Part shown: piece by piece, positions 1 to 53,394 of the stretch
How the letters are laid out: the number at the start of each line of letters is the position of its first letter
Position numbering within the stretch: position 1 is the first letter of the stretch
Virus record (IMG/VR): IMGVR_UViG_3300027757_000008
Coordinates: 1 to 53,394 of that record
From: a virus
Lineage: Duplodnaviria; Caudoviricetes
DNA length: 53,394 nt
Direction: 5' to 3' (one strand)
Made by a program: the position numbers and the translations under genes
The notes under the pieces: generated by a model
Databases searched by the model: none
Told to the model about the DNA's origin: nothing
Seen by the model: only the letters and a program-made list of their open reading frames with translations

Positions 1-1742
1 ACAGCCGCGTCTTTAGCCTTAGCGAGTTGAGCATCCAACTTAACGTAGTTGCTGCTCAACACACCCATAGAAGCCAAAGCGGCCTTAGCGAGGTTAGGGT
101 TCTTCACGCCTCCGATGGCGCTTGAACCAGCGCCGGCACCGAAGCCGACGATGAATGAGTCAATAAGTTCAGATACGTTAATATCTGCCTCACGGCCCTC
201 GATTGCTGCAAATGCAATCTCAGTGCCGATGCCTGCAATTACTTCCTCTAGACCCTCCTCTACGCCATTGCGGAAGAAGTTCTTAGCGCCGCTCTTAGCG
301 AAGTGAGAACCCATACGCAAGAACTCTTGCGACATAATTCCCTTACCAAAGACCGCGTCGCGGATTTCCTGACGAGTGATTTTCTTGCCTGCGCTGATTC
401 CGGGAACAAGCGCTACCATATCTCCAACAAACGCTCGCTCAGACAAAGTCTCAACAGCGGCCGCGGCGAAAGCCTCAAGGTAACGCTGAGTGGTGCTTAC
501 CTTTCCGTATTGGTCAGCAAGAGTGCCTCCGAATACGTTAGCACCCATTACAGTAGAACCAGCCCACATCGCAGCGCTTGATGTTGCAGATGCGCTGAAA
601 CCGAGGCCCGCTGCTGCACCACCAGTAAGGTATGTTGTAGCAGCCTGCATAGCCAACTGGGGGGCGGTCTGCGCTAGGTCAGTGTTAAACATAATACGAG
701 CCTTGTCGTATTCTCCGGCAGCAATAAGTCCGCTAATACCTAATTGCAAGTCCTTATCAGTAAGGCCATCTGACATCAGTGATGCTGTACGGCGGAAGCC
801 GTCCATCATACGCTCGTACTGAACGCCTTCTACCATCTGGCTCTGACCAGTAATTCCGTAATACAGCCCCTCAAATGAAGTTGAAATACCTCGAACACCG
901 GTGTTCATATCGTAAAGAACCTCTTGGAATTCGTTAAGGTCTCCAGTAACTTCCAACTCACGGTCAAGACGCTCCTTGTTGCGAGCCTCTACCGCGTCGA
1001 TTCGCTCCATAACATCAAGAGCGATGTTGTGGTCAATGGTAACAGCACCATTCTCATCCATAGAGAACAGTCTCTGGTCATCGCCCAAAAATAGCGTTTT
1101 TTGCGCCTGATTGTTGATTTCTTCGTATCTACCAGCAAGCAGTTTATTTACTTCATTGAAGTTATCTGAGTCCTGATTATCCGCACCCAATAAGTATGCG
1201 TTATTAGCAACCTGTGCTTTTTGATTAGCCTCTTCTACCGCCTTGAGGTCGGATGCACCAGATTGGTCACCAAACGCAACAGGACCCCAAGTGACCATAC
1301 CGCCTTCTTGCTGTCCACGAATAAATTCGCCCTGAAGCAAGTTGCTCTCCTGCTCTAGGCTAGATATGGCTGAAGATAGTTCGAACTCGCGGCCCTCTTG
1401 GGCTGCGCGAGATGCCCCGCGCATATTGGTACCAACCTTCTGCCCCTGTGAGGTAGCAGACGTCCCTAGTACTCCGAACCCGGCAGGTGCAGTTCCAGTG
1501 AAATCATCGAGCGTGAAGCCCGAAGAACCAGTCGCGGAAGGCGACTCCATAGAGACCGCCTCCGAAGTGGATTGCGAAGAGGGTATAGATTTTTTTTTTT
1601 CTCCTGTAGAGGAGCCACCATAGAACCCCATCCAAGCGTCTTGGGCTACGCCCTCGCTATCAAAGTAATACTTAATGTCGGCTTCGCTAACGCCAGCGTT
1701 CTTAAAGTTTTGGACTATGCCTTGGATTTTCTCTGGTTCCAT
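1..1742 (-). CDS. Giant virion/ejected (internal core) protein, N-terminal ~580 aa; runs off the left edge
   Basis: Missing from the ORF track because no stop lies in the window. My reading of the minus frame is open from ATG 1742 (MEPEKIQGIVQKLKNAGVSEAD...) to base 1, with Gly/Ala-rich and EEGLEEVIAG segments. A TAnnTTTG promoter lies upstream (1769-1776). Position after the ejection genes matches giant cargo proteins of crAss-like phages. Confidence 0.7.
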   Translation of the reverse strand, partial: MEPEKIQGIVQNFKNAGVSEADIKYYFDSEGVAQDAWMGFYGGSSTGEKKKSIPSSQSTSEAVSMESPSATGSSGFTLDDFTGTAPAGFGVLGTSATSQGQKVGTNMRGASRAAQEGREFELSSAISSLEQESNLLQGEFIRGQQEGGMVTWGPVAFGDQSGASDLKAVEEANQKAQVANNAYLLGADNQDSDNFNEVNKLLAGRYEEINNQAQKTLFLGDDQRLFSMDENGAVTIDHNIALDVMERIDAVEARNKERLDRELEVTGDLNEFQEVLYDMNTGVRGISTSFEGLYYGITGQSQMVEGVQYERMMDGFRRTASLMSDGLTDKDLQLGISGLIAAGEYDKARIMFNTDLAQTAPQLAMQAATTYLTGGAAAGLGFSASATSSAAMWAGSTVMGANVFGGTLADQYGKVSTTQRYLEAFAAAAVETLSERAFVGDMVALVPGISAGKKITRQEIRDAVFGKGIMSQEFLRMGSHFAKSGAKNFFRNGVEEGLEEVIAGIGTEIAFAAIEGREADINVSELIDSFIVGFGAGAGSSAIGGVKNPNLAKAALASMGVLSSNYVKLDAQLAKAKDAA

Positions 1743-1768
1743 AATGTCGTGCTTGTATTTGAGCAATA

Positions 1769-1776
1769 CAAATATA
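1769..1776 (-). promoter_or_regulatory. Bacteroidota sigma-A -7 element (TATATTTG)
   Basis: CAAATATA on + strand, intergenic, upstream of the giant ORF. Confidence 0.7.
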
Positions 1777-1806
1777 CGACAATTATTCCAATAAAATCGC
1801 TAAGTA

Positions 1807-3219
1807 TTAGTTACCTCCGTTAGCGATACGCGCTAATCCAGCCTTGTACTCTTGCTCTGCAAGCGATACCATAACGCTAAATTCTCCAGAAGGAATGTCG
1901 CCCTTAATCTTATTGATTGGTTCGATTGACTGATAGAACTTATTTGGGTCAAGTAATTGTGATTCAATGTCTTGCGTTCCCATTTCCACATTTGAAGCCA
2001 ATTGGGCAATGAACGACGGGGTTGGCTTGTATGTAACAGCCTTGTATTCCTTACCATCAAACACGATTCCTTCGTAGTAACGCATACGATTCCCGCTACC
2101 ATACTGACGGCGTGAGCCATTCTTAGTTGATGCGTATCCAAAGCGTTGGCCGGCTGTGTATCCAGCAGCCTGAAGGGCTTTGTCGTCGAAAGACATATCA
2201 TCGGCCATACCGAATGAATGTCCGAAGTCGGTTGACTTATCTTCACCTCCAGTGCTTTTGTAGGCGGTGAATTGTTCGTCAATACGAATAGAGTTAACCA
2301 ATCCAGTGGTCAAATCATTAAATACTTCTTCCCGAGACGTCAAAAACGAAAGACCTCGCTGTAAACGACGCTTTTCGGATGCGGAAATGTTATCAATTTT
2401 TTCGATGTCTTGTTGCGTCTTAATCCCCTGCAGTGACAGTTCATCTTCAATCTGCTTGTATTCGTTTACCTGAGCCATAACCTCTTCGGGTTTTGCCTCT
2501 GGGTTCAGGCGGAATGCCGCCTGATAGTCGACATCTGACTCAACCTTCGTGTCGTTAGTGTATTCGCCACGAATATAACCAGAAGCGGCCGTTGCTGCTT
2601 CCTTCTCGCGGAAAGAAACTCCCTGACCTTTTTCGGTTGAATACTGGTTAATGTACTGACTTGGGTTGAACTTTCCCTTGAATTTAGGCACCTGAACCGC
2701 AAGAATGTCCATATCGGGCTGAAGTACTGGCGGCTGGAAGAAGTCCAATTGCGCTGCGCCATCTAAACCCTGAGCAGACTGAACCTTGATAGTTTCTGTT
2801 GAAATATTGTACCACTCGTCGTATGCCGCCTTATTTTGAGCGTATTGGTCAGACTGACGAACTTTTTCGTACTTATTTACCAAATCCTTATATACGGTTG
2901 AAACTTTTGCCGCAGAAATGGCAATATCAGCAAAATCACCAGTACTCATATTTACCGCTCCAGCGCTTCCAGACATAATAGATTCTGCGCGAGCGTTAAG
3001 AGCCTTTTCAACATTGACTGAAAATTCAGCAGCAACATCCGGAGGAAGCATCATCATCTGCTGCTTCGCCTCTTGAAGTTGTTGGTTTGACTTTTCGTAT
3101 GCGTTTACCAAATTCTGGTGTGCAACGGCAGAGCGCTGTTGCGCTTGCGCCTGAAAGCGTAAACCAATCTCTGAAACCTTTGAGAAATCTGCTACTGGTG
3201 ATGAACCTAATTCAGCCAT
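1807..3219 (-). CDS. Putative ejected/internal virion protein, 470 aa
   Basis: Long helical Gln/Ala-rich ORF between the pilot-like gene and the giant protein; function inferred from synteny only. Confidence 0.5.
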   Translation of the reverse strand: MAELGSSPVADFSKVSEIGLRFQAQAQQRSAVAHQNLVNAYEKSNQQLQEAKQQMMMLPPDVAAEFSVNVEKALNARAESIMSGSAGAVNMSTGDFADIAISAAKVSTVYKDLVNKYEKVRQSDQYAQNKAAYDEWYNISTETIKVQSAQGLDGAAQLDFFQPPVLQPDMDILAVQVPKFKGKFNPSQYINQYSTEKGQGVSFREKEAATAASGYIRGEYTNDTKVESDVDYQAAFRLNPEAKPEEVMAQVNEYKQIEDELSLQGIKTQQDIEKIDNISASEKRRLQRGLSFLTSREEVFNDLTTGLVNSIRIDEQFTAYKSTGGEDKSTDFGHSFGMADDMSFDDKALQAAGYTAGQRFGYASTKNGSRRQYGSGNRMRYYEGIVFDGKEYKAVTYKPTPSFIAQLASNVEMGTQDIESQLLDPNKFYQSIEPINKIKGDIPSGEFSVMVSLAEQEYKAGLARIANGGN

Positions 3220-3228
3220 TTTTGTATT

Positions 3229-3942
3229 TTATTTGCGACGGACTCCTCCGGGTAAGAATTGAAGTGCTGTATCAAGCGCCGAGTTGCCGGTGCCTGCTGC
3301 AGTCCCCGTCGCTGTTCGTATTCCGTATCGGGCCATTGCGGCAGCCTCAGATTGCTGTCGGCTCAATTGTCCGTAAGCATCGCTATAAGACATACCGGCA
3401 GACATAACCCCACCTGCGACGGACCCAAGTCCAGACTGAATATTTGCTTGCGCAGATTGCCGTGCTTGGTCAGCCATACCGAGTTCCATACGATAACGGC
3501 CTTCTTGCATTTGCTGTGCTTGCTGCTGGGCGCCTCCATAGATTTGAGAAGCCTGCATTTCGCGCTCGAATTGAGCCTGCTGAGCCTTAAACGCATCTGC
3601 GGCGGATTGCTGTGTGACAGAACCAAGACCACCAACAAGCGCACGACCTCCAGCCCTAGACAGAGCGGATACATTCGCCGCCTGACGCATTGCAATTTGC
3701 TGCGTCTGAAACTCCAAGTTGCTTCGGTCCATAGCCTTGCTGTAGAAGTCCGCATAAGCAGACGGAACGGCCAATGACGGGGCATTGGCCTTAAGTGTTT
3801 CAATCTCAGCCTTTGCCGCCTGAAGGTCTTTACGGCCCTGATACATTTGATAGATGCCGAGGCCAGCCTGTACGACGCCTCCAGCGATACCACCGGAAGC
3901 CATACCTAGGGCCTGCATTCCTAAACTATCTAATCCTGCCAT
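3229..3942 (-). CDS. Putative ejection/pilot protein (Gly/Ala/Gln-rich), 237 aa
   Basis: Hydrophobic Gly-rich N-terminus (MASGGIAGGVVQAGLGIYQ), coiled-coil middle and GG-rich C-terminus, typical of podovirus ejection proteins following the tail stabilisation gene. Confidence 0.6.
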   Translation of the reverse strand: MAGLDSLGMQALGMASGGIAGGVVQAGLGIYQMYQGRKDLQAAKAEIETLKANAPSLAVPSAYADFYSKAMDRSNLEFQTQQIAMRQAANVSALSRAGGRALVGGLGSVTQQSAADAFKAQQAQFEREMQASQIYGGAQQQAQQMQEGRYRMELGMADQARQSAQANIQSGLGSVAGGVMSAGMSYSDAYGQLSRQQSEAAAMARYGIRTATGTAAGTGNSALDTALQFLPGGVRRK

Positions 3943-3947
3943 AACTG

Positions 3948-3955
3948 CAAATATA
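3948..3955 (-). promoter_or_regulatory. Bacteroidota -7 promoter element 5 nt before ATG
   Basis: Minus strand reads TATATTTG-CAGTT-ATG. Confidence 0.7.
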
Positions 3956-3959
3956 CGAA

Positions 3960-6900
3960 TTATTCTTGTTCTACTCCGCTGATTCCAGAAACATTGTGCA
4001 ATGTACTATCTGAGTAGTTCACATTTACGCCAAAGATTTCAATCTGCTCGGTAGTGTTATCAAAGTTAAACTCAGCCTTAAGCCAATGGCCGCGCATTGG
4101 GTCGCCGTCAATCTTTGAGTTTGCTTTTACAACTATCGTGTAGTCTAAGTCAATCAAAGATGCGTCGCTAACGACAATTGAGTTTTTACCAGAAATGCTG
4201 CTAAGGGTAGCAGACATATCAATCAAGTCTCCAGAAGAGTCAAGCCGCCAAAGCGAACCTCCAATCGTTAAAGGAAGTCGGTTAACAGCGTTTGTAAATG
4301 ACACCGTGTTTCCATCAATTGAGGAAACAATGCCAATCGCCATCCACTCGTCGTTTCCTGAATCTGAACGAGGAATCGGAGAGAAGTATTCGTCTTCCTT
4401 TTTTGTCATAACCTCAGCAACAAGGTTAGATGACTGCGACAAAGTGCTAAACGTTACGTCGGCCGGAGCGTTGCCCTCAATGCTCAGGGCGCTGAAAGTC
4501 TTAACCCCAGAGCGTGGGCGATTGCTGATGATAGTGAATCCGCTGTCGTATTGAGCACCAAAGAACTCTGCGTGCTGAGCATTCACCTCGGCCTCATATA
4601 GCAAATTGGCGGTTCCAACGTTTTTAACGTGGAAGTAAGAGTTATTCATTGCGGCGTAGCCATCAGCATTTACGTCAGATAGATGCGTCCAGGCTCCAGC
4701 GCTTGTGCTGTACACAGCGCTCTTGAAGTCATAGTCGGTCGTAAATGGGTATATCCCACCAATCGGAGATGCGCCGACGGATAGCGTATGGTAACTGATT
4801 GTAACCTCCCCGTGATATGGGTCAAAACCCATACGCACGTGACGAGTGTTCGAGCCTTCATACGTTCCGCTGTTTCCAACAACGCGGTCACTGAAGTCTG
4901 TAAGTGTTCGCGCCTCCGTTGAGAAGTGCTTTTTTAATCCGTTGTTTGAAATGTTTGTAAGGCCCTTTGCCCCAATGGAGTACACTGCTCCACGCTGCAC
5001 GTCAAAGAAAATAACATTCTCATCAGTGTCAACAAATGCACCGCGGTCTTGGATTCCGCAGGTTGTGGGCATATATGTAGGCTGATTTAAAAAATCAGTA
5101 CTAAGACCGATAAATTCAGTTCCGCCATCAATGATATTTCTATTTACTGGAGAGAATCCAACAGCATCCTCCTGTATAAGGACAATGTAGTTAGATTTGT
5201 CAACAAGGCCGTAAATACCCCCGCTATTAGCCTCAAAGTCATACCAGTTGGCAAGACCATTGTTAAATGAAGAAAGCGTGTTAAACGGGCTGTCCTGAAC
5301 TAGCGGCTCTGAATACGTAACCGATGAGTATCGGTTCTGCTTTCTCTCCCCTGGAATTAAACCATATGGCTTACCCTTGGAATAGTATCTAGTGTCCTCT
5401 TTAAAGTCGTAATAACGAGAGGATTCAACAAACCGAACAAACGTGTCCATCTCCTCGGTATATGCGTCGATAAGGCCATTTGTCTTTGCCGCCGTCTGCC
5501 ACTCAAATCCAATAATCGTACGTGGCCTATACCAAATGTCTCCACCTTCAATTTTATGCGCAGCGGTGTGCTCACTTCCGGCGTCATAAACGTCGCCAAT
5601 AGCGTAATAAACACTAGGCTCAACTTCTACTTGTTTGTTGTATATTTCGACAAGGCATTCGTTTGCCCATAGGTCTAGATTTCCCGCTACGTCTGGCTGG
5701 CTGAATCCATTTATTGTTGGAGAGTCAATTAAAATAAAATCGCCAACTTTTCTAGCGTCCCTGTCTGAAGTGGCACCACCGTCTGGAATAATTGGAGATG
5801 AAGCGGTATCTTCATATGTAACAAGGTCTACAACCTTAAAATCAATTCCATCTGGATATACAGTTCCTCCAGTTGTATTTTTGTATGATATTACTCGTAG
5901 GCGGTCGCCCTCAGAAAATTGATATTGTGTTTTAGAACCTTCTGAATCCACATAAGAGTTTGGCGCGCCTTGAAGGCCGCGCAATGCTAAGTGAATGCGG
6001 TCGCCGTCACCAGCGACATAAAAGGCTTCAGTTATTTGATACTGAAGAAACTCGGGGCCATTGCCACTGTACACAAAGAAGAACTTGTCTGCCCAGGTCG
6101 GGCGAGACGATGTCAACTGAATGTTTACGTGAGCGGAGCCTAGGTCGTTTCCAAATCGTTCGCTCTTTCGGCGCACATAAACGTCTCCAAGTTGTTGGAC
6201 GCCGCTTGTGCGGCCATACTTGTCCTGATAAACAACACCAAATGAGTGGTTCTTTCCAGTTTTAAAAGATTGTTCACCTTGGCTGTCGTATAAATATGTG
6301 TTGTCGTCAACAAGTCCGCTATTGTCTGTTGTCACAGAGGTGGTTCCGGTAATAATTGGATTAGCAGAAGAGTTGTCCTGATACGCGGTAGATTGATACG
6401 TTGGCTCTGGAAGGTTATATCCATTGGGGTCCAATATAACTTCTGAAGAAATTAGGTCATACTCGTCCATCTTGAATTCTATATCAAGAACTGGCTTACC
6501 CAAGAAAGGCGCCGACGTCGCCGAAGCCGTATAAGTGCTGGCAGTAGCGCTAAAGGTGACCCGTCCGCCATAATAAACGTCATACGTTGAAGTTCCACTC
6601 ACTATGCGAGTTGCATACGAAAGTTCGTCGGTCTTAACTGGAAGTTCTATATTTTGAAATCCAGAAACAATTCCAGAACCAAAAGATGCGGCAAAGGCGG
6701 CTCGGTTTGCACTAGCGGGAACCTCAATTGGAGCGCTGTAGTCAAAGCCAGCAACTGAAAACTTAGTATATACGCTTTGGCTTGCAATAAGCGTAGTCCC
6801 CTGGTATATCTCACGAAGCCTAGATACGTTCTCAATTGAGTTTATTTTACTAACAAGAACGTCAAACAAAACAGTTCCGCCAAGCGATGGTACGTTTGCA

Positions 6901-8012
6901 ATGTTAGAAAGGTCAAATCGAAGAACCATCCTGCTTGACTGCCACGATGTCTTTAGGGCTGCGGGGATTGCCTTTGGAACGTATTCGTTATCGTAGTTGA
7001 CGGTGATGTTTGCACTAACCGAGCCAACATCAAACCCTTCAGTGTAGTTTCCATAAACAAGTCGTCCGGCAGAAATAGTCTGTGCTTTTGCTGTGAGTGG
7101 AACTGAATCCTGAAGTTTATTTGAATCGTTTGAAGCAAGTAACTCTCCAAGTTTATTGTTGTAGAAGTCAAAAACAACAGTTGTGTCGTTGTCCTTTTCT
7201 TCAACCAGAGAGAACGGCATAGAAGAGTTCTTCCGAACATACAGGCGAACCTTTTCTACGGCGTCAGTAGAACCTTCTACGGATACTTGTAGTTTATTAT
7301 ATAACTTACGATATCCGTCACTTGAGGATGTTGCGTTAAGGGTATTTGGGCTTGCAACCAATGGAGAGTATGCGCCAAGCGCAGACTCCTCTTTATCTCG
7401 GTATACGTACTGAGCAGCAAATTGAAACGACAAACCAATAAGGTCGTTTGAGTCAATTGAGTAGTCAGTTTGAAACTCGCAAAACGGAGTAGATGGTTGC
7501 TTTTTTACGACATTGAGTTCAATCTGCTTTTCAGAAATCGTTGACCCGGCGGGATATCCGCCAAGTTTAGCCTTTGTTACGCTTATCTTTTTGGGGTTTG
7601 AGCGACCATCAGTAAAGTACAAATACACTTCATCGTCGTAAATTACTCCATCGATATTGAGGTAGTCGTCGTTTCGGAACTCTAGGGCCGCCTCCTGCAT
7701 AAGTAAAACAACCTCTGATGAGTTTGTGTCGTACTCGTAAATGCAGTGATTATCTAAGTTGTTGTACAAAAAGATGTACACCTTGTTAACTGCGTCAAAA
7801 GAATACGTTCCAACAACTCGATTCTGCCCTATGGGTAGCGCAGTGTCAAGCGTAATTGAAGAATTTCCCTTGATGTTTTTGATAATACCTCCGTTACCGC
7901 CTTTGTCTGTAGCAACGCGAAAGTTGTTCGCATCGGCGAACTCAACACTTTGTAGGACTTTTTCGTCGCTATCCTTGTTTAGGTAACGTGGTGTAAGTTT
8001 ATCAATAGCCAT
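3960..8012 (-). CDS. Tail stabilisation/nozzle (muzzle) protein, crAss-like, 1350 aa
   Basis: N-terminal LNKDSDEK..EFADANNFRV, then YFTDG...PKKI, FQFAAQYVYRD, VPLTAKAQ...RLVYGNY, FGVVYQDKYGR and C-terminal KKEDEYF / GDPMRGHW motifs; beta-rich; follows the ring-protein genes. Confidence 0.75.
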   Translation of the reverse strand: MAIDKLTPRYLNKDSDEKVLQSVEFADANNFRVATDKGGNGGIIKNIKGNSSITLDTALPIGQNRVVGTYSFDAVNKVYIFLYNNLDNHCIYEYDTNSSEVVLLMQEAALEFRNDDYLNIDGVIYDDEVYLYFTDGRSNPKKISVTKAKLGGYPAGSTISEKQIELNVVKKQPSTPFCEFQTDYSIDSNDLIGLSFQFAAQYVYRDKEESALGAYSPLVASPNTLNATSSSDGYRKLYNKLQVSVEGSTDAVEKVRLYVRKNSSMPFSLVEEKDNDTTVVFDFYNNKLGELLASNDSNKLQDSVPLTAKAQTISAGRLVYGNYTEGFDVGSVSANITVNYDNEYVPKAIPAALKTSWQSSRMVLRFDLSNIANVPSLGGTVLFDVLVSKINSIENVSRLREIYQGTTLIASQSVYTKFSVAGFDYSAPIEVPASANRAAFAASFGSGIVSGFQNIELPVKTDELSYATRIVSGTSTYDVYYGGRVTFSATASTYTASATSAPFLGKPVLDIEFKMDEYDLISSEVILDPNGYNLPEPTYQSTAYQDNSSANPIITGTTSVTTDNSGLVDDNTYLYDSQGEQSFKTGKNHSFGVVYQDKYGRTSGVQQLGDVYVRRKSERFGNDLGSAHVNIQLTSSRPTWADKFFFVYSGNGPEFLQYQITEAFYVAGDGDRIHLALRGLQGAPNSYVDSEGSKTQYQFSEGDRLRVISYKNTTGGTVYPDGIDFKVVDLVTYEDTASSPIIPDGGATSDRDARKVGDFILIDSPTINGFSQPDVAGNLDLWANECLVEIYNKQVEVEPSVYYAIGDVYDAGSEHTAAHKIEGGDIWYRPRTIIGFEWQTAAKTNGLIDAYTEEMDTFVRFVESSRYYDFKEDTRYYSKGKPYGLIPGERKQNRYSSVTYSEPLVQDSPFNTLSSFNNGLANWYDFEANSGGIYGLVDKSNYIVLIQEDAVGFSPVNRNIIDGGTEFIGLSTDFLNQPTYMPTTCGIQDRGAFVDTDENVIFFDVQRGAVYSIGAKGLTNISNNGLKKHFSTEARTLTDFSDRVVGNSGTYEGSNTRHVRMGFDPYHGEVTISYHTLSVGASPIGGIYPFTTDYDFKSAVYSTSAGAWTHLSDVNADGYAAMNNSYFHVKNVGTANLLYEAEVNAQHAEFFGAQYDSGFTIISNRPRSGVKTFSALSIEGNAPADVTFSTLSQSSNLVAEVMTKKEDEYFSPIPRSDSGNDEWMAIGIVSSIDGNTVSFTNAVNRLPLTIGGSLWRLDSSGDLIDMSATLSSISGKNSIVVSDASLIDLDYTIVVKANSKIDGDPMRGHWLKAEFNFDNTTEQIEIFGVNVNYSDSTLHNVSGISGVEQE

Positions 8013-8017
8013 CTGGC

Positions 8018-8824
8018 TTAGTATTTAGGCGATTGGCGGAAGTTCTTCCGGATGGTAAACAATGCTTCTTCCTTGGAGAACGAATTCATACGTGCGTTTG
8101 CACGGCGCAGTTCATTGTAATACTCTTGACGAGCGCGGGCCTTTTCATTATATGGTACGTCGGACTTGCGCTCAATAATCTTATAGTAGATGTATTGACG
8201 AAGCGCCTCTTCGCAGTACACGTGGATGCTTGGATTGCTCGAAAGAGCCTCGTCGGCAACATACTCAATAGTAACCTTGTCAAGCGTGTAGTCAGTGGCA
8301 ATCTCAATTCGGTTCTGGTCGTAGTTAATTCGGAACGTTGCTTCCGCACGGCCTCCGCCATATCCGTATTGCCCACCCTCAGACGCTTCGTAAACATACT
8401 GAACGTAAGGGTAGTTTTCTGAATCTGCGCCAGTGTTTGCAATACCAGTCTTGTTATCAACGCGGTCATACACGCCGTCGTTGTTTGAGTCTACTGGGTT
8501 GCCGTTTGAGTCAGTGGCGTAAACCATAGACATATTTATATTCTTGTTCTCTTTAAACGTGTAGAACAAGCCGTCAGAGCCGCCATAGCCAATGCGAAGG
8601 AAGTCAACGAAATCGTCAGGTAACTCGACCGTTGCGTTGTCTGCATTTACGGTAAGGTTGACAGACTTAATGCGCTTCATAGCATCAAAGCCAAGTTCAC
8701 GAGCGCCTCGTAGCGCTAAATTGTGAACATAGTAGTCAGTTGCATTAGACGCATAGTCGTCTCCGCTCATACCGAGCAGAAAATCATTAACAACCTCCTT
8801 AATAGTTACTACGTTTCGTGCCAT
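8018..8824 (-). CDS. Tail ring/structural protein, 268 aa
   Basis: LPDDFVDFLRIG and IHVYCEEALRQYIYY motifs, resembling crAss-like ring proteins; synteny. Confidence 0.65.
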   Translation of the reverse strand: MARNVVTIKEVVNDFLLGMSGDDYASNATDYYVHNLALRGARELGFDAMKRIKSVNLTVNADNATVELPDDFVDFLRIGYGGSDGLFYTFKENKNINMSMVYATDSNGNPVDSNNDGVYDRVDNKTGIANTGADSENYPYVQYVYEASEGGQYGYGGGRAEATFRINYDQNRIEIATDYTLDKVTIEYVADEALSSNPSIHVYCEEALRQYIYYKIIERKSDVPYNEKARARQEYYNELRRANARMNSFSKEEALFTIRKNFRQSPKY

Positions 8825-9570
8825 TACTTACTCGTCTTAATTTGTTGTTCCTGAGCGGCATACGTAAATACTTCGCTTTCTCGAATGCTTATGCCAATCA
8901 TTTTAGCAATTTCAAGAACCAATTCTGGAACGTAGTGGTCAGGCAATTCGAAGTCAATAGAGTTTGTAACATCAAACACCTCAACGCCGCTAGAAGAAAC
9001 AGTATAACTGAATCGTGGCAATGCCGATGTCTTAGAGCCGTCAAGAGAAGAAACACCTTCTGGCTGCTTATAGTAGCGCAACTTTACCTTGCGAATACTC
9101 GTTGGGAAAACTAGAATGTCGCTAGAAACAAGAGCGACTGGGTTATCTTCGGTTGGGATGCTCAATGTGCTTTTCAAAAGCATATCAATCTTCTCCTCCT
9201 CGTATACAACCTTGATGCGCTCCGAAGACGTTGAGTCAAGTACCCAGTCTCCAGACGTGTTCATAGAGATGATGCGCGCTAAGTCAGATGGCTTCTGGAA
9301 TACACCAGAAGTTGCGCTAATAGTAGCGGTCTTAGAGAAGTAAGCCAAATCCTCTTGGATTTGCTTCATACGCGCTTTGTCGCGACCACCGTCGTTTGTA
9401 GAAACAATTCCCAAACGGTTGTATTTTTTAAGGTCGTCAAATAATCCATTAAAGATGCGCGTCTGCGCAATTCCAGCGAACGAGTTGAACTGGGAAGGCG
9501 TAACCATCCCACGAGCGTCCTTGTTCGTAAGGTCTTTCAGGATTGAGTAAACTTCATTTACAGATGCCAT
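8824..9570 (-). CDS. Tail ring/head-tail adaptor protein, 248 aa
   Basis: NKDARGMVTPSQFNSFA..AQ N-terminus, LRYYKQP and FELPD motifs; synteny downstream of the capsid module. Confidence 0.65.
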   Translation of the reverse strand: MASVNEVYSILKDLTNKDARGMVTPSQFNSFAGIAQTRIFNGLFDDLKKYNRLGIVSTNDGGRDKARMKQIQEDLAYFSKTATISATSGVFQKPSDLARIISMNTSGDWVLDSTSSERIKVVYEEEKIDMLLKSTLSIPTEDNPVALVSSDILVFPTSIRKVKLRYYKQPEGVSSLDGSKTSALPRFSYTVSSSGVEVFDVTNSIDFELPDHYVPELVLEIAKMIGISIRESEVFTYAAQEQQIKTSK

Positions 9571-9593
9571 TCCACTGTGCGTTTTTGATTCTT

Positions 9594-9636
9594 CAAAGAT
9601 ACTAAAAAAAAAGCACCCCCGTCTGGGAGTGCCTTT
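9594..9636 (-). terminator. Intrinsic terminator fused to a downstream -7 promoter (TATCTTTG)
   Basis: Minus strand: GCACTCCC/GGGGGTGC hairpin, then T-run, AG, TATCTTTG. Confidence 0.7.
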
Positions 9637-9655
9637 TAATTAAAAACCAGAGAAA

Positions 9656-10468
9656 TTACAGAGAATCAATATGTCGCTCAAGTTCCTGTCGTACGTCATA
9701 TCCACGCTCGGACATAAGGAAACGAGTGAATACCGTTTTGGTATCTTGACCCGCCGGAGTAGGTATAATGATTTGATTAGAATCATACCAATACATACCG
9801 TCGGACTTTGACTTAAGGATTTGGAAGTCTAATGAGGTGATTACCAATGCCTTAAGTTGAACAAGCGGGCTATTTACGTTCTCCATAAACGCCTTAGGGT
9901 TGCCCTTGGCTTGCTGGATGAGTGCGCGCTTGATTTCCAAACTTGATAAATCTCCGGAGATTCCGTAAGATAATGCGAGAGGGAGTAGTGTGTCAACGTC
10001 AGATTCCTTAATGTAAGAAATTGCGTCGTGCATCAAGAACTCTTTTTCGAGTTCTTCTTCTGCGTTAATCTCGTTGTTAACTTCAATGAAGATACCTCCT
10101 CCGTTGGCCTTGTTGTCTGGGTGAGAGCGGAGATATTCAATCAGATTAGGCATAGTGTGCAAAACCATAAGGGTTTTGTCACGGAACACAATCTGCTCAC
10201 GGCGAGCAGTTTCTGATTGCTCGTCTACGAAGATAGACTTCTCGGCAGGGCAATAGCGGATTTCTCGGTTATAACCAGACTCTTCGTCAAAAATGACGAT
10301 ACTGTCTTGGCGAATCTTATGCCAGATTCCACCACCTTTGGGGATTGAGAAAACAATGGGTTTTGGGGCAGCGGGCTTTTTACCTTTGATAGTGCTCGTC
10401 TGCTTGGGCGCCACCGGGGCTTTCTTTGCTGCGGTAGGGCGTGTTGATTTTGGGCGTTGTTCAGCCAT
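9656..10468 (-). CDS. Conserved crAss-like protein encoded after the capsid gene, 270 aa
   Basis: REIRYCPAEKSIFVDEQ...IVFRD..L...HPDN motif; position directly after MCP. Confidence 0.55.
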   Translation of the reverse strand: MAEQRPKSTRPTAAKKAPVAPKQTSTIKGKKPAAPKPIVFSIPKGGGIWHKIRQDSIVIFDEESGYNREIRYCPAEKSIFVDEQSETARREQIVFRDKTLMVLHTMPNLIEYLRSHPDNKANGGGIFIEVNNEINAEEELEKEFLMHDAISYIKESDVDTLLPLALSYGISGDLSSLEIKRALIQQAKGNPKAFMENVNSPLVQLKALVITSLDFQILKSKSDGMYWYDSNQIIIPTPAGQDTKTVFTRFLMSERGYDVRQELERHIDSL

Positions 10469-10513
10469 TTTTTGATAGAATTAAAATTGAAAACCAATAA
10501 AAAGTTTGGTAGA

Positions 10514-10535
10514 GAGGGGGGCCGAAACCCCCCTC
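10514..10535 (-). terminator. Terminator/stabiliser hairpin after the major capsid gene
   Basis: 8-bp GAGGGGGG/CCCCCCTC stem with TTTCGG loop, 20 nt after the MCP stop. Confidence 0.6.
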
Positions 10536-10555
10536 GATTTACCAAAAGGTTGAGA

Positions 10556-11848
10556 TTACTTCAACAATACGTGACGGTTAGCGGCACGCGTGATGAGGTT
10601 ACACTCAGAGCGGTAGTTGAACTGAACGCTATCCTCGGTTGCGTTAGACGCGCCCAAGATAGAACCAGTCATCCAGTGCTCCATTTCACGGCTGTAGCCG
10701 TTAGCGGCCTTGTAGTTCATCTCCAATGCGGGAGCCTTGTCACCAGTCTTAGGGTCAGAAACCTTAGTCATAGGAACAGCAACACCACGGAAAGAAGATT
10801 CAGCCAACAAAGTGGGGTCGTTCAACAATTTCCAGTCACGCTTGTGGAAGGTATAACCACCACGAGTGAAAGAACGGAAACCAAGAGCGACAGCCATCTC
10901 TTTGTCGTTGTTGAAAGAACCGAACTGACCGCTAACACCGTTAGAAGTCAAGGTACCAACACCAGCGGCCAACAAATCGTCGATAGCGAGGTCAGTATCA
11001 CGATTAACAAACATAGCGTACTCAGAAGCACCACCTTGCTTGTCCAACTCCTTAACGATAGCGTCAACGTGAGCCATCTCAGTGAAAAGGTCAGAAGAAA
11101 CAATACCACGGTCTTCAACTGCAGCGAAGTAACCTTCGGAACCAGAGATGCCAGCAACGGCAGAAGTGGTTTCACCCAGCAACAACATCATCTCACGCTT
11201 GTCCAAGAAACGCTTGCGCGTGTCACCCTCAGACTTCAAGTACCAACGGTAGTCACCGTTACCCAGGTCAATCCATCCGATGTTGGTGGCTTGAGAGCCA
11301 GAAACCTTGTAGGCTTCCTTCATAATCATAAATGGGTTGGTGCGCTTAACAACGTTAGACTCGTAACCACCAGTGGGTTGCTCAGTTCCTTGTGCATACA
11401 AGTTACCGATAACGGGCAACGCGGTGTCGGCCAAAGTGGAAGCCAACGTAGAGCCGTCCAAAGCAACCAACGTGATGTCAGCGCCAGAGATAGCAGAAAC
11501 GAAAGCACGAACTTCACCACCTACCAATACTACGTCGTTAACGCGAACGATAACAGCAGCAGCGGAAGCAGCAGAGAAAGTGTCGTCAGCAGAGAAAGAA
11601 CCTGCTTGCTTTTGGTGCAAACGAGTCTCTTCCCAGTAGGTAACCTCATCAGCAACGGCTTGCGACTTAACAGCGCCAACCAATTGGAGGAAACCAGTGA
11701 TGCCTTGCTCACCGTACGTCTTAACAAGAGCGTCGCGGTTATCAGGCTTGTTAATCTCATTGATGTAAGCACCAAGAGAGATGTACTTGTCCATAGACAA
11801 GTTCTTAATCATAGAAGGACTAAAGTCCGTAGGGCCAGTAAGTGCCAT
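10556..11848 (-). CDS. Major capsid protein (crAss-like HK97 fold), 430 aa
   Basis: YWEETRLH, SGSQATNIGWI, WYLKSEGDTRKRF, GSEGYFAAVEDRG, LGFRSFTRGGYTFHK.DWKLLND and FNYRSE motifs; strongly biased codons; follows an acidic scaffold-like gene. Confidence 0.85.
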   Translation of the reverse strand: MALTGPTDFSPSMIKNLSMDKYISLGAYINEINKPDNRDALVKTYGEQGITGFLQLVGAVKSQAVADEVTYWEETRLHQKQAGSFSADDTFSAASAAAVIVRVNDVVLVGGEVRAFVSAISGADITLVALDGSTLASTLADTALPVIGNLYAQGTEQPTGGYESNVVKRTNPFMIMKEAYKVSGSQATNIGWIDLGNGDYRWYLKSEGDTRKRFLDKREMMLLLGETTSAVAGISGSEGYFAAVEDRGIVSSDLFTEMAHVDAIVKELDKQGGASEYAMFVNRDTDLAIDDLLAAGVGTLTSNGVSGQFGSFNNDKEMAVALGFRSFTRGGYTFHKRDWKLLNDPTLLAESSFRGVAVPMTKVSDPKTGDKAPALEMNYKAANGYSREMEHWMTGSILGASNATEDSVQFNYRSECNLITRAANRHVLLK

Positions 11849-11874
11849 TTTTTCCTAATTTTAGAAATTTGTTT

Positions 11875-13017
11875 TTAAAACTTAATAGAGAGTGTATTGT
11901 CGCCTCCCCTCAGGGCGTCGAGAAGTTGTTTACGCACACGGTCCTCTGCGGATGGAGAATCGACCGACCCGGAAGAGGGAGCAGCGCTTGAGGGGTTTAC
12001 GGCCTCTTTTACTACACTACTCTGACCGTCACTAAGGCCCTGGCTATAAATAGCCTTTGCAATAGCATCGATATTATCTACTATGGCACGATGTGATGAC
12101 AGTTTGTTAAAGTCCCATTGACCGTCGTTTCCTACATATTGCACAAAGTAGTTCTCCAAGTCAGCATTACTCTTCTTTAGAGTATCCTTGTACTTGTTGT
12201 CCAATCCGAAATTGAACTCTTTGTCTCCGATATTGAATTTCAATGTTTGCATTGAATCCACCGTCTTCGACATTGTCGAAACCCAAGCGTCGTCAATCGG
12301 TGACTCGTATGACAACTCTGCGTTTGCTGTGTCGTCCATACGGGACCGCTCTGGCGCTCGATATGCTTCTCGGACTTTTTCAAGCCCCTCGCGAGCAGAT
12401 TGTGCATCCATTTTAAGTTGTAACTTAGCAAGTCGGACATCATTCTCGCTATGCTCGTCCTCATTAAGTTTATACTTTGCGTCCATTAGAAGTCGCGAAT
12501 CTTCGTCAGACAGGTCGGGATACTTCACCTTTAAATCGGCAATCATAACAGTCATATCGTCCATTTCAGACGGGTTGAATGACTGGTATGCAAACCAATC
12601 CTTAGCGCTTTTCCCAGTGGATGCAATGAAATTAGCAATAGCCTCAACTTCTGGGTCTAACTTTTGCGTTACTTCATCTGCCTCGCCGCTAAAAATATCC
12701 ATCAATTCATCTTTTGATAAGCCTTCAATGCCAACCATTTCGGATAGTGCTAGAAGTACATCATCATCAGATAAACTGACGGCTTGTTTTTCAGTCTGTG
12801 CAGGTTCAGATTGCTCTACGACTTCATTTGTAGTATCGCCTTCAATGTCCTGCACTTCCTGTGTGCTTTCACTTTGTTCAAGAACGTTAGGCTCTTCTTC
12901 CATTCCGCCAACAATTGGCTCGACGGCGGGTTCGGTGGCCTTTTCCTCACCCTCTTGTGGACTGCTAACCAGGTTTACACCAAGGCTTTCAGCCAAACTT
13001 TCTAGTTCACTAGACAT
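11875..13017 (-). CDS. Acidic scaffold-like protein upstream of MCP, 380 aa
   Basis: Glu-rich low-complexity N-terminus; TGKSAKDW, DAIAKAIYSQG motifs; synteny. Confidence 0.6.
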   Translation of the reverse strand: MSSELESLAESLGVNLVSSPQEGEEKATEPAVEPIVGGMEEEPNVLEQSESTQEVQDIEGDTTNEVVEQSEPAQTEKQAVSLSDDDVLLALSEMVGIEGLSKDELMDIFSGEADEVTQKLDPEVEAIANFIASTGKSAKDWFAYQSFNPSEMDDMTVMIADLKVKYPDLSDEDSRLLMDAKYKLNEDEHSENDVRLAKLQLKMDAQSAREGLEKVREAYRAPERSRMDDTANAELSYESPIDDAWVSTMSKTVDSMQTLKFNIGDKEFNFGLDNKYKDTLKKSNADLENYFVQYVGNDGQWDFNKLSSHRAIVDNIDAIAKAIYSQGLSDGQSSVVKEAVNPSSAAPSSGSVDSPSAEDRVRKQLLDALRGGDNTLSIKF

Positions 13018-13040
13018 AACATTTGATTTGATTAATAATG

Positions 13041-13103
13041 CAAATATAATAACTTTGTTTAAAACTTATTATTAAGTAAAAAATAAAGTTCCTTGCAAAG
13101 ATA
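13041..13103 (-). promoter_or_regulatory. Tandem Bacteroidota -7 promoters for the scaffold-capsid operon
   Basis: CAAATATA 13041-13048 and CAAAGATA 13096-13103 on + strand. Confidence 0.65.
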
Positions 13104-13115
13104 AGCAAAAAATCA

Positions 13116-13184
13116 TATTACTTAACTGAAGTAGTATTAACCGAGTAATACGAGGTTAATACGTACTAACAGAAGGAACCTTAA
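13116..13184 (+). repeat. Conserved hairpin element, copy 1 (copy 2 at 45040-45117)
   Basis: GTATTAACC-(11-nt loop)-GGTTAATAC followed by TACTAACAGAAGGAACCTTAA. Confidence 0.7.
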
Positions 13185-13195
13185 ATTACTACAGT

Positions 13196-13504
13196 ATGAA
13201 AAACATCTTGACCATCCTTATGCTGACCATAACGCTTTCTGCGTTCGGTCAGTCTAAAAAAAACGAAATTGTATTCGTTTACGAAAATGTCCCAACAGAA
13301 GTTGCGTTTGGAACCGTACACGGAAAACAAACTATGCGAATCATCCGAAAGGCTGATTCTTTCGAACAGCAAACATACGAGGGAAATGTTAATGTGTCTG
13401 TATGGACGGTAAAAAACTGTAAGCACACGTACAGCGTGTTTAGCGTTACAAACGCCGGAGCAGGAGCCACAACGCTATATACACTAATTAAGCACAAAAA
13501 TTAA
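13196..13504 (+). CDS. Hypothetical secreted protein, 102 aa
   Basis: Bacteroidota-type signal peptide MKNILTILMLTITLSAFG-Q. Confidence 0.6.
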   Translation: MKNILTILMLTITLSAFGQSKKNEIVFVYENVPTEVAFGTVHGKQTMRIIRKADSFEQQTYEGNVNVSVWTVKNCKHTYSVFSVTNAGAGATTLYTLIKHKN

Positions 13505-13653
13505 TGGCACCAAAATCAAAAGGTGGAGCAATTGAAAAACTGCTCAAAAAGTTTAAGATTAAACGAAAAGGAGTCCACGCAAAGACAAAAGAGTCTGACA
13601 ACAAGGCTTCAAAAAACTACAAAAAAAAGTATCGTGGACAAGGAAAACAGTAA
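13504..13653 (+). CDS. Small very basic protein, 49 aa (MAPKSKGG...KRKGVHAKTK...NYKKKYRGQGKQ)
   Basis: Below the ORF-track cutoff; ATG overlaps the upstream TAA; the GVHAK...Y.K.YRGQG pattern resembles small proteins I recall from Bacteroidota phage lysis regions. Confidence 0.65.
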   Translation: MAPKSKGGAIEKLLKKFKIKRKGVHAKTKESDNKASKNYKKKYRGQGKQ

Positions 13654-13819
13654 CTACGAGATGCTTATCGCCGAGCGATGGGCATCTCTAAGCGCAAAGC
13701 GCTTCGAAGACGAATCATTCAAGGAGTACAAAGAACGTATGCGAGGAACTAAACAACTGCTTAAAGCGTATATGCGCGGCCGCAGAATGACAGCAGAAGA
13801 ATATGCGAAAAGTAAATAA
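13634..13819 (+). CDS. Small hypothetical protein (~61 aa; GTG start preferred over 13523)
   Basis: KRFEDESFKEYKERM motif; fills the gap before the amidase. Confidence 0.45.
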   Translation: MDKENSNYEMLIAERWASLSAKRFEDESFKEYKERMRGTKQLLKAYMRGRRMTAEEYAKSK

Positions 13820-14270
13820 AGTAATTATCCACTGTTCTGCGACAGGCCCAGAACACGATATAGACGCAAAGGTTGTAGACGGGTGGCATAAAAAACGCGG
13901 ATGGAAGGGTATCGGATACCACTTCTTTATTAAACGCGACGGAGCCATTGAGTTCGGACGAGACATCAACGAAGTTGGTGCGCACACAAAAGGGCAAAAT
14001 CAAAACTCAATTGGCGTTTGTTATGCTGGAGGGGTAAAGCAAGAAGACCCAAAAACACCAGAGGACAACAGAACTGATGAGCAAAAGGCATCACTTGAGA
14101 TGCTATCACTGGCCCTGAAGTGCATCTTCCCTGACGTTACATTCCACGGCCACCGCGAATACGCGCCGAAGGCCTGCCCATCGTTTGACGTAAGTCAAGA
14201 AAACTACGGGTTCGAAAGTGAACGCTCACCAGAGCATTTAATCCGAGAGATTAAGAAGAAGATTAAATAA
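13803..14270 (+). CDS. N-acetylmuramoyl-L-alanine amidase endolysin (T7 lysozyme-like, Amidase_2)
   Basis: IIHCSAT, GW.GIGYHF.I, GAHTKG.N.NSIGVCY.GG, HGHRE..PKACPSFDV zinc-amidase motifs. Confidence 0.93.
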   Translation: MRKVNKVIIHCSATGPEHDIDAKVVDGWHKKRGWKGIGYHFFIKRDGAIEFGRDINEVGAHTKGQNQNSIGVCYAGGVKQEDPKTPEDNRTDEQKASLEMLSLALKCIFPDVTFHGHREYAPKACPSFDVSQENYGFESERSPEHLIREIKKKIK

Positions 14271-14293
14271 AGAAAGGGGCTTAGGCCCCTTTC
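14271..14293. terminator. Bidirectional terminator between convergent units
   Basis: GAAAGGGGC-TTAG-GCCCCTTTC inverted repeat. Confidence 0.7.
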
Positions 14294-14415
14294 ATATGTT
14301 TAAACATTTCCATTTGTTTAAGTCTTTTCTGAGCGGCTTTTTTTGTTGCATATTGTCCGAACTTTCGTCCAGACTCAGAGTATACAACATACTTCTCGCC
14401 CTGCTTCTTAATCAT
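14281..14415 (-). CDS. Small basic protein, 44 aa (MIKKQGEKYVVYSESGRKFGQYATKKAAQKRLKQMEMFKH)
   Basis: Read manually; ATG overlaps the upstream gene end; resembles a widespread small phage protein pattern (V.S..G..LG...T...A.KRL...E.FKH). Confidence 0.6.
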   Translation of the reverse strand: MIKKQGEKYVVYSESGRKFGQYATKKAAQKRLKQMEMFKHMKGA

Positions 14416-14569
14416 TGTCTTCAGTATACTTTGCGCAAATCTCATAAGATAGAGGCTTTGTTCCCTCCGTGGCTTTTTTAATCATTGCTACAGCCTCTTC
14501 AAGAGAACTTCCAGAAACTTCAACCTCTTCAACTCCTTTTGGGATTCCCAATCCTTTTACACTTTTCAT
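14408..14569 (-). CDS. Small hypothetical protein, 53 aa (MKSVKGLGIPKGVEEVEVSG...)
   Basis: Read manually; ATGA overlap with the upstream gene stop and 8-nt overlap with the next gene. Confidence 0.55.
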   Translation of the reverse strand: MKSVKGLGIPKGVEEVEVSGSSLEEAVAMIKKATEGTKPLSYEICAKYTEDND

Positions 14570-14820
14570 TTCTTTGCTCTGTTTTTTGATTTAGACATAA
14601 CACTCCAATTTGACTTTCGGTTGTCTTGTGGATTTCCGTTTTTGTGGTCTACATCTTTTCCATCTGCCTTAGACACTTTTCCCGCTTTTTCCATAGCGCG
14701 ACGAGCAGCATTTCGAGCAACTCGGTCTCCAACAGTTTTTTTGTTGTATTCAGTATCGTAAGCAGCCTTCTTAGCCTTAGCCTTGGGATTTTTGTCGTAG
14801 TAATCTTTTGACTTAGCCAT
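14566..14820 (-). CDS. Small HNH-like protein, 84 aa
   Basis: RNAARR....GDGKDVDH-like motif (DGKDVDHKNGNPQDNRKSN...NR), the short podoviral HNH pattern. Confidence 0.65.
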   Translation of the reverse strand: MAKSKDYYDKNPKAKAKKAAYDTEYNKKTVGDRVARNAARRAMEKAGKVSKADGKDVDHKNGNPQDNRKSNWSVMSKSKNRAKK

Positions 14821-15361
14821 TTCCGCGAGTGTTTGACAAAATTTGCTTGCCCATATTCGCTATCCTCTTCTGGTAGTCTAAGAACTTGTTCGGCGCTGTA
14901 GAGCCACGGCGAGCATAGTATTCTTCTCTTCGCCGACGAGTATCCTCTTCTCCAGAATAAGTTTCTCCGTGCTGAAAACCTTCGTCTCCAAAATCAACCC
15001 TAAAGTATCCACGTTTTTCAAGCGTAGAGATGTCGTCGGATTCTGGATTCGTCCCGTATTTTTGCTTGTATATTTCGTTCTTTTTTTTACGCACATTGAT
15101 GCGAGCAATATCCTCAGATGCCCGCTCTGCAGCCATTGCTTCTGATTCGGTCCCCGCCGTCTTGTTTGCCTCGAGCCTGGCCTCGGCGCTTGCCGTCTCT
15201 TCAGCGTTTACTCTAGCGTGATATGCGTCTTTCTGCTCAGTCGACATTGCATCATATCGAGAGCGAGTCATACGATTTTTCTCAGCGTTTCTTAGCGCCT
15301 GTGCGCTAAGGTTTGGTTTCTTTGGGTCTGGCATATCAAATAAGTTTTTTAAGTTCGGCAA
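14813..15361 (-). CDS. Hypothetical protein, 182 aa
   Basis: Open frame in a tightly overlapping operon; no motif recognised. Confidence 0.5.
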   Translation of the reverse strand: MPNLKNLFDMPDPKKPNLSAQALRNAEKNRMTRSRYDAMSTEQKDAYHARVNAEETASAEARLEANKTAGTESEAMAAERASEDIARINVRKKKNEIYKQKYGTNPESDDISTLEKRGYFRVDFGDEGFQHGETYSGEEDTRRRREEYYARRGSTAPNKFLDYQKRIANMGKQILSNTRGNG

Positions 15362-15707
15362 TCGTTTTGTCTTGTGCGTCGTTTACCGTCACTAAGTGTT
15401 GAACTTCAGATTCTAACTCCTCAATCTTTTTACGTTGTTTTGATATTCGAGTCTGCAATCCGTGAATGGTTGATTTCATATTTGAAATCTTATTGTTGGC
15501 ATCCTGCAACTGCAGCATAAGGCTCTCTCGAATCTCCTGATTCTCTTTTTGAACCTTAGCAAACATCTCTTGCGCTGCTTTTAATTCACCACGAAGCCAC
15601 AATACTTCTTCAGCAGTACTCTTTGTACGCTTATCCATATCGCTCAAGATAAGTTTCTTGAGCCAGTTAAGGATTATGTCCGCAAGGAAAGATAATAGAG
15701 ATTTCAT
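15336..15707 (-). CDS. Coiled-coil protein with hydrophobic N-terminus (possible lysis accessory)
   Basis: ATG 15707 lies downstream of the promoter at 15717-15724; N-terminal amphipathic helix followed by heptads. Confidence 0.5.
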   Translation of the reverse strand: MKSLLSFLADIILNWLKKLILSDMDKRTKSTAEEVLWLRGELKAAQEMFAKVQKENQEIRESLMLQLQDANNKISNMKSTIHGLQTRISKQRKKIEELESEVQHLVTVNDAQDKTIAELKKLI

Positions 15708-15716
15708 ACTTACTTG

Positions 15717-15760
15717 CAAAGATACTAAAAAAGAAAGGGGCTGGCTAACAAGCCAACCCC
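15717..15760 (-). terminator. Terminator fused to -7 promoter (TATCTTTG)
   Basis: Minus strand: GGGGTTGGCT/AGCCAGCCCC hairpin, T-rich tail, AG, TATCTTTG. Confidence 0.7.
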
Positions 15761-15857
15761 TATGAAGGAACCAATCTACTACAACTTAACCTTCTTCGTT
15801 TAACGAATTTAATATATGAAAATAATCAGTATATTTATAATAGTTTTTAAACAAAAA

Positions 15858-15884
15858 TGGGAGGTCCACATATGTGTCCTCCCA
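15858..15884 (-). terminator. Intrinsic terminator after the tail-fibre operon
   Basis: TGGGAGG...CACATATGTG...CCTCCCA hairpin followed on the minus strand by TTTTTG. Confidence 0.6.
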
Positions 15885-15905
15885 CTATTGAGTGTTTTGT
15901 TTGGG

Positions 15906-16175
15906 TTATTTTACAACCTCCATTTCAGCCTGACCCTCGCTGGTAAACTCACCAGTTTCTAGGTTAAGGCTTCCTGAGCCGTACTCCTCCTCAAGTGTCG
16001 CCATTAATTGCTTAATGTCGTCACCGCTGGAGCGCAGTTCGGCAGTCAATGCTTCTTGACGAGCAGCAATATCTAATGACGATACATATAATGCACCGAG
16101 TTCCATTTGGATTTGCTGTTGTTTTGCACGGATTTCACGAGCAGAGTTTAACTGCTCTTCTTTGACTTGAGCCAT
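15906..16175 (-). CDS. Small coiled-coil protein (possible tail-fibre chaperone), 89 aa
   Basis: LEEEYG...LNLETGEF C-terminal pattern typical of genes next to fibres in Bacteroidota phages. Confidence 0.55.
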   Translation of the reverse strand: MAQVKEEQLNSAREIRAKQQQIQMELGALYVSSLDIAARQEALTAELRSSGDDIKQLMATLEEEYGSGSLNLETGEFTSEGQAEMEVVK

Positions 16176-16207
16176 TTTAAATTAAATTAAAGTTAGTAAA
16201 AAAAATC

Positions 16208-16588
16208 TTAACAGTCAACTGCATCTTCGTACCCAGCCTGAGCCTTGAGATGAGCGTAAGCCTGAACAATGATGTCAGCGGCCTCAGCCTCAAGAGCGGG
16301 AGAGAAGTTGTAGTTAGTGCGATAGATGGGTTCAGCGTGTGCCTCACGAGTAGCCTCAGAAGCGTAGGTGGCAACCTCAAAGTTGCAACGAACAGCCTTC
16401 ACCCACACTTCGGTAGGAGGAGCGACCATAGGAGGTACAGGATTGCCGTTTTCGTCCAGTGAAGGCTCCGCAGGGGGGGCATACTGGAGTGTCTTAGAGT
16501 CATATGACTCATAGTTCAAACGAGTCACTTTGTGGTAGGCTCCGGTAAATTCCATACCGAACTTGTCTACTGTAGCGGTTACTGCCAT
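16208..16588 (-). CDS. Tail-fibre-associated protein, 126 aa
   Basis: C-terminal QAYAHLK...EDAVDC motif; position after the fibre genes. Confidence 0.55.
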   Translation of the reverse strand: MAVTATVDKFGMEFTGAYHKVTRLNYESYDSKTLQYAPPAEPSLDENGNPVPPMVAPPTEVWVKAVRCNFEVATYASEATREAHAEPIYRTNYNFSPALEAEAADIIVQAYAHLKAQAGYEDAVDC

Positions 16589-16608
16589 TGTTTTGTTTTT
16601 TGTGATTA

Positions 16609-16679
16609 CAAATATACAAATTATTTTTTAATTGATTTATCAATTGATAATCAAATACTGTGCAAATATACAAATTATT
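16609..16679 (-). promoter_or_regulatory. Duplicated -7 promoters flanking a palindromic operator-like site
   Basis: 17-bp direct repeat CAAATATACAAATTATT at 16609 and 16663; perfect palindrome TATCAATTGATA between them. Confidence 0.6.
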
Positions 16680-17064
16680 CACAAGAGTAAACGTCAATCA
16701 CCTTGCCATCCTCTCCTATCTGTAGAACCTTGGTTCCGGATGGATAGTAGTACCACTGATTGCCACCGTTAAAGATATTACGGTTACCATCGTAGATAAA
16801 TGTGTTTGCTGCTATTGGGTCAGTTGATGAGTAGAACGTTTCTGTTTCAAAACCGGGGCCATCAATACACCCGCTTTCCCCATCGCCCGCTCCTTCTATT
16901 GTCATAGTAAAGGCAGTAAGGGAAGAATACCCATAGAATTCAGAGATGCTGTCGGGGGTTGCAAAGCCAGCAAGCCCGGAGAGGGTCCGCAGGCTATTGC
17001 TTGCAGAACCCAACTCCGTTTTTATTTGGCTGATAGATAACGCTCCGCTACTTGGTAAGGCCAT
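16675..17064 (-). CDS. Putative tail-fibre tip/adhesin accessory protein, 129 aa
   Basis: MALPSSGALSISQI..ELG...SISEFYG N-terminus typical of genes directly after S74-chaperone fibres. Confidence 0.6.
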   Translation of the reverse strand: MALPSSGALSISQIKTELGSASNSLRTLSGLAGFATPDSISEFYGYSSLTAFTMTIEGAGDGESGCIDGPGFETETFYSSTDPIAANTFIYDGNRNIFNGGNQWYYYPSGTKVLQIGEDGKVIDVYSCE

Positions 17065-20000
17065 TGATTATCTCTTTTAGTTCGTTAATCTGCTTCTGCT
17101 GCTCCTTGATAGCCTCAATTAGTACTGCGGTGAGGTTACCGTAGGATACTGAATACATACCCTCATCGTTTTGCTTGACAACCTCTGGGATGACCTCAAG
17201 GATTTCTTGAGCGATGACACCAACCTTTGTTGAGGTGTCTTCGGAGTCTGTCCGGTTGTAGGTTACACCACGAAGTTTAAGGGTCTTGTCAAGAGCGTTC
17301 TCAATGGTCTGTACGTTGGTTTTGATGCGAGCATCAGAGTAAGCGGTTACATCGCCAGAAACTGTTAGATTACCAGCATTGCTCAATATCATCAACTGTG
17401 TAGATGCAGTATTGTTATACCAATCGTATCCACCAGTTCCAAAGTTTCTTTGCCGAGCAATACCAGCATCTTGGATTAAATTCCAATAGTTGGTTCCATC
17501 ACCCATATTTAAGCCACTTGACCAAGCAACGCCAGAGGCTCCCCCATTGTCAATCCAAAGTTTACGGAATTTTGATTGGCTATTTGGGTCGCAATAGTAA
17601 TTGGTATCATCGGAGTCGTAGAAGATTGGTGCCCTCATATCACTATGGGCCTGTATGAATCCATCCACACGAAGGTTTAAGTCACCGATATCTGAAGACA
17701 TACGGAACTCACCTGCGGCTCCATACATACCGATACCGTAGTATCCCCAATCGTTGTATCCAAAGCGTAGTTTACCTCCCCAAGATGAGCCGTTGTAGTA
17801 AGGAACAACAAAGTGGTTCTGAACCTCATCATACGTTATCTCACGGATTCGTGGGGCGTAGAAGTAAGTCTTACTACCAGACACAGAGCCATAACACGTT
17901 CCGCAACGCATATGTATGAACCGGGTGTTTTCGTGCATTACGCCATCTTGGCAGGCTGCTGCTCCCGGAACATTGTTAAGGAACGATTGTGCCGTAGCCC
18001 ATCTGTCAAATTCCGTTGGCCCTTGGTTAGAAAGAGTTCTCCAGTTCTTTAAACGAGCCGTTAACTTTACCCAAGTTCCACCAGTATTTGTCTTATCGCT
18101 GTGAAAGTATGGGTTGGATGTGATGGTGGCCCCATTAGAATCTTGTTCGTGCCAGCCCATATAGACGTGGTCATCTCCAGTGCTTCTAACCCATACGCTA
18201 AATTCGTAGTCTTTTTCTGGGTCTACGTCAACATACTCTGTACCAAACCAGTTGTAACAACCGTTATTCGCCCCTGTTCCGGTTGAAACGTGTGCGTGTA
18301 CAACGGAGCCGTCAATGAATTCTATTTCCTCGTAACTGCCAGAACCATTAACGCCCATATCGGTCATACGGTGGTTTAGCGTTGCGCCTCCAAGGTTTCT
18401 TGGGTACACCGTATAGAGCCTTGATTTACTATTGGGGTCAAGGTAATACGTTGCGTCAGCAGCGTCATAAAGAATTGAGGTCCTCAATGAGGCGGGTGCC
18501 CACACATTACCAGCGGTGTCAATTTTAAATCTTTCAGTTCCCCAGTTATCGTAATTTCCAGACATATCTGGGCGGTAGCCCATATCCTGTACGATTCGGA
18601 AGTTGTCATCAGCGGAACAGTATCCAATGTTCCACCTCGTGTTACTATGCCCGGTGCTAAACTGAATAGACGGTCTATCTGCTCCATTACTTGTTCCTAT
18701 GTGAAATCTCGCTACCTGACCCCAAGAGTGGTCTCCGTGACTGCTTTCAAAACTAAATGGGATATAGTTTGATGTAGCACTCTGAGTGGACCGGAACAAG
18801 GCAACGTGACCGAATGTGCTATTTGCACGGGAAGAAATTACTTCGTGATAATTGTATGTATAGTGATTGGTTACTCCAATCTCTGACATACGAGAGTAAC
18901 CAGCAAAGTCCCCGTAGTAGCCGGTGTCAGCAGAATCATAGAAGATAGGCGCACGGAATGAACCGGGTTCATATGTATAACTTGGATGTTTTTCTAATGG
19001 TGCGTTATCGGTTCCCCCAAACAACCTTGTTATGCCATTCCCAGCGTTATTGTAGCCAATATACATACCATCTGTATATGAGTTATTTCGTATAACTCGC
19101 ATATTGGCATATACATCATTGGTGGCGGTGTCAAAATTATTCCAAACCTCTAAATGATATAGTCGTGATGTAGCACTAGGGTTTAAATAATATCCGTTAT
19201 CATCATAGTCATAAATGATTCCAAGGTATGTTGCTCCGCTATTAATTATGTTTCCGCTTACACGCAAACCACCTTCAACGTGCAGTTTTTCGCTTGGATT
19301 CGTAGTTCCAATACCTACGTTGCCAGCATCGGTAATTCGCATTTTTTCTGAAACAGAACCACCACTTGCCTTGGTGCTAAAAGTCATATGACTATTTCCG
19401 CTTCCGGGCATAATTACTCTTAATGCAGCCCAAGTTTCATTATCTGTACCCGAACTTGTCCAAGTCCACGATATACCCGTTCCTACATCAGTATTTCCTT
19501 CGCTTGTTGTTAGCCTTCGTATCTGAATGGCATCATCGTTTACAGAAGCAAACGTAAGTTGTTTGTTTGGACTATTAGTGCCAATACCTACGCTGCCGCC
19601 AATAGTAACCGTACCTGAAGAATGTGAATTTCCATTCATAAAGAATTCGTGACCATTGCCGTTACTTGGGGCATTGCCAATATAAGTATGACCATAAATC
19701 CAGTTATCATTACCCGCAGTTGTGATTCCATTAGGGAAGTATGCAGAATTAGCGGTACCCCAAGGATTGCCAATACTAACATACCCTTGAGGAGCATTAA
19801 CATCATTTAGTCGGCTTGTACCATTTGGGTTTACATAATAACTGGTATCATCAGAGTCGTAGAAGATAGGGGCTCTTAAACTCCCTTCAAATTGAGAGTA
19901 TGAACGAGTTATTCTTCCTACAATATCATAATTACCAGTTCCTGCTGTTTTAAAGAACCAGCCTGTAGAGTCATTGCTTTCCGCATATTCAACAAATGTT

Positions 20001-22234
20001 GTTTGATGTGCGCCAGTAATGGTTGGGCTGGCTGTTGTACCAGATACAGAGCCTCTAATTACTATAAAGTGGTTATTGTTATCATAACCTTTATATTGTG
20101 TATATCCTGTTGCGCTATAATTACTTGCAACATAATAAGTTCCCCTAACAGAACCTGCAACATTTAATGATATTCCCGTTGATGCAGGGTCTAAATAAAA
20201 CGCAGTATCGGCAGAGTCGTAGAAGATTGGGGCACGCATAGAATCGTTTGCTTGCCACACTCCATTATTTAAAATCCAACCAGAAGTATATGCCGCTCCA
20301 AAGTCTGAGCCACCATTACCTCTTCTAAATACCCAACCTCTTCCTGGAGTATCCATTGTAAAGTAGGTGTTGTACCCATCTCCGCTTCCAGTTGGATTAG
20401 TGAAATACCCACCATTTGATTTAAATCCAATAGCCGAAGTAGTTGTATTGCCCCCATCCCAAAAGAAAATCTGATTGCTTGTGTCGGTTGAACTTTGGTC
20501 TCCACGGATAGCAACACCGTAAACACTACTCATTCCGTTTGGGTCTACGTAGTATGTAGTATTATCAGAGTCGTAGAAGATAGGGGCACGAAAATCAGAA
20601 GTAGCGAAGGCGGTTCCATAAACGTGTAATTTATGTGAAGAAGCTGTTCCTCCTATACTAACATTACCAGCATCAGTGGCTAACTGTGTGGTTCTGTATG
20701 TTCTAAGAGATGGGTTATTGTCATCAAGTCCAGACGCAATCTTCAATGCGTTATACCATCCATCTACCCACTGAACTTGAACGTATAATGGCACACCATT
20801 TCCATCGTCCTGAGAGTACATACGTGCACCCCAGTATTCAAGGTTATTGTAGTAAGAGCCATTTTGGAATCTAATCTCGCCAAGTATTCTAGTACTAACT
20901 AGTCTTGAAGTAGAGTTTGGGTCTACGTAGTAATATGTATCATTAGAGTCATAGAAGATTGGAGACCTCATTGACACATTCGCAAACAAATTGTTGTTTA
21001 CGACAACATCAGTCTGATTTGCTGTACCAACATAACCGCCAATCGTCATCAATAATGTTTCACCAACGTCCCCATTTCCATCATTATTGGCATCTGTTGT
21101 TGGTGAATTATTGTAAAAACGAATGCCTGAATAGGACGCTCCTATTCTAACACCAGTATGATATCCTATAATTAAATCCCTATAATGTGGACCGTTCCAA
21201 CCTCCATCACCAGAGTCTAGACCCATAGAGTAATGATTTGCACCAAAACTATGACCACCACCATATCCAGAAGGGAAGTTAGTTTTTAGGTCACTGAAAA
21301 CTATTTGAGATGTAGTTGCTGAGTTACCAGCACTGCTTGCATAACTTACAGACTGACTACCGATGTTGCTTGTGGTAATAGCAGTAGAGGCGTTTTGTTT
21401 TGCATCAAGAAGTGTAGAGATATTAGCATCTGCCCAAGACATCCAAATGTTTCCATCTGTTGGAATAAAGAATCTGCGACTCCAAGAGTTATCATCAACT
21501 GTTGTTCCATAATAGAAACTAATATTATTATCATTATGAATTAGCCATTTTGAGTCGTGAGTCGTACTTCTTAATGCAATGGATGGATATGTTCCACGAA
21601 TAGTAAGTTGTTCTGCACCATAATTTCCACCGGCCCAATCATATGAAACTTTTGTGTATCCATTTAAATATGCTATACCATTAACGTGAGTAGCACCATA
21701 GGTTCTGATTGGCTGATTGGTGTAGTAGTTAAGGTAAATGTCATTACCATTATAAGAGTCAATATGAAGGTTTCCTCCAAGAGCAATTCGGCCATTACCA
21801 TTGGCTGCCCAAATATTAGTATCTGCTGTAATATCGCCAGCAGACCTAATTCCACCCGTTCCAAAACGAGTTGTGCCACCATTCCAGTTGATGTACATAG
21901 CGGTAGCACTGTCGTTATAGTACGCATTAAACTGGTCACCGCCTGTAATACGGATGTTGTAGCCATTGTCAGCAGTGTATGTCCTAAAGATGGCAGCAGT
22001 GCTATTGAACTGCGCTCTCTTTATACCACTCGTAGAAATGAAGAAGTTGTTATCTCCATTAACGTACATAACAATATTTGCTGCACTACCGCCAAAAGCC
22101 CAGTCCTCAAGTCCTAATCCTCCACGAAATGTTGAACCGTCATAAAAACGAAAGGCACCGCTATTAACTGCTGTGTCGGTATATCCAGACACATATAAAT
22201 TACCCGATACGTTAGTGCTTAAAAGATTAGCCAT
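17048..22234 (-). CDS. Modular tail fibre with C-terminal intramolecular chaperone (peptidase S74), 1728 aa
   Basis: C-terminal SDARIKTNV...LRGVTY...GVIAQE...PEVV...Y..L..VLIEAIKEQ; eight RAPIFYDS-like repeats; VGIGT.SP repeats; possible CBM-like insert (YEFSVWVRS). Confidence 0.9.
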   Translation of the reverse strand: MANLLSTNVSGNLYVSGYTDTAVNSGAFRFYDGSTFRGGLGLEDWAFGGSAANIVMYVNGDNNFFISTSGIKRAQFNSTAAIFRTYTADNGYNIRITGGDQFNAYYNDSATAMYINWNGGTTRFGTGGIRSAGDITADTNIWAANGNGRIALGGNLHIDSYNGNDIYLNYYTNQPIRTYGATHVNGIAYLNGYTKVSYDWAGGNYGAEQLTIRGTYPSIALRSTTHDSKWLIHNDNNISFYYGTTVDDNSWSRRFFIPTDGNIWMSWADANISTLLDAKQNASTAITTSNIGSQSVSYASSAGNSATTSQIVFSDLKTNFPSGYGGGHSFGANHYSMGLDSGDGGWNGPHYRDLIIGYHTGVRIGASYSGIRFYNNSPTTDANNDGNGDVGETLLMTIGGYVGTANQTDVVVNNNLFANVSMRSPIFYDSNDTYYYVDPNSTSRLVSTRILGEIRFQNGSYYNNLEYWGARMYSQDDGNGVPLYVQVQWVDGWYNALKIASGLDDNNPSLRTYRTTQLATDAGNVSIGGTASSHKLHVYGTAFATSDFRAPIFYDSDNTTYYVDPNGMSSVYGVAIRGDQSSTDTSNQIFFWDGGNTTTSAIGFKSNGGYFTNPTGSGDGYNTYFTMDTPGRGWVFRRGNGGSDFGAAYTSGWILNNGVWQANDSMRAPIFYDSADTAFYLDPASTGISLNVAGSVRGTYYVASNYSATGYTQYKGYDNNNHFIVIRGSVSGTTASPTITGAHQTTFVEYAESNDSTGWFFKTAGTGNYDIVGRITRSYSQFEGSLRAPIFYDSDDTSYYVNPNGTSRLNDVNAPQGYVSIGNPWGTANSAYFPNGITTAGNDNWIYGHTYIGNAPSNGNGHEFFMNGNSHSSGTVTIGGSVGIGTNSPNKQLTFASVNDDAIQIRRLTTSEGNTDVGTGISWTWTSSGTDNETWAALRVIMPGSGNSHMTFSTKASGGSVSEKMRITDAGNVGIGTTNPSEKLHVEGGLRVSGNIINSGATYLGIIYDYDDNGYYLNPSATSRLYHLEVWNNFDTATNDVYANMRVIRNNSYTDGMYIGYNNAGNGITRLFGGTDNAPLEKHPSYTYEPGSFRAPIFYDSADTGYYGDFAGYSRMSEIGVTNHYTYNYHEVISSRANSTFGHVALFRSTQSATSNYIPFSFESSHGDHSWGQVARFHIGTSNGADRPSIQFSTGHSNTRWNIGYCSADDNFRIVQDMGYRPDMSGNYDNWGTERFKIDTAGNVWAPASLRTSILYDAADATYYLDPNSKSRLYTVYPRNLGGATLNHRMTDMGVNGSGSYEEIEFIDGSVVHAHVSTGTGANNGCYNWFGTEYVDVDPEKDYEFSVWVRSTGDDHVYMGWHEQDSNGATITSNPYFHSDKTNTGGTWVKLTARLKNWRTLSNQGPTEFDRWATAQSFLNNVPGAAACQDGVMHENTRFIHMRCGTCYGSVSGSKTYFYAPRIREITYDEVQNHFVVPYYNGSSWGGKLRFGYNDWGYYGIGMYGAAGEFRMSSDIGDLNLRVDGFIQAHSDMRAPIFYDSDDTNYYCDPNSQSKFRKLWIDNGGASGVAWSSGLNMGDGTNYWNLIQDAGIARQRNFGTGGYDWYNNTASTQLMILSNAGNLTVSGDVTAYSDARIKTNVQTIENALDKTLKLRGVTYNRTDSEDTSTKVGVIAQEILEVIPEVVKQNDEGMYSVSYGNLTAVLIEAIKEQQKQINELKEIINGLTK

Positions 22235-22235
22235 A

Positions 22236-25200
22236 TTATTTGTTCTCTAATTTTTGGATTCTATCGGACAACTCCTTAACCGTTTGCAAAAGTAAGACTG
22301 ATAGTCTCGTGTAGTTCAGCGATTCCGCCTCTCCTTCTTCGTTATAATGTACAACCTCTGGGAAAAGTTCGGCCACCTCTTCGGCAATCAAACCTATCTC
22401 TTGTACGTCTGTTCCTATCTTGTTGTATCGTACCGGGCGCAACTTGCTAACCTTGTCTCCTACAGGCTCAAGGTCAACGATGTTCTCCTTAACACGGATA
22501 GAAGATGTCTCAAGTAATTGCCCTTGAATCTCTACATCGTATTGGAATGTTACGCTTGATGCTGCAACAATCTGTGGGTCTGTGTTAGAGGTAACCCAGT
22601 AGTTAGCGGTAGCGTGGTTACCCCAACCGTAGGCTGTGTCCCAGTTAGACTTGTTGTAGCCAGAGGCAGAGAAACCGCCACTAACAGACAGGTCTCCAGT
22701 AATAGTATGATTACCACTTGAATTGATGTAGTACTTCATACCAGAGCCAGTACCATCATTCTTGTAGATATAGAACTCGTCTTGTCTACCTACTACCTCC
22801 CACTTGTTTGCTGCTGCTGCATCTTGGAACTGAATAATGTTTCCAGTCCCTCTCAAGTACATTACACGGCTTGATGCGTCATTAGTGAAGATTGCGTGAG
22901 CAGCATTTACTTGGCCAATATTTGTGATATTGTTGCCGTTCATATTTATGCTGCCAGACATTGTACTGCCAGTCAGCGGAAGGTAAGACGTTGGATTAAA
23001 GTTTCCATCGTGCCAAACCTTTCTCCAAGGATAGAATCCGTCAGCCTCTGGCCCGTATCCCCAACCTCTAAACCAAAGTTCATCGTTGCTATATCCTCCG
23101 TATATCTGGAGGGCAGTATCAATACCTTTCGCTACAATCAGTTGACCGTAGTGTCCGGGAGCATTTGGAGGAGTTCCTTCTGCGTTATAGAATCCGGATG
23201 CAAGTATTGTATTGAAGTCGGTAGAGTATCTCGTTCCGTCTTGTCTTGTTGCAAAAACAGATGCTTGAAGTCCATCAACAGTATCAGCATCAAGTCCAGA
23301 ACCAGAACCATCGTTGCCAGAATGCCAAACTTTATCGCTATTCCAATAAAGAATACCGTCAGTACGCATCTCAAGGAACTTACCAACATTACCGCTAATG
23401 TGAAATGCGATACCTGTAGTGGTTCCATTATATGATTCAGTCCATAGGGCAGCGGTCGTGTAATCACCATTAGTCTGTGCTTTTCTTGCTTGGATATTTG
23501 CATATCCATAAATGCCTCCGTAGTTAATAAACTGACCGTCATTTCTTAATATACCCGGAGTGTATACGCCAGAAGTGTAGTGACCGCTGTTGTTTAAACG
23601 TAACCAACTGTCGTTGTTACCATCTAAAGCATTAGAACTCCCAAATAATAGTTTACCATTATACAGACTCAAATCTGTAGTTGAGCCATCACGACCTATG
23701 TATATAGGGAGTGCTTCGTTGGGGAAAATATTTAGTCCACCGTTCCAAGAGTAGAATGACCAAGTGGCGCCATTAGTGTCACTTCTTCTTATTGATAGTT
23801 GAGATGAGTCGCTTACTATATCTAATTTAGCCCCAGGACTTGCAGTGCCAATACCTACGTAGCCTGTGCTTCCTGCAATTCTCACACTCTCAAAGTATGA
23901 TGAACCGTTATGAGACCAGAAACTAATACCTTGGTCTGAACCACCTGCACCAGATACAATGCCAAGACCTACACCGCTCTGGTGGAATATACCATAATCT
24001 ACCGTAGGCACACTTCCAGCAACGCCAATTTTTATACTTTCTCCGTGGAAGGAAGGCGCTCTAAAACTTGTAGGAGCATATACATATCCAGACTCGCCAT
24101 AGTAAATCTGAAGTGCTCCGTAGCCACCGCCACCATTATTGGAGTGCGTTGTAAAATTATACGCTAAACCATTTGTTCCCTGAACTGATTGCCAAGCCCT
24201 AGAGAAGAAATTCATTGTTGTATAATCGTTCGTTTGGAAATGAGAACCGTAGTTCGTTATTCCATCTGGAACAGTCCAACCTGCATTAAGACCAACCTGT
24301 GTAGATGTATTAGCGCCTCTTCCAGTAACCGTTGCAAGTGTATCGCTCTCACCGGTGATGAAACCATAAGCCTCTACATCCGCAATAGATGCCATTTGAG
24401 CAAAGTCAACGCTGTTGCCATTAGTAATAGACAGCGTCTTTTCACCTTGGTTCCAAGTCAACTCTTGTGAGTCTGTCTCTGAAGTAAGGTATCCTTGTGC
24501 TGCTACCCAAGTGCGAGTGGCAAGAATGTCACCATTCCAAGTAGCGTTACCAGTGGTTGAAAGTCTGACTTCCGTTCCACCAGAGCCTTGAACATTGAAA
24601 ATTGCATCATTAACGTGAAGTCCACCAATTTGAACACCACTTTTATATGCAGACAATGCCCAAATCCCCTCTGCTGCGTTTACTGCAAGTTTCTCATTAG
24701 ATGCTGCATACTGACCAATTCCAAAACCGTATGTATTAACTGTAGCAACAGTTGAATAGTTTGCTTGTAGGAGGGTGTAGTTGTATCCTTCACCAATCTG
24801 TAGTTGGTCTGAGTTGCCCTCTAACGCTCTGCGCTGAACATTATTGTTATCAAAGTAGATTCTGTTATTGCCACCTGTTAGAGTTATGCCATAACCGTTA
24901 CCGTCTATTATATAATTGTTATGATGATAATGCGTTCCATATGAATGGATTAAACCACCATCGTTACCATAGTTTAAGTAAAGTGTATTTCCATTTATTA
25001 AACCAAGCACAAAGTGCGTACTGTTACCTCTAAAGTATGTTCCAGTTCCGTGGCTATTGTTACTATTAGAGATAGCAAGGTCAAGACCGGGGAAGTATGT
25101 GTAATCAGAACCAAAACGGATGCTATGGCTTGTGTAATTCGTTCCGATGTACATATAGGAAAGGGAGTTTCCATTTACTCCATATGCCCCAAGACTCTTA

Positions 25201-27317
25201 AATACAGTTCCAGAACCATTAGCGAAGGAGAAGCCATTTCTATCCCAATCTCCCCAGTTTGTATCAGTGCGATACACAAAACCACCTCCGGTTGTTTGCT
25301 CTACGGAAATAGTATTAGAGGTTAAAGAACCTCTGTTTGTAACAGTGTGTAGCGTATCACTCTCTCCCGTTATGAATCCGTAAGCCTCTACATCTTGGAC
25401 AGAAGCCATCTGACTCAAGTCAACGGTGTTCCCGTTGCTGATAGTCAATAGTTTCTCTCCCTGATTCCACTCAAGGGTTTGGGAGTCTGTCTCCGAAGTA
25501 ATGTAGCCTTGTGCTGCTACCCACGATTGAGTGGCAACATCAGCACCACTAATACGCAGATATCCATTATGGTCAAAGCCTCCGTGACCAACAGTGACAA
25601 GAGTATTAATATCATTTCCAGCCTTGTGCTGAATTGCGTTAGACGTTAGGTCATCAAAGAGTAATGAACCAGTGGTCTTTAGAACTCCGTTTACAAGTAA
25701 GTTATCGTTTACTGTTACATCACCACCATCGTTACTAATACCACCTCTTGCAATGATGTGGTCGTCAAAGTAGACATTGCTATATCCAAAGAAATGCAAG
25801 TACCCACCGGCAACACTTCGTATAGAGTTTGCTCCAGTTCCGCCATTGAAAAATATTCCGTTTCCTCCAATTGTAACTCCGTTGCTTAATATTGCGTCTT
25901 CACCGTAAAAGTTTGATGCAACTACATTAGAGTTGTATACAATATGCTCTGAAGGAATCTCTGTTCCTGCGGTTTGAGATGTGTCGTAAAGAGTCCATCC
26001 ACCGCCTTCTTGAAGTTCCCATCTTCCGCCATCCCAAGTGGTTCTGTAGTATTGCAACTCGTATTCACGGACACCATCCTCTTGTCTTGTGAGAACTACA
26101 CGGACCTTATCTCCAAATCCAGTTTTATTGGTAGATGTAGTTACTATGTTTACACGGAGAGTGTGCGATTCATTATTACTCAAGAAGTCACATTCAGCAC
26201 GAGCCGTAATGTGAATCTTATATGCTGTATTTAAGTAATAACTTAAATCACGGTACTCACCAAACAAATTCATTGATTGGCAGTTTCCATTAAGAACAAC
26301 CTTTGCAATCTTATACCAAGCCTCTGGGTCTGGATAAGCGTATGAATGGGAACCTTGAGTGTGGTTAAGAACCCTCCCTATGTATAATCCTGAGTGGTTA
26401 CCCCAACCATAAGCAGTATCCCAGTTAGATGCATTGTTCGTGGTCGTGTACCAAGAGGAGGCTGTGTAGATGGGGTCGGTCTCCGTGTACGTAGTGAGGT
26501 ATCCAGCCTCAGAGTGGTCACCCCAACCAAAAGCGGTATTCCAATTTGTTATATCAGCAGTCCTGACACTGTAAACATCAGAAGCAGCGAATACAGGGTC
26601 TGTCTCAGTGTAAGATGTAAGATACCCTTGCTGACCTACCCAAGTCTCCGTAGCGTAGCCCGTAAGGTCTGTAGTGACCACCTGCCACGTACCATCACCA
26701 CGTAAGAACTTACCGCCATCATCAAAACCCGAGGCTGGGACGAATCCATTCTCTCCGGCAACGATGACCTCTTCTCCGTTTACAATACCTGAAGTGGCCT
26801 GCGTAAAGACGCTATGCGTGTGAATTAAATTAGCATACAGCCCAGCGTGGTTACCCCATCCGTAAGCCGTATCCCAATTGCTAGCGTTGTTTGTAGTAGT
26901 ATACCAAGAAGATGCGGTATAGATAGGGTCGGTCTCTGTGTAAGATGTTAGAAAGTTAGGTGCCCAGTTGACCCAATTAGAGCCGTTCCAACTAAGCAGA
27001 TTCCCAACAGCGACAGAATTAATAGATACATCACCAAGTGCGTTAATAGATGACGCCGGAGTAAGGTAGTTTGGTGTCTTGTTGTACCAAATGTTAACAC
27101 CTGGGGTTCCTCCGACCGGCTGTCCGTAAACAAGAATTTGGTCAGCGGATGGACTTGTAATAACTACATCCGTGAGAGAATCTAGGTTGCCAGCAGATAC
27201 GCTACTCACATAGTCTGTCCCCTCAACTGCCTTAACTATTTTTCCGTCTGAATCAACTTTTAAGATTCCAGATGAAATCGTAGTTAATACAACGTCGCTT
27301 AAAAACTTTTGAGACAT
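22236..27317 (-). CDS. Modular tail fibre with C-terminal S74 chaperone, 1693 aa
   Basis: SSIRVKENI...LRPVRY...IGLIAEEVAELFPEVV...LNY; NWDTAYGWGNH and YTETDP repeats; WHSGNDGSGSGLDAD.VDG fibre motif. Confidence 0.9.
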   Translation of the reverse strand: MSQKFLSDVVLTTISSGILKVDSDGKIVKAVEGTDYVSSVSAGNLDSLTDVVITSPSADQILVYGQPVGGTPGVNIWYNKTPNYLTPASSINALGDVSINSVAVGNLLSWNGSNWVNWAPNFLTSYTETDPIYTASSWYTTTNNASNWDTAYGWGNHAGLYANLIHTHSVFTQATSGIVNGEEVIVAGENGFVPASGFDDGGKFLRGDGTWQVVTTDLTGYATETWVGQQGYLTSYTETDPVFAASDVYSVRTADITNWNTAFGWGDHSEAGYLTTYTETDPIYTASSWYTTTNNASNWDTAYGWGNHSGLYIGRVLNHTQGSHSYAYPDPEAWYKIAKVVLNGNCQSMNLFGEYRDLSYYLNTAYKIHITARAECDFLSNNESHTLRVNIVTTSTNKTGFGDKVRVVLTRQEDGVREYELQYYRTTWDGGRWELQEGGGWTLYDTSQTAGTEIPSEHIVYNSNVVASNFYGEDAILSNGVTIGGNGIFFNGGTGANSIRSVAGGYLHFFGYSNVYFDDHIIARGGISNDGGDVTVNDNLLVNGVLKTTGSLLFDDLTSNAIQHKAGNDINTLVTVGHGGFDHNGYLRISGADVATQSWVAAQGYITSETDSQTLEWNQGEKLLTISNGNTVDLSQMASVQDVEAYGFITGESDTLHTVTNRGSLTSNTISVEQTTGGGFVYRTDTNWGDWDRNGFSFANGSGTVFKSLGAYGVNGNSLSYMYIGTNYTSHSIRFGSDYTYFPGLDLAISNSNNSHGTGTYFRGNSTHFVLGLINGNTLYLNYGNDGGLIHSYGTHYHHNNYIIDGNGYGITLTGGNNRIYFDNNNVQRRALEGNSDQLQIGEGYNYTLLQANYSTVATVNTYGFGIGQYAASNEKLAVNAAEGIWALSAYKSGVQIGGLHVNDAIFNVQGSGGTEVRLSTTGNATWNGDILATRTWVAAQGYLTSETDSQELTWNQGEKTLSITNGNSVDFAQMASIADVEAYGFITGESDTLATVTGRGANTSTQVGLNAGWTVPDGITNYGSHFQTNDYTTMNFFSRAWQSVQGTNGLAYNFTTHSNNGGGGYGALQIYYGESGYVYAPTSFRAPSFHGESIKIGVAGSVPTVDYGIFHQSGVGLGIVSGAGGSDQGISFWSHNGSSYFESVRIAGSTGYVGIGTASPGAKLDIVSDSSQLSIRRSDTNGATWSFYSWNGGLNIFPNEALPIYIGRDGSTTDLSLYNGKLLFGSSNALDGNNDSWLRLNNSGHYTSGVYTPGILRNDGQFINYGGIYGYANIQARKAQTNGDYTTAALWTESYNGTTTGIAFHISGNVGKFLEMRTDGILYWNSDKVWHSGNDGSGSGLDADTVDGLQASVFATRQDGTRYSTDFNTILASGFYNAEGTPPNAPGHYGQLIVAKGIDTALQIYGGYSNDELWFRGWGYGPEADGFYPWRKVWHDGNFNPTSYLPLTGSTMSGSINMNGNNITNIGQVNAAHAIFTNDASSRVMYLRGTGNIIQFQDAAAANKWEVVGRQDEFYIYKNDGTGSGMKYYINSSGNHTITGDLSVSGGFSASGYNKSNWDTAYGWGNHATANYWVTSNTDPQIVAASSVTFQYDVEIQGQLLETSSIRVKENIVDLEPVGDKVSKLRPVRYNKIGTDVQEIGLIAEEVAELFPEVVHYNEEGEAESLNYTRLSVLLLQTVKELSDRIQKLENK

Positions 27318-27340
27318 ATCTTCTATAGTATACTGATTGA

Positions 27341-27388
27341 CAAAGATACTAAAAAAAAAGGGGGTCTAGCGACAAGCCAGCCCCCCTT
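27341..27388 (-). terminator. Terminator fused to -7 promoter (TATCTTTG)
   Basis: Minus strand: GGGGGG...CCCCCC hairpin, T9, AG, TATCTTTG. Confidence 0.7.
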
Positions 27389-27407
27389 GGTGTTGGTTTT
27401 AGTTATA

Positions 27408-28598
27408 TCAAGGCGATTGAGTCAATCCCTCGTAAACGAGGCTATCTCCGTTTAACTTAGCGGCAGAAAGAATCACGATATAATCTCCCTCTGATACGAT
27501 GTTCGCAAAAGACACAGTTACGGTGCTTGTAGTTGGGCGAGCCATATCTACCATAACCGTTTCGAACGTGGTTGAGTCAACAACCTCCATCATAATGCGC
27601 TGAGTGTTGTAATCGTGAGTAACGGTGTATACGTTACCAGTCTTACTAACAGAGTCTTGAGTTGAGTCAAGGGTAAACCACTTTGGTGCTCCCATAAGGT
27701 CAGCAACGGCGTTAACGCTTGCCTTCTTAATGATTCCGGTCTCTCCCGTTGCATTCTCATACATATAGAAGAAGTCATCACCGGCTGGGGTCATCGTATC
27801 TACCGTTCCTACGTGAAGTTTCTGGTCGACTGTAGAGAAGTAGTCATTGGTCTCATTCCAGATAAAGGATACGTTTGCGTCTGTTCCGCGCTCTACTTCG
27901 AAGCCAGCGTCTTGAGTTGCTGCCCCCGTCTCGTCGGAATTCAACTTGATGATAGAATCACCAATGTTTACCTCATTAGAGTTTACGCTAGTGGTAGTAC
28001 CATTTACAGTAAGGTTACCAGCAATAACAACCTCAGCACCACCAAATGTGATTGTCTCGTTACTGCTTACGTCTACAGTGCGTGTGATGTTTGGTTGCTC
28101 GAGTTGGTTAGCACCCCACATCAACAACTTGTACTGCGTCAAGTTGCCAGAGTTGGTCAACTCAATGCTGTCAGTATTTACAGTAATACCAGTGCCTGCG
28201 CCGACAGCAAACGTACGAGAAGTGGTAATGTCACCGCCACCAGTCAAACCAGCACCCGCTGTGAGGGTGATGGTATCGTGCGCTACGTTTCTAGTGTGAA
28301 GTGTATCAAGGGCAACCGCATCGGCAGCAACGGTAATACCTGTCCCAGCACCTACGTTAAGCGTTACCGAACCACTGCCACCGCCTCCTGTAAGACCGTC
28401 GCCAGCGACTACTTCTTGTACATCTCCCTTGGTATCTACCCAGGCTGTTCCGTTGTAGAAGTATAACGTATTGTCGCTGGTGTTATAGTAGATTTGACCA
28501 GCAACAGGAGATGATGGAGCGCTAGCCAGGTTGTGTACCCGTGCATTCTGGATTTCCAGTTTGCCAAGGTTGATGGGTGATAGATAAGTAATAGCCAT
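27408..28598 (-). CDS. Tail/fibre structural protein, 396 aa
   Basis: APSSPVAGQIYYNT, AGDGLTGGG repeats, GNLTVNGTTT.VN...D.II.LN...AGFEVERG, C-terminal TVTH...V..D...T.TV.F domain. Confidence 0.7.
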   Translation of the reverse strand: MAITYLSPINLGKLEIQNARVHNLASAPSSPVAGQIYYNTSDNTLYFYNGTAWVDTKGDVQEVVAGDGLTGGGGSGSVTLNVGAGTGITVAADAVALDTLHTRNVAHDTITLTAGAGLTGGGDITTSRTFAVGAGTGITVNTDSIELTNSGNLTQYKLLMWGANQLEQPNITRTVDVSSNETITFGGAEVVIAGNLTVNGTTTSVNSNEVNIGDSIIKLNSDETGAATQDAGFEVERGTDANVSFIWNETNDYFSTVDQKLHVGTVDTMTPAGDDFFYMYENATGETGIIKKASVNAVADLMGAPKWFTLDSTQDSVSKTGNVYTVTHDYNTQRIMMEVVDSTTFETVMVDMARPTTSTVTVSFANIVSEGDYIVILSAAKLNGDSLVYEGLTQSP

Positions 28599-28603
28599 CG
28601 TTA

Positions 28604-28930
28604 TTAGTTAAAGTATGCTTTACCGCTAAAGGCTCCAGCAAATGTTAAACGTACAGAGTTGAGATTAATGTATTCTATTTCGCCAACAACCACTGACTCA
28701 CCGGAGTCAACAACTGTTACCGAAGGTTTTTTACCAAGATTGTGTTGCACTTCCCAGATTGATTCTGGGGTGTCTTGACTAAAAGTAAAGTGCGAGTCAC
28801 CTTTTCCGCCCTGAATTCCCGCAATAGAGATTGAGGTCTTAGGTTGAGCAACAGCAGAGATTCCACTGGCTGTACGATTCTGTACGCCAATGTTTACTTG
28901 TTCTCCGGTTTGTATACTTATATTGCTCAT
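28604..28930 (-). CDS. Small tail structural protein, 108 aa
   Basis: W.VQHNLGKKPSVTVVDS...G.I.Y...N...LTF..AFSGKAYFN motif. Confidence 0.65.
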   Translation of the reverse strand: MSNISIQTGEQVNIGVQNRTASGISAVAQPKTSISIAGIQGGKGDSHFTFSQDTPESIWEVQHNLGKKPSVTVVDSGESVVVGEIEYINLNSVRLTFAGAFSGKAYFN

Positions 28931-29298
28931 ACTTGTGAAATGTCCTCGTTTATTTTGAAGATTCCGTAAATCCAGGTCTTTACAACAAGGCCGTTTTTAC
29001 TTTGAAGGTCGTATACATAAACGCCAGCCTCTTTTGTTTCCATAACGTCATATTGCGCTGTTACGGTAACAACATTGCCTGGGTCAATTTCGTATGAGAA
29101 TTCGTCAAATGAAATAACATCATCAACAGACGTATCAGTCTCTTTTACGGCCATCTTAAAGAAGTGCGTATCAACAGGCATATCGTCGCCATTATCATCT
29201 GTAAACGTCAGTGATATGGTAAACGTGTCACCCTTTCGACAGGTGATATCAACACGCTTTGCTGTGTCTAGATTGATAGTACTAACTGGTGCGGCCAT
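28927..29298 (-). CDS. BppU-N-like tail/baseplate adaptor protein, 123 aa
   Basis: KGDTF.I.L.F...G.YVYDLQ...T..YG.F.I.EDI pattern. Confidence 0.6.
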   Translation of the reverse strand: MAAPVSTINLDTAKRVDITCRKGDTFTISLTFTDDNGDDMPVDTHFFKMAVKETDTSVDDVISFDEFSYEIDPGNVVTVTAQYDVMETKEAGVYVYDLQSKNGLVVKTWIYGIFKINEDISQV

Positions 29299-29302
29299 AG
29301 TG

Positions 29303-29310
29303 CAAAGGTA
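29303..29310 (-). promoter_or_regulatory. Bacteroidota -7 element 4 nt before ATG
   Basis: Minus strand reads TACCTTTG-CACT-ATG. Confidence 0.65.
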
Positions 29311-29316
29311 TTAATT

Positions 29317-31740
29317 TTATCGGAACAAATTGTCTAATTGGTTATCTTCTGGAGACTCCAATTCGCCACGCTCACCTTTGCGCTGAGATATTAATTTGCT
29401 CTGCTCTGCGGCCTGAATTGACACGCGAGTGTCCTTTCGCTCCTCCTGCATCTCGTGAAGTTCTTTCTTCATAGACGCTGAAATCTTTGCTGCCTCCTTG
29501 GTATTCATACCTTTAATTTGCTCAAGTTGGCTCTTGAGTTGGTATTCCAACTGAATCTTTTGCATTTCAAGTCGGACAAGTTCAGACTCGACCTGAAGTC
29601 GAGCCTGAGCCTTGACCTGTTCAATCTGGGCGTCGGCTTGTGCTTTTGCGGCAGATGCTGCGTTTTGTGCCTCCATTTGCGCTTGGATATTTTGCTGGGC
29701 TTCCTGCTGACGGCGTTTGATGCGTTTTGCACGGCGTACGACGAGAAGTCGCTCGGCTTGGTCAATATCCCGAAGTCTGCGAATAGCAATAGCGTCCTCC
29801 AAATCAATCTCTCCCTGAGCCATTGATGCTTGGATGTTCTGCTCCAAGTACAATCGGTCAGTATCGTCCATCTCAGTGTTTACTACAACGCCGAAGTTGT
29901 ACATCGGAAGTTTCTCGAACTCTTTAATGGTTCGCATAGACTCCTTACCGATAGCCTTTTCGTACGTCCTGTATAGCACAGATTCTTTTGGAAGAATCTG
30001 CACACACTTGATGATGTCTTCACACACGCGCTTGAACAATACAAGCGAAGAGTGCGTAATGTCGTAGATAGCATTGTTTGCGGCGGCCATTGCCTGCTCG
30101 CGAACACCAACCAACTGCTCTCCCTTTGGAGTTGAGCCGTCCATTACCTCATTGATTCCCGTTGCGTCGCGAATCATACGAAGGTAGTGGTTATACAGCG
30201 CAATCAGTTCGTTGATGTTTCTTATAGTATTATTAATCTCTCGGATAGGAGGATTCTGGAATCCGCCCTCTGGGTTCTTCGAGCGGTAGTACATAATACC
30301 AGTTTGCTCGTAGATATCCTGAAGGTCTAGAGGAGACAATTCTCCACCCTTTCCAAGGGATACGTTTGAAAGACCCTCAATGTCAATCATAATTCCATCA
30401 GGCTTCGCCTTAGCGATTGCCTGCTGAATCTTGAGGTGCGTAATCTGAAGTTGGTCAGCAAATCCAACGATGCTAGACACCATAGATTTAGGCATCATAC
30501 GGCGGAAGTTCGTAGCAACAATTGAGTAAGACAACGTTGTACGAGAAAGGTCGTGAATGTTGCGTGGCTGGTTGTGCTTTTTGCCGTACTTAAACAGCAT
30601 ATCTGTACCGGGAACGTATAGGCCACCATAGGTGCACATAACGTCCATATAGAAAGGCTTGCGGTCAAAAACAGACTGCGTAGGCATCTTGTACTCTTCG
30701 CCCTTGTAATAAAAGCCGACATTCCCGTACTGAGATGTTTTCTCCTCGTAAATCTGCTGGTCAAGGCCAATAAATTCAAAATCTAGCACCGTGATGCGGA
30801 ACTCGTCATATCCGTATGCGTTTTTACCCGTAGTTGGGTCGTACCACATAGCGTTTAGTTTGTTTGCGTCGTTTCCGAACTTACCCTGATACGTGCGGGC
30901 AATCTTGGTCCAGTCATCTTCTGTGATATCCTTAGCGACACGCTTGAGGTCTAAAATAGACATCTGGCGAACTTCCGCTGCGTATACCAAATCGCGCATA
31001 TTGGGGTCCTCTGAGTACGAGTGAACCAGGGTTGATGGGTCAACATAGCGCTCAACAATCCCGTGATTTGGGTCGTTTTCGCGCTTGATGGCCGCGACTC
31101 CACAAACTACCAAATCCTCAACGGCACGGCGGAACGTAGATTCGTTAAATGAGTTCCACTCTAGCGTGAGATTGGTGGCGATTTGGGCTGCGATTTCAGC
31201 AGCAATCTTGATGTTGGTGTCCAAGAAGATTTCAGCCTCCTCGGTTGTGTCTGGCATAGCATCAATATCTTCACTAAGCGAAACGCCCATTGCGCGCATC
31301 TCCTTAAGGAAGTCTTTATTCTCGATGACGGCCTTCACCTTTGCCTTGCGCATCTCCTTCTCCGTGCGCGAAACTGAGTCAACAGCCTCTACGTTTGGAT
31401 ATGGTTTGCGAGAAAGAATCTTGTTTACTACAATCTTAACAAACTTTGGAACAATGGGAACTGGTGACCAGTCAATGTTCAACAAAGTGCCATCATTTCC
31501 AGATGGGTCAAGGCTGCTTAGAATCTGCTTATAGATTCGAGTATCTTGAGTTCCTTGGGCATAGTCGCGGTTGCGCTCAAACTCACGCTGGCGCTTTTGA
31601 AAAAGGCCCTGATTATTCTCAAGGCCGCCCCACTGTGACAGAATCGCTTTAGCGTACTGCTTCCCGTAATCAGAACCCATCTTTATGATGGAGTTTGCTG
31701 AAGGGTCGGGGAATGCCCCTAAATTCTTTTCTTTTGACAT
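29317..31740 (-). CDS. Portal protein (crAss-like), 807 aa
   Basis: LNIDWSPVPIVPKFV.IVVN, FAD.LQITHLKIQQ, PDGI.ID..GL, IRDATGINE..DGS motifs; C-terminal coiled coil; directly follows the terminase. Confidence 0.88.
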   Translation of the reverse strand: MSKEKNLGAFPDPSANSIIKMGSDYGKQYAKAILSQWGGLENNQGLFQKRQREFERNRDYAQGTQDTRIYKQILSSLDPSGNDGTLLNIDWSPVPIVPKFVKIVVNKILSRKPYPNVEAVDSVSRTEKEMRKAKVKAVIENKDFLKEMRAMGVSLSEDIDAMPDTTEEAEIFLDTNIKIAAEIAAQIATNLTLEWNSFNESTFRRAVEDLVVCGVAAIKRENDPNHGIVERYVDPSTLVHSYSEDPNMRDLVYAAEVRQMSILDLKRVAKDITEDDWTKIARTYQGKFGNDANKLNAMWYDPTTGKNAYGYDEFRITVLDFEFIGLDQQIYEEKTSQYGNVGFYYKGEEYKMPTQSVFDRKPFYMDVMCTYGGLYVPGTDMLFKYGKKHNQPRNIHDLSRTTLSYSIVATNFRRMMPKSMVSSIVGFADQLQITHLKIQQAIAKAKPDGIMIDIEGLSNVSLGKGGELSPLDLQDIYEQTGIMYYRSKNPEGGFQNPPIREINNTIRNINELIALYNHYLRMIRDATGINEVMDGSTPKGEQLVGVREQAMAAANNAIYDITHSSLVLFKRVCEDIIKCVQILPKESVLYRTYEKAIGKESMRTIKEFEKLPMYNFGVVVNTEMDDTDRLYLEQNIQASMAQGEIDLEDAIAIRRLRDIDQAERLLVVRRAKRIKRRQQEAQQNIQAQMEAQNAASAAKAQADAQIEQVKAQARLQVESELVRLEMQKIQLEYQLKSQLEQIKGMNTKEAAKISASMKKELHEMQEERKDTRVSIQAAEQSKLISQRKGERGELESPEDNQLDNLFR

Positions 31741-31778
31741 AATGTGTTTCTAAAGCGTTTCGCGGAAGAACTCAACTG

Positions 31779-31786
31779 CAAAGATA
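31779..31786 (-). promoter_or_regulatory. Bacteroidota -7 element (TATCTTTG) upstream of portal
   Basis: CAAAGATA on + strand, intergenic. Confidence 0.6.
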
Positions 31787-31803
31787 CACAATTATATCTT
31801 TAA

Positions 31804-33927
31804 TCATAAAGAATCCCTAGTCCAGTATTTATGGCGCCTGAAAAATTCTTTTCCATCAAAATCAGCCATCTTTGGGGCCTCTGTTTTTACCTGCGCGGCA
31901 AGAAGGCACAGTCCGCTAGAGATGGACAAGTCATACTTGGTTCGGTTATTCACCTTGAAGCCAATCCAATCTTCGAGAGTCCTATTTAAATACATATTTC
32001 CATATGTTCCATCTTCTCGCTCTCCAACGTGCTTATGAATATATGCTTCAATGGCCTGGGCGTGTGCTTGAATAACTTCTTGAGAGTTTGATGGTATGCC
32101 CTTTGTTTTTGAGGCTCCTCCACCTCCGAGGTGTTTGGGTCGGTCAAGAAGATAATCAGAGTATCCGCGCTGCTCAAAGTAGCGCGCAATCCCGTATTTG
32201 TTGTTCTCTATAAGAACTGGGTATCCGTAGAACACTGCAGCCATCAATACGTCCTCGTAGAATATAGATGCCAGAGGTGGGCGCTCGGCGTATTCCGCTA
32301 CAAACATATTGGATACATCGTTCATATTGAACTTGTTATAAAAGTGACAGGCTCCTTTTGAGCCTCGTCCGTCGACAGTGGCGTCAAGGTCGTAGGAGTC
32401 ACACCCGCCGACACCCATATTGGCGTTTGCTGGACCCCATCCGCTGAGGCGACCTTTAACCTTTTGGTTTCGTTTGTCTTTCGGCTGCATCCACGATACG
32501 TACCACCGCCCCTCCGGGGAAGGCTCCCAAATGACCTCAGAGTCTTGAACTCCTCCGGCCCAGTGGAAGTTCCCGCGGATGACAGGGCTGGGGTACATCA
32601 TATCGTTATAGTTTACCTGCTCGTAAATCTTACCAAGGTCGAACAGGCTTCCCTCGACCGAGTCGCGGAACGCCTCGTCAAACGAGAAAGGAAACTGACG
32701 TATAACTTCGTTCAGTTCGTTTTTATCATTTTTCAGTGCACTGCGCTCATTGTCAAGGTATTGACGTGCACCTATTGTTACATAGTCGCCGTCGCTATTG
32801 AGCATAGGCTCTTCCGGTGTCTCCACAATTGGATTCCCGTATTTGTCAAAGAAACCCTCTAGGGCGTCATATGCCGGAACGAACATACGGTACAGCATAG
32901 AGCGAGTTCTCCCATTGGCGTTTCTCTCTCTTGGGTCGCTGTCCCTCCATAACTCTTTAAACTGCTGACCACCCTTGTCCATAGGGTTTACGGTTGAACC
33001 GACCATAGCGGTTCCAACAATCTTGCTACCAACAATCAAACAGGTTCTGTTGATGCGCCAGGCTTCTCGGATGTCCGTTGGCCTCTCCCATTTGCCTGCC
33101 TCGTCGAGGAACAGCATATATAGGCGCTCGCCGTCATATGCGTTGTTTACGGTGTTTTTCCAGTTGATGACCGTGTTGAGGGCCTCTCCTTGCTGGGCGG
33201 CTTTATTTGTTTTAGTGATTCTCTTCGATGGTTCACGAAAGGCCAACTCCATACGTGGGTTCGTTGTTCCATCTTGAATTGGTTTAAAGAAGAACGGGTA
33301 CGACTTGTACATACGTACAATTTTCTTCATAAATACGTTCTCCTGAGCGTCGGCACCGGTCTTGGACATAATGCCAAGCAACTTGTCTTTTGCTTTTGTG
33401 CCCTCGCTTAGAATCATAGACGACGCCATATTGGTGTACCCTGAGCGTCGACACTTTACAAACAACTGCCCAACGCAACGCGTATCCACCTTACACGCCT
33501 CAGCGTGTATGAATAGTTTACGTTGAAACTGCAGATACTGGCCGTAGAATGAGCCATCAATCTTGCTCCACTGGAGCATCATATAGTGGTTACCAGTAAT
33601 GTATGTTGGAACACCATTATTGTAAAACCACAGTCCTTCAATGCGTCGACGGAACTCTTCCTTAATGTAGGGGAGGAATCGCGTTTGTATTTCCTTTGGC
33701 TGCTCCATCCAGGAGTCCATCGTCTTTGTCTTTTCGATGGCGTCTGGTGGTGTCTGTCGGGACCAGAATTGTTCTTCTACTGGCTTGTCGTGAAAAAGTA
33801 TCTTGCTTTGAGCAGGTTGCTCTGGAAGTTGTATAAGAAGGCCGTCAATATCTATAACCTCTCCAGCCGTCCCATTGGGGCAGATATTTACAACGTCTAT
33901 TCCGTCAACTTTTACGACGCCTGCCAT
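31804..33927 (-). CDS. terL: Terminase large subunit, 707 aa
   Basis: Walker A-like KCRRSGYT, Walker B LFLDEAGKW, GST coupling motif, RQFP, nuclease GCDSYD, IENNK, KYDLSISSGL. Confidence 0.9.
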   Translation of the reverse strand: MAGVVKVDGIDVVNICPNGTAGEVIDIDGLLIQLPEQPAQSKILFHDKPVEEQFWSRQTPPDAIEKTKTMDSWMEQPKEIQTRFLPYIKEEFRRRIEGLWFYNNGVPTYITGNHYMMLQWSKIDGSFYGQYLQFQRKLFIHAEACKVDTRCVGQLFVKCRRSGYTNMASSMILSEGTKAKDKLLGIMSKTGADAQENVFMKKIVRMYKSYPFFFKPIQDGTTNPRMELAFREPSKRITKTNKAAQQGEALNTVINWKNTVNNAYDGERLYMLFLDEAGKWERPTDIREAWRINRTCLIVGSKIVGTAMVGSTVNPMDKGGQQFKELWRDSDPRERNANGRTRSMLYRMFVPAYDALEGFFDKYGNPIVETPEEPMLNSDGDYVTIGARQYLDNERSALKNDKNELNEVIRQFPFSFDEAFRDSVEGSLFDLGKIYEQVNYNDMMYPSPVIRGNFHWAGGVQDSEVIWEPSPEGRWYVSWMQPKDKRNQKVKGRLSGWGPANANMGVGGCDSYDLDATVDGRGSKGACHFYNKFNMNDVSNMFVAEYAERPPLASIFYEDVLMAAVFYGYPVLIENNKYGIARYFEQRGYSDYLLDRPKHLGGGGASKTKGIPSNSQEVIQAHAQAIEAYIHKHVGEREDGTYGNMYLNRTLEDWIGFKVNNRTKYDLSISSGLCLLAAQVKTEAPKMADFDGKEFFRRHKYWTRDSL

Positions 33928-34220
33928 TACTTACTAAATTGCTCTGCAAATCCAGCACTGAAGTCCTGGTCTTCGCTCATATCGCCGCCTTCATCTAATT
34001 CCCGCAACATACTTTCGACTTCCATACGCATACGAAACATCTCCTTTGTGTCGGATGCCGTCTGTTTAATGGACTGCAACTCAGCCTTTCGGCCCGAGCC
34101 GGTCAGTTCTGGGTCAACAGGTTTCTGAATCTCTTCAACCATATTGCGTATGGCCCCCTCCATTGCGTACAGGAAGTTGCGCATTTCCTCTTTTGTATCG
34201 AATCCTTTCTTGCGTCCCAT
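33927..34220 (-). CDS. Small helical protein, candidate terminase small subunit, 97 aa
   Basis: Immediately upstream of terL with overlapping stop/start; C-terminal GFAE motif. Confidence 0.45.
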   Translation of the reverse strand: MGRKKGFDTKEEMRNFLYAMEGAIRNMVEEIQKPVDPELTGSGRKAELQSIKQTASDTKEMFRMRMEVESMLRELDEGGDMSEDQDFSAGFAEQFSK

Positions 34221-34861
34221 TACTTAGCCTTTTTTACGGCGTTTGGATGCTTGTCAAAGTAGTCAAAATGGTCTACTTTTTCCTCAGCCTTGTAAATAAT
34301 GTCGTCTGGCTTCATTCGGTACACCTTATCCCCGTTGGGGAGTTTGATGAGGTAGTCAGAATTTTTAGAATAACCCACTAAATCGCCCTTTTTTAGGTCG
34401 AGTTCTTCAGTCCCCAGCCCTTCGCAGTATACTCGCGCCTCTTGCTTGTCCTCTTCGGACTTGTGTCCAAGAAAAAGGCCCGATTTTGAGCCATATTCCT
34501 CTTGTTTTTGGCTCACGGCCTCCAGGAACACCCAGTTTCCAAGCATTTTCACCTCTCCAGACGGAGAAATAGCAGCATAACTCTGACCCTGGTAGTTTGT
34601 TGGGTCATATGAGACTCGCGCCACGCCCCCACCAATAAAATACTTGTCTGGTTCTTGGTTGATATGGTGGTGAAACACCAACAAATCGCCGATTTCGGCG
34701 GCGGTTCCAAATTTCTCAGGTACAGCCACAATTTCAGCATACGAAATTCGGCCTTCAAAGTCATCGAAACGCATATCTTTGGCGAGCGTTAGCGAGCCAA
34801 CTTTAAATTCGTCCTCGAAGTTCTTCTCTACCTTAATGTGGAAGTCGTACAAGGGGCGCAT
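34220..34861 (-). CDS. Co-chaperonin GroES-like protein with two tandem domains, 213 aa
   Basis: Domain 1 RPL.D..I.V...G.L.L...AEIVAV...IGD.LVF; domain 2 LGNWVFLE...SKSGLFL...KGDLV.Y......NG..VY.M..DDI. Confidence 0.7.
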   Translation of the reverse strand: MRPLYDFHIKVEKNFEDEFKVGSLTLAKDMRFDDFEGRISYAEIVAVPEKFGTAAEIGDLLVFHHHINQEPDKYFIGGGVARVSYDPTNYQGQSYAAISPSGEVKMLGNWVFLEAVSQKQEEYGSKSGLFLGHKSEEDKQEARVYCEGLGTEELDLKKGDLVGYSKNSDYLIKLPNGDKVYRMKPDDIIYKAEEKVDHFDYFDKHPNAVKKAK

Positions 34862-34862
34862 A

Positions 34863-35108
34863 TCAGAAGTTTATGTCAAACTCAATCATAGTAGGACAAC
34901 CGGACACTTGCTTCCACAGTACAATACCACCGTCGGGTGCTTGCACGTATACAAGGTAGCGCTCTAGCCCGTAAAGGGACAGTGCTCGCTCATCTAGTTG
35001 GATGTCTACAATTTCGTTTTCACCAACGGTGTTTCCAATCTTGTATGCTAGACCGTTTTTGGGGTCCGCCCCAACCACAATCTTTCTAATAATGTTACTA
35101 TTGTTCAT
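34863..35108 (-). CDS. Conserved hypothetical protein (MNNSNIIRKIVVG...)
   Basis: IIRKI..G......Y.IG...WK....P...EFDINF pattern; internal ATG preferred over 35147. Confidence 0.55.
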   Translation of the reverse strand: MNNSNIIRKIVVGADPKNGLAYKIGNTVGENEIVDIQLDERALSLYGLERYLVYVQAPDGGIVLWKQVSGCPTMIEFDINF

Positions 35109-35430
35109 CGTCTTCAGTTGAAATACCAAACTCGCCAAGGAGACCATCTAAAGAGTCGGCTCTTTCTGAGCGTCGTATCGTTTGTCGGTAGGTGTCGATA
35201 CCAACTTGAAGCAGTCGGTCCAGTTCCTCCTCGTTTTCGATGAAGAAGTCCGTCATAGCCTTAAAGTTGTAGTTGCCCTCGTCCGTCTCGCTCTCGATAT
35301 AGATGCCAGCAATAGAGATGTAGGCGAAGTCGTTTCCAAATCCGTAGTGGTAAGCGATATCCTGAATCTCTTGTAGTTTCTCCCGAATCTCCATAAAGAA
35401 CTCGAGATGCTCCCCGGCGTTGTTGTCCAT
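35098..35430 (-). CDS. Acidic hypothetical protein, 110 aa
   Basis: First gene of the late operon, downstream of the promoter at 35453-35460. Confidence 0.55.
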   Translation of the reverse strand: MDNNAGEHLEFFMEIREKLQEIQDIAYHYGFGNDFAYISIAGIYIESETDEGNYNFKAMTDFFIENEEELDRLLQVGIDTYRQTIRRSERADSLDGLLGEFGISTEDDEQ

Positions 35431-35452
35431 AGGTATTTAATTATATTATATG

Positions 35453-35480
35453 CAAATATACGTATTATATACTAATTTTG
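35453..35480. promoter_or_regulatory. Overlapping divergent Bacteroidota promoters
   Basis: Minus-strand TATATTTG (35453-35460) and plus-strand TAATTTTG (35473-35480). Confidence 0.65.
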
Positions 35481-35503
35481 CAATTGTATCTAAATCGAAT
35501 ATA

Positions 35504-35953
35504 ATGAATAAAGAGAAACTGCAACAGCGAAAGCAGTTCAGGGACATCATCTATAAGGCGGACCCACCGCCTGCTGACTACCTGTGGAATTTTTCAGTTG
35601 TCATAGACTATTGTATGAAGCGCTATGACCTGCGCGAATCCCAAATCAAACTTATGCTGTTTGTCTACTCTATGGAGTCCTTCCTGTTTAAGCCTATGGC
35701 GCAGAAGATGAACCGCAGCCCGATTAAACTCTGGGAGAAGGTAGCCCGAGACCTAGTAGACAGAGACTTCATAAAAGAAGAACTGTACTCAAAGGGGTAC
35801 AAGAAGGAGTTCTATGAAACCTACGAGCCACACACCACCACCCCCGGAGTGATGTCCAGACGATGGGCACTCTCCACAAAAGGAAGGCAGTTTGTTAGTA
35901 AGTTTTATCAGTACCTAGAGGGCTCAAGGGCAATGAACCCTGACGTGCTATAG
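35504..35953 (+). CDS. Winged-helix (MarR-like) DNA-binding protein
   Basis: YDL.ESQIKLMLF.Y...L...DFI...WALSTKGRQFV winged-helix pattern; ATG 35504 follows the plus-strand promoter. Confidence 0.6.
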   Translation: MNKEKLQQRKQFRDIIYKADPPPADYLWNFSVVIDYCMKRYDLRESQIKLMLFVYSMESFLFKPMAQKMNRSPIKLWEKVARDLVDRDFIKEELYSKGYKKEFYETYEPHTTTPGVMSRRWALSTKGRQFVSKFYQYLEGSRAMNPDVL

Positions 35954-36206
35954 CCCCGCCGCGAACTGGGAACGCTAATCAATACTGCGTATGTGATTAA
36001 CACCACAACAACAACTGCAACATCTGTTCAAAACCATTACCGTTTTGTTTATTACTTTTGTCGTAACTTCGCAAAGTGGCAACGGAGTAACAACATAAAG
36101 AAGTCAACAGCGTCTTCAGTCACTCCCCCTTCTGAGTGAGTGTCACCCACGACACGACCACTCGCCACACAGTCAAAATCACCCCATACTATACCCCGTT
36201 CACAAC

Positions 36207-36228
36207 AGGCCCCGAGAGGGGCCTTTTT
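36207..36228 (+). terminator. Intrinsic terminator
   Basis: AGGCCCC-GAGA-GGGGCCT followed by TTTT. Confidence 0.75.
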
Positions 36229-36229
36229 C

Positions 36230-36925
36230 GTGTTCCTAAAACTCCCGATATACACCATTAAATAGGAAATCTAAGTCTCAACCCCACCGGGCCCAATTGC
36301 CTCCAGGAAACCCAAAAAAAAGTACCAAAAAAGGGGGATATAAACGTAAATCCTGTAGAGTTATACGTGCCTGCGGGATTCTACAGCGGCGCCAACGTTC
36401 ACGCGCGCAACCCGAAACGGATTTCCAAACCCCACCCCCTGACCCCCAGGCGTTTGCCCAAAATAGTTTGGCGATTTTCATTTGATGTTTAAACACGAAC
36501 TACCCCCCCGGTCGATTCAATCGGTACCCTACCCCCCTTCCGAAACGATTGTCTGCCTTCCCCCTAAAGTTTTGAAATGAGTGCAGTCATTCACACATAC
36601 GGAACTATCCCCCACGCCATCTATCCTCCCCTGTCCTGTGTCCTGTATCCTCCCCCTGTCTACCTGATTGGGGTAAGTCCGCCCCCGGTGCAGTGGTGAT
36701 ATATGTACCCATTTGCGGCCGTGTGTGCATAACCCGGGCCTAACTTCTGCCCCTGGATGCTCTCCAGGAACGCTCTCCAGTTCTCCAGGAACGCAGTTTG
36801 CCCCCGATTTGGGTGGTGCTGACCTGGAGCGGGTGAAATTTCTGAAAATTTTTTTCCTTCGGAAACCCTTTGGTGGCGCGGGTTTGGTGGGGGCGGCGAA
36901 AAAAAAGTGAAAAAAGTTTGGGGGA
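36230..36925. other. Non-coding, homopolymer- and repeat-rich region; candidate genome end/packaging or origin region
   Basis: No credible ORF; C-runs then G/A-runs; direct repeats TCTCCAGGAACGC x2 and TATCCTCCCC.TGTC x2; lies between the late arm and the early promoter. Confidence 0.45.
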
Positions 36926-36928
36926 AAG

Positions 36929-36959
36929 TTTGGTGGGTAAGAAATCCTGACTACATTTG
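36929..36959 (+). promoter_or_regulatory. Strong early host-RNAP promoter (-33 TTTG, 19-nt spacer, -7 TACATTTG) with upstream A-tracts
   Basis: Exact match to the Bacteroidota sigma-A consensus. Confidence 0.85.
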
Positions 36960-36961
36960 TA

Positions 36962-37535
36962 TCAGAGTCAAGGACGACGCCGGCGAGACCGGGACATAAG
37001 AAGGCCGACTGACTCCTCCCCGAGGCCGCAAGGCTGACGCCGCAAGGTGCCGGAGAGACCCGACGAGAGAGCGGGTGAGCGGGGGGCCGACCACAGCCCC
37101 ATACCGCCAAGCCATAAGCCCGATGTAGCAGTCAAATGGTTCCTCTCTCCATCGTCTTACACATAAAGGTGCGCGACGACTGACCCCGAGCGCGGCGGTG
37201 ATTGAGTCCTTCATCACCGACCGCGGCGTTCTGCCGCTCGGACAATCAGTCAACGCCGTTGATAGTAAGCCGGGGGGAGCGCCTTGGCGCATTGGAACCA
37301 AGTTCATATCCCCGGACGAACAGGGAAACGCCCGGTGATAGACGATGCTTTAGGGGCGACGAAAATCCCTCTGCGACCTTCTCATAACCAAGGATATGAT
37401 GAACACGATATTAGGACAGGCCTAACGCAGACCACATATAGTACTCACATTCCCCTACTGACCTCCTCTTCCAAAGGTGGCGCTCCGACTCTCACTACGA
37501 GATGGACGGACATCGGTTCGCGACCGGCGTCACCA
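36962..37535 (+). ncRNA. Large structured leader/ncRNA (~570 nt), family not recognised
   Basis: GC-rich; starts at the early promoter; many nested helices with GCAA/GAGA loops; long-range CATCGTCT/AGACGATG pairing; 3' tRNA-like domain. Confidence 0.7.
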
Positions 37536-37573
37536 CTACTTAAATTCACTCACTCACTAACCCCCCCCGAGTT

Positions 37574-37780
37574 ATGCGTTTCATTCCCGCTAAAGAATCT
37601 GATTTGTTCAAGTTGTCTTGCACTACCCGCAAATCTTCAAGCCGTACCACATCCGGCGCCAAGTACATTGCTAACGACCGCGGCCTTGTATCCAAGGCTA
37701 AAATTCAGTTTGTTAAAGATGCGATTGAAACTGAAGAGAATATCTTCGTGAATTCACGCCTTGTTTATGTCTGTAAATAA
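37574..37780 (+). CDS. Early hypothetical protein, 68 aa
   Basis: First ORF after the leader RNA. Confidence 0.55.
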   Translation: MRFIPAKESDLFKLSCTTRKSSSRTTSGAKYIANDRGLVSKAKIQFVKDAIETEENIFVNSRLVYVCK

Positions 37781-37787
37781 TCTACCT

Positions 37788-37859
37788 ATGAAAAAAGACC
37801 AATTGCTTGTTCTTGCGATTATCGCTATTGTTTCTCTCGTTGTATCGGCTTGTGCCTAA
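37788..37859 (+). CDS. 23-aa lipoprotein-signal-like peptide (MKKDQLLVLAIIAIVSLVVSACA)
   Basis: Read manually; basic n-region, hydrophobic h-region, lipobox VSAC; fills the intergenic gap. Confidence 0.5.
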   Translation: MKKDQLLVLAIIAIVSLVVSACA

Positions 37860-37871
37860 ACCCCCTGTGAT

Positions 37872-38066
37872 ATGAAAACATTCTATGTTTATTCCGTTGA
37901 CGCCAAAGGTGACATCGTTTCCGTCAAATACGGAATCAAAGCGAAATCTCGTCTTGATGCTATTGAGCAATCAAATGTAGAGAAAGTATATTGGGAAGGT
38001 GCCCGCCCATACGGCGTATCGTACATCGGAAGCAAGTTTAAGATGTACGCAAAACTGCAAGGTTAA
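37872..38066 (+). CDS. Early hypothetical protein, 64 aa
   Basis: Its stop codon forms part of stem I of hammerhead 1. Confidence 0.6.
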   Translation: MKTFYVYSVDAKGDIVSVKYGIKAKSRLDAIEQSNVEKVYWEGARPYGVSYIGSKFKMYAKLQG

Positions 38067-38111
38067 CTGATGATGGGTTTAGTACCCGAAACGCCGTGAG
38101 GCGTCTTAACC
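38061..38111 (+). ncRNA. Type I hammerhead ribozyme, copy 1 (predicted cleavage after C38105)
   Basis: GGTTAA-CTGATGA-T-GGGT(TTAGT)ACCC-GAAA-CGCC(GTGA)GGCG-TC-TTAACC. Confidence 0.85.
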
Positions 38112-38153
38112 AATATGAACCGATGCTTCCGCATCACAATACCCCCCTTTGCT

Positions 38154-38387
38154 ATGACTTTCCTTTGCAAAACTGAAGTAGAATTCTCTACCGCGCTCCG
38201 CGCCTTGGCTCTTGACTTTTTGTTCAAAAAGCGTGATGCTGATGAAACTAAATCTTTAGTTCACGCCTACCTTGGGCAGAATCGCCGCCACTACCCTAAA
38301 GATGCGGCCTTTTGGACTGACCACTTCCGCTCATTGTTTACGAACGATGGTGGTTCACTTACCCGGGCCGCGGCTACGGGTAACTAA
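38154..38387 (+). CDS. Hypothetical protein enclosed by the two hammerheads (77 aa from ATG 38154; 90 aa from 38115)
   Basis: Open frame; the downstream ATG is preferred because 38117-38140 is a repeated leader hairpin. Confidence 0.6.
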   Translation: MTFLCKTEVEFSTALRALALDFLFKKRDADETKSLVHAYLGQNRRHYPKDAAFWTDHFRSLFTNDGGSLTRAAATGN

Positions 38388-38389
38388 CA

Positions 38390-38442
38390 GGTTAACTGAT
38401 GATGGCTTGAATAGCCGAAACGCCCTACGGGGCGTCTTAACC
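38390..38442 (+). ncRNA. Type I hammerhead ribozyme, copy 2 (predicted cleavage after C38436)
   Basis: GGTTAA-CTGATGA-T-GGCT(TGAAT)AGCC-GAAA-CGCCC(TACG)GGGCG-TC-TTAACC; compensatory change in stem II relative to copy 1. Confidence 0.85.
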
Positions 38443-38458
38443 AATAAATCTACAAAAG

Positions 38459-38821
38459 ATGAGCCGTTATGCTATTGACCGAAACACTGACTTCGTTAAG
38501 TTGGTTGTTAAGTTTGAGTTTGATTACAATATCACTCCTGTTACCTTCGTATGCCTACAACACGAAGGTCGCCTTCCCGAACTATCCCGTGTAGGTTCAC
38601 GCCGGGGGCTACACGACAACAAAGATTTTGATAGCGACTACAAGAAGTTCGCAGAGGCTTTGTTCAGTAACTACTTCGCCGCACAACGCGAGGATGTTGA
38701 GATTAAAATCAGCGCCGAGCGTTTCGTGTGGAGCGAAAAGCACAATTGGGTGATTGGTCAACCAATGCCCGAAGTTAATTCTCTTGATAAAATTGTTGAC
38801 ATCCTAACATCTCGCGCCTAA
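38459..38821 (+). CDS. Early hypothetical protein, 120 aa
   Basis: ORF track; A-rich initiation region. Confidence 0.6.
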   Translation: MSRYAIDRNTDFVKLVVKFEFDYNITPVTFVCLQHEGRLPELSRVGSRRGLHDNKDFDSDYKKFAEALFSNYFAAQREDVEIKISAERFVWSEKHNWVIGQPMPEVNSLDKIVDILTSRA

Positions 38822-39027
38822 TGGACTTTATTCTTATTCACGCCATCCCCGCCGCACTTGCCGGCCTGTTAGTATTCGGTGAGGCTTTCATCTCAAAGCC
38901 CACCAAGAAAGTAGCACCACGGGTGCATTACATCACCAAGCCTTGCCGCTACGGCGACGAAGTTTGTTCAGTAACCATCAAGTACATCGATGGTATTCAA
39001 GTTGGTTCACGATTAAATCTTAAATAA
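38821..39027 (+). CDS. Small membrane-anchored protein, 68 aa
   Basis: Hydrophobic N-terminus; stop/start overlap. Confidence 0.55.
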   Translation: MDFILIHAIPAALAGLLVFGEAFISKPTKKVAPRVHYITKPCRYGDEVCSVTIKYIDGIQVGSRLNLK

Positions 39028-39054
39028 GAAAACAATTAACAAATCACTATCATT

Positions 39055-39225
39055 ATGGCTTACTTACTTTTGATTATTATGTTCTTCGGAATCATCACGA
39101 TGATTACCGGGGGCGACCTTATGGCTAACGCCAAGACAACATTCCGCAAACTTGAGGGCGGCTTTGTTATGGGCGCGGGTGTTCTTGGAATCCTCGCCTC
39201 AATCTTTTACCTTGTAATTCACTAA
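39055..39225 (+). CDS. Small two-TM membrane protein, 56 aa (MAYLLLIIMFFGII...)
   Basis: Read manually; preceded by the repeated AAATCACTATCATT-ATG leader. Confidence 0.6.
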   Translation: MAYLLLIIMFFGIITMITGGDLMANAKTTFRKLEGGFVMGAGVLGILASIFYLVIH

Positions 39226-39236
39226 ACTGAAATAAA

Positions 39237-39452
39237 ATGGGATACTACATTGTTGAAAACGAACACGCCACTAACTACAGGAACCTTGTTCTTGACGGCC
39301 TTGACCACGCCGAGGCAGTAGCCGAAGCCCTTGAAGAGGCAACGGGTTACCCTTGGTATGTAACTCCGCTTGTGTTCGCCAATGAACTTGGCGGCATTGA
39401 CAAAATAATTAACGAAGACATTGACCCAAAATGGACAAAGAGAAAGAAATGA
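39237..39452 (+). CDS. Early hypothetical protein, 71 aa
   Basis: ORF track; operon packing. Confidence 0.55.
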   Translation: MGYYIVENEHATNYRNLVLDGLDHAEAVAEALEEATGYPWYVTPLVFANELGGIDKIINEDIDPKWTKRKK

Positions 39453-39685
39453 ACAAGTATATAATTGTTGTGAGCCGATACCAATCGGTATCGCTTATAG
39501 TTGAGGCCGAGGATATTGACAAAGCCGAATGGATAGCCCACCAAGCCGCGGAGGTTGATGGGTTCTTTAGTGATGACAATGACATCATTGAAGTTATTGA
39601 CGCCTTGGATGAAGACCAAGAGCCGACCCTTATTAAGGAAGAGCCTCACTTGCGCCAATCTGATGGCGGATGGGACTTTCAATAA
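39449..39685 (+). CDS. Acidic DpnD/PcfM-like small protein
   Basis: KY...V.......VEAED..KA...A pattern; ATGA overlap start at 39449. Confidence 0.5.
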   Translation: MNKYIIVVSRYQSVSLIVEAEDIDKAEWIAHQAAEVDGFFSDDNDIIEVIDALDEDQEPTLIKEEPHLRQSDGGWDFQ

Positions 39686-39692
39686 CTAAACC

Positions 39693-39733
39693 GGGTGTAT
39701 GGTATGTGTGAGGGTTCGACTCCCTCACGCCCA
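39693..39733 (+). ncRNA. tRNA minihelix-like element (acceptor stem plus T arm only)
   Basis: GGGTGT...GAGGG-TTCGACT-CCCTC-ACGCCC-A; intergenic. Confidence 0.65.
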
Positions 39734-39784
39734 CTAAATAAATAAAATACGAACCGATGCTACGGCATCACAATTCTCTGCGCT

Positions 39785-40348
39785 ATGCAAAACCGAATGA
39801 CCCAATTGCTCAACGACAAGTACACCGCTGAACAACGCGCCGCCGTACTGATTGACTACTTCGCCAACAACGGCGATACGCTCCCTTGCTCCGGCTTTGG
39901 AAATCCTTTGAACTTTAAGAGCGGGATTGTTGTTGTCCCCTCTTCGCGGATAGCCGCTCCTCTGCGCTACTTTTGGGAAGGCTTGGTATCTAACTTCTTT
40001 GTCGAGTTCGGGGTTAAACTTGACTATGTTGATAAGTTCTACGAAGAGGCCGTAGAGGAACTGAAGAAGAACAACCCCGAGGGCGCGAGCATTTGTTGGG
40101 AGGATGTCATCCTTCAGTATGTCCTCTTGGGGCACCCGATTATCATTAACGATAACGACCAAGTAATTGGCGCGGCGACCCTGTTCCACCGGGACATCAT
40201 TGGTAACTTCGTTAAGGCAGTAGCCTCTAACGATAACACGGAACTCGCCTTGCGTTGGCTACAGGAGTTCCAAGTATGTCAGCACGACGCTATCGTGACC
40301 GACGGCTTCTTGCAGTTTTGTGTATATGGTGACCTTATCTTCGGGTAA
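39785..40348 (+). CDS. Conserved phage hypothetical protein, 187 aa
   Basis: CWEDV...DA...D.FLQ..VYGDLIFG C-terminal motif. Confidence 0.6.
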   Translation: MQNRMTQLLNDKYTAEQRAAVLIDYFANNGDTLPCSGFGNPLNFKSGIVVVPSSRIAAPLRYFWEGLVSNFFVEFGVKLDYVDKFYEEAVEELKKNNPEGASICWEDVILQYVLLGHPIIINDNDQVIGAATLFHRDIIGNFVKAVASNDNTELALRWLQEFQVCQHDAIVTDGFLQFCVYGDLIFG

Positions 40349-40356
40349 GGTTCACC
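40328..40356 (+). terminator. UUCG-capped hairpin over a stop codon (terminator or processing stem)
   Basis: GGTGA-CCTTATC-TTCG-GGTAAGG-T-TCACC followed by TTAATTT. Confidence 0.5.
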
Positions 40357-40377
40357 TTAATTTAAATCACTATTATT

Positions 40378-40539
40378 ATGACTAAATTAGATTTCTTTTA
40401 CCTCTGCGGCGAGGCGTCAGTCGACCCAAAGATTGCACTTGAGAACGAATCAGTTCGCGCTATCCTAAAAAAGGACAAGGATGTTAATAGTGTTGACAAC
40501 CAAGTTGAAATGTTAGAAATACTTGAAACCGAATTTTAA
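40378..40539 (+). CDS. Small protein, 53 aa (MTKLDFFYLCGEASVDPKIALENE...ETEF)
   Basis: Read manually; preceded by the repeated AAATCACTATTATT-ATG leader. Confidence 0.6.
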   Translation: MTKLDFFYLCGEASVDPKIALENESVRAILKKDKDVNSVDNQVEMLEILETEF

Positions 40540-40541
40540 TT

Positions 40542-40826
40542 ATGAAAGACAAGAAGTTATTTTGGACGGCAGTAAACCTCCTCAATGACCGGGGCGGTTG
40601 GAGGGCAATCCTTCAGTATTGCGACGAACTATACGCCGACGGCGTAAAAGACCTTGAAGTTACCGAGTGTACGAACTGCGGTAGCGAATACCACTACCAC
40701 AATGTTTGTGTAATGTGCGAAACATACAACACTCCCGCTGACCGCCGTAGGCACGAACAATGGGATAACCGACACAAAGCCTCCCGCCCGGAAGGCATTG
40801 ATAACCGAGGCCGAATTAACCTTTAA
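40542..40826 (+). CDS. Small zinc-finger protein, 94 aa
   Basis: CxxC-x9-CxxC (CTNC...CVMC). Confidence 0.55.
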   Translation: MKDKKLFWTAVNLLNDRGGWRAILQYCDELYADGVKDLEVTECTNCGSEYHYHNVCVMCETYNTPADRRRHEQWDNRHKASRPEGIDNRGRINL

Positions 40827-40838
40827 CCTTAATTCATT

Positions 40839-41447
40839 ATGACTGAATTGAAAGAGAACTTTGAAAAGTATGCAGTCGTTATGACTGACAACGATGCTTA
40901 CCCTTTGGTTGGTGAGTACGGATGGATGTCCCTCGGTTGGGAGGGCACACAGGACATTGAAGACATCCTTGACCAAGTCAAGGACTTTGCAATGGCTAAA
41001 CTTAACACCCTGTTAGTCCAAGGTGGCTACCACCGGATTGGTTCACTCTCCAAGGAGAGAAATTCATCCACTTACATTCGTGGCGGTATGGGGGGCCGCA
41101 TCATCCAAGTTAACCTTGAAACTACGCCCGGCACTTATGGCCTAATCCAAGACCGCTACAGCGAGGCTATGGGGCAATGGCGCAACGATATGCGTAACTA
41201 CTTCAATAGCGACTGCGAGTATCAGCGCGTACGAGGCAAGAAGCCATTCGAGAGTGTAGAAACACTATACGGGTTCTTCCAATGGGACACTAATCCCGGG
41301 AAGGGTCTTCACTATGTCGTGATGAACGCGAGGGCTAGCGTTGTAGTTGGCCTTGACCGCTCACAAATCCGTCACATAGTTGAACTATACGGAAATATGG
41401 ATATGGCTGACTTCGAGGAGGCCTTGATTAATTACGAATCTAATTAA
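40839..41447 (+). CDS. Hypothetical protein, 202 aa
   Basis: ORF track; no motif recognised. Confidence 0.6.
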   Translation: MTELKENFEKYAVVMTDNDAYPLVGEYGWMSLGWEGTQDIEDILDQVKDFAMAKLNTLLVQGGYHRIGSLSKERNSSTYIRGGMGGRIIQVNLETTPGTYGLIQDRYSEAMGQWRNDMRNYFNSDCEYQRVRGKKPFESVETLYGFFQWDTNPGKGLHYVVMNARASVVVGLDRSQIRHIVELYGNMDMADFEEALINYESN

Positions 41448-41459
41448 TTCACTATCATT

Positions 41460-41660
41460 ATGAAACCACTTAAAGAAGTAGTCGTCTACGAGATGGACGA
41501 AGTTGCAAAGATGATTGAGAGCCACCGACACGGAATGAATGTCTTGGTGAAAATCCAACAAGAGGTTAGCGAACTGCACGACCTTGAAATTATTGATGAG
41601 GCGACCTTTGAGCGCCTAAATACTAAAATTAAAGATGTCTTTAACTTAATTGTTCAGTAA
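41460..41660 (+). CDS. Hypothetical protein, 66 aa
   Basis: Preceded by AATTCACTATCATT-ATG leader. Confidence 0.6.
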   Translation: MKPLKEVVVYEMDEVAKMIESHRHGMNVLVKIQQEVSELHDLEIIDEATFERLNTKIKDVFNLIVQ

Positions 41661-41661
41661 G

Positions 41662-41865
41662 ATGACAAAGTACTATGTTGTTATAGAACGCGTCAACGCG
41701 ATTAACATTCCCGTTGAAGCAAACAGCCCCGAAGAGGCGGCTGATTTGGCTAACGCCAAAATCGCCCGTGGCGAAATCCTTGATTTGGACTTCGACCTTG
41801 CAGATTCGGGTATATGGGCTACCCAAGTTAGCGACCGCAATTTTAATCACCTTTTAGACATTTGA
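41662..41865 (+). CDS. DpnD/PcfM-like small protein (paralogue-like to 39449-39685)
   Basis: MTKYYVVIERV....VEANSPEEAADLA. Confidence 0.55.
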   Translation: MTKYYVVIERVNAINIPVEANSPEEAADLANAKIARGEILDLDFDLADSGIWATQVSDRNFNHLLDI

Positions 41866-42260
41866 TTATGCACTTTGAGCAAATACCTTCAAACGAACTG
41901 ACCTTCGTTGTTAGAGATTCCGGAGTCGTTGAATCCGAGATTAACGGCAAGGAATATCAAAAACTCGTTATGATGCTGATGCACGGCGAGGAAATGATTT
42001 TCGGAACTTGGGAAATGTTTCCAATGTATCAAGCCGAATTCTTTGCCGAACAAAGCGCCCCATTGTCATTCTTAATTGATGACCTGTGGTTTGCTTTTGA
42101 GGCCTCGGGCTGTGACTACGACCTAAACTTTTGGTACGACGCCGAAAACAAGCCACACGCTTCTATCTACCCAATCTACCAAGATGAGAACGGAGATACC
42201 GACACTGATTGCTCCGAACTAATCCACCGAATTACGAACTTTAAATTTGACCTTGAATAA
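41862..42260 (+). CDS. Acidic hypothetical protein, ~130 aa
   Basis: Asp/Glu- and aromatic-rich ORF. Confidence 0.55.
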   Translation: MIMHFEQIPSNELTFVVRDSGVVESEINGKEYQKLVMMLMHGEEMIFGTWEMFPMYQAEFFAEQSAPLSFLIDDLWFAFEASGCDYDLNFWYDAENKPHASIYPIYQDENGDTDTDCSELIHRITNFKFDLE

Positions 42261-42490
42261 TGGTACGAACTACTTTCTCTGCGACCGAGGGTGACTTGAA
42301 GGTCACCCTCCGTGTTGACAACGGACAAACGCTTGTCAGCGTATTGTTTGACGGCGAACTGATTGAGCAGTACTATACTGCTAAAGTTTCACAACCGGGG
42401 ACTTACGCCCTATCGCTAATTGATTCCTTCCAATCAGTTATGCGAGATGCGGCACTTGTCCCGGACTTAACCGAAATAGATTATGTTTGA
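42260..42490 (+). CDS. Hypothetical protein, 76 aa
   Basis: Stop/start overlap. Confidence 0.55.
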   Translation: MVRTTFSATEGDLKVTLRVDNGQTLVSVLFDGELIEQYYTAKVSQPGTYALSLIDSFQSVMRDAALVPDLTEIDYV

Positions 42491-42794
42491 TACAGCAAGG
42501 CTTATTAACCTGTTCACAGCAGTTGAAACAGCATCAAGAGCGGGAGAAGGCCTCCTTCGCTTTATTGGCGAGCGCGACGAGAGATATGCCTTGGCGTTTA
42601 TTTTCTTGAACGACAAAACAGCGCAGTTCCTGTGGGATAAAGGCGACAAGGTGCGCACGGCATCATATGTGTTTTCAGTATTCAACGCTCACAACGCCTC
42701 CGCCTCTACTGACATCCTTGAGGTAGACCTTTGGAACTCCCCCGTTTATTCCGAGCCGCTCCTTCTTAACACTATTCAACAATTTGAACAATGA
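42483..42794 (+). CDS. Hypothetical protein, 103 aa
   Basis: Overlapping operon packing. Confidence 0.55.
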   Translation: MFDTARLINLFTAVETASRAGEGLLRFIGERDERYALAFIFLNDKTAQFLWDKGDKVRTASYVFSVFNAHNASASTDILEVDLWNSPVYSEPLLLNTIQQFEQ

Positions 42795-42931
42795 GCATCT
42801 GCATCTTATTTAAGGACGACGACATTCAGTATCGTTTTAAATGCGAGTCTATGGATGAGGCGAGAGGCTTTCGGGCCGAACTTGCCGCCGCGGGATACGA
42901 AGACATAGTAATTGAAATATCGGAAAAATGA
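42791..42931 (+). CDS. Small hypothetical protein, 46 aa (MSICILFKDDDIQYRF...)
   Basis: Read manually; ATGA overlaps at both ends. Confidence 0.55.
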   Translation: MSICILFKDDDIQYRFKCESMDEARGFRAELAAAGYEDIVIEISEK

Positions 42932-43284
42932 AAAATAGTGTAACGCTACCCGAAATGTTTGGGTACGATGAGGATAAGTTTATTGTAAAGTTTGATGAAC
43001 TTATGTCGGCAATACGAAACTCAACTGACGACAGCGACGTCATAAAACTGGTTGACATAATCTCAAACGACAAGGTTGAAGCAATCATTCTAACTTGGTG
43101 TGTAGCCAAGGCGGGAAGCGACTTACAGGACGGCGCTACAAATGCGCTATTTGAAGGTACGATGAACGCAATTATTGATATGTTTGATTCAATAGAAGAC
43201 CAGGAGTTGTCGGATAGTTTGTCCGAGCAACTTTACAGCAAGTTATTGAAACTAAAATCCGATTACGACGATGACGAAATCTAA
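42928..43284 (+). CDS. Highly acidic helical protein, 118 aa
   Basis: Asp/Glu-rich ORF. Confidence 0.55.
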   Translation: MKNSVTLPEMFGYDEDKFIVKFDELMSAIRNSTDDSDVIKLVDIISNDKVEAIILTWCVAKAGSDLQDGATNALFEGTMNAIIDMFDSIEDQELSDSLSEQLYSKLLKLKSDYDDDEI

Positions 43285-43423
43285 ATGGGATGAACTATAC
43301 GAACTGATAAATGAGTCCATTTGCGACTACAAAGAACTTGACCGCGTCCATCAACTGATGGCTGAAATTCAACTTGACCACCGAGATTACCGAACTCAAC
43401 GTGGTCGTAACCCCGACTTCTAA
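43271..43423 (+). CDS. Small hypothetical protein, 50 aa (MTKSKWDELYELINES...)
   Basis: Read manually; fills the gap. Confidence 0.45.
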   Translation: MTKSKWDELYELINESICDYKELDRVHQLMAEIQLDHRDYRTQRGRNPDF

Positions 43424-43528
43424 TGACTCTTAATATGTCGTCCGATACTTACAGCGACCAAATTACGGCGCAGTATTATCAAATTATGGCTCTCAAGGAG
43501 CGCATAACCGAATTAGAAAATAAGTTAA

Positions 43529-44002
43529 ATGAGAAATGCAGTACTTGCGGGAACGCTGTTCATAGTGACCACGATGTCACTAACGAGCAATAACCTAACC
43601 GGGGTGGTGGAAGCAGAGTACACCGCGCCAAAGCGCAGTCGAAAGGACTCGCTACGCGCACTTCTAAATGCTCAAAAATATGTTGAGAGCAGAGGCGATT
43701 CAATGGCGTATAACGCAAGAGAAAACGCCGCAGGAGTTTTGCAAATACGACCTATATTCCTTTCGGAATTAAACCGCCAATTAAGGTTAGATGGTAGAGA
43801 TTATCAGTACACACTTCAAGATAGGTTTTCAGAAAAAAAATCTGAAAAAATGTGGTGCGACTACGTTGATTTAATGCACAAAAATCATAAGTTTGAACGT
43901 ATAGCAAGATGTTGGAATGGTGGCCCTCGTGGTCACAAAAAACAATCCACGATTGTCTATTGGAATAGAGTAGAAAATAAATTAAATCAATATGCAAAAT
44001 AA
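43529..44002 (+). CDS. Lysozyme-fold muralytic enzyme (lytic transglycosylase/destabilase-like) with N-terminal signal, 157 aa
   Basis: VES.G...A (catalytic Glu), GVLQI, ARCWNGGP motifs. Confidence 0.75.
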   Translation: MRNAVLAGTLFIVTTMSLTSNNLTGVVEAEYTAPKRSRKDSLRALLNAQKYVESRGDSMAYNARENAAGVLQIRPIFLSELNRQLRLDGRDYQYTLQDRFSEKKSEKMWCDYVDLMHKNHKFERIARCWNGGPRGHKKQSTIVYWNRVENKLNQYAK

Positions 44003-44624
44003 AGTAGAACTACTTGGTTACTACGGCTCCGACCAAATCATCGCGCAAAGCGCCTGGACTTCTACAAGCCGAGAACTCAACGAAGATAAGTTGAAACGAA
44101 TCCCCGCGCTGATTGATATGCTTTGGAATAACGGGCACGAAACGCCGTTTGAGAAGGCGCAAGTTCACTTCCTTGTGACTACCGACGTCGCAACACACAT
44201 CCACTTGCTCAAACACAGGATATCATCGCTCAACGCCGAGAGTGCGCGATACAAGGAACTTAAAGAAGACAACTTTTATGTCCCCATTGATTGGGATTTA
44301 GGTAGCCAAGAGAAACTGATATCGTTCTCCGAGTTGTCTAATAAGTTGTATCACGAACACGTTGAGAAACTCACGCCAACACTTGGTCGTAAGCGAGCAA
44401 AAGAATCTGCACGATTCTTCAAGGCATACAACTCGCAAATCACGGCAGATGTTATGTTCAATATGCGCTCGTTTGCAAACTTCTTGAAGTTACGGGCTTC
44501 CGAACACGCCCAGGTTGAGGTTCGTGAGTTGGCTATTGATATGCTAAAGTTAGTTCAGCAAATACCAGGAAATCCTTTTCAAGAAACCCTAAAACATATA
44601 TACCAATGGGATACGCAATTCTAA
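43992..44624 (+). CDS. thyX: Flavin-dependent thymidylate synthase ThyX
   Basis: GHETPFE, LLKHR..S.N.ESARY, N.RS..NFL.LR...HAQ.E.R motifs. Confidence 0.92.
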   Translation: MQNKVELLGYYGSDQIIAQSAWTSTSRELNEDKLKRIPALIDMLWNNGHETPFEKAQVHFLVTTDVATHIHLLKHRISSLNAESARYKELKEDNFYVPIDWDLGSQEKLISFSELSNKLYHEHVEKLTPTLGRKRAKESARFFKAYNSQITADVMFNMRSFANFLKLRASEHAQVEVRELAIDMLKLVQQIPGNPFQETLKHIYQWDTQF

Positions 44625-44986
44625 TAAGCCCACAGGAGGGCGAAAGTTCAGTTTCATACCTCAAGGAGATTGACGATAAATCACCTATGCAAGACCTTCC
44701 CCACTCGTTTAAGAGTAACGCATCGGTTCACAACATTGCTCCCGGTATAGACGTGTTCTACTGCAATGAGGCATCCGATTATACGGACGACATTGTGGTG
44801 CTGTCCGATGCGGATGGCGAGGTTTTGGGGACTTACTTTGGCTCAATATTTTTATTGGCCGGGAGTAAAAACGGATGGTCTGGCTTCAATATGAAGCGTG
44901 GCCAACAAATCCTAATGTCGCTGATTGTGAATGGTAAACCCGCAGTTCCGAAACTGGTTTCCGAACATTGGGCGCGCAAGCATTGA
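44606..44986 (+). CDS. Hypothetical protein, 126 aa
   Basis: D.F.CNE...G..FG.IFL pattern (possibly DUF3846-like). Confidence 0.5.
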   Translation: MGYAILISPQEGESSVSYLKEIDDKSPMQDLPHSFKSNASVHNIAPGIDVFYCNEASDYTDDIVVLSDADGEVLGTYFGSIFLLAGSKNGWSGFNMKRGQQILMSLIVNGKPAVPKLVSEHWARKH

Positions 44987-45039
44987 GTTTGTTTATAATT
45001 GTTTAAAACTAAAATAAAAGCGAGTGGTTGCCTTCGGTA

Positions 45040-45117
45040 TATTACTTCAGTATCTACTTCAGTAGTAGTTACCGAAGTTACTGAAGGTAACTACTTACTT
45101 AACTGAAGGTACCTTAA
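45040..45117 (+). repeat. Conserved hairpin element, copy 2
   Basis: GTAGTTACC-(12-nt loop)-GGTAACTAC followed by TACTTAACTGAAGGTACCTTAA. Confidence 0.7.
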
Positions 45118-45119
45118 GT

Positions 45120-45338
45120 ATGAAAAAATACGAGATAGCAGACGATGGAAACGATGAGACGCGCATTGAGATGCGCTTCCGCAATGATGAACTGAACTCC
45201 ATCGTAGACGAACTAACCCAAGTTTATCCCGGATTCAAGCAGTGGGTAGAGATGCCCAACAACCGATACTTCTTCCGAGAGATTGTGAACGTAGCCATCA
45301 ACCGCTACGCTGACCAATTGTGGAATACTGAAAAATAA
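45120..45338 (+). CDS. Small hypothetical protein (possible ribbon-helix-helix), 72 aa
   Basis: Beta-alpha-alpha-like layout; ATG immediately after the hairpin element. Confidence 0.5.
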   Translation: MKKYEIADDGNDETRIEMRFRNDELNSIVDELTQVYPGFKQWVEMPNNRYFFREIVNVAINRYADQLWNTEK

Positions 45339-45339
45339 A

Positions 45340-45399
45340 TTTGCACACGTCAAATATTTTTTGTATGTTTGCCGCCTCCATTGAGGAAGGTTCTTTGAC
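45340..45399 (+). promoter_or_regulatory. Promoter (-33 TTTG, 20-nt spacer, -7 TATGTTTG) followed by a hairpin and boxA-like GTTCTTTGAC
   Basis: Consensus match; CCTC-CATT-GAGG hairpin at 45375-45386; boxA-like at 45390-45399. Confidence 0.7.
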
Positions 45400-45422
45400 T
45401 TACTGAATAAAATTAAATCAAC

Positions 45423-45452
45423 GGCGAAGGGTAGCCGCCAACCACGCTATCC
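45423..45452 (+). promoter_or_regulatory. H-type RNA pseudoknot in the erf leader
   Basis: S1 GGCG/CGCC, L1 AA, S2 GGGTAGC/GCTATCC, L3 AACCAC. Confidence 0.65.
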
Positions 45453-45468
45453 AAAAAACTAATCTACT

Positions 45469-46044
45469 ATGTCTAAATTTCAAGACCGAGTAATCGCTGT
45501 TCAGCAGTCGCTGAAAGCGCCTAAATCGCAATACAACTCCTTCGGGAAGTATTCGTACCGCAACCAAGAAGACATCCTGGAAGCAGTTAAACCACTCCTC
45601 GCCGCAAACGGCTTGGTGTTAACCATCAGTGACCACGTTACTGAATTTGTAGGCGTAGCGGTCATCACCGCAACGGCCTGCCTAACCGATGGTACCGACT
45701 CCGTAATTGTGAGCGCACAAGCCGGGGTCGACCTCAACCGAAAGGGTATGGACATTGCGCAGTCATTCGGCGCGTCCTCATCCTACGCTCGTAAGTATGC
45801 ACTCAACGGCCTGTTTCTCATTGATGACACGAAGGACGCTGATGCTACCAACACTCACGGCAAAAACGCTCCCGCTGTGACAGCGGCGGCAACCAAGGCA
45901 TCTGCCGACGATGACACGTTCGCCAAAGCCATTGACTACATTAAGAACAGCAAGAGCGCACCACAAGCGGTCGAGATGGTCTTGAGCAAGTACGGCTCGA
46001 CGTTCACCGAGAAGCAGATTACTGCAATCAAAAAGTTCGCGTAA
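45469..46044 (+). CDS. erf: ERF-family single-strand annealing protein, 191 aa
   Basis: LKAPKSQYNSFGKY.YR..EDILEAVKPLL; AQ.FGASSSYARKYALNGLFLIDDTKDAD. Confidence 0.9.
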   Translation: MSKFQDRVIAVQQSLKAPKSQYNSFGKYSYRNQEDILEAVKPLLAANGLVLTISDHVTEFVGVAVITATACLTDGTDSVIVSAQAGVDLNRKGMDIAQSFGASSSYARKYALNGLFLIDDTKDADATNTHGKNAPAVTAAATKASADDDTFAKAIDYIKNSKSAPQAVEMVLSKYGSTFTEKQITAIKKFA

Positions 46045-46868
46045 TGGACTTTGCGACAAAGTTACTTGAGGCGACCGGGAAGGGCTATGTGTCCTACTCG
46101 GCGCTCAAGTATGCCGCCGACGGCTCAAAGAGCCAGGATATGAAGTTGTTCGAGATGTATATGCTCGGGCTACTAAAGAAAGAATCCGATGCTCTTACGT
46201 TCGGCAGTTTGTATGATTGTATGCTTTTAGAGCCCGAGAAACTGCAAACTCGCTTCATCGTTCTTGATGATAGTGATGTTATTCTTGAGTTGGGAAGCAC
46301 ATACAAAAATCCAAGGTCATCAAACCCATACAAAGAATGGAAGAAAGAGCAAGAGGAGAAAGTCCGACAGCACAATCTTACCATTGTATCAAAAGATGAC
46401 TGGGTTACTGCAGAGCGTATGATTGAACGACTGAACAATAGCGAGGTCATCAATCACGAAACGGGCGAACTAACGCCCGTTAAGCACTACCTGACCGGAA
46501 CTACACAACACGAGATTAACGCCTGGATTGGTGATGTTCCTGTACGCGGTTTCTTGGACTGCTATTCCAAAGAGCACGGCTTCATAGCCGACTCAAAGAG
46601 TACGCGCTCCATTCACGGATTCCGATATGACGTAGGCAACTTTTGCTACGATATTCAGGCCTACATTTACACGCAGGTTCTTGGGACAAATGAGTTCTAT
46701 TGGGTAGTCCAAGAGAAATCATCCCCATATCTGTGTGGTGTGTACCGCGCCTCCGACCGCTCCCTCGCATCGGGCGAAGAGAAGTTTTGGACGGCAATCG
46801 CAAATATTAACAAATGGCTAAACAACGGCGCACGAACTGAAACGTTTGCCTTGTATGGCGAAATCTAA
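46044..46868 (+). CDS. PD-(D/E)XK exonuclease (RecE/DUF3799-like), 274 aa
   Basis: SYSALK, AL.FGS..DC..LEP, RGFLD...IADSKST, YDIQAYIY, F.WVVQEK..PY; coupled to erf. Confidence 0.8.
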   Translation: MDFATKLLEATGKGYVSYSALKYAADGSKSQDMKLFEMYMLGLLKKESDALTFGSLYDCMLLEPEKLQTRFIVLDDSDVILELGSTYKNPRSSNPYKEWKKEQEEKVRQHNLTIVSKDDWVTAERMIERLNNSEVINHETGELTPVKHYLTGTTQHEINAWIGDVPVRGFLDCYSKEHGFIADSKSTRSIHGFRYDVGNFCYDIQAYIYTQVLGTNEFYWVVQEKSSPYLCGVYRASDRSLASGEEKFWTAIANINKWLNNGARTETFALYGEI

Positions 46869-46869
46869 T

Positions 46870-47244
46870 CAAATGAGATTACTATCCAATATCATCTCAA
46901 TGTTCCGCCCAAAGCGAAAGCGCGGACTGCAGTCAGTAGCGGACACGTTCAAAGCCGCCGAGCGCGGCTTAAATGTGGACTTACGAAACTCCTCCAATCG
47001 TGAGGCAGTAGAAACGAGGCAACTCGTTGTCAATGTGATTATGCTTGGTCGTAATATGACCCCAACCGAACTACACCGAGAGTTGACAAGCGCCGGTATA
47101 ACGGGGACGGGATTGAGCCGACGCAGTTTGGCTTTTTACAAAAGCCGTCACGAGGACGCAATAAACGGGAAGACCGAGGAGGTCGCGCGATATGCCCTTA
47201 AGTATCGCCGAGTAGCAGAAGCAATTAATGAATCTTTCAATTAA
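46870..47244 (+). CDS. Putative helix-turn-helix DNA-binding protein
   Basis: REAVETRQ pattern resembling the DnaA C-terminal domain; start uncertain. Confidence 0.4.
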   Translation, partial: QMRLLSNIISMFRPKRKRGLQSVADTFKAAERGLNVDLRNSSNREAVETRQLVVNVIMLGRNMTPTELHRELTSAGITGTGLSRRSLAFYKSRHEDAINGKTEEVARYALKYRRVAEAINESFN

Positions 47245-47250
47245 ATCAAA

Positions 47251-47517
47251 ATGGAAAAGAAAGTTTATGTAGGCCGTGTAGAAGTAAAAGAAGGTAAATA
47301 CGGCGAGTTAATATCAGTAGCGTTAGGCCCACAGGATTTTGAGAAACTTGAAGCGGCAAAGAACGAACGCGGATGGGTTAACCTGAACTGGAAGCAGTCA
47401 AAAGAAGGCGGCTACTATATGGAGGTCTATCAAGGCGGCGGTGCCGGAAACGGCGCAAAGGCGTCAAACACCAAAGCCGCGTTTACACAACCACAGGGCA
47501 CTGACTTACCATTCTAA
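47251..47517 (+). CDS. Small SSB-like protein, 88 aa
   Basis: Beta-rich core (K.YVG...GWVNL...Y.EV), flexible tail, C-terminal DLPF. Confidence 0.65.
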   Translation: MEKKVYVGRVEVKEGKYGELISVALGPQDFEKLEAAKNERGWVNLNWKQSKEGGYYMEVYQGGGAGNGAKASNTKAAFTQPQGTDLPF

Positions 47518-47954
47518 TGGATTTCAGTCAGTTCATTTGCGCTTTCGCTATGAACGAAACAATCCGAAAGGGAGGCACTTCTTGGGAGTGCTTCCCGGAC
47601 GGGTTTGTGGTGATGAAAGGAGATGCGAGTATTGATTACTCGTTTGCCTGCTTGGACGTTAAAGCAGAAGTTGAGGTTCCACGATTGAACCTAAATGCAA
47701 AATGTTCTTTACTATTCTTCCCAAGCAAAAGAGGCGACAACGTAGTCATACTTATGAACGACTACCTCAAGACAATCATTGAGGCTGACGACTCCGGGAC
47801 TCCAATTCTTCACCTAACAAAGTTAGATAAATCAAAAATCTTATTTGCTGATAAATATGAAACAGGGACGTATGATTTACGATATGAAGGTGAAAGTTCA
47901 ATACAAAAAGAACAAGACGTGGTTCACCACAATTGCGGAAATAGTCAGTGTTAG
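47517..47954 (+). CDS. Hypothetical protein, 145 aa
   Basis: ORF track; stop/start overlap. Confidence 0.5.
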   Translation: MDFSQFICAFAMNETIRKGGTSWECFPDGFVVMKGDASIDYSFACLDVKAEVEVPRLNLNAKCSLLFFPSKRGDNVVILMNDYLKTIIEADDSGTPILHLTKLDKSKILFADKYETGTYDLRYEGESSIQKEQDVVHHNCGNSQC

Positions 47955-48120
47955 AGATAGCGCACACGAATTATCATCCGAAAAAGCGACAGCCGCAACG
48001 CTTAAATCGCAGGTATTTGCTAGAACCAGTGCCGCCTTCAATCAAAGTGATAATTTTAGAATCCTAGAGGTTCTTGAAAAGAAAGCAATTTCTCGCTCGT
48101 TTTTCTACCTTGAATCATAA
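47884..48120 (+). CDS. Hypothetical protein, ~78 aa
   Basis: ORF track; start uncertain. Confidence 0.45.
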   Translation: MKVKVQYKKNKTWFTTIAEIVSVRDSAHELSSEKATAATLKSQVFARTSAAFNQSDNFRILEVLEKKAISRSFFYLES

Positions 48121-48719
48121 TGAAGCAAGTAGGGATTCCCGAGTACCTAAAAAACTATGCGCACGACCTAACTCAAAAGAGAGTTGAGGTAAACAAAGAG
48201 AGGTACCAGGGAACGCCAAAACAGCGCAGAGGAACACTTGATTCCGCCCTATTCGGCGGAGAGGTAGACCGAGAGTATTACACCGATTATATCGGGATTC
48301 TCGCAGAACTACTAACAAGGCACTACTACGAAATAACTCCGCAGTACTCATCATATTCGGTGTCTACATTTATCAAAAAGCATTCAACCGCTGTAGCAGA
48401 CCCCGACTTGATTGTAACCAAGCAAGGAGAAGAACTGAAGATATCAATAAAGGCTTGTGAAAAATCGCTCAAGGCGAACAAGCACACTATGGACAAAGAA
48501 ACGTCCGATATAGTTGTCTTCATCTTGTTTCAGTCACCAACGGAATACATCGTAGCACACTTCACGCCAAGTGAAGTTACACAATGGCCAATAAAGTTTG
48601 GCTACACACCATACTACAACTTAACATTAAAGCAATTGAGGGATGGATATCACCCAAACACAGGAGGACATCAATCGCATAATGAAGGCGACGCGCGACC
48701 TACTGATTCAAAAGAATAG
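48120..48719 (+). CDS. Putative restriction-endonuclease-fold protein, 199 aa
   Basis: GILAE...DPDL...ISIK pattern resembling PD-(D/E)XK. Confidence 0.45.
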   Translation: MKQVGIPEYLKNYAHDLTQKRVEVNKERYQGTPKQRRGTLDSALFGGEVDREYYTDYIGILAELLTRHYYEITPQYSSYSVSTFIKKHSTAVADPDLIVTKQGEELKISIKACEKSLKANKHTMDKETSDIVVFILFQSPTEYIVAHFTPSEVTQWPIKFGYTPYYNLTLKQLRDGYHPNTGGHQSHNEGDARPTDSKE

Positions 48720-48984
48720 GCAGTACGGAGATAGCGCACTGAATCCGCTAAATGTTTTTGGAACCGATGACGCAGTCATAAATCTTGGCGCCCGTATGGA
48801 CGACAAGTTGATGCGCCTTCGTGGCCAGGGCATTGGAGCGCAAAGCGTTGACACGCTTTTCGACCTGCAGGGATACATAACCCTATTGCTTATCGCCATT
48901 GAGCGACGCGATGGAGTTGTGTCTACCGATATGACAATTAATGATGAGTCTAACACTCGTAAAATAATTCAAGATGCCCAATAG
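48643..48984 (+). CDS. Nucleotide-modification-associated domain 1 (DUF1599-like) protein, 113 aa
   Basis: KN..YGDSA...RMDDKL.R...DTL.DL.GY..L. Confidence 0.75.
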   Translation: MDITQTQEDINRIMKATRDLLIQKNRQYGDSALNPLNVFGTDDAVINLGARMDDKLMRLRGQGIGAQSVDTLFDLQGYITLLLIAIERRDGVVSTDMTINDESNTRKIIQDAQ

Positions 48985-49231
48985 AGTTAGATGCCGAAAT
49001 TGCGCCAAGTGCGCCGCAGTAAAAGAGCAAACCGACGCCCTCCTCAAAGAGGCCGCGGCCCTCTTCGCCAACGAAGGCAAAGACAGCACTCAAGAGGAGT
49101 TAAACGAGGCCTATAGAAAGGAACACGAGTTGATGCTAAAGATTGCAGAACTCGACCCCGAACTTGGAGCAACTTTATTACAATACAGCAATGAAACTGA
49201 CACTGAAAGACCTGCAGAGATTTCTGAGTGA
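48974..49231 (+). CDS. Hypothetical protein, 85 aa
   Basis: ORF track; D.LL...A.L....G.DST pattern. Confidence 0.5.
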   Translation: MPNRVRCRNCAKCAAVKEQTDALLKEAAALFANEGKDSTQEELNEAYRKEHELMLKIAELDPELGATLLQYSNETDTERPAEISE

Positions 49232-49859
49232 TGACACGTTCTATCACTTTGTAGCCCGTAAGCACGGATGCTTCATCAAAGATGAAGATGACCTTTCGGA
49301 GGTTCGTTACAAGGCTATTGCCGGAGTGTTAAGCCGCTATAATGCTGAGTTTGAGTATGAAGACGAGAAGCACCTATACTCATCTGTTGAGATGACCGTT
49401 TGGAACGCAATACGTACGATGCTCAAGAGCAAGACTCTTCAAAAAAACAACCTACCAATCGACTCAGAATGCACCCTTTTAAGAGGTGATGGTGACGAGC
49501 AGTGGTCTTTGTATGAAGTTAATGCAATCTCCGAAAGCAAAGAGTATGACAACACTCTTCAGTGGCTTATGAGTTCCGCGGAGAAAAAGTTGGACACAAT
49601 ACAAATGTTTGTCCTAAACAAAACCGTAGAGGGATTTACCATTCCAGAGATTGCAGAAGAGTTAGAATGCTCTGCAGAGAACGTTCGTCAGCGCCTGAGA
49701 GTAATTATTAGACAATTAAAAAACATTTCCGATGCTGAAAAAGGAGAGATTCAATATCCTGTGCGAAGAATACGCGCGGCTGTCAAGCGTGAATCCGTTA
49801 GAGCGCACAAGGCGGCACCTGAACGTCGTAGCGCGGCAAGTGATTTCCTTAATTCTTAA
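49191..49859 (+). CDS. Sigma-70/ECF-like factor or region-4 HTH regulator
   Basis: C-terminal LD..Q.FVL.....GFTIPEIAEELECSAENVRQRL region-4 HTH; N-terminal EDD...V..KAI region-2-like segment. Confidence 0.65.
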   Translation: MKLTLKDLQRFLSDDTFYHFVARKHGCFIKDEDDLSEVRYKAIAGVLSRYNAEFEYEDEKHLYSSVEMTVWNAIRTMLKSKTLQKNNLPIDSECTLLRGDGDEQWSLYEVNAISESKEYDNTLQWLMSSAEKKLDTIQMFVLNKTVEGFTIPEIAEELECSAENVRQRLRVIIRQLKNISDAEKGEIQYPVRRIRAAVKRESVRAHKAAPERRSAASDFLNS

Positions 49860-50154
49860 GAAGAAACTTGGACTTTCTGAATATGCAATTGCGCTTCTCG
49901 TAGAGATAGACCGCAGTAACGTATACCATTGCATTACAACTGCGAAAGAACAAATAGACATCGGGCGGCTCGAATACATCGAGTCGCTTGAGTACTGGCA
50001 GGAAGCCCTTGGTGTTGTTCCGCTTGACGGAACTACCAACTTCGTGTTCGCCCTTCATAAGTTCATTGATACATATGCAGAAGCGAATAAAATCACGAAT
50101 GAAGAATTGATTGAGGCACTTAAACACGAACTACAGAATCGCAACAATGGCTGA
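49732..50154 (+). CDS. DnaA C-terminal-like HTH protein, 140 aa
   Basis: RTRR...VVARQV...IL....GLS...IA.L.E.DRSNVYH. Confidence 0.65.
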   Translation: MLKKERFNILCEEYARLSSVNPLERTRRHLNVVARQVISLILKKKLGLSEYAIALLVEIDRSNVYHCITTAKEQIDIGRLEYIESLEYWQEALGVVPLDGTTNFVFALHKFIDTYAEANKITNEELIEALKHELQNRNNG

Positions 50155-51997
50155 CCCAATTGTAACTATGTTCAAATCCGTGTTCGACACGGAGAACCCA
50201 CACCACGTTCCACTGAGCGTGGCCCTTGAGCGCATCCAAACCGGCAAGAATAAGCAGATAATTGACGCTGTTCGAGCGGGTGACAAGCGCAAAAAGAATG
50301 ACCTTCCTGTGGTTTTGTTCAGCGGCAAGTTCAACCGCCGCGCCGACGTTGATTTGGTTGAGCACAACGGAATTATTGTTTGTGACTTTGACCACGTTGA
50401 CGTAGCCAAAACAAAGGAATCCTTGGCTAAGGATGAGTACGTAATTGCCTGTTGGACTTCACCGTCGGGAGATGGCGTAAAGGCATTGGTACAAATCGAA
50501 GACACCAACAAGCACAAGGAGCATTTCTCTGCGATGGTTGAGTACTTTCGCGAGTCGTATGGTCTAGAACTAGACCCATCAGGACGAAACATTTCTCGCG
50601 CCTGCTATGAATCGTACGACCCGGATTTAATCGCAGAGGAGCGAGTCACAAAGTTCTCCAACGTCCACAAGGAGGAACGCGTGGAGTTGCCCGAACCATC
50701 AGTCCCCCGTGATGGAGTAAAGGTCGACTACACGAAGTTACAGGTGGCTGCGAATATGATTCGCAATGCCAAAGACGGCGAGAAGCATAACACACTGATA
50801 CGAGCGGCCAGGCTTATGGGCGGATACATCGGAAGTGGTATGCTTAATGAGGAGCAGGTCATCCAGGTTTTGGTTGACGAAATTTCTCGACGTGATGTCG
50901 ACGACCTCGAACTCGCCAAAAAGACGATTATGGATGGAATCAATCAAGGCAAGTTGTTACCAATTTCCGAGATTGACTCTGACTACTATGACGAAAGACG
51001 AAAGATGGAGTTGGCCGACGGCGACAACCTGTCGTACTTGAGCGACGAAGATGATGACCTGTCCGAGATTATGAAGATTAAGCGAGGAGAGGTTGAGTTG
51101 GGACTCAAGACCGGTCACGACGACATTGATAAGTACTTCCGTTATAAGCGGGGTTCATTCGTAATTGTCAACGGGCACTCGTCGGTAGGTAAGACGACGT
51201 TGGTATTGCATCTTATGATTAATGCCGCAATTCGCCACGGATGGAAGTGGTTCGTGTATTCTTCCGAGAGCAAGACGTCAACCATCAAGACGCGTATGAT
51301 TGAGTATGCATCGCAGATGCTACTCCAAGATATGAACGAGCATCAAATCCTGTACTACTACAAATGGATTAACGAGCATTTCAGTTTCCTTTCAAACAAG
51401 AGAAACTACTCGTACATCGACGTACTGCTATACGCAGAAAAGGAGATGAAGCGCAGGAAGTATGATGCCCTGTTCATTGACCCATACAACTCTCTTGTGA
51501 TGGACAAGAACGGCTCTGCGGGATTCAATGCACACCACTACAACTACGAAGCGGCATCAGCGATGCTAACGTTTTGTCAAACCACCGGCGTTAGCCTGTG
51601 GCTAAACACTCACGCCAATACCGCGGCACAGCGCAAGAAGGGTGATGACCATCACTCAGTTGCGCCGTACGCTGAAGACAGCGAGGGTGGTTCGCTCTTC
51701 CTTAACCGATGTGACATCTTCTTGACGTTCCACCGAAAGATTCAACACGAGAATGAATCTATTCGCAGAACAATGGAGATGCACGTACGCAAGGTCCGCG
51801 AACAGGAGAGTGGCGGGAGACCAACGGCCTCCGACAACCCTGTACGCTTTGAGATGAACAGTGACTCTACTGCATTTTACGTCAATGGAGGTAAGCGATT
51901 CTTCGATTCGGTAAACCAGACTGCGACCAACGAGCAGGTTCAAGTTTCTATGAACGTCAGTCCAAATCCGTTTGAGAAATTAGAGGACATTTTTTAA
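50147..51997 (+). CDS. Primase-helicase fusion (VirE-N/BT4734-like primase plus DnaB-like SF4 helicase)
   Basis: K..LP...FSG.F, CDFD, W.SPSG.GVK, D.SG.NISR.CY.SYDP; Walker A GHSSVGKT; Walker B LFIDPYN; KVRE...GG.PT. Confidence 0.85.
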   Translation: MADPIVTMFKSVFDTENPHHVPLSVALERIQTGKNKQIIDAVRAGDKRKKNDLPVVLFSGKFNRRADVDLVEHNGIIVCDFDHVDVAKTKESLAKDEYVIACWTSPSGDGVKALVQIEDTNKHKEHFSAMVEYFRESYGLELDPSGRNISRACYESYDPDLIAEERVTKFSNVHKEERVELPEPSVPRDGVKVDYTKLQVAANMIRNAKDGEKHNTLIRAARLMGGYIGSGMLNEEQVIQVLVDEISRRDVDDLELAKKTIMDGINQGKLLPISEIDSDYYDERRKMELADGDNLSYLSDEDDDLSEIMKIKRGEVELGLKTGHDDIDKYFRYKRGSFVIVNGHSSVGKTTLVLHLMINAAIRHGWKWFVYSSESKTSTIKTRMIEYASQMLLQDMNEHQILYYYKWINEHFSFLSNKRNYSYIDVLLYAEKEMKRRKYDALFIDPYNSLVMDKNGSAGFNAHHYNYEAASAMLTFCQTTGVSLWLNTHANTAAQRKKGDDHHSVAPYAEDSEGGSLFLNRCDIFLTFHRKIQHENESIRRTMEMHVRKVREQESGGRPTASDNPVRFEMNSDSTAFYVNGGKRFFDSVNQTATNEQVQVSMNVSPNPFEKLEDIF

Positions 51998-52037
51998 CAG
52001 CGCTTGTTTAAATGTCATTTTTTCTAAACTTATGTAG

Positions 52038-52490
52038 GTGAAACGGAAACCCACACCAAGCCGAAAAACAGGCGCCGTAAGGAGTAAGAAGGCTAAAGTC
52101 GACGGAATCGACTTTGCCTCTTCTCTTGAGGCTTACTGCTACAGCAAGTTAAAAGAAAACAGATTAGAATTCCAGTACGAAGGAGAGTCTTTTGTAGTTT
52201 TTGATGGGTTTAGGTTTTTAGGAACGTACAAGAAAGCCACAGCAGGGAAGAAAGAGATGGTTGATAATGGAGGCAAGGTAGTTAGGTCAATAACATACAC
52301 TCCCGATTTTGTATCGCACAAGCATAAATTTATCATCGAAACAAAAGGGTTTGTCCCAAGCAACCACTCTTTCCCTCTGAGGTTTAAGTTGTTCTTAAAA
52401 TACTTAAACGACAACGGGATGGGAAATTACTCAGTTTACTTACCAAAGAACAGGTCACAGGTTGACCAAGCAATATCTGACATAAAATGA
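52038..52490 (+). CDS. T7 endonuclease I-like/DUF1064 nuclease (candidate resolvase), 150 aa
   Basis: VDGI.FAS.LE...YE...ITYTPDF...IIETKG. Confidence 0.75.
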   Translation: MKRKPTPSRKTGAVRSKKAKVDGIDFASSLEAYCYSKLKENRLEFQYEGESFVVFDGFRFLGTYKKATAGKKEMVDNGGKVVRSITYTPDFVSHKHKFIIETKGFVPSNHSFPLRFKLFLKYLNDNGMGNYSVYLPKNRSQVDQAISDIK

Positions 52491-52738
52491 ATAGAATCTC
52501 AACACGCGAGGAAATGCAAAAGTTCCAAGCAAAGATGATGAACGGGATGTACAACTCATTAGATGAGTTTGTTGAGCGAATCAACTCACACCAGGGCACT
52601 GACATAGATGACTACCACAAGGCATTTAGAAACTTGGCCCGGCAGATGCGGGTGTATCAAGATGGAATCCTTGAGTCGTTTCGTGAACTACACCACGACC
52701 TGTACAATGGCGACGATGAGGCTCATAATGAGTCATAA
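52487..52738 (+). CDS. Hypothetical helical protein, 83 aa
   Basis: ATGA overlap with the upstream gene. Confidence 0.55.
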   Translation: MNRISTREEMQKFQAKMMNGMYNSLDEFVERINSHQGTDIDDYHKAFRNLARQMRVYQDGILESFRELHHDLYNGDDEAHNES

Positions 52739-53003
52739 AAAAAACAAATACGGCTCAAAGTGTAAAGTAAATGAGCCACAAAGTGTCAAGTGTTGAGCCA
52801 ATTATTGCGCATCGCGATACGCGATATTGTATGACTAAACATATAAAATGCAGTAATTCGGATATTGTCCGAGTAAATGCATATAGTTTTGACAAGATGT
52901 GCAGTAAAACGCACTTTAGGAGTGCAAAGTTTAAAATTGAGCAATGATTTATACTAATAGTGCAACTTATGGCACATTATTAAACCTTTAACACCAACGA
53001 GAA

Positions 53004-53246
53004 ATGAATGAGGTTGACATCTTTATCAATCGTATGAAGCGTATCGGTATTGAACTTGAGTTAATGGGCAATATACCTTGGATTTACTTACACAAAGTAA
53101 ATGGTAATAGGGTACAACCTGAAGATTATAATGCTAATCACGGTTACACTATTGCTTGGTACCCTGTTAGAGTGGACCAAAAGATACATCTTGATAGTGA
53201 TTTGAAAAGAACCTTTGAAGTAATTAGAAAATACAAAAACCTTTAA
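53004..53246 (+). CDS. Hypothetical protein in a repeat-bounded cassette, 80 aa
   Basis: Starts at the ATG of repeat 1 and stops inside repeat 2; GN.PWIYL.KVNG..V motif. Confidence 0.7.
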   Translation: MNEVDIFINRMKRIGIELELMGNIPWIYLHKVNGNRVQPEDYNANHGYTIAWYPVRVDQKIHLDSDLKRTFEVIRKYKNL

Positions 53247-53268
53247 CACCAAATAGAAATGGCAAAAT

Positions 53269-53365
53269 AGTCAGGTGGCGGATTGGGTAGACGCTAAAAC
53301 GGTAATAGTCACGTAGATTACCATAGTTTAAAACGTACGAACAGGTTCGATTCCTGTCCTGACTA
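53269..53365 (+). tRNA. Atypical tRNA-like gene (97 nt; anticodon not assignable)
   Basis: Acceptor AGTCAGG/CCTGACT+A; D arm TGGCGGATTGGGTAGACGC; T arm ACAGG-TTCGATT-CCTGT; anticodon arm replaced by an extended stem with GGTAAT/ATTACC and a 10-nt loop. Confidence 0.7.
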
Positions 53366-53394
53366 CAAGCCTTTAACACCAAAGAGAAATGAAA

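What the first reader, a model, noticed from the sequence alone, without database searches (positions are those of the whole stretch)
36962..37535. ~570-nt multi-domain structured RNA as the first product of the early promoter
Seen: directly after a perfect Bacteroidota promoter is a GC-rich tract with no credible ORF that folds by eye into nested domains. GAGTCA/TGACTC encloses CCGG-CGAGA-CCGG. CTCC/GGAG encloses two GCAA-tetraloop hairpins. There are ACCCG/CGGGT and GCGG-GGGGC/GCCCC-CCGC stems. A long-range 8-bp helix CATCGTCT(37150)/AGACGATG(37340) encloses GACTGA/TCAGTC, CCGAGCG/CGCTCGG, CGGTGA/TCACCG and a CCGGGG/CCCCGG junction. TCTGCG/CGCAGA closes a further junction. Inference: a large ncRNA of no family I recognise (size class of the phage RNAs ROOL/GOLLD), or a put-like cis antiterminator, or a decoy for host defence, made immediately on DNA entry.
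Basis: partly seen in the sequence, partly recalled or inferred. Interest (0 to 1): 0.85.

Follow-up and report, generated by a model that had tools for sequence, protein, structure and literature searches.

The report
Phage early leader RNA, tRNA-like end
A marine phage starts its early genes with a roughly 570-base folded non-coding RNA that related phages also keep, and it ends in a copy of the top half of a tRNA, which probably tells host tRNA-trimming enzymes where to cut.

Summary
There is no credible ORF (longest ATG frame 15 aa), and the tract is GC-rich (0.58 against about 0.45).

- **Folding energy:** the whole region folds no better than shuffles (z -0.84). Two parts do: the central domain 37148-37349 (z -3.41) and the 3' end 37473-37540 (z -3.03).
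- **Relatives:** nine lineages of related uncultured ~60-kb podophages, probably of Flavobacteriia hosts, carry a non-coding RNA of 232-658 nt in the same slot, between a TAnnTT(T)G box and the first early ORF.
- **Covariation:** it supports a 5' hairpin next to ACAUAAGAAG and a GNRA hairpin (89% paired against 64% shuffled).
- **The 3' element:** a 7-bp acceptor-like helix stacked on a 4-5-bp T-like arm, then N-CUA, ending 16-35 nt before the start codon. A second copy lies at 39693-39735, and relatives carry more copies between early genes.
- **Known families:** no Rfam family matches the window or 29 related loci.

My reading is a modular early-operon leader RNA cut off at a tRNA-like processing signal. 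No RNA data exist, so the cutting is inferred and the role of the released RNA is unknown.

The parts
36929..36959 (+). Promoter-like site: TTTG, 19-nt spacer, TACATTTG. The Bacteroidota -33/-7 consensus is recalled, not tested.
   Evidence: Pattern match. A TAnnTT(T)G-like box lies 3-6 nt before the conserved UGUCRA/AUCR start in relatives.
36964..37056 (+). 5' domain. It holds the possible outer helix GAGUCA/UGACUC, hairpin P2 CCGG-CGAGA-CCGG, the conserved ACAUAAGAAG and C-rich CGAGG motifs, GNRA hairpin H3 GGCC-GCAA-GGCU followed by UGAC, and a second GCAA hairpin found only in this window.
   Evidence: P2 and H3 covary: 11 matches, 8 distinct rows, 89.3% paired against 63.9% shuffled (0/500), and 6 of 8 pairs changed on both sides. 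The outer helix is not significant. Energy z is -0.04.
37057..37147 (+). Two local hairpins, ACCCG/CGGGU and GCGG-GGGGC/GCCCC-CCGC. They are lineage-specific.
   Evidence: Present in the MFE fold, z -0.52. No alignable homologue exists.
37148..37349 (+). Central multi-helix domain closed by the long-range helix CAUCGUCU/AGACGAUG. It contains a CUUG-loop hairpin and the short motif UCAACGCCG..GAUAGUA, which is shared with the sister lineage.
   Evidence: MFE -83.8 against -68.0±4.6 kcal/mol, z -3.41, 0 of 200 shuffles. The sister lineage and the 232-nt version also have a central domain closed by a long-range helix. The CUYG hairpin is compensated in the sister lineage.
37350..37472 (+). Weakly structured stretch that includes UCUGCG/CGCAGA.
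   Evidence: Present in the MFE fold, z -0.49. No comparative support.
37476..37538 (+). tRNA top-half mimic, module 1. It has a 7-bp acceptor-like helix GGUGGCG/CGUCACC, a 30-nt inserted hairpin, a T-like arm UCGG-UUCGCGA-CCGG, then A and CUA.
   Evidence: Covariation on 23 matches: 95.1% paired against 71.6% shuffled (0/500), and 10 of 11 pairs changed on both sides. A strict pattern scan gave 12 hits, all at this slot, against 0-2 in shuffles. Energy z is -3.03.
37539..37573 (+). G-poor, apparently unstructured 35-nt leader before the start codon.
   Evidence: The distance from the module to the ATG is 16-35 nt in all 12 strict hits.
37574..37780 (+). First early ORF, 68 aa (MRFIPA...). It is conserved in relatives and has no known family.
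39693..39735 (+). tRNA top-half mimic, module 2. It has helix GGGUGU/ACGCCC, T arm GAGGG-UUCGACU-CCCUC with a canonical T loop, then A and CUA. It lies in the 99-nt gap before ORF 39785-40348.
   Evidence: Its 21-nt 3' half is identical to the 3' end of tRNA-Trp genes in bacterial genomes.

Best explanation
**What it is.** The region encodes the non-coding 5' leader of the plus-strand (early-type) operon of an uncultured ~60-kb podophage. The phage has a crAss-type muzzle protein and most likely a Flavobacteriia host. The leader has three modules:
1. A promoter-proximal domain kept in most relatives: a hairpin abutting ACAUAAGAAG, a C-rich CGAGG motif, and a GNRA hairpin followed by CUGAC.
2. 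A GC-rich central domain. It is thermodynamically stable and closed by a long-range helix, but it differs in sequence and length between lineages.
3. A 3'-terminal mimic of the tRNA acceptor/T-arm 'top half' followed by N-CUA, 35 nt before the first start codon.

**How it probably works.** The same tRNA-like module recurs between some downstream early genes here and in relatives. I infer that the modules are read by the host's tRNA-processing endonucleases. RNase P would cut at the 5' side of the acceptor-like helix, and RNase Z would cut after the discriminator. Cutting would release the leader as a discrete RNA of about 510-570 nt and leave the downstream messages with short, unstructured 5' ends.

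**Shown and inferred.** Shown: conservation of the slot, non-coding nature, covarying helices, tRNA likeness, and repetition of the module. Inferred: transcription from this promoter, early timing, the cuts, and the enzymes. Unknown: what the released leader RNA does.

**Confidence.** The confidence given (0.45) is for the whole statement including the processing step. That this is a conserved, structured, non-coding leader RNA with a tRNA-like end I hold at about 0.85.
For: **Same slot in relatives.** Nine lineages carry an ORF-free stretch of 232-658 nt between a promoter-like box and the first early ORF. They are the window, the L005 group, L133/G003, L125, L121, L138/L223, the L179 group, the L194 group and L212/L213.

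**3' module.**
- 23 model matches (17 distinct rows) are 95.1% paired against 71.6% shuffled (0/500). Ten of 11 pairs change on both sides, and slid controls give 43-51%.
- A strict scan required a 7-bp helix, a 4-5-bp stem closed by G-C, a 7-nt loop, then N and CUA. It found 12 hits in 405,368 nt over 16 sources, all on the sense strand at the end of the leader, 16-35 nt before the ATG. Twenty shuffles gave 0-2 hits.

**tRNA likeness.**
- The 21-nt 3' half of module 2 is identical to the T arm plus acceptor 3' strand of tRNA-Trp genes in 6 of 9 bacterial genome hits. ARAGORN, run on 6 of the 9, found the tRNA in 3. The other 3 carry the same tRNA sequence by eye.
- Module 2 fits the GGTTCRANYCC motif that was used to find t-elements (PMC1920247, passages read).

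**Repetition.** Extra modules lie in early intergenic gaps at window 39693-39735, L125 816-755 and 1889-1825, L179 285-232, L121 836-778 and L133 2514-2455.

**5' domain.** P2 and H3 are 89.3% paired against 63.9% shuffled (0/500), with covariation score 0.567 against 0.194.

**Strand.** G-U pairs occur in 9 of 56 cells of the 5' helices. One is a G-U closing pair kept in 5 distinct rows. These would be A-C mismatches on the other strand.

**Central part is structured.**
- Window z is -3.41.
- In the sister lineage, 9 of 165 predicted pairs change on both sides, against 2.3±1.3 in shuffles (0/500).
- In the 232-nt version, 3 of 70 pairs do.

**Precedent.** tRNA-like elements without a working anticodon arm act as RNase P/Z signals for mRNA ends in plant mitochondria (PMC1920247).
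Against: - **No RNA evidence.** All 20 public runs that hold the stretch are DNA runs. Transcription, ends and cuts are therefore untested.
- **Imperfect T loop.** The loop of module 1 (UUCGCGA) has C where tRNAs and the t-element motif have A. Other lineages have AGCGARA.
- **CUA tail.** The tail is CUA, not CCA. By recollection, C74 is part of the RNase Z anti-determinant, so efficient RNase Z cutting is not assured.
- **Few modules.** Only 2 modules were found for about 38 plus-strand ORFs in the window, even with unfiltered scanning. This is not general punctuation.
- **Weak reach of the model.** Model R2 found only 1 weak match in five complete related genomes. The model does miss long-insert versions.
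- **No ribozyme swap.** No relative carries a self-cleaving ribozyme in the same slot, which would have supported 'cutting signal'. There were 0 Rfam hits in 29 loci.
- **Weak energy and outer helix.** The whole-RNA folding energy is ordinary, and the outer 5' helix is not significant.
- **Limits of the covariation tests.** The alignments were fitted to the models, and many rows are close relatives.
Confidence: 0.45

Rival explanations
1. An unprocessed cis-acting 5' UTR. The folded leader stays attached to the first early mRNA. It acts as a 5' stabiliser, as a protein- or ligand-binding regulator, or as a translation-start organiser for a host without Shine-Dalgarno pairing.
For: - The RNA always directly precedes the first ORF.
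- The module ends at a narrow distance (16-35 nt) from the ATG, and the spacer is G-poor.
- No terminator-like site separates the leader from the ORF.
- The 5' motifs are conserved next to the transcription start.
Against: - A leader of 230-660 nt with a hypervariable middle is more than a stabiliser needs.
- The tRNA-like module also occurs in short gaps between downstream genes, where a 5' cap role makes no sense without cutting.
Confidence: 0.2
2. An anti-defence or host-takeover decoy. The RNA, or its tRNA-like ends, soaks up host factors early in infection. Candidates are tRNA-targeting defence nucleases or tRNA-modifying toxins.
For: - It mimics a tRNA.
- It sits at the head of the early-type operon.
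- The central domain diverges much faster than the flanking genes. Those stay about 73% identical while the RNA gives no blastn match.
- Lineages differ by insertions and duplications.
Against: - The modules lack an anticodon arm and a CCA end, which by recollection are the usual targets of such systems.
- No defence-related context was found.
- Fast divergence also fits weak constraint.
Confidence: 0.12
3. A DNA-level element. The repeated modules are recombination or insertion cassettes for shuffling early genes (PeSL-like), or the region belongs to an origin or packaging site. Under this reading the RNA folds are incidental.
For: - Near-identical phages differ by whole ORFs inserted right after the module. 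L004 has +138 aa and L003 has +87 aa.
- L125, G003 and L223 carry extra ORFs, each with its own module.
- The upstream 1 kb holds repeats and a conserved 180-bp block.
- PeSL cassettes in T4-type phages are a precedent (PMC2839356 and PMC4122927, listing and start of abstract only).
Against: - Base pairing is kept by compensatory changes and by strand-specific G-U pairs. Selection therefore acts on a folded single strand.
- A recombination role could coexist with an RNA role.
Confidence: 0.08
4. A put-like processive antiterminator. The promoter-proximal hairpins bind the transcribing RNA polymerase and make it read through terminators.
For: The conserved hairpins and single-stranded motifs start within a few nucleotides of the presumed transcription start.
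Against: - The consensus scan found no convincing plus-strand terminator inside the operon. The one strong terminator (36207-36224) lies upstream of the promoter.
- The RNA is far larger than the two-hairpin put element (recalled).
- The tools hold no model for put.
Confidence: 0.05
5. Mostly spacer. Only the 3' module and a short 5' motif are functional, and the remaining ~430 nt are drifting GC-rich filler.
For: - The whole-region z-score is -0.84.
- The central sequence is not conserved between lineages.
- One lineage manages with 232 nt.
Against: - The central domain has z -3.41.
- The sister lineage's central helices show compensatory changes.
- The RNA's GC content is raised relative to the genome in all eight lineages measured (0.50-0.58).
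Confidence: 0.08

Closest known systems
t-elements of plant mitochondria (Forner et al. 2007, PMC1920247; passages read)
   Same: - Both are tRNA-like folds built from an acceptor-like stem and a T arm, without a working anticodon arm.
- Both are embedded in long transcripts just before or after coding regions.
- t-elements were proposed, and partly shown, to direct RNase P and RNase Z cuts that make mRNA ends.
- Module 2 fits the GGTTCRANYCC motif used to find them.
   Different: - This is a bacteriophage, not an organelle.
- The tail is a conserved N-CUA.
- Module 1 and several relatives have a non-canonical 7-nt loop.
- No mapped RNA ends exist here.
mascRNA/menRNA tRNA-like elements at the 3' ends of MALAT1 and NEAT1 (Rfam RF01684; biology recalled)
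   Same: The architecture matches: a long structured non-coding RNA followed directly by a tRNA-like element, where cutting at that element would define the 3' end of the long RNA.
   Different: - That is a eukaryotic nuclear system.
- RF01684 scores only 12.3 bits against a gathering score of 42.5 on module 2, so this is not a member.
- A coding operon follows here.
Phage T7 early region: long leader and RNase III sites between early genes
   Same: In both, a podophage early polycistronic transcript from host-type promoters has a non-coding leader before the first small gene, and structured processing signals lie between early genes.
   Different: - The signals here look like tRNA halves, not RNase III hairpins.
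- Only some gaps carry one.
- The leader has its own conserved 5' fold.
ROOL and GOLLD large ornate RNAs (bioRxiv 10.1101/2024.12.08.627333; listing and start of abstract seen)
   Same: - Both are large, GC-rich, multi-helix non-coding RNAs linked to phages.
- Neither has a known function.
   Different: - No Rfam hit was found.
- Length is not conserved (232-658 nt).
- Only the ends are shared between lineages.
- The RNA lies in an mRNA leader rather than standing alone.
PeSL promoter/stem-loop cassettes of T4-type phages (PMC2839356, PMC4122927; listing and start of abstract only)
   Same: Both are short repeated regulatory motifs that flank variable early ORFs and mark sites where closely related phages gain or lose genes.
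   Different: - The motif here is a covarying tRNA-like fold rather than a promoter plus terminator.
- A promoter component was not tested.

Membership tests
Canonical tRNA gene | Cloverleaf with an anticodon arm, detectable by a tRNA finder | tested here: not met
   ARAGORN found 0 genes in the window. It found none at the modules in 14 related loci.
Canonical tRNA gene | T loop fitting GGTTCRANYCC (motif as given in PMC1920247) | tested here: inconclusive
   Module 2 (GGGTTCGACTCCC) fits. Module 1 (CGGTTCGCGACCG) has C at the A position.
Canonical tRNA gene | 3' N-CCA end, or a discriminator followed by unrelated sequence | tested here: not met
   A conserved N-CUA follows the helix in all 12 strict hits, because the scan required it. 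It is also seen in modules found without that requirement. L138 is the exception, with CAA.
Any Rfam 15 family, including ROOL, GOLLD, tmRNA and hammerheads | Covariance-model score at or above the curated gathering score | tested here: not met
   0 hits in the window and 0 hits in 29 related loci. Permissive search of 36000-37700 gave only noise at E 0.46-6.3.
mascRNA-menRNA (RF01684) | Score of at least 42.5 bits | tested here: not met
   12.3 bits, E 5.2, on 39694-39731.
tmRNA | tRNA-like domain plus tag reading frame; Rfam score of at least 47 bits or an ARAGORN call | tested here: not met
   Only the 17-nt T arm matches, at 11.3 bits. ARAGORN found none.
t-element-type processing signal (functional class) | Acceptor-like helix stacked on a T-like arm, kept by selection, with no anticodon function | tested here: met
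   The helix plus stem total 11-13 bp.
t-element-type processing signal (functional class) | Transcript ends coincide with the element's borders | not testable with these tools
   No RNA run holds the sequence.
put-type antiterminator RNA | Acts on terminators downstream in the same operon | tested here: inconclusive
   The consensus scan shows no convincing plus-strand terminator inside the operon. The scan is crude, and no put model is available.
PeSL-type mobile regulatory cassette | Repeated motif flanking ORFs that differ between close relatives | tested here: inconclusive
   ORF insertions lie right after the module, and extra ORF-plus-module units exist. The promoter part was not tested.

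The most novel reading that the evidence does not exclude
This is a new family of large phage non-coding RNAs whose 3' end is made by tRNA-type processing, a bacterial-virus counterpart of the MALAT1-mascRNA arrangement. The released ~0.5-kb RNA, with its fast-evolving central domain, would be an early effector against the host, acting as a decoy, sponge or scaffold. The N-CUA tRNA half would be a dedicated phage 'cut here' signal.
Probability: 0.2. Interest if true: 0.85.

Novelty: new variant of a known kind. Interest (0 to 1): 0.6.

Why it matters
**If the cuts are real.** Marine Bacteroidota phages would be borrowing the host's tRNA-maturation enzymes to shape their early messages and to release a sizeable folded RNA at the very start of infection. 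tRNA-like processing signals are established for organelles and for eukaryotic long non-coding RNAs. My full-text searches found none described for phage operons.

**What the finding provides.**
- A new RNA family with defined, covarying ends and no Rfam counterpart.
- A simple sequence signature for finding more members: a 7-bp helix, a T-like arm, and N-CUA 16-35 nt before a start codon.
- A clean in-vitro test with purified RNase P and RNase Z.

**Annotation.** The junction after the module is also a hotspot where close relatives gain different small genes. This matters for annotating accessory early genes in uncultured phages.

Tried and rejected
- **Rfam.** The gathering search of the window gave 0 hits. 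The permissive search of 36000-37700 gave only noise. On module 2, only sub-threshold mascRNA and tmRNA T-arm matches appeared.
- **Cultured phages.** blastn of 36000-37600 against 50,697 phage records found no match. The nearest named relative by terminase (MW202828, 46% aa) has a different gene layout and was not informative.
- **Motif scans of viral contigs.** ACATAAGAAGGCCG gave 68 stretches and TCAACGCCGNNGATAGTA gave 41. nhmmer showed that only the four already known contigs were real homologues.
- **nhmmer on terminase-anchored loci.** A profile of the window plus its sister lineage found only the sister contigs and one weak hit in L133.
- **RNA evidence.** No RNA holder was listed among 23 runs, and the 20 holders are all DNA.
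- **Coding hypothesis.** Rejected.
- **Outer 5' helix P1.** My by-eye covariation did not survive a permutation and cognate/non-cognate test.
- **Ribozyme swap.** Earlier notes of this scan suggested that a self-cleaving ribozyme might replace the module in relatives. I found 0 Rfam hits in 29 loci.
- **Model R2 on five complete related genomes.** One weak match. The model misses long-insert versions that the pattern scans found.
- **attP-like remnant of a tRNA 3' end.** Rejected. The 5' strand is present and covaries, there are several copies per genome, and no integrase was seen.
- **tmRNA-like and true tRNA readings.** Rejected.
- **MAFFT alignments across lineages.** They mis-register the helices. 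Model-fitted alignments were used instead, and these lean towards the structure.
- **Uninformative literature search.** One early full-text search was too broad and returned nothing relevant.
- **Supplements.** Supplementary files of the cited papers were not seen.

Full report
**Setting**

The window is a 53,394-bp IMG/VR virus record, estimated 88% complete.
- Genes on the minus strand up to 34861 are structural. They include the large terminase and the portal, a crAss-type muzzle protein and two tail fibres of about 1,700 aa.
- From 35450 onward the genes run on the plus strand. They include many small ORFs, Thy1, a PDDEXK protein and a DnaB-like primase-helicase.
- The nearest cultured phages by terminase infect Flavobacterium and Cellulophaga, at about 40% identity.
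- Between a conserved 167-aa ORF (35450-35953) and the first small plus-strand ORF (37574-37780) lie 1.6 kb without a credible gene.
- A strong terminator-like hairpin sits at 36207-36224.
- The candidate RNA occupies the last 600 nt of this gap.

**The observation**

The tract is GC-rich and non-coding. The longest ATG frame is 15 aa, and tblastx among eight lineages shows no frame-specific signal.

- The full 574 nt fold no better than dinucleotide shuffles: z -0.84, with 19 of 100 shuffles as good.
- Split into domains, the central part 37148-37349 is clearly more stable than chance (z -3.41, 0 of 200). This part holds the long-range CAUCGUCU/AGACGAUG helix and its nested stems.
- The last 68 nt are also more stable than chance (z -3.03, 3 of 200).
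- The other three pieces are ordinary (z -0.04, -0.52 and -0.49).
- The promoter pattern is one of three matches in the window against 1.64 expected, so it is not significant alone. A TAnnTT(T)G-like box recurs at the same place in relatives.

**Homologues**

Anchoring on the neighbouring proteins and on the terminase brought in related contigs.
- Flanking genes stay about 73% identical at the DNA level. The RNA region gives no blastn match even to the closest lineage.
- Nine lineages nevertheless have the same arrangement: promoter-like box, an ORF-free stretch, then the first early ORF.
- The stretch is 232 to 658 nt long.
- Similarity between lineages is confined to about the first 80 nt and the last 40-200 nt.

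**The 3' end**

All nine lineages end the RNA in the same way. There is a 6-8-bp helix whose sequence differs completely between lineages, for example GGUGGCG/CGUCACC here against GCCACAC/GUGUGGC, GGGUGUC/GACACCC and GGAGGUG/CACCUCC elsewhere. A variable insert follows, then a 4-5-bp stem closed by G-C with a 7-nt loop. The 3' strand of the helix then follows with no spacer or one nucleotide, and after it come one nucleotide and CUA.
- On 23 model matches, 95.1% of cells pair against 71.6% in shuffles (0/500). Ten of 11 pairs change on both sides, and slid controls give 43-51%.
- A strict pattern scan found 12 hits in 405,368 nt, all at this slot on the sense strand. Shuffles gave 0-2 hits.
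- Geometry and sequence are those of a tRNA acceptor/T-arm 'top half'.
- A second copy in the window (39693-39735) has a canonical T loop. Its 21-nt 3' half is identical to the 3' end of bacterial tRNA-Trp genes.
- It is not a tRNA, tmRNA or mascRNA family member.
- Relatives carry further copies in gaps between early genes. With unfiltered scanning the window has only these two.

**The 5' end**

Five lineages share a hairpin that abuts (C/G)ACAUAAGAAG. They also share a C-rich CGAGG motif and a GNRA (once UUUAA) hairpin followed by CUGAC.
- On 11 matches (8 distinct rows) the two hairpins are 89.3% paired against 63.9% shuffled (0/500). Six of 8 pairs change on both sides, although 19 of 500 shuffles reach that count.
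- A G-U closing pair kept in five distinct rows points to the plus strand.
- Three lineages (the L179 group, the L194 group and L212) lack the ACAUAAGAAG motif. L121 has the motif without the hairpin.

**The middle**

The middle cannot be aligned between lineages, but it is not featureless.
- In the sister lineage, four distinct variants that are 91-97% alike show 9 of 165 predicted pairs changed on both sides. Shuffles give 2.3±1.3 (0/500) and slid controls give 0-2. Four of the nine fall in one hairpin. The structure was derived from the same sequences, which inflates this test.
- The 232-nt version has a central domain closed by a 9-bp long-range helix. The sister has one closed by a 12-bp helix. 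These parallel the 8-bp helix in the window.
- One relative has a ~170-nt insertion flanked by a short duplication.

**Mechanism**

I read the whole as the leader of the early-type operon. The tRNA-like module would be a processing signal for RNase P and/or RNase Z.
- This is how t-elements work in plant mitochondria (PMC1920247).
- It is also how the tRNA-like element behind MALAT1 works (recalled).
- T7 offers a functional parallel, with RNase III sites (recalled).

Nothing here shows a transcript or a cut, because all 20 holders of the sequence are DNA runs. Further points against:
- The loop of module 1 is non-canonical.
- The tail is CUA.
- There are few modules per genome.
- No relative has a ribozyme in the slot.

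The role of the released RNA is unknown. The decoy, unprocessed-UTR, DNA-cassette and antiterminator readings remain open, with the weights given under rival explanations.

**Earlier notes of this scan**

A word search returned several unchecked notes from other phage genomes. They describe tRNA top-half mimics in early leaders and between early genes, some interchangeable with hammerhead ribozymes. I used them only as a lead. I tested the ribozyme-swap idea here and found no support for it in this clade. Look-ups by place and by sequence returned nothing.

**Novelty**

No Rfam family matches. Three full-text searches found nothing on tRNA-like minihelices in phage leaders. The kind of element, a tRNA-like processing signal behind a structured leader, has precedents elsewhere. 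I therefore class it as a new variant of a known kind.

Noticed in passing
window 39693-39735: A second tRNA top-half mimic with a canonical UUCGACU loop and an A-CUA tail lies in the 99-nt gap between ORF 39431-39685 and ORF 39785-40348. Its 21-nt 3' half equals the 3' end of tRNA-Trp genes of several bacterial genomes.
   Followed up: yes
window 36360-36537: This is the only block of the 1.6-kb gap that keeps about 73% DNA identity with the sister lineage. It contains the near-palindrome GATGTTTAAACAC. In a complete 63-kb relative (G003) the 91-bp end overlap of the contig falls inside the homologous block, so it may lie at or near the genome terminus, packaging site or origin.
   Followed up: partly
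window 36207-36224: A strong terminator-like hairpin (AGGCCCC-GAGA-GGGGCCU followed by a U run) follows the conserved 167-aa ORF. That gene therefore looks like a separate transcription unit from the leader.
   Followed up: no
window 36620-36800 and 36873-36889: The tract holds C-rich short repeats (CTGTCCTGT/CTGTATCC) and a 13-nt direct repeat TCTCCAGGAACGC present twice. The motif GGCGCGGGTTT lies about 80 nt before the RNA start. CTGTATCC-type repeats and (C/G)GCGCGGGT recur upstream of the RNA in relatives, so they may be regulator or origin sites.
   Followed up: partly
L004:8460-8876 and L003:8451-8714, against L005:8413-8467: Phages 95-97% identical in the RNA differ by a whole extra ORF (138 aa or 87 aa, unrelated to each other) inserted about 20-30 nt after the tRNA-like module. 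L125, G003 and L223 carry extra ORFs with their own module copies. This junction is a gene-insertion hotspot.
   Followed up: partly
L125, L133, L121 and G003, between the module and the ATG: A second conserved spacer element, a small hairpin GACCC-ACCAC-GGGUC followed by ACAAAUUCAAA, precedes several early start codons in one clade.
   Followed up: no
L005:8067-8099 and 8162-8194: The sister lineage's RNA contains an internal 33-nt direct repeat (GGTACGGATACATTAGAATTCACG.CC), which forms two similar hairpins in the consensus fold.
   Followed up: no
window 3960-8012 (minus strand): A 1,350-aa protein matches the crAss-virus muzzle protein families (PF25731, PF25729), linking this ~60-kb marine podophage group structurally to crAss-like phages.
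   Followed up: no
L144:14405-14495: ARAGORN calls a 91-nt tRNA-Thr in a more distant relative, but Rfam at gathering score reports no tRNA there.
   Followed up: no

Follow-up and report, generated by a model that had tools for sequence, protein, structure and literature searches.

The window analysed here, which is the whole of an IMG/VR virus record (53,394 bases, estimated to be 88% complete), carries two hammerhead ribozymes, HH1 and HH2, and both are members of a very large family of intercistronic hammerheads, of which we found more than 400 copies in IMG/VR viral contigs. HH1 and HH2 are probably active and punctuate an early, rightward polycistronic mRNA. The basis for this reading is a set of observations, namely the motifs, their conservation, their covariation and their fixed placement relative to stop and start codons, from which we infer catalysis in vivo and an effect on the stability and the translation of the mRNA.

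Gene context of the two hammerheads

The minus strand of the record carries the terminase, portal and structural genes. In the structural arm, two giant ORFs (1728 and 1693 aa) lie next to each other (17048-27317, minus strand). The rightward arm, from about 35450, contains small unknown genes and genes for ThyX, a PDDEXK-domain protein, a sigma-like protein and a primase-helicase; HH1 and HH2 are located near its start. The terminase is 40-46% identical to the terminases of an uncultured Caudoviricetes record and of Flavobacterium and Cellulophaga phages, and a Bacteroidota host may be supposed. All 20 runs found to hold the phage (20 of 20) are DNA runs of marine metagenomes.

HH1 and HH2 bracket one small gene. 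Upstream, an ORF of 64 aa (37872-38066, plus strand) ends with a TAA codon at 38064-38066, inside stem I of HH1. The bracketed gene (38154-38387, plus strand) encodes a conserved protein of 77 aa with seven homologous clusters and an invariant C-terminus. Its start is supported by the homologues: among the six that we aligned, four of 74-77 aa start opposite M14 and two start one residue earlier. The longest ORF, which starts at 38115 and would give 90 aa, was rejected because the homologues place the start at ATG 38154. Downstream, an ORF of 120 aa (38459-38821, plus strand) begins with an ATG 22 nt past the cleavage site of HH2. Neither the 64-aa ORF nor the 77-aa protein matched a Pfam or PHROG family. 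With the 120-aa, 77-aa and 64-aa proteins as queries, no IMG/VR relative was confirmed, and blastn of positions 37700-38900 against the INPHARED phages gave no match. A scan for promoters and terminators gave counts near the shuffle expectation and flagged neither hammerhead.

Between the two gene arms, we also noticed a stretch of about 1.8 kb (35954-37750) whose GC content rises to 0.65, against 0.40-0.48 nearby, and which contains C-rich and G-rich runs. No credible ORF was found in it under table 11, table 4 or TAG=Q. It had no Rfam match, blastn of 35960-37760 against INPHARED found none either, and its fold was not in excess of the expected stability on the two strands (z = +0.07 and -0.55). 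An origin or packaging region and decayed DNA are possibilities for this stretch.

Sequence and fold of HH1 and HH2

HH1 occupies positions 38061-38111 and HH2 positions 38390-38442, both on the plus strand, and each was assigned from its core, its fold and a generic scanner. The 5' strand of stem I, GGTTAA (38061-38066 in HH1 and 38390-38395 in HH2), is followed by CTGATGA (38067-38073 and 38396-38402) and by one extra T (38074 and 38403). Stem II, which differs by one compensatory pair, is GGGT/ACCC in HH1 and GGCT/AGCC in HH2, with loops TTAGT and TGAAT, respectively. Then come GAAA (38088-38091 and 38417-38420), stem III (CGCC/GGCG with a GTGA loop in HH1, CGCCC/GGGCG with a TACG loop in HH2), the GTC cleavage triplet, with predicted cuts at C38105/U38106 and C38436/U38437, and the 3' strand of stem I, TTAACC (38106-38111 and 38437-38442).

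Stem I is open while stems II and III are closed by loops, which is the type I topology. Both copies have the core of the hammerhead class, C3-U4-G5-A6-N7-G8-A9 with G12-A13-A14, and GUC as the N-U-H triplet (H being any base but G) 5' of stem I. A regular hammerhead core has no insertion, but HH1 and HH2 each carry one extra U between A9 and G10.1. A preliminary description of this DNA had already reported two complete type I hammerheads with CTGATGA, GAAA and GTC, identical stems I with a compensatory change in stem II, differing tetraloops on stem III (GTGA and TACG), an extra U after A9 in both copies and the upstream stop codon within the first copy; all of this can be read directly from the sequence.

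When each element was folded alone, the minimum free energy (MFE) structure was the three-way junction, at -15.9 kcal/mol for HH1 (7 of 200 shuffles were as good) and at -19.7 kcal/mol for HH2 (0 of 200). We also used a generic type I scanner of our own, which relies on the core and the three stems and holds no family-specific sequence: it needs CUGANGA, an optional extra base, stem II, GAAA, a stem III closed by A-U, a base other than G at position 17 and a stem I of at least 4 bp. Run over the record (53,394 bases) on both strands, it returned exactly two sites, HH1 and HH2, with no hammerhead on the minus strand, and it found 0 sites in 200 dinucleotide shuffles of the record. A simpler pattern, CTGATGA-N6-30-GAAAC, gave 2 matches where 0.20 were expected, and only 1 of 100 shuffles reached 2. 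On the evidence of sequence and conservation, HH1 and HH2 are supported as real, evolutionarily maintained hammerheads.

A large family with covarying stems

Two samples of the family were drawn from IMG/VR. The first used a pattern in which only CUGAUGA, GUC and the four innermost pairs of stem I were fixed, and covered at least 119 IMG/VR stretches. Among the 147 matches listed, 123 had GAAA and fitting stems II and III; 24 of the 145 matches with full flanks were not hammerheads. From this sample we built an alignment of 54 sequences, made of HH1, HH2 and 52 of the 63 distinct copies with a core length of 27-32. In it, 99.6% of the cells are paired, against 76.2% after shuffling, and 176 cells are changed on both sides, against 43.6 after shuffling, a value that 0 of 500 shuffles equalled; two-sided changes occur at 9 of the 16 pairs. 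Eleven copies had been dropped by hand, four as near-duplicates and seven because their stem lengths were irregular, so these figures may be slightly flattered.

The second sample was drawn with a pattern on stem II that left stem I free, which matched at least 120 IMG/VR stretches, and was searched with the dedicated model R1. It gave 147 R1 hits, 135 of them distinct, with 99.3% of the cells paired against 66.0% after shuffling; this alignment was fitted to R1 and is therefore biased towards the structure, the slid controls being 31-40% paired. In this sample, 14 of the 16 pairs show two-sided changes and all six pairs of stem I covary. The only invariant pairs are G10.1-C11.1 and A15.1-U16.1, both of which are fixed in the hammerhead consensus. 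Stem I varies across the family, GGUUAA being one of many variants, and the cleavage triplet is GUC in 126 of 141 copies. Covariation had been named in the preliminary description as a way to check the two ribozymes, and we observed massive compensatory change in the family, with 99% of the stem positions paired. Because the stems covary around an invariant core, selection must act on the RNA fold, beyond DNA identity.

In the record itself, R1 scores HH2 at 76.1 bits and HH1 at 69.6 bits, values that are high by construction since both sequences are in the R1 training alignment. The next best site scores 14.3 bits, and the record therefore holds just two hammerheads.

A search with the Rfam hammerhead models, suggested at the outset as well, did not recover them: at the gathering thresholds of Rfam 15 we obtained 0 matches on the window, and no match either on eight family loci with canonical copies, that is without the extra U. 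R1 recovers the IMG/VR copies of the family at 40-78 bits, whereas the Rfam thresholds detect none of the eight loci tried. In E-value mode, HH2 gave a weak match to RAGATH-1-hammerhead (RF03152, known here from the Rfam output alone), at 20.1 bits and E=1, the gathering score being 56.3. The two share the core and the type I topology, and HH2 with its upstream hairpin aligns to the model end to end; on the other hand, HH1 has no match and HH2 stays far under the gathering score.

This upstream hairpin (TACCCG...CGGGTA, 38360-38382, plus strand) lies within the codons for the invariant C-terminus of the 77-aa protein. In the alignment to the RAGATH-1 model it falls on the extra 5' hairpin, an observation of uncertain significance. 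Its stem is kept, without covariation, in the relative L125 described below, and homologues with only about 50% identity still have the same C-terminal residues. The hairpin and the invariant C-terminus could reflect a double constraint, from RNA and from protein.

Placement relative to stop and start codons

The first sample contained 150 hammerheads in 84 of 123 sources, with 1-7 copies per locus and strand, and the second contained 142 hammerheads in 93 of 98 loci, with 1-9 copies per locus and strand. The copies are always on the coding strand, and in neither sample did we find a locus with hammerheads on both strands. The densest array that we saw has ten R1 hits within about 6.3 kb (locus L186, about 2289-8609, plus strand).

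The stop codon of the upstream gene is mostly either inside the ribozyme, where the UAA of GGUUAA or a UGA of CUGAUGA serves as stop, or a few nucleotides away at most. On the other side, the next ATG follows the cleavage site at 19-27 nt in 169 of 270 non-redundant copies, and the same holds for 7 of 270 random positions on the same strand; the ORF caller behind these family statistics is crude and accepts as a start the first ATG with an open frame of 35 codons or more. Adjacent copies are spaced by 179 to 2847 nt. The non-redundant adjacent pairs number 109, of which 52 surround a single ORF, 51 at least two and 6 none; one bracketed gene, as in the window, is therefore ordinary for the family.

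HH2 follows this rule: it begins 2 nt past the stop codon of the 77-aa gene, its cut is 49 nt after that stop, and the 22 nt from the cut to the next ATG are the typical spacing. The cut of HH1 is 48 nt from ATG 38154 and 9 nt from ATG 38115, both outside the usual 19-27 nt.

The extra U and folding in context

An extra base after A9 is present in 24 of the 150 copies of the first sample and in 2 of the 142 copies of the second. Among 141 non-redundant family copies, the extra nucleotide is U in 20 of 22 cases. Copies with the extra U occur in more than 12 contigs, often several per contig, with an intact core and covarying stems. The extra U is a recurrent, maintained variant, as judged from the sequences.

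The same position is occupied in the (+) hammerhead of CChMVd, which has a one-nucleotide insertion between A9 and G10.1 as in HH1 and HH2; it differs in coming from a viroid, in its type III context and in its natural extra residue, which is A (PMC3705267, PMC1636495). When this extra A10 was changed to U, the rate of trans-cleavage rose three- to fourfold (PMC3705267, citing De la Pena and Flores 2001; also PMC1636495). By this analogy we take the extra U as compatible with activity; it would lower the certainty about the rate and leave the fold unchanged.

Folding was also predicted in the context of the transcript. With 50-100 nt of flanking sequence on both sides, the MFE structure differs from the hammerhead for HH1 and HH2; the fold constrained to the hammerhead is 0.4-5.6 kcal/mol worse and its predicted probability goes down to 0.0003. 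When the 3' flank is left out, the hammerhead fold comes within 0-2.9 kcal/mol of the MFE. With only upstream sequence, the hammerhead is the MFE structure of HH2 with 50-100 nt and lies 1.4 kcal/mol above it with 200 nt, and for HH1 it lies 1.1-2.9 kcal/mol above. Since the MFE structure with flanks is not the hammerhead, the activity of HH1 and HH2 would depend on co-transcriptional folding or on tertiary contacts, which the energy model used in these predictions ignores. It is plausible, on these models, that the hammerheads fold on the nascent transcript.

[quoted passage not shown] In the family, loop II has 5 nt in 105 of 141 copies, its commonest forms starting and ending with U, and stem I has 6 bp in 129 of 141. 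Stem I is flanked on its 5' side by A in 125 of 141 copies and on its 3' side by AA in 101 of 141.

A relative without HH1

One metagenome scan yielded a single relative, L125, whose copy of the 77-aa protein is 76% identical. In L125 the gene for a small hydrophobic peptide, located before the 64-aa ORF in the window, is directly followed by the 77-aa gene, and the 64-aa ORF and HH1 are absent. The peptide gene itself encodes about 23 aa ending in Cys-Ala and is conserved between the window (37788-37859) and L125 (128-196). The missing block is about 278 nt long (37866-38143, plus strand; the 64-aa ORF, HH1 and 32 nt) and is replaced by 5 nt in L125. In the pairwise alignment, both of its edges carry ACCCC(C). 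The orthologue of HH2 is found at L125:467-546, with 67.9 bits for R1; it lacks the extra U, and its longer stem III shows a compensatory change of C-G to U-A. The gene past it is unrelated to the 120-aa ORF of the window.

As L125 lacks HH1, the twin bracket is not conserved around the 77-aa gene, and since L125 differs both by the 64-aa/HH1 block and by the downstream gene, the hammerheads are placed at mosaic boundaries. Contigs of four DNA metagenome runs showed no variation at the locus. What further contigs of the same metagenomes share with it is limited to hammerhead segments or cassette edges, in different flanks; one of them matches the 64-aa ORF over its first 20 nt, continues with 185 dissimilar letters where the window has 186, and then matches the 3' part of HH1.

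The predicted excised RNA and alternative readings

Double cleavage would release an RNA of 331 nt (38106-38436, plus strand) that starts with UUAACC, ends with GUC and contains one whole ORF, and on this geometry the preliminary description was right. In the predicted fold of this RNA (-102.3 kcal/mol, z = -4.98, a stability equalled by 0 of 100 shuffles), nucleotides 1-6 pair with the GGUUAA of HH2. The idea that the joined ends would rebuild a hammerhead agrees with this model, in which the MFE structure forms a nicked hammerhead with the two ends adjacent.

It had been proposed from there that the fragment is a protein-coding circular RNA. Such a circle would be closed by the reverse hammerhead reaction or by an RtcB-type ligase of the host and then translated. 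We consider such a circular mRNA highly improbable. The stems I of HH1 and HH2 are identical, and the predicted MFE structure places both ends of the excised RNA in the rebuilt hammerhead. The chemistry of the ends is also suitable, 5'-OH and 2',3'-cyclic phosphate being the ends that RtcB joins, and RtcB is common in the bacteria of our control set, Bacteroides included. Furthermore, 21 of 49 adjacent pairs within contigs are end-compatible, against a mean of 3.2 and a maximum of 10 for random pairs across contigs (1000 shuffles); these pairs are from the second sample, which is less biased as stem I was not selected. However, the remaining 28 of the 49 are incompatible, and in contigs with three or more copies the adjacent pairs are no more compatible than the non-adjacent ones (34 of 48 against 39 of 50, and 8 of 30 against 13 of 45), the excess over random pairs being due to the likeness by shared descent of copies within one genome. 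L125 retains the 77-aa gene and HH2 without HH1, so that this gene needs no circle, and as the fragment has its own stop codon and a ribosome-loading region, circularity would bring no obvious translational gain. No RtcB (PF01139) was found in the record, estimated to be 88% complete. Both the layout and the circle are already in Perreault 2011 (PMC3088659): in the available text of that paper the circular RNA is raised as an idea, and neither spliced nor circular products were detected from such clusters (data not shown there). Our literature search returned no specific paper on phage hammerhead circles or on phage circular RNA. Retrozymes, viroids and satellite RNAs are comparable in that hammerheads of the same polarity bound a rejoinable unit with the same end chemistry, but they are non-coding, strongly self-complementary RNA replicons or retroelements, whereas the window has a protein-coding segment of a dsDNA phage operon. 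Such elements are recognised by a non-coding unit and, in the case of viroid-like RNAs, by ribozymes of both polarities, and here we found a conserved 77-aa ORF and hammerheads on the plus strand only. If it did exist, the circle would be a translated, exonuclease-proof mRNA from which a dsDNA phage expresses the 77-aa protein, and circles, if ever found, would be the first for a DNA phage.

Another reading, which we hold to be unlikely, holds that the hammerheads persist mainly at the DNA level, where these conserved segments, about 55 bp long and placed at the borders of genes, would mark or promote the exchange of small cassettes, RNA cleavage being secondary. It would account for the 64-aa ORF and HH1 forming one block that is absent from L125, for the different genes past HH2 in the window and in L125, and for contigs of the same metagenomes that share hammerhead segments only; but the edges of the indel are at ACCCC(C) repeats, outside the hammerheads, contigs of the four DNA runs contain no joint between HH1 and HH2, and all three stems show compensatory changes around an invariant catalytic core. 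Exchange of cassettes is in any case compatible with punctuation and does not replace it. It is very unlikely, in turn, that the extra U kills catalysis and that the hairpins serve as 3'-end stabilisers, RNase sites or translational barriers. The insertion in the core is indeed unusual at the frequencies given above, and the HH2 orthologue of L125 lacks it. Against this, the copies with the extra U have retained every core nucleotide, U is tolerated and even favourable at this position in the CChMVd (+) hammerhead (PMC3705267, in the part available), both sites lack a T-run, and the terminator scan was silent at each of them.

Probable punctuation of an early operon

We thus return to punctuation of the early mRNA, which the preliminary description had kept as a fallback and which the family-wide placement at stop and start codons favours. 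HH1 and HH2 would cut the nascent transcript between cistrons, HH1 downstream of the stop codon of the 64-aa gene and HH2 between the 77-aa gene and the next start. Following established hammerhead chemistry, we infer 5'-OH and 2',3'-cyclic phosphate ends. The upstream mRNA would be left with stems II and III as two stable 3' hairpins, capped by GNRA or UNCG loops, and with a 2',3'-cyclic phosphate, and the downstream mRNA with a 5'-OH and a short, A/U-rich, unstructured leader. The likely pay-off would be to make the stability and translation of neighbouring genes independent of each other. Small gene cassettes could also enter the operon and bring their own punctuation.

This organisation has a precedent. 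Perreault 2011 described same-strand hammerheads that flank single genes or short blocks in prophages (PMC3088659), and the window has the same arrangement, with two same-strand copies 331 nt apart, one gene between them, in a phage record that also holds terminase, portal and primase-helicase genes. According to the text available of that study, all members of three prophage clusters cleaved in vitro, cleavage was seen during in vitro transcription of polycistronic fragments of about 2 kb, one triple set cleaved in E. coli, and a processing of long phage transcripts into gene-length mRNAs was proposed (PMC3088659). The tested cases were prophages of Clostridium, Azorhizobium and Agrobacterium, whereas the phage studied here is uncultured and marine; compared with that set through the text of the paper, HH1 and HH2 stand out as type I, with an open stem I of 6 bp and an extra U (PMC3088659). 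A 2019 review, in its available part, still calls the purpose of phage hammerheads undefined (PMC6765202). No later paper specific to this phage hammerhead sub-family or to its function was returned by our literature search.

HH1 and HH2 would be a natural counterpart of the synthetic insulator RiboJ (for example PMC6206723), made of the sTRSV hammerhead and a hairpin. Placed upstream of a ribosome-loading region, RiboJ likewise strips off the RNA that precedes it and so defines the 5' end. RiboJ is engineered, whereas HH1 and HH2 are natural, lie between cistrons and overlap with the upstream stop codon in the case of HH1.

Phage hammerheads that punctuate operons were thus already described in 2011, and the instance in the window is ordinary. 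What the family picture adds is an abundant type I sub-family in environmental phages, which is missed by the Rfam thresholds, with a stereotyped placement relative to stop and start codons and arrays of up to ten copies per locus. This regular placement makes the insulator idea testable by reporters, for which HH1 and HH2, with their extra U, would be convenient cases.

Follow-up and report, generated by a model that had tools for sequence, protein, structure and literature searches.

A possible 5'-leader module of early phage mRNAs: one hairpin motif behind a predicted hammerhead ribozyme and a tRNA-like minihelix

RESULTS

Small genes and predicted processing elements at the locus

The stretch of DNA analyzed here, hereafter the window, is a whole virus record of 53,394 nt. 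A run of small plus-strand genes in it is interspersed with two type I hammerheads and a tRNA-like minihelix (Table 1). No further hammerheads were found in the window. More than 118 IMG/VR stretches contain the pattern of hammerhead 1, and its stems II and III persist despite changes in sequence; in the window, its stem I contains the stop codon (38064-38066) of the upstream 64-aa gene. Hammerhead 2 is followed by an ordinary A-rich leader of 22 nt, without a hairpin, that ends at the ATG at 38459. The minihelix, which ARAGORN does not call, is conserved in the relative carrying P0011, where one change turns a U.G into a C-G pair. Rfam 15, RAGATH motifs among its models, gave no match at the gathering score in the whole window, even at the hammerheads, and at E values up to 10 it gave nothing between 35500 and 41500 at either of the hairpins described below.

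The small early proteins near these hairpins have no Pfam or PHROGs match. The 77-aa protein is predicted to fold into three helices (pLDDT 84.6), and a search of this fold against the PDB gave no match at E values up to 0.001. The phage also encodes Erf-like and exonuclease recombination proteins, as well as a sigma-like protein (49143-49856) with a weak sigma-70 region 4/ECF-like match. The region was found in 20 sequencing runs, all of them marine metagenomes; no RNA run is among the matches listed.

Table 1. Features at the two leaders and their surroundings
Feature	Coordinates	Strand	Description
Type I hammerhead 1	38061..38111	+	Stem I GGTTAA/TTAACC; core CTGATGA from 38067; predicted cut after C38105
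Leader motif, copy 1	38112..38140	+	29-nt repeat; stem 38122-38126/38131-38135; loop TTCC 38127-38130; flanks GAACC, ACAAT
C-rich spacer and shared GCTATG, copy 1	38141..38156	+	ATG 38154, 18 nt past hairpin
77-aa early gene	38154..38387	+	Three-helix bundle (predicted fold); start 38154 favored over in-frame ATG 38115
Type I hammerhead 2	38390..38442	+	Predicted cut after 38436
tRNA-like minihelix	39693..39733	+	Acceptor-like stem GGGTGT/ACGCCC; linker ATGGTATGTGT; T arm GAGGG-TTCGACT-CCCTC; discriminator A39733
Leader motif, copy 2	39746..39774	+	Stem 39756-39760/39765-39769; loop TACG 39761-39764
Spacer and shared GCTATG, copy 2	39775..39787	+	ATG 39785, 15 nt past hairpin
187-aa early gene	39785..40348	+	Second in-frame ATG at 39797

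A hairpin motif occurs twice, once behind each type of element

The motif GAACC-GATGC-N4-GCATC-ACAAT occurs at 38117-38140 and at 39751-39774, with the loops TTCC and TACG. A pattern search that tolerated up to three mismatches returned these two sites only in the window; the expectation from shuffled sequence was 0.01, and none of 100 shuffles held two or more matches. The first-pass annotation described two hairpin copies that differ only in the loop, each followed 7 to 10 nt later by GCTATG, and the sequence bears this out: all 20 stem and flank positions are identical, the loop differs at two of four positions, and GCTATG lies 10 nt past copy 1 (38151-38156) and 7 nt past copy 2 (39782-39787). 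Copy 1 is placed 11 nt (38106-38116) past the hammerhead 1 cut, and copy 2 17 nt (39734-39750) past the minihelix discriminator; with these predicted sites taken as ends, the stems start 16 and 22 nt downstream. A repeat search extended the 24-mer to a 29-nt repeat, AATAYGAACC...ACAAT (family D20, 90% identity). Past this, the two copies resemble each other in patches that take in GCTATG and a TGCAAAACYGAA block and are interrupted by indels of 3 and 11 nt. The spacer between motif and GCTATG is about half diverged and includes a 3-nt indel. The distance from motif to main ATG (37 and 34 nt) gives the same phase in both copies, and the copies are direct repeats with six small genes, a 1.6-kb block, between them.

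Both 24-mers fold into a 5-bp stem with a tetraloop (-6.3 and -7.7 kcal/mol); a fold as good came from 1 of 200 shuffles for copy 1 and from 0 of 200 for copy 2. The hairpin is retained in the MFE and centroid structures of 70-nt contexts and in the MFE structures of 141-nt contexts. In both copies, the start codon can be enclosed by a further, weak helix. Across four marine metagenome runs, neither hairpin contained variant letters. This hairpin, or one similar to it, was not found in the leaders of the other plus-strand genes of the window. The spacers of both copies are pyrimidine-rich with a G at -3; the leaders of other genes are A-rich. By eye, the GAACC flank can pair, over 4 to 5 bp only, with the GGTT(C) in stem I or in the T arm.

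On the plus strand, the motif does not have the make-up of an intrinsic terminator, as no T-tract follows the stem (ACAAT...). In the minus-strand reading, both copies appear as 6-pair hairpins with a T-containing tail, and the terminator scan of that strand listed them as weak matches. Terminator-like sites in the region are at chance level, however (6 found versus 5.4 ± 2.1 expected), the tails are poor T-tracts, and no minus-strand genes or promoters face the region, so that antisense termination appears very improbable.

The start codon of the 77-aa gene

The repeat had been taken to imply that the 77-aa gene starts at 38154, rather than at the in-frame ATG at 38115. Five of seven database homologues of the protein begin MTFLCKT or MRTFLCKT, which supports the start at 38154. 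At the position that corresponds to the ATG at 38115, copy 2 reads ACG, with a stop codon just upstream, and a start at 38115 would mean a leader of 9 nt, the shortest among 110 hammerhead leaders.

Translation from an AUG in or before the motif could take two forms, either of which we consider improbable. Initiation at 38115 would yield a 90-aa protein; the in-frame start is missing in copy 2, and the homologues begin at the main ATG. In the second form, the AUGs in the stem arms (38123 and 39757) would each open a short ORF (17 and 24 codons) that overlaps the main gene and controls it. These AUGs do lie 17 and 23 nt past the processing sites, a canonical leader length, behind A-rich leaders; motif and main ATG stand in the same phase, the short ORFs share their frame relative to the main ATG, and both N-termini read ML-x-HHN. 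That peptide likeness, however, follows from nucleotide identity, the AUG is base-paired within a hairpin of -6 to -8 kcal/mol, and the stems of the analogous hairpins of phage G001 (see below) have no AUG. Nor did a +1 frameshift in the run of Cs in copy 1 hold up as a candidate: copy 2 lacks a site of this kind, and the ATG is kept in the homologues.

Conservation in relatives

The leaders upstream of P0002, P0011, and P0013 were read through gene-caller translations. For P0011, which is 79% identical to the 187-aa protein, the upstream frame matches at all 13 residues of hairpin block plus spacer and at 25 of the 30 residues of minihelix plus leader; P0011 and P0013 do not differ in the upstream translation of copy 2. 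The start of the protein itself is nearly unchanged as well (36 of its first 40 residues are identical to P0011), so the patch may be conserved locally or may have been exchanged recently. Upstream of P0002, an 85%-identical relative of the first gene, the translation reads LYRLVPNPLNPFAM as compared with MNRCFRITIPPFAM; copy 1 is therefore not kept there in this form. Homologues of the second gene in L119 and in a co-occurring relative have plain leaders without a hairpin, and in the co-occurring relative a near-identical hammerhead lies directly before the homologue.

A search for the motif in the genome and its relatives gave two copies in the genome and the copy 2 block in the P0011 translation, and the exact motif was absent from all other IMG/VR stretches. 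A single exact match on a metagenome contig (L121) was taken as chance; it has no hammerhead or minihelix and apparently lies at the end of a coding stretch, and for 20 fixed bases a rough chance expectation in metagenome contigs is a few matches. Comparison of positions 37000-41000 with a phage GenBank collection by blastn gave no match, and protein searches gave no relatives for the 187-aa protein or the 77-aa family in IMG/VR and none in genome contigs. The stems of the two copies are identical, so they show no covariation, and the relative was read as a protein translation.

The repeats might be a relic of recombination, either a leader copied between genes within the genome or 29-nt junctions of cassette exchange, with a functionless hairpin. 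The direct repeats around a six-gene block, the Erf-like and exonuclease recombination proteins of the phage, the hammerhead before the second-gene homologue of the co-occurring relative, the similarity that runs into the first codons in different reading frames, and the lack of a visible copy 1 in the upstream translation of P0002 would all fit. We nonetheless think this quite unlikely. A perfect block beside a half-diverged, indel-bearing spacer points to an old copy selectively retained rather than to a fresh duplication, copy 2 is retained in a diverged relative, and a perfect 5-bp stem with the differences mostly in the loop would be improbable without selection (estimated at ~0.03 for three random differences in 29 nt).

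A possible site acting at the DNA level

The palindrome GATGC-N4-GCATC could also be an operator for a dimeric DNA-binding protein, its conserved half-sites and variable center being operator-like, or part of a promoter for the sigma-like protein of the phage, with GAACC as a -35-like element and transcripts starting just before GCTATG, whose near-fixed distance would suit a start region. Perfect palindromes are confined to these two, however; one mismatch raises the total to 4, versus 1.4 expected, and none is at a promoter region. The flanks are asymmetric, and the spacer of a promoter should not be its most conserved part. Promoters of the consensus TAnnTTTG, present at other gene blocks of this genome, are not near the motifs; a scan for sigma-70-type promoters and terminators gave nothing convincing at them, and no terminator separates the upstream genes from either copy. 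The analogous hairpins of G001, moreover, covary as nucleic-acid pairs. We regard a DNA-level site as rather unlikely.

Leader hairpins in other hammerhead phages

Another hammerhead phage, G001, carries ten same-strand leader hairpins, seven of them directly after a type I hammerhead. They have the form AGNN-AGGYGCA-NNCT followed by ATAACAGGC, with a 4-bp stem and a conserved 7-nt loop. All 40 stem cells are paired, two of the four pairs show double-sided changes, and the covariation score was reached in none of 500 shuffles; the loop and the 3' flank ATAACAGGC are nearly constant while the stem covaries. The spacer from hairpin to ATG is 20 nt in eight copies and 21 nt in two. The array corresponds to no Rfam family. 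L132 and L135 have the same type of hairpin, 21 and 20 nt, respectively, from the ATG. Single leader hairpins stand after hammerheads in L058 (spacer 20 nt) and L093 and after minihelices in L019 (spacer 17 nt), L069, and L078.

The first-pass annotation had also linked the hammerhead and the minihelix as parts of one system, and at the level of the class this holds. At hammerhead-bearing phage loci, minihelices that have a T-loop but are not tRNAs repeatedly fill this kind of slot, one leader in L078 lies behind both element types, and the hammerhead of the co-occurring relative precedes the gene 2 family.

We propose here a class, the leader hairpin modules of hammerhead-punctuated phage operons, defined by a same-strand hairpin that lies between a processing element and the start codon and whose 3' edge is ~15 to 21 nt short of the ATG. 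Spacing in the window is 18 and 15 nt; the compensatory stem change is seen in G001. Like the window motif, the G001-type hairpin lies directly after the type I hammerhead cut, on the gene strand, repeated within one early operon, and at a fixed short distance from the ATG. Unlike it, the G001-type hairpin is present in ten copies, begins 9 nt past the cut, and has a 20- to 21-nt spacer, and the two share no sequence similarity. Searches of the full text of articles found no description of a leader hairpin downstream of natural phage hammerheads.

Ordinary hammerhead leaders and starts without Shine-Dalgarno motifs

Most leaders after this hammerhead are 18 to 24 nt long (83/110). They are unstructured, with a median MFE of -0.9 over 48 nt and mostly without a hairpin; out of 121 leaders, the one in the window is one of the three with the most structure. 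Since ordinary leaders are narrow in length and unstructured, the shared feature is a structure or an RNA end ~15 to 24 nt before the ATG. Extra AUGs are rare in the phage leaders (4/110, versus 12.2 ± 2.8 in shuffles). None of 35 plus-strand starts is preceded by a Shine-Dalgarno-like motif, and the host appears to be of a type without Shine-Dalgarno sequences. For one bacterium, Flavobacterium johnsoniae, the region from -20 to +20 is reported to be kept unstructured and AUG to be depleted from -21 to -1 (PMC6847099).

DISCUSSION

A candidate leader module

Our tentative interpretation, whose chance we would set a little short of even, is that the motif is a cis-acting RNA hairpin of a reusable 5'-leader module in early phage mRNAs. 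The early genes would probably be made as one long transcript, punctuated by the self-cleaving hammerhead and by the tRNA-like minihelix, a putative substrate of RNase P and/or RNase Z. The stable 5-bp tetraloop hairpin, between processing site and start codon, may then serve as a structural wall or insulator on the 5' side of the start site. It would keep the short unstructured landing stretch of a message that lacks a Shine-Dalgarno sequence clear of upstream pairing, and would bury the out-of-frame AUG (38123 and 39757), otherwise the first accessible one. The analysis shows that the motif is repeated, how it folds and where it lies, that copy 2 is conserved in a relative, and that the architecture recurs in other phages. 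We infer from the sequence that the genes are transcribed as a single RNA, that both sites are cut, and that translation or stability responds. For the window motif itself, with only two copies and no covariation, RNA pairing is a prediction.

A role as 5'-end protector, suggested at first for the hairpin, is only weakly favored: a classic protector fits poorly because 16 to 22 unpaired nt precede the stem, and most hammerhead leaders have no hairpin at all. Some slowing of decay from the 5' side may still accompany the insulating role.

A purely structural role leaves the flanks unexplained, in which 10 non-palindromic positions are as conserved as the stem. A putative phage or host RNA-binding protein that recognizes the hairpin with its single-stranded flanks would account for this; as repressor or activator, it would control the translation or decay of the 77-aa and the 187-aa message together. 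Between the two copies, neither the stem nor the asymmetric flanks (GAACC and ACAAT) differ, while the adjoining spacer has diverged, and in G001 the constant loop and ATAACAGGC flank with a covarying stem form the usual signature of a specifically recognized hairpin. The weak second helix that can enclose the start codon in both copies also fits, and the spacers look like poor start sites, which makes either kind of regulator plausible. The loop, usually the key recognition element, nevertheless differs at two of four positions, and no candidate RNA-binding protein was found: the neighboring early proteins have no Pfam or PHROGs match, and the 77-aa three-helix bundle has no informative structural match. 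We hold such an RNA operator to be unlikely, although its chance is appreciable.

The insulating hairpin can also be placed in a broader and more speculative scheme, which we regard as fairly unlikely. Phages of hosts without Shine-Dalgarno sequences may choose the start codon by its distance from a structural boundary ~15 to 24 nt upstream, using the first free AUG. Any of three features could be that boundary: a 5' end left by processing, a minihelix of the tRNA-like kind, or a small hairpin. Hammerheads, minihelices, and leader hairpins would then stand in for one another as "rulers" of a single translation-start system, and the window's hairpin would reset the ruler and hide a decoy AUG.

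Comparison with known systems

Short hairpins of early messages, in few copies with near-identical stems and bound by phage proteins, include the MS2 and Q-beta replicase operators, the T4 RegA sites, and lambda boxB. The window motif resembles such phage operators and nut-type hairpins in its brevity, place in early messages, low copy number, and near-identical stems; it differs in that it has no boxA-like partner, that no cognate protein was found, and that its two copies share a transcription direction and are 1.6 kb from each other.

Stabilizers of the ompA type are small, stable hairpins in the 5' untranslated region of an mRNA, and protection requires the stem to be within a few nucleotides of the 5' end. 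The window hairpins are likewise small, stable, and in the 5' untranslated region; their stems, in contrast, stand 16 and 22 unpaired nt from the predicted ends. Moreover, 5'-hydroxyl ends already escape 5'-monophosphate-dependent nucleases. Hammerhead cleavage leaves such a 5'-hydroxyl end, and the function of hammerheads in phages and bacteria is described as a still open question (PMC6765202).

Clustered hammerheads that flank genes or short blocks in prophages and phages were reported by Perreault et al. (2011), who proposed processing of long transcripts into gene-length mRNAs; the hammerhead of halovirus HF2 lies 13 nt before a start codon (PMC3088659). The window shares with these the arrangement of hammerheads that flank single genes or short gene blocks; a downstream leader hairpin and a minihelix partner are not described in the parts of that paper available to us (PMC3088659). 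The t-elements of plant mitochondria, tRNA-like structures in mRNAs, are RNase P/RNase Z cut signals that define mRNA ends (Forner et al. 2007, PMC1920247), and stem-loops are also named there as processing elements (PMC1920247). They belong to an organelle rather than a phage, and in the portions of the article at hand no repeated, sequence-conserved hairpin at a fixed distance from the start codon is part of them.

The closest parallel in design is RiboJ, a synthetic insulator made of the sTRSV hammerhead and a 23-nt hairpin that stays on the mRNA, thought to stabilize the message, expose the ribosome site, and remove upstream context (PMC6206723). As in RiboJ, a hammerhead is followed by a hairpin that would be retained 5' of the start site, and copy 1 fits this plan, with an intact core, three stems, a predicted cut, and the hairpin at 38122-38135. 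RiboJ is man-made and works with a Shine-Dalgarno site, whereas the window element is natural, stands 16 to 22 nt from the predicted 5' end, also occurs behind a minihelix (copy 2), and belongs to a genome whose starts lack Shine-Dalgarno motifs. Taken together, narrow AUG-poor leaders, minihelices in the same slots, and hairpins at a fixed distance suggest defined translation-start cassettes on a long early transcript. If this is true, phages evolved a ribozyme-plus-hairpin insulator that synthetic biology designed independently, and the modules would be ready-made expression parts for Bacteroidota, where Shine-Dalgarno-based tools fail.

A leader hairpin repeated before two early genes

The motif GAACCGATGC-N4-GCATCACAAT occurs at two sites in the window, with loop TTCC before the 77-aa gene 1 (copy 1) and loop TACG before the 187-aa gene 2 (copy 2), and a search tolerating up to 3 mismatches found no third. 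The shuffle expectation is 0.01, and none of 100 shuffles held at least two matches. Copy 1 starts 11 nt 3' of the predicted cut of hammerhead 1 (type I, cut after C38105) and copy 2 starts 17 nt 3' of the minihelix discriminator; GCTATG follows 10 nt and 7 nt further on, respectively. The first-pass annotation, which had described these sites, loops, and distances and had proposed a search of the full genome, is thus borne out in every detail. The full repeat is 29 nt long. Each copy folds as a 5-bp stem capped by a tetraloop (-6.3 kcal/mol for copy 1 and -7.7 kcal/mol for copy 2), a stability equaled by 1 of 200 shuffles and 0 of 200, respectively. The hairpins are retained in longer-context folds, in which hammerhead 1 folds correctly alongside, and no variation in either was seen among the metagenome reads examined. 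The hairpin-to-ATG spacers (18 nt for copy 1, 15 nt for copy 2) are pyrimidine-rich, with G at -3. The motif is probably a functional element acting in RNA.

Positions of the features discussed (window coordinates unless another record is named)
Feature	Position	Strand	Remark
Hammerhead 1	38061-38111		before gene 1
Motif copy 1	38117-38140		loop TTCC
Gene 1	38154-38387	+	77 aa
Upstream ORF, copy 1	38123-38176		17 codons
Hairpin TACCCG...CGGGTA	38360-38389		just 5' of hammerhead 2
Hammerhead 2	38390-38442
Minihelix	39693-39733		before gene 2
Motif copy 2	39751-39774		loop TACG
Gene 2	39785-40348	+	187 aa
Upstream ORF, copy 2	39757-39831		24 codons
Stop-codon hairpin of gene 2	40328-40356		about -16 kcal/mol
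Leader AAATCACTATTATTATG	3' of 40328-40356; 39041		two occurrences
tRNA-like element	53270-53366
Leader AAACCTTTAACACCAA..GAAATG	52982, 53237, 53367		about 27 nt, three copies
Stretch between early genes	35960-37570		about 1.6 kb
Terminator-like hairpin, T-run	36207-36224
TAnnTTTG-like boxes	36053, 36952
About 60-nt repeat	17580-20972	-	8 copies
ORF containing the repeat	17048-22234	-	1,728 aa
Leader word AAACATGGAGTACAAAATGCATAA (L078)	6978, 7486 of reverse complement	-	common to hammerhead and minihelix genes
Hairpin array (G001)	about 77,246-82,491	-	ten consecutive early genes, one hairpin each

Conserved half-sites around a variable centre would also suit a DNA operator, or a promoter for a phage sigma-like protein. 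Against this stand the lack of further sites in the window, of a promoter box nearby, and of a terminator upstream, and the fact that the most conserved part would be the promoter spacer; we consider such a DNA site improbable. A role of the stem as an antisense terminator is a weak reading, with hardly any likelihood.

Hammerheads and minihelices as predicted processing elements

The two hammerheads are the only ones found in the window. Rfam reported neither at gathering score; hammerhead 2 gave a weak RAGATH-1-hammerhead match (20.1 bits, E = 8.5) and hammerhead 1 gave none. The matches listed for the pattern TTAAC-CTGATGA ... GAAAC ... GTC-TTAACC span more than 118 IMG/VR stretches. Of 115 distinct copies among these matches, 107 retain three or more contiguous pairs in stem II (28 different sequences) and 111 retain four or more pairs in stem III (37 different sequences). 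That both stems are kept across so many sequences argues that the pattern is a real, conserved ribozyme family. Stem I of this type I family has TTAAC/GTTAA-type ends, in the window copies and in loci L003-L120, and members match RAGATH-1-hammerhead only weakly (20 to 35 bits versus a gathering score of 56.3). The hairpin just 5' of hammerhead 2 is the counterpart of that model's 5' stem and overlaps TRAAATGN, the invariant C terminus of the 77-aa family; RNA and protein constraints may coincide there.

ARAGORN made no call for the minihelix before gene 2. Non-tRNA T-loop minihelices, built of an acceptor-like stem, a short linker (often with ATGG), and a TTCGANT loop, stand before genes in hammerhead-bearing loci. 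One phage locus (L078) uses a leader twice, behind a hammerhead at one gene and behind a minihelix with a hairpin at a second. A relative that co-occurs with this phage and is more abundant carries a hammerhead that differs from hammerhead 1 at 3 positions, and an L119-type homologue of gene 2 begins directly after it. Because minihelices share hammerhead loci, and given the L078 leader and the relative's arrangement, the earlier proposal that hammerhead and minihelix are parts of one system is supported at the class level.

A second tRNA-like element near the end of the window (T arm ACAGG-TTCGATT-CCTGT, acceptor-like pairing AGTCAGG/CCTGACT) likewise drew no ARAGORN call; it is preceded by a 3-codon mini-ORF and surrounded by three copies of a leader. 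The strong hairpin across the stop codon of gene 2 lacks a T-tract.

Leaders behind hammerhead cuts and the start of gene 1

Leaders behind the hammerhead cut are stereotyped. Among the matches listed, 121 distinct leaders were collected, 110 of them with an ATG that lies within 120 nt and opens an ORF of 35 codons or more. The cut-to-ATG distance is 18 to 24 nt in 83 of the 110 (median, 22), base composition is 54% A, the first 48 nt have a median MFE of -0.9 kcal/mol, and an additional ATG occurs in 4 of 110 leaders versus 12.2 +/- 2.8 in shuffles. Of these 121, the hammerhead-1 leader ranks in the top three for structure.

A gene 1 start at 38115 would give a 9-nt leader, the shortest of the 110; the two next shortest, at L078 and L069, each offer another in-frame ATG at the normal spacing. 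Five of the seven database hits to the 77-aa protein begin MTFLCKT or MRTFLCKT, the others being the window's own call and P0002, whose unrelated extension has only PFAM in common. Since copy 2 has ACG in place of the copy-1 ATG and a stop codon two codons further 5', it appears to be untranslated. Homologue N termini, leader length, and these copy-2 differences favor the start at 38154 that had been proposed, while 38115 may see some use. An upstream-ORF or coding role for the motif could draw on the ORFs that open at an AUG in each hairpin's 5' arm and share one frame with respect to the main ATG; this weak reading seems very unlikely.

Conservation of the motif

Stem and flanks are identical between the copies (20/20) and the loop differs at 2 of 4 positions. 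Up to GCTATG, roughly half of the spacer has diverged, with a 3-nt indel; similarity returns at GCTATG and TGCAAAACYGAA, the latter read in a different frame by each gene. Such patchy similarity speaks for an old copy with blocks selectively retained.

P0011 and, from another contig, P0013 are homologues of the 187-aa protein (79% identity by BLASTP) whose gene calls begin 30 residues early; this N-terminal extension is the translated minihelix and leader of the relative. It equals the window's upstream translation at 25 of 30 residues, and at 13 of 13 over the hairpin block and spacer, a protein-level comparison to which synonymous-type changes are invisible. Because this extension matches, copy 2 appears to be conserved beyond the window genome, although the identity could reflect a locally conserved patch, since 36 of the protein's first 40 residues are identical as well. 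Upstream of gene 1, the reading differs in P0002, an 85%-identical relative, and copy 1 may have been acquired more recently. At L119, the distant gene-2 homologue is preceded by a plain leader.

The direct repeats bracket a 1.6-kb gene block, the phage carries Erf/exonuclease genes, and the co-occurring relative has its near-copy of hammerhead 1 directly before the gene-2 homologue, as a relic of recombination might leave. Patchy conservation and the retention of copy 2 in the P0011 relative speak against a relic, which we regard as improbable, on a par with the DNA site.

The same architecture in other phages

Another hammerhead phage (G001, the full record behind L025) carries a leader hairpin, AGNN-AGGYGCA-NNCT plus ATAACAGGC, in ten same-strand copies within about 5.3 kb; none occurs on the other strand or for the reversed control. 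A type I hammerhead cut precedes seven of the copies at a distance of 9 nt, and the other three lack a hammerhead. The stems (AGTG/CACT, AGTC/GACT, AGAC/GTCT) are paired in 40 of 40 cells, with both sides changed in 2 of 4 pairs and a covariation score matched by 0 of 500 shuffles. The hairpin-to-ATG distance is 20 nt in eight and 21 nt in two. Two other phages (L132 and L135) have this hairpin type before a homologous gene, with a spacer of 21 nt in L132 and 20 nt in L135; the type matches no Rfam family. Single-copy hairpins follow hammerheads at L058 (spacer, 20 nt) and L093 (7 or 19 nt, by choice of ATG), and small hairpins lie 2 to 3 nt 3' of minihelices at L019 (spacer, 17 nt), L069, and L078.

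From these spacers and those of the window, we infer a recurring unit of processing element, optional hairpin, about 15 to 21 unstructured nt, and ATG. The window motif is one instance of this leader architecture of hammerhead/minihelix-punctuated phage operons. Counted by eye and uncorrected for relatedness, hairpins occur in about 4 to 6 of about 19 lineages behind minihelices versus 4 of about 100 behind hammerheads; such an excess would suit a need to protect monophosphate ends generated by RNase Z, but is only a hint.

The hairpin might instead be an RNA operator bound by a protein. The nonpalindromic flanks are conserved as strongly as the stem and the spacers resemble weak start sites (G at -3, pyrimidine-rich), which favors a specifically recognized element, and the G001 hairpins, with constant loop and flank and covarying stem, look specifically recognized as well; we nevertheless consider an operator unlikely.

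Likely host and proposed function

The window, which spans an entire IMG/VR virus record (53,394 nt; estimated completeness, 88%), has minus-strand structural genes as far as about 35,430 and a long series of small early genes on the plus strand from about 35,500. No Shine-Dalgarno-like motif precedes any of its 35 plus-strand starts, and boxes of the TAnnTTTG consensus type precede minus-strand gene blocks. Because of these features and the region's presence in 20 marine metagenome runs, the host is likely a marine Bacteroidota. The runs listed as containing the region included none of RNA. Between the first early gene and the small-gene cluster lies a stretch without a convincing ORF or Rfam match, G+C-richer than its surroundings, with C excess and a clean terminator-like hairpin; it may be a long noncoding RNA or long leader. 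The irregularly spaced (273 to 849 nt) repeat in the 1,728-aa ORF probably encodes a recurring domain in a tail or fiber protein.

In Flavobacterium johnsoniae, initiation is described as requiring that positions from about -20 to +20 be free of structure, with other AUGs depleted from -21 to -1 (PMC6847099). In these phages, a 5' end, minihelix, or hairpin lies at about -20, the upstream border of the start region. Because structure or an end is placed at an F. johnsoniae-type border, we tentatively read the window hairpin as the 5' wall of the ribosome landing stretch; this specific insulator mechanism is a possibility to which we give somewhat less than an even chance. Such a wall would shield the landing stretch from upstream pairing, and the stem would enclose what is otherwise the first out-of-frame AUG (38123 and 39757, 17 and 23 nt 3' of the processing sites). 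The hairpin may also slow decay from the 5' side. 5'-Hydroxyl ends are poor substrates for monophosphate-dependent nucleases. The classic 5'-terminal protector envisaged earlier is weakened, because 16 to 22 unpaired nt precede the stem and hammerhead cleavage leaves a 5'-hydroxyl end (PMC6765202).

The literature searched gave no account of hairpins in the leaders that follow natural phage hammerheads. In function, the window hairpin comes closest to the synthetic RiboJ, a ribozyme with a 23-nt hairpin left on the mRNA (PMC6206723); by this analogy, the motif would be a 5'-UTR hairpin that is the natural counterpart of a ribozyme-plus-hairpin insulator.
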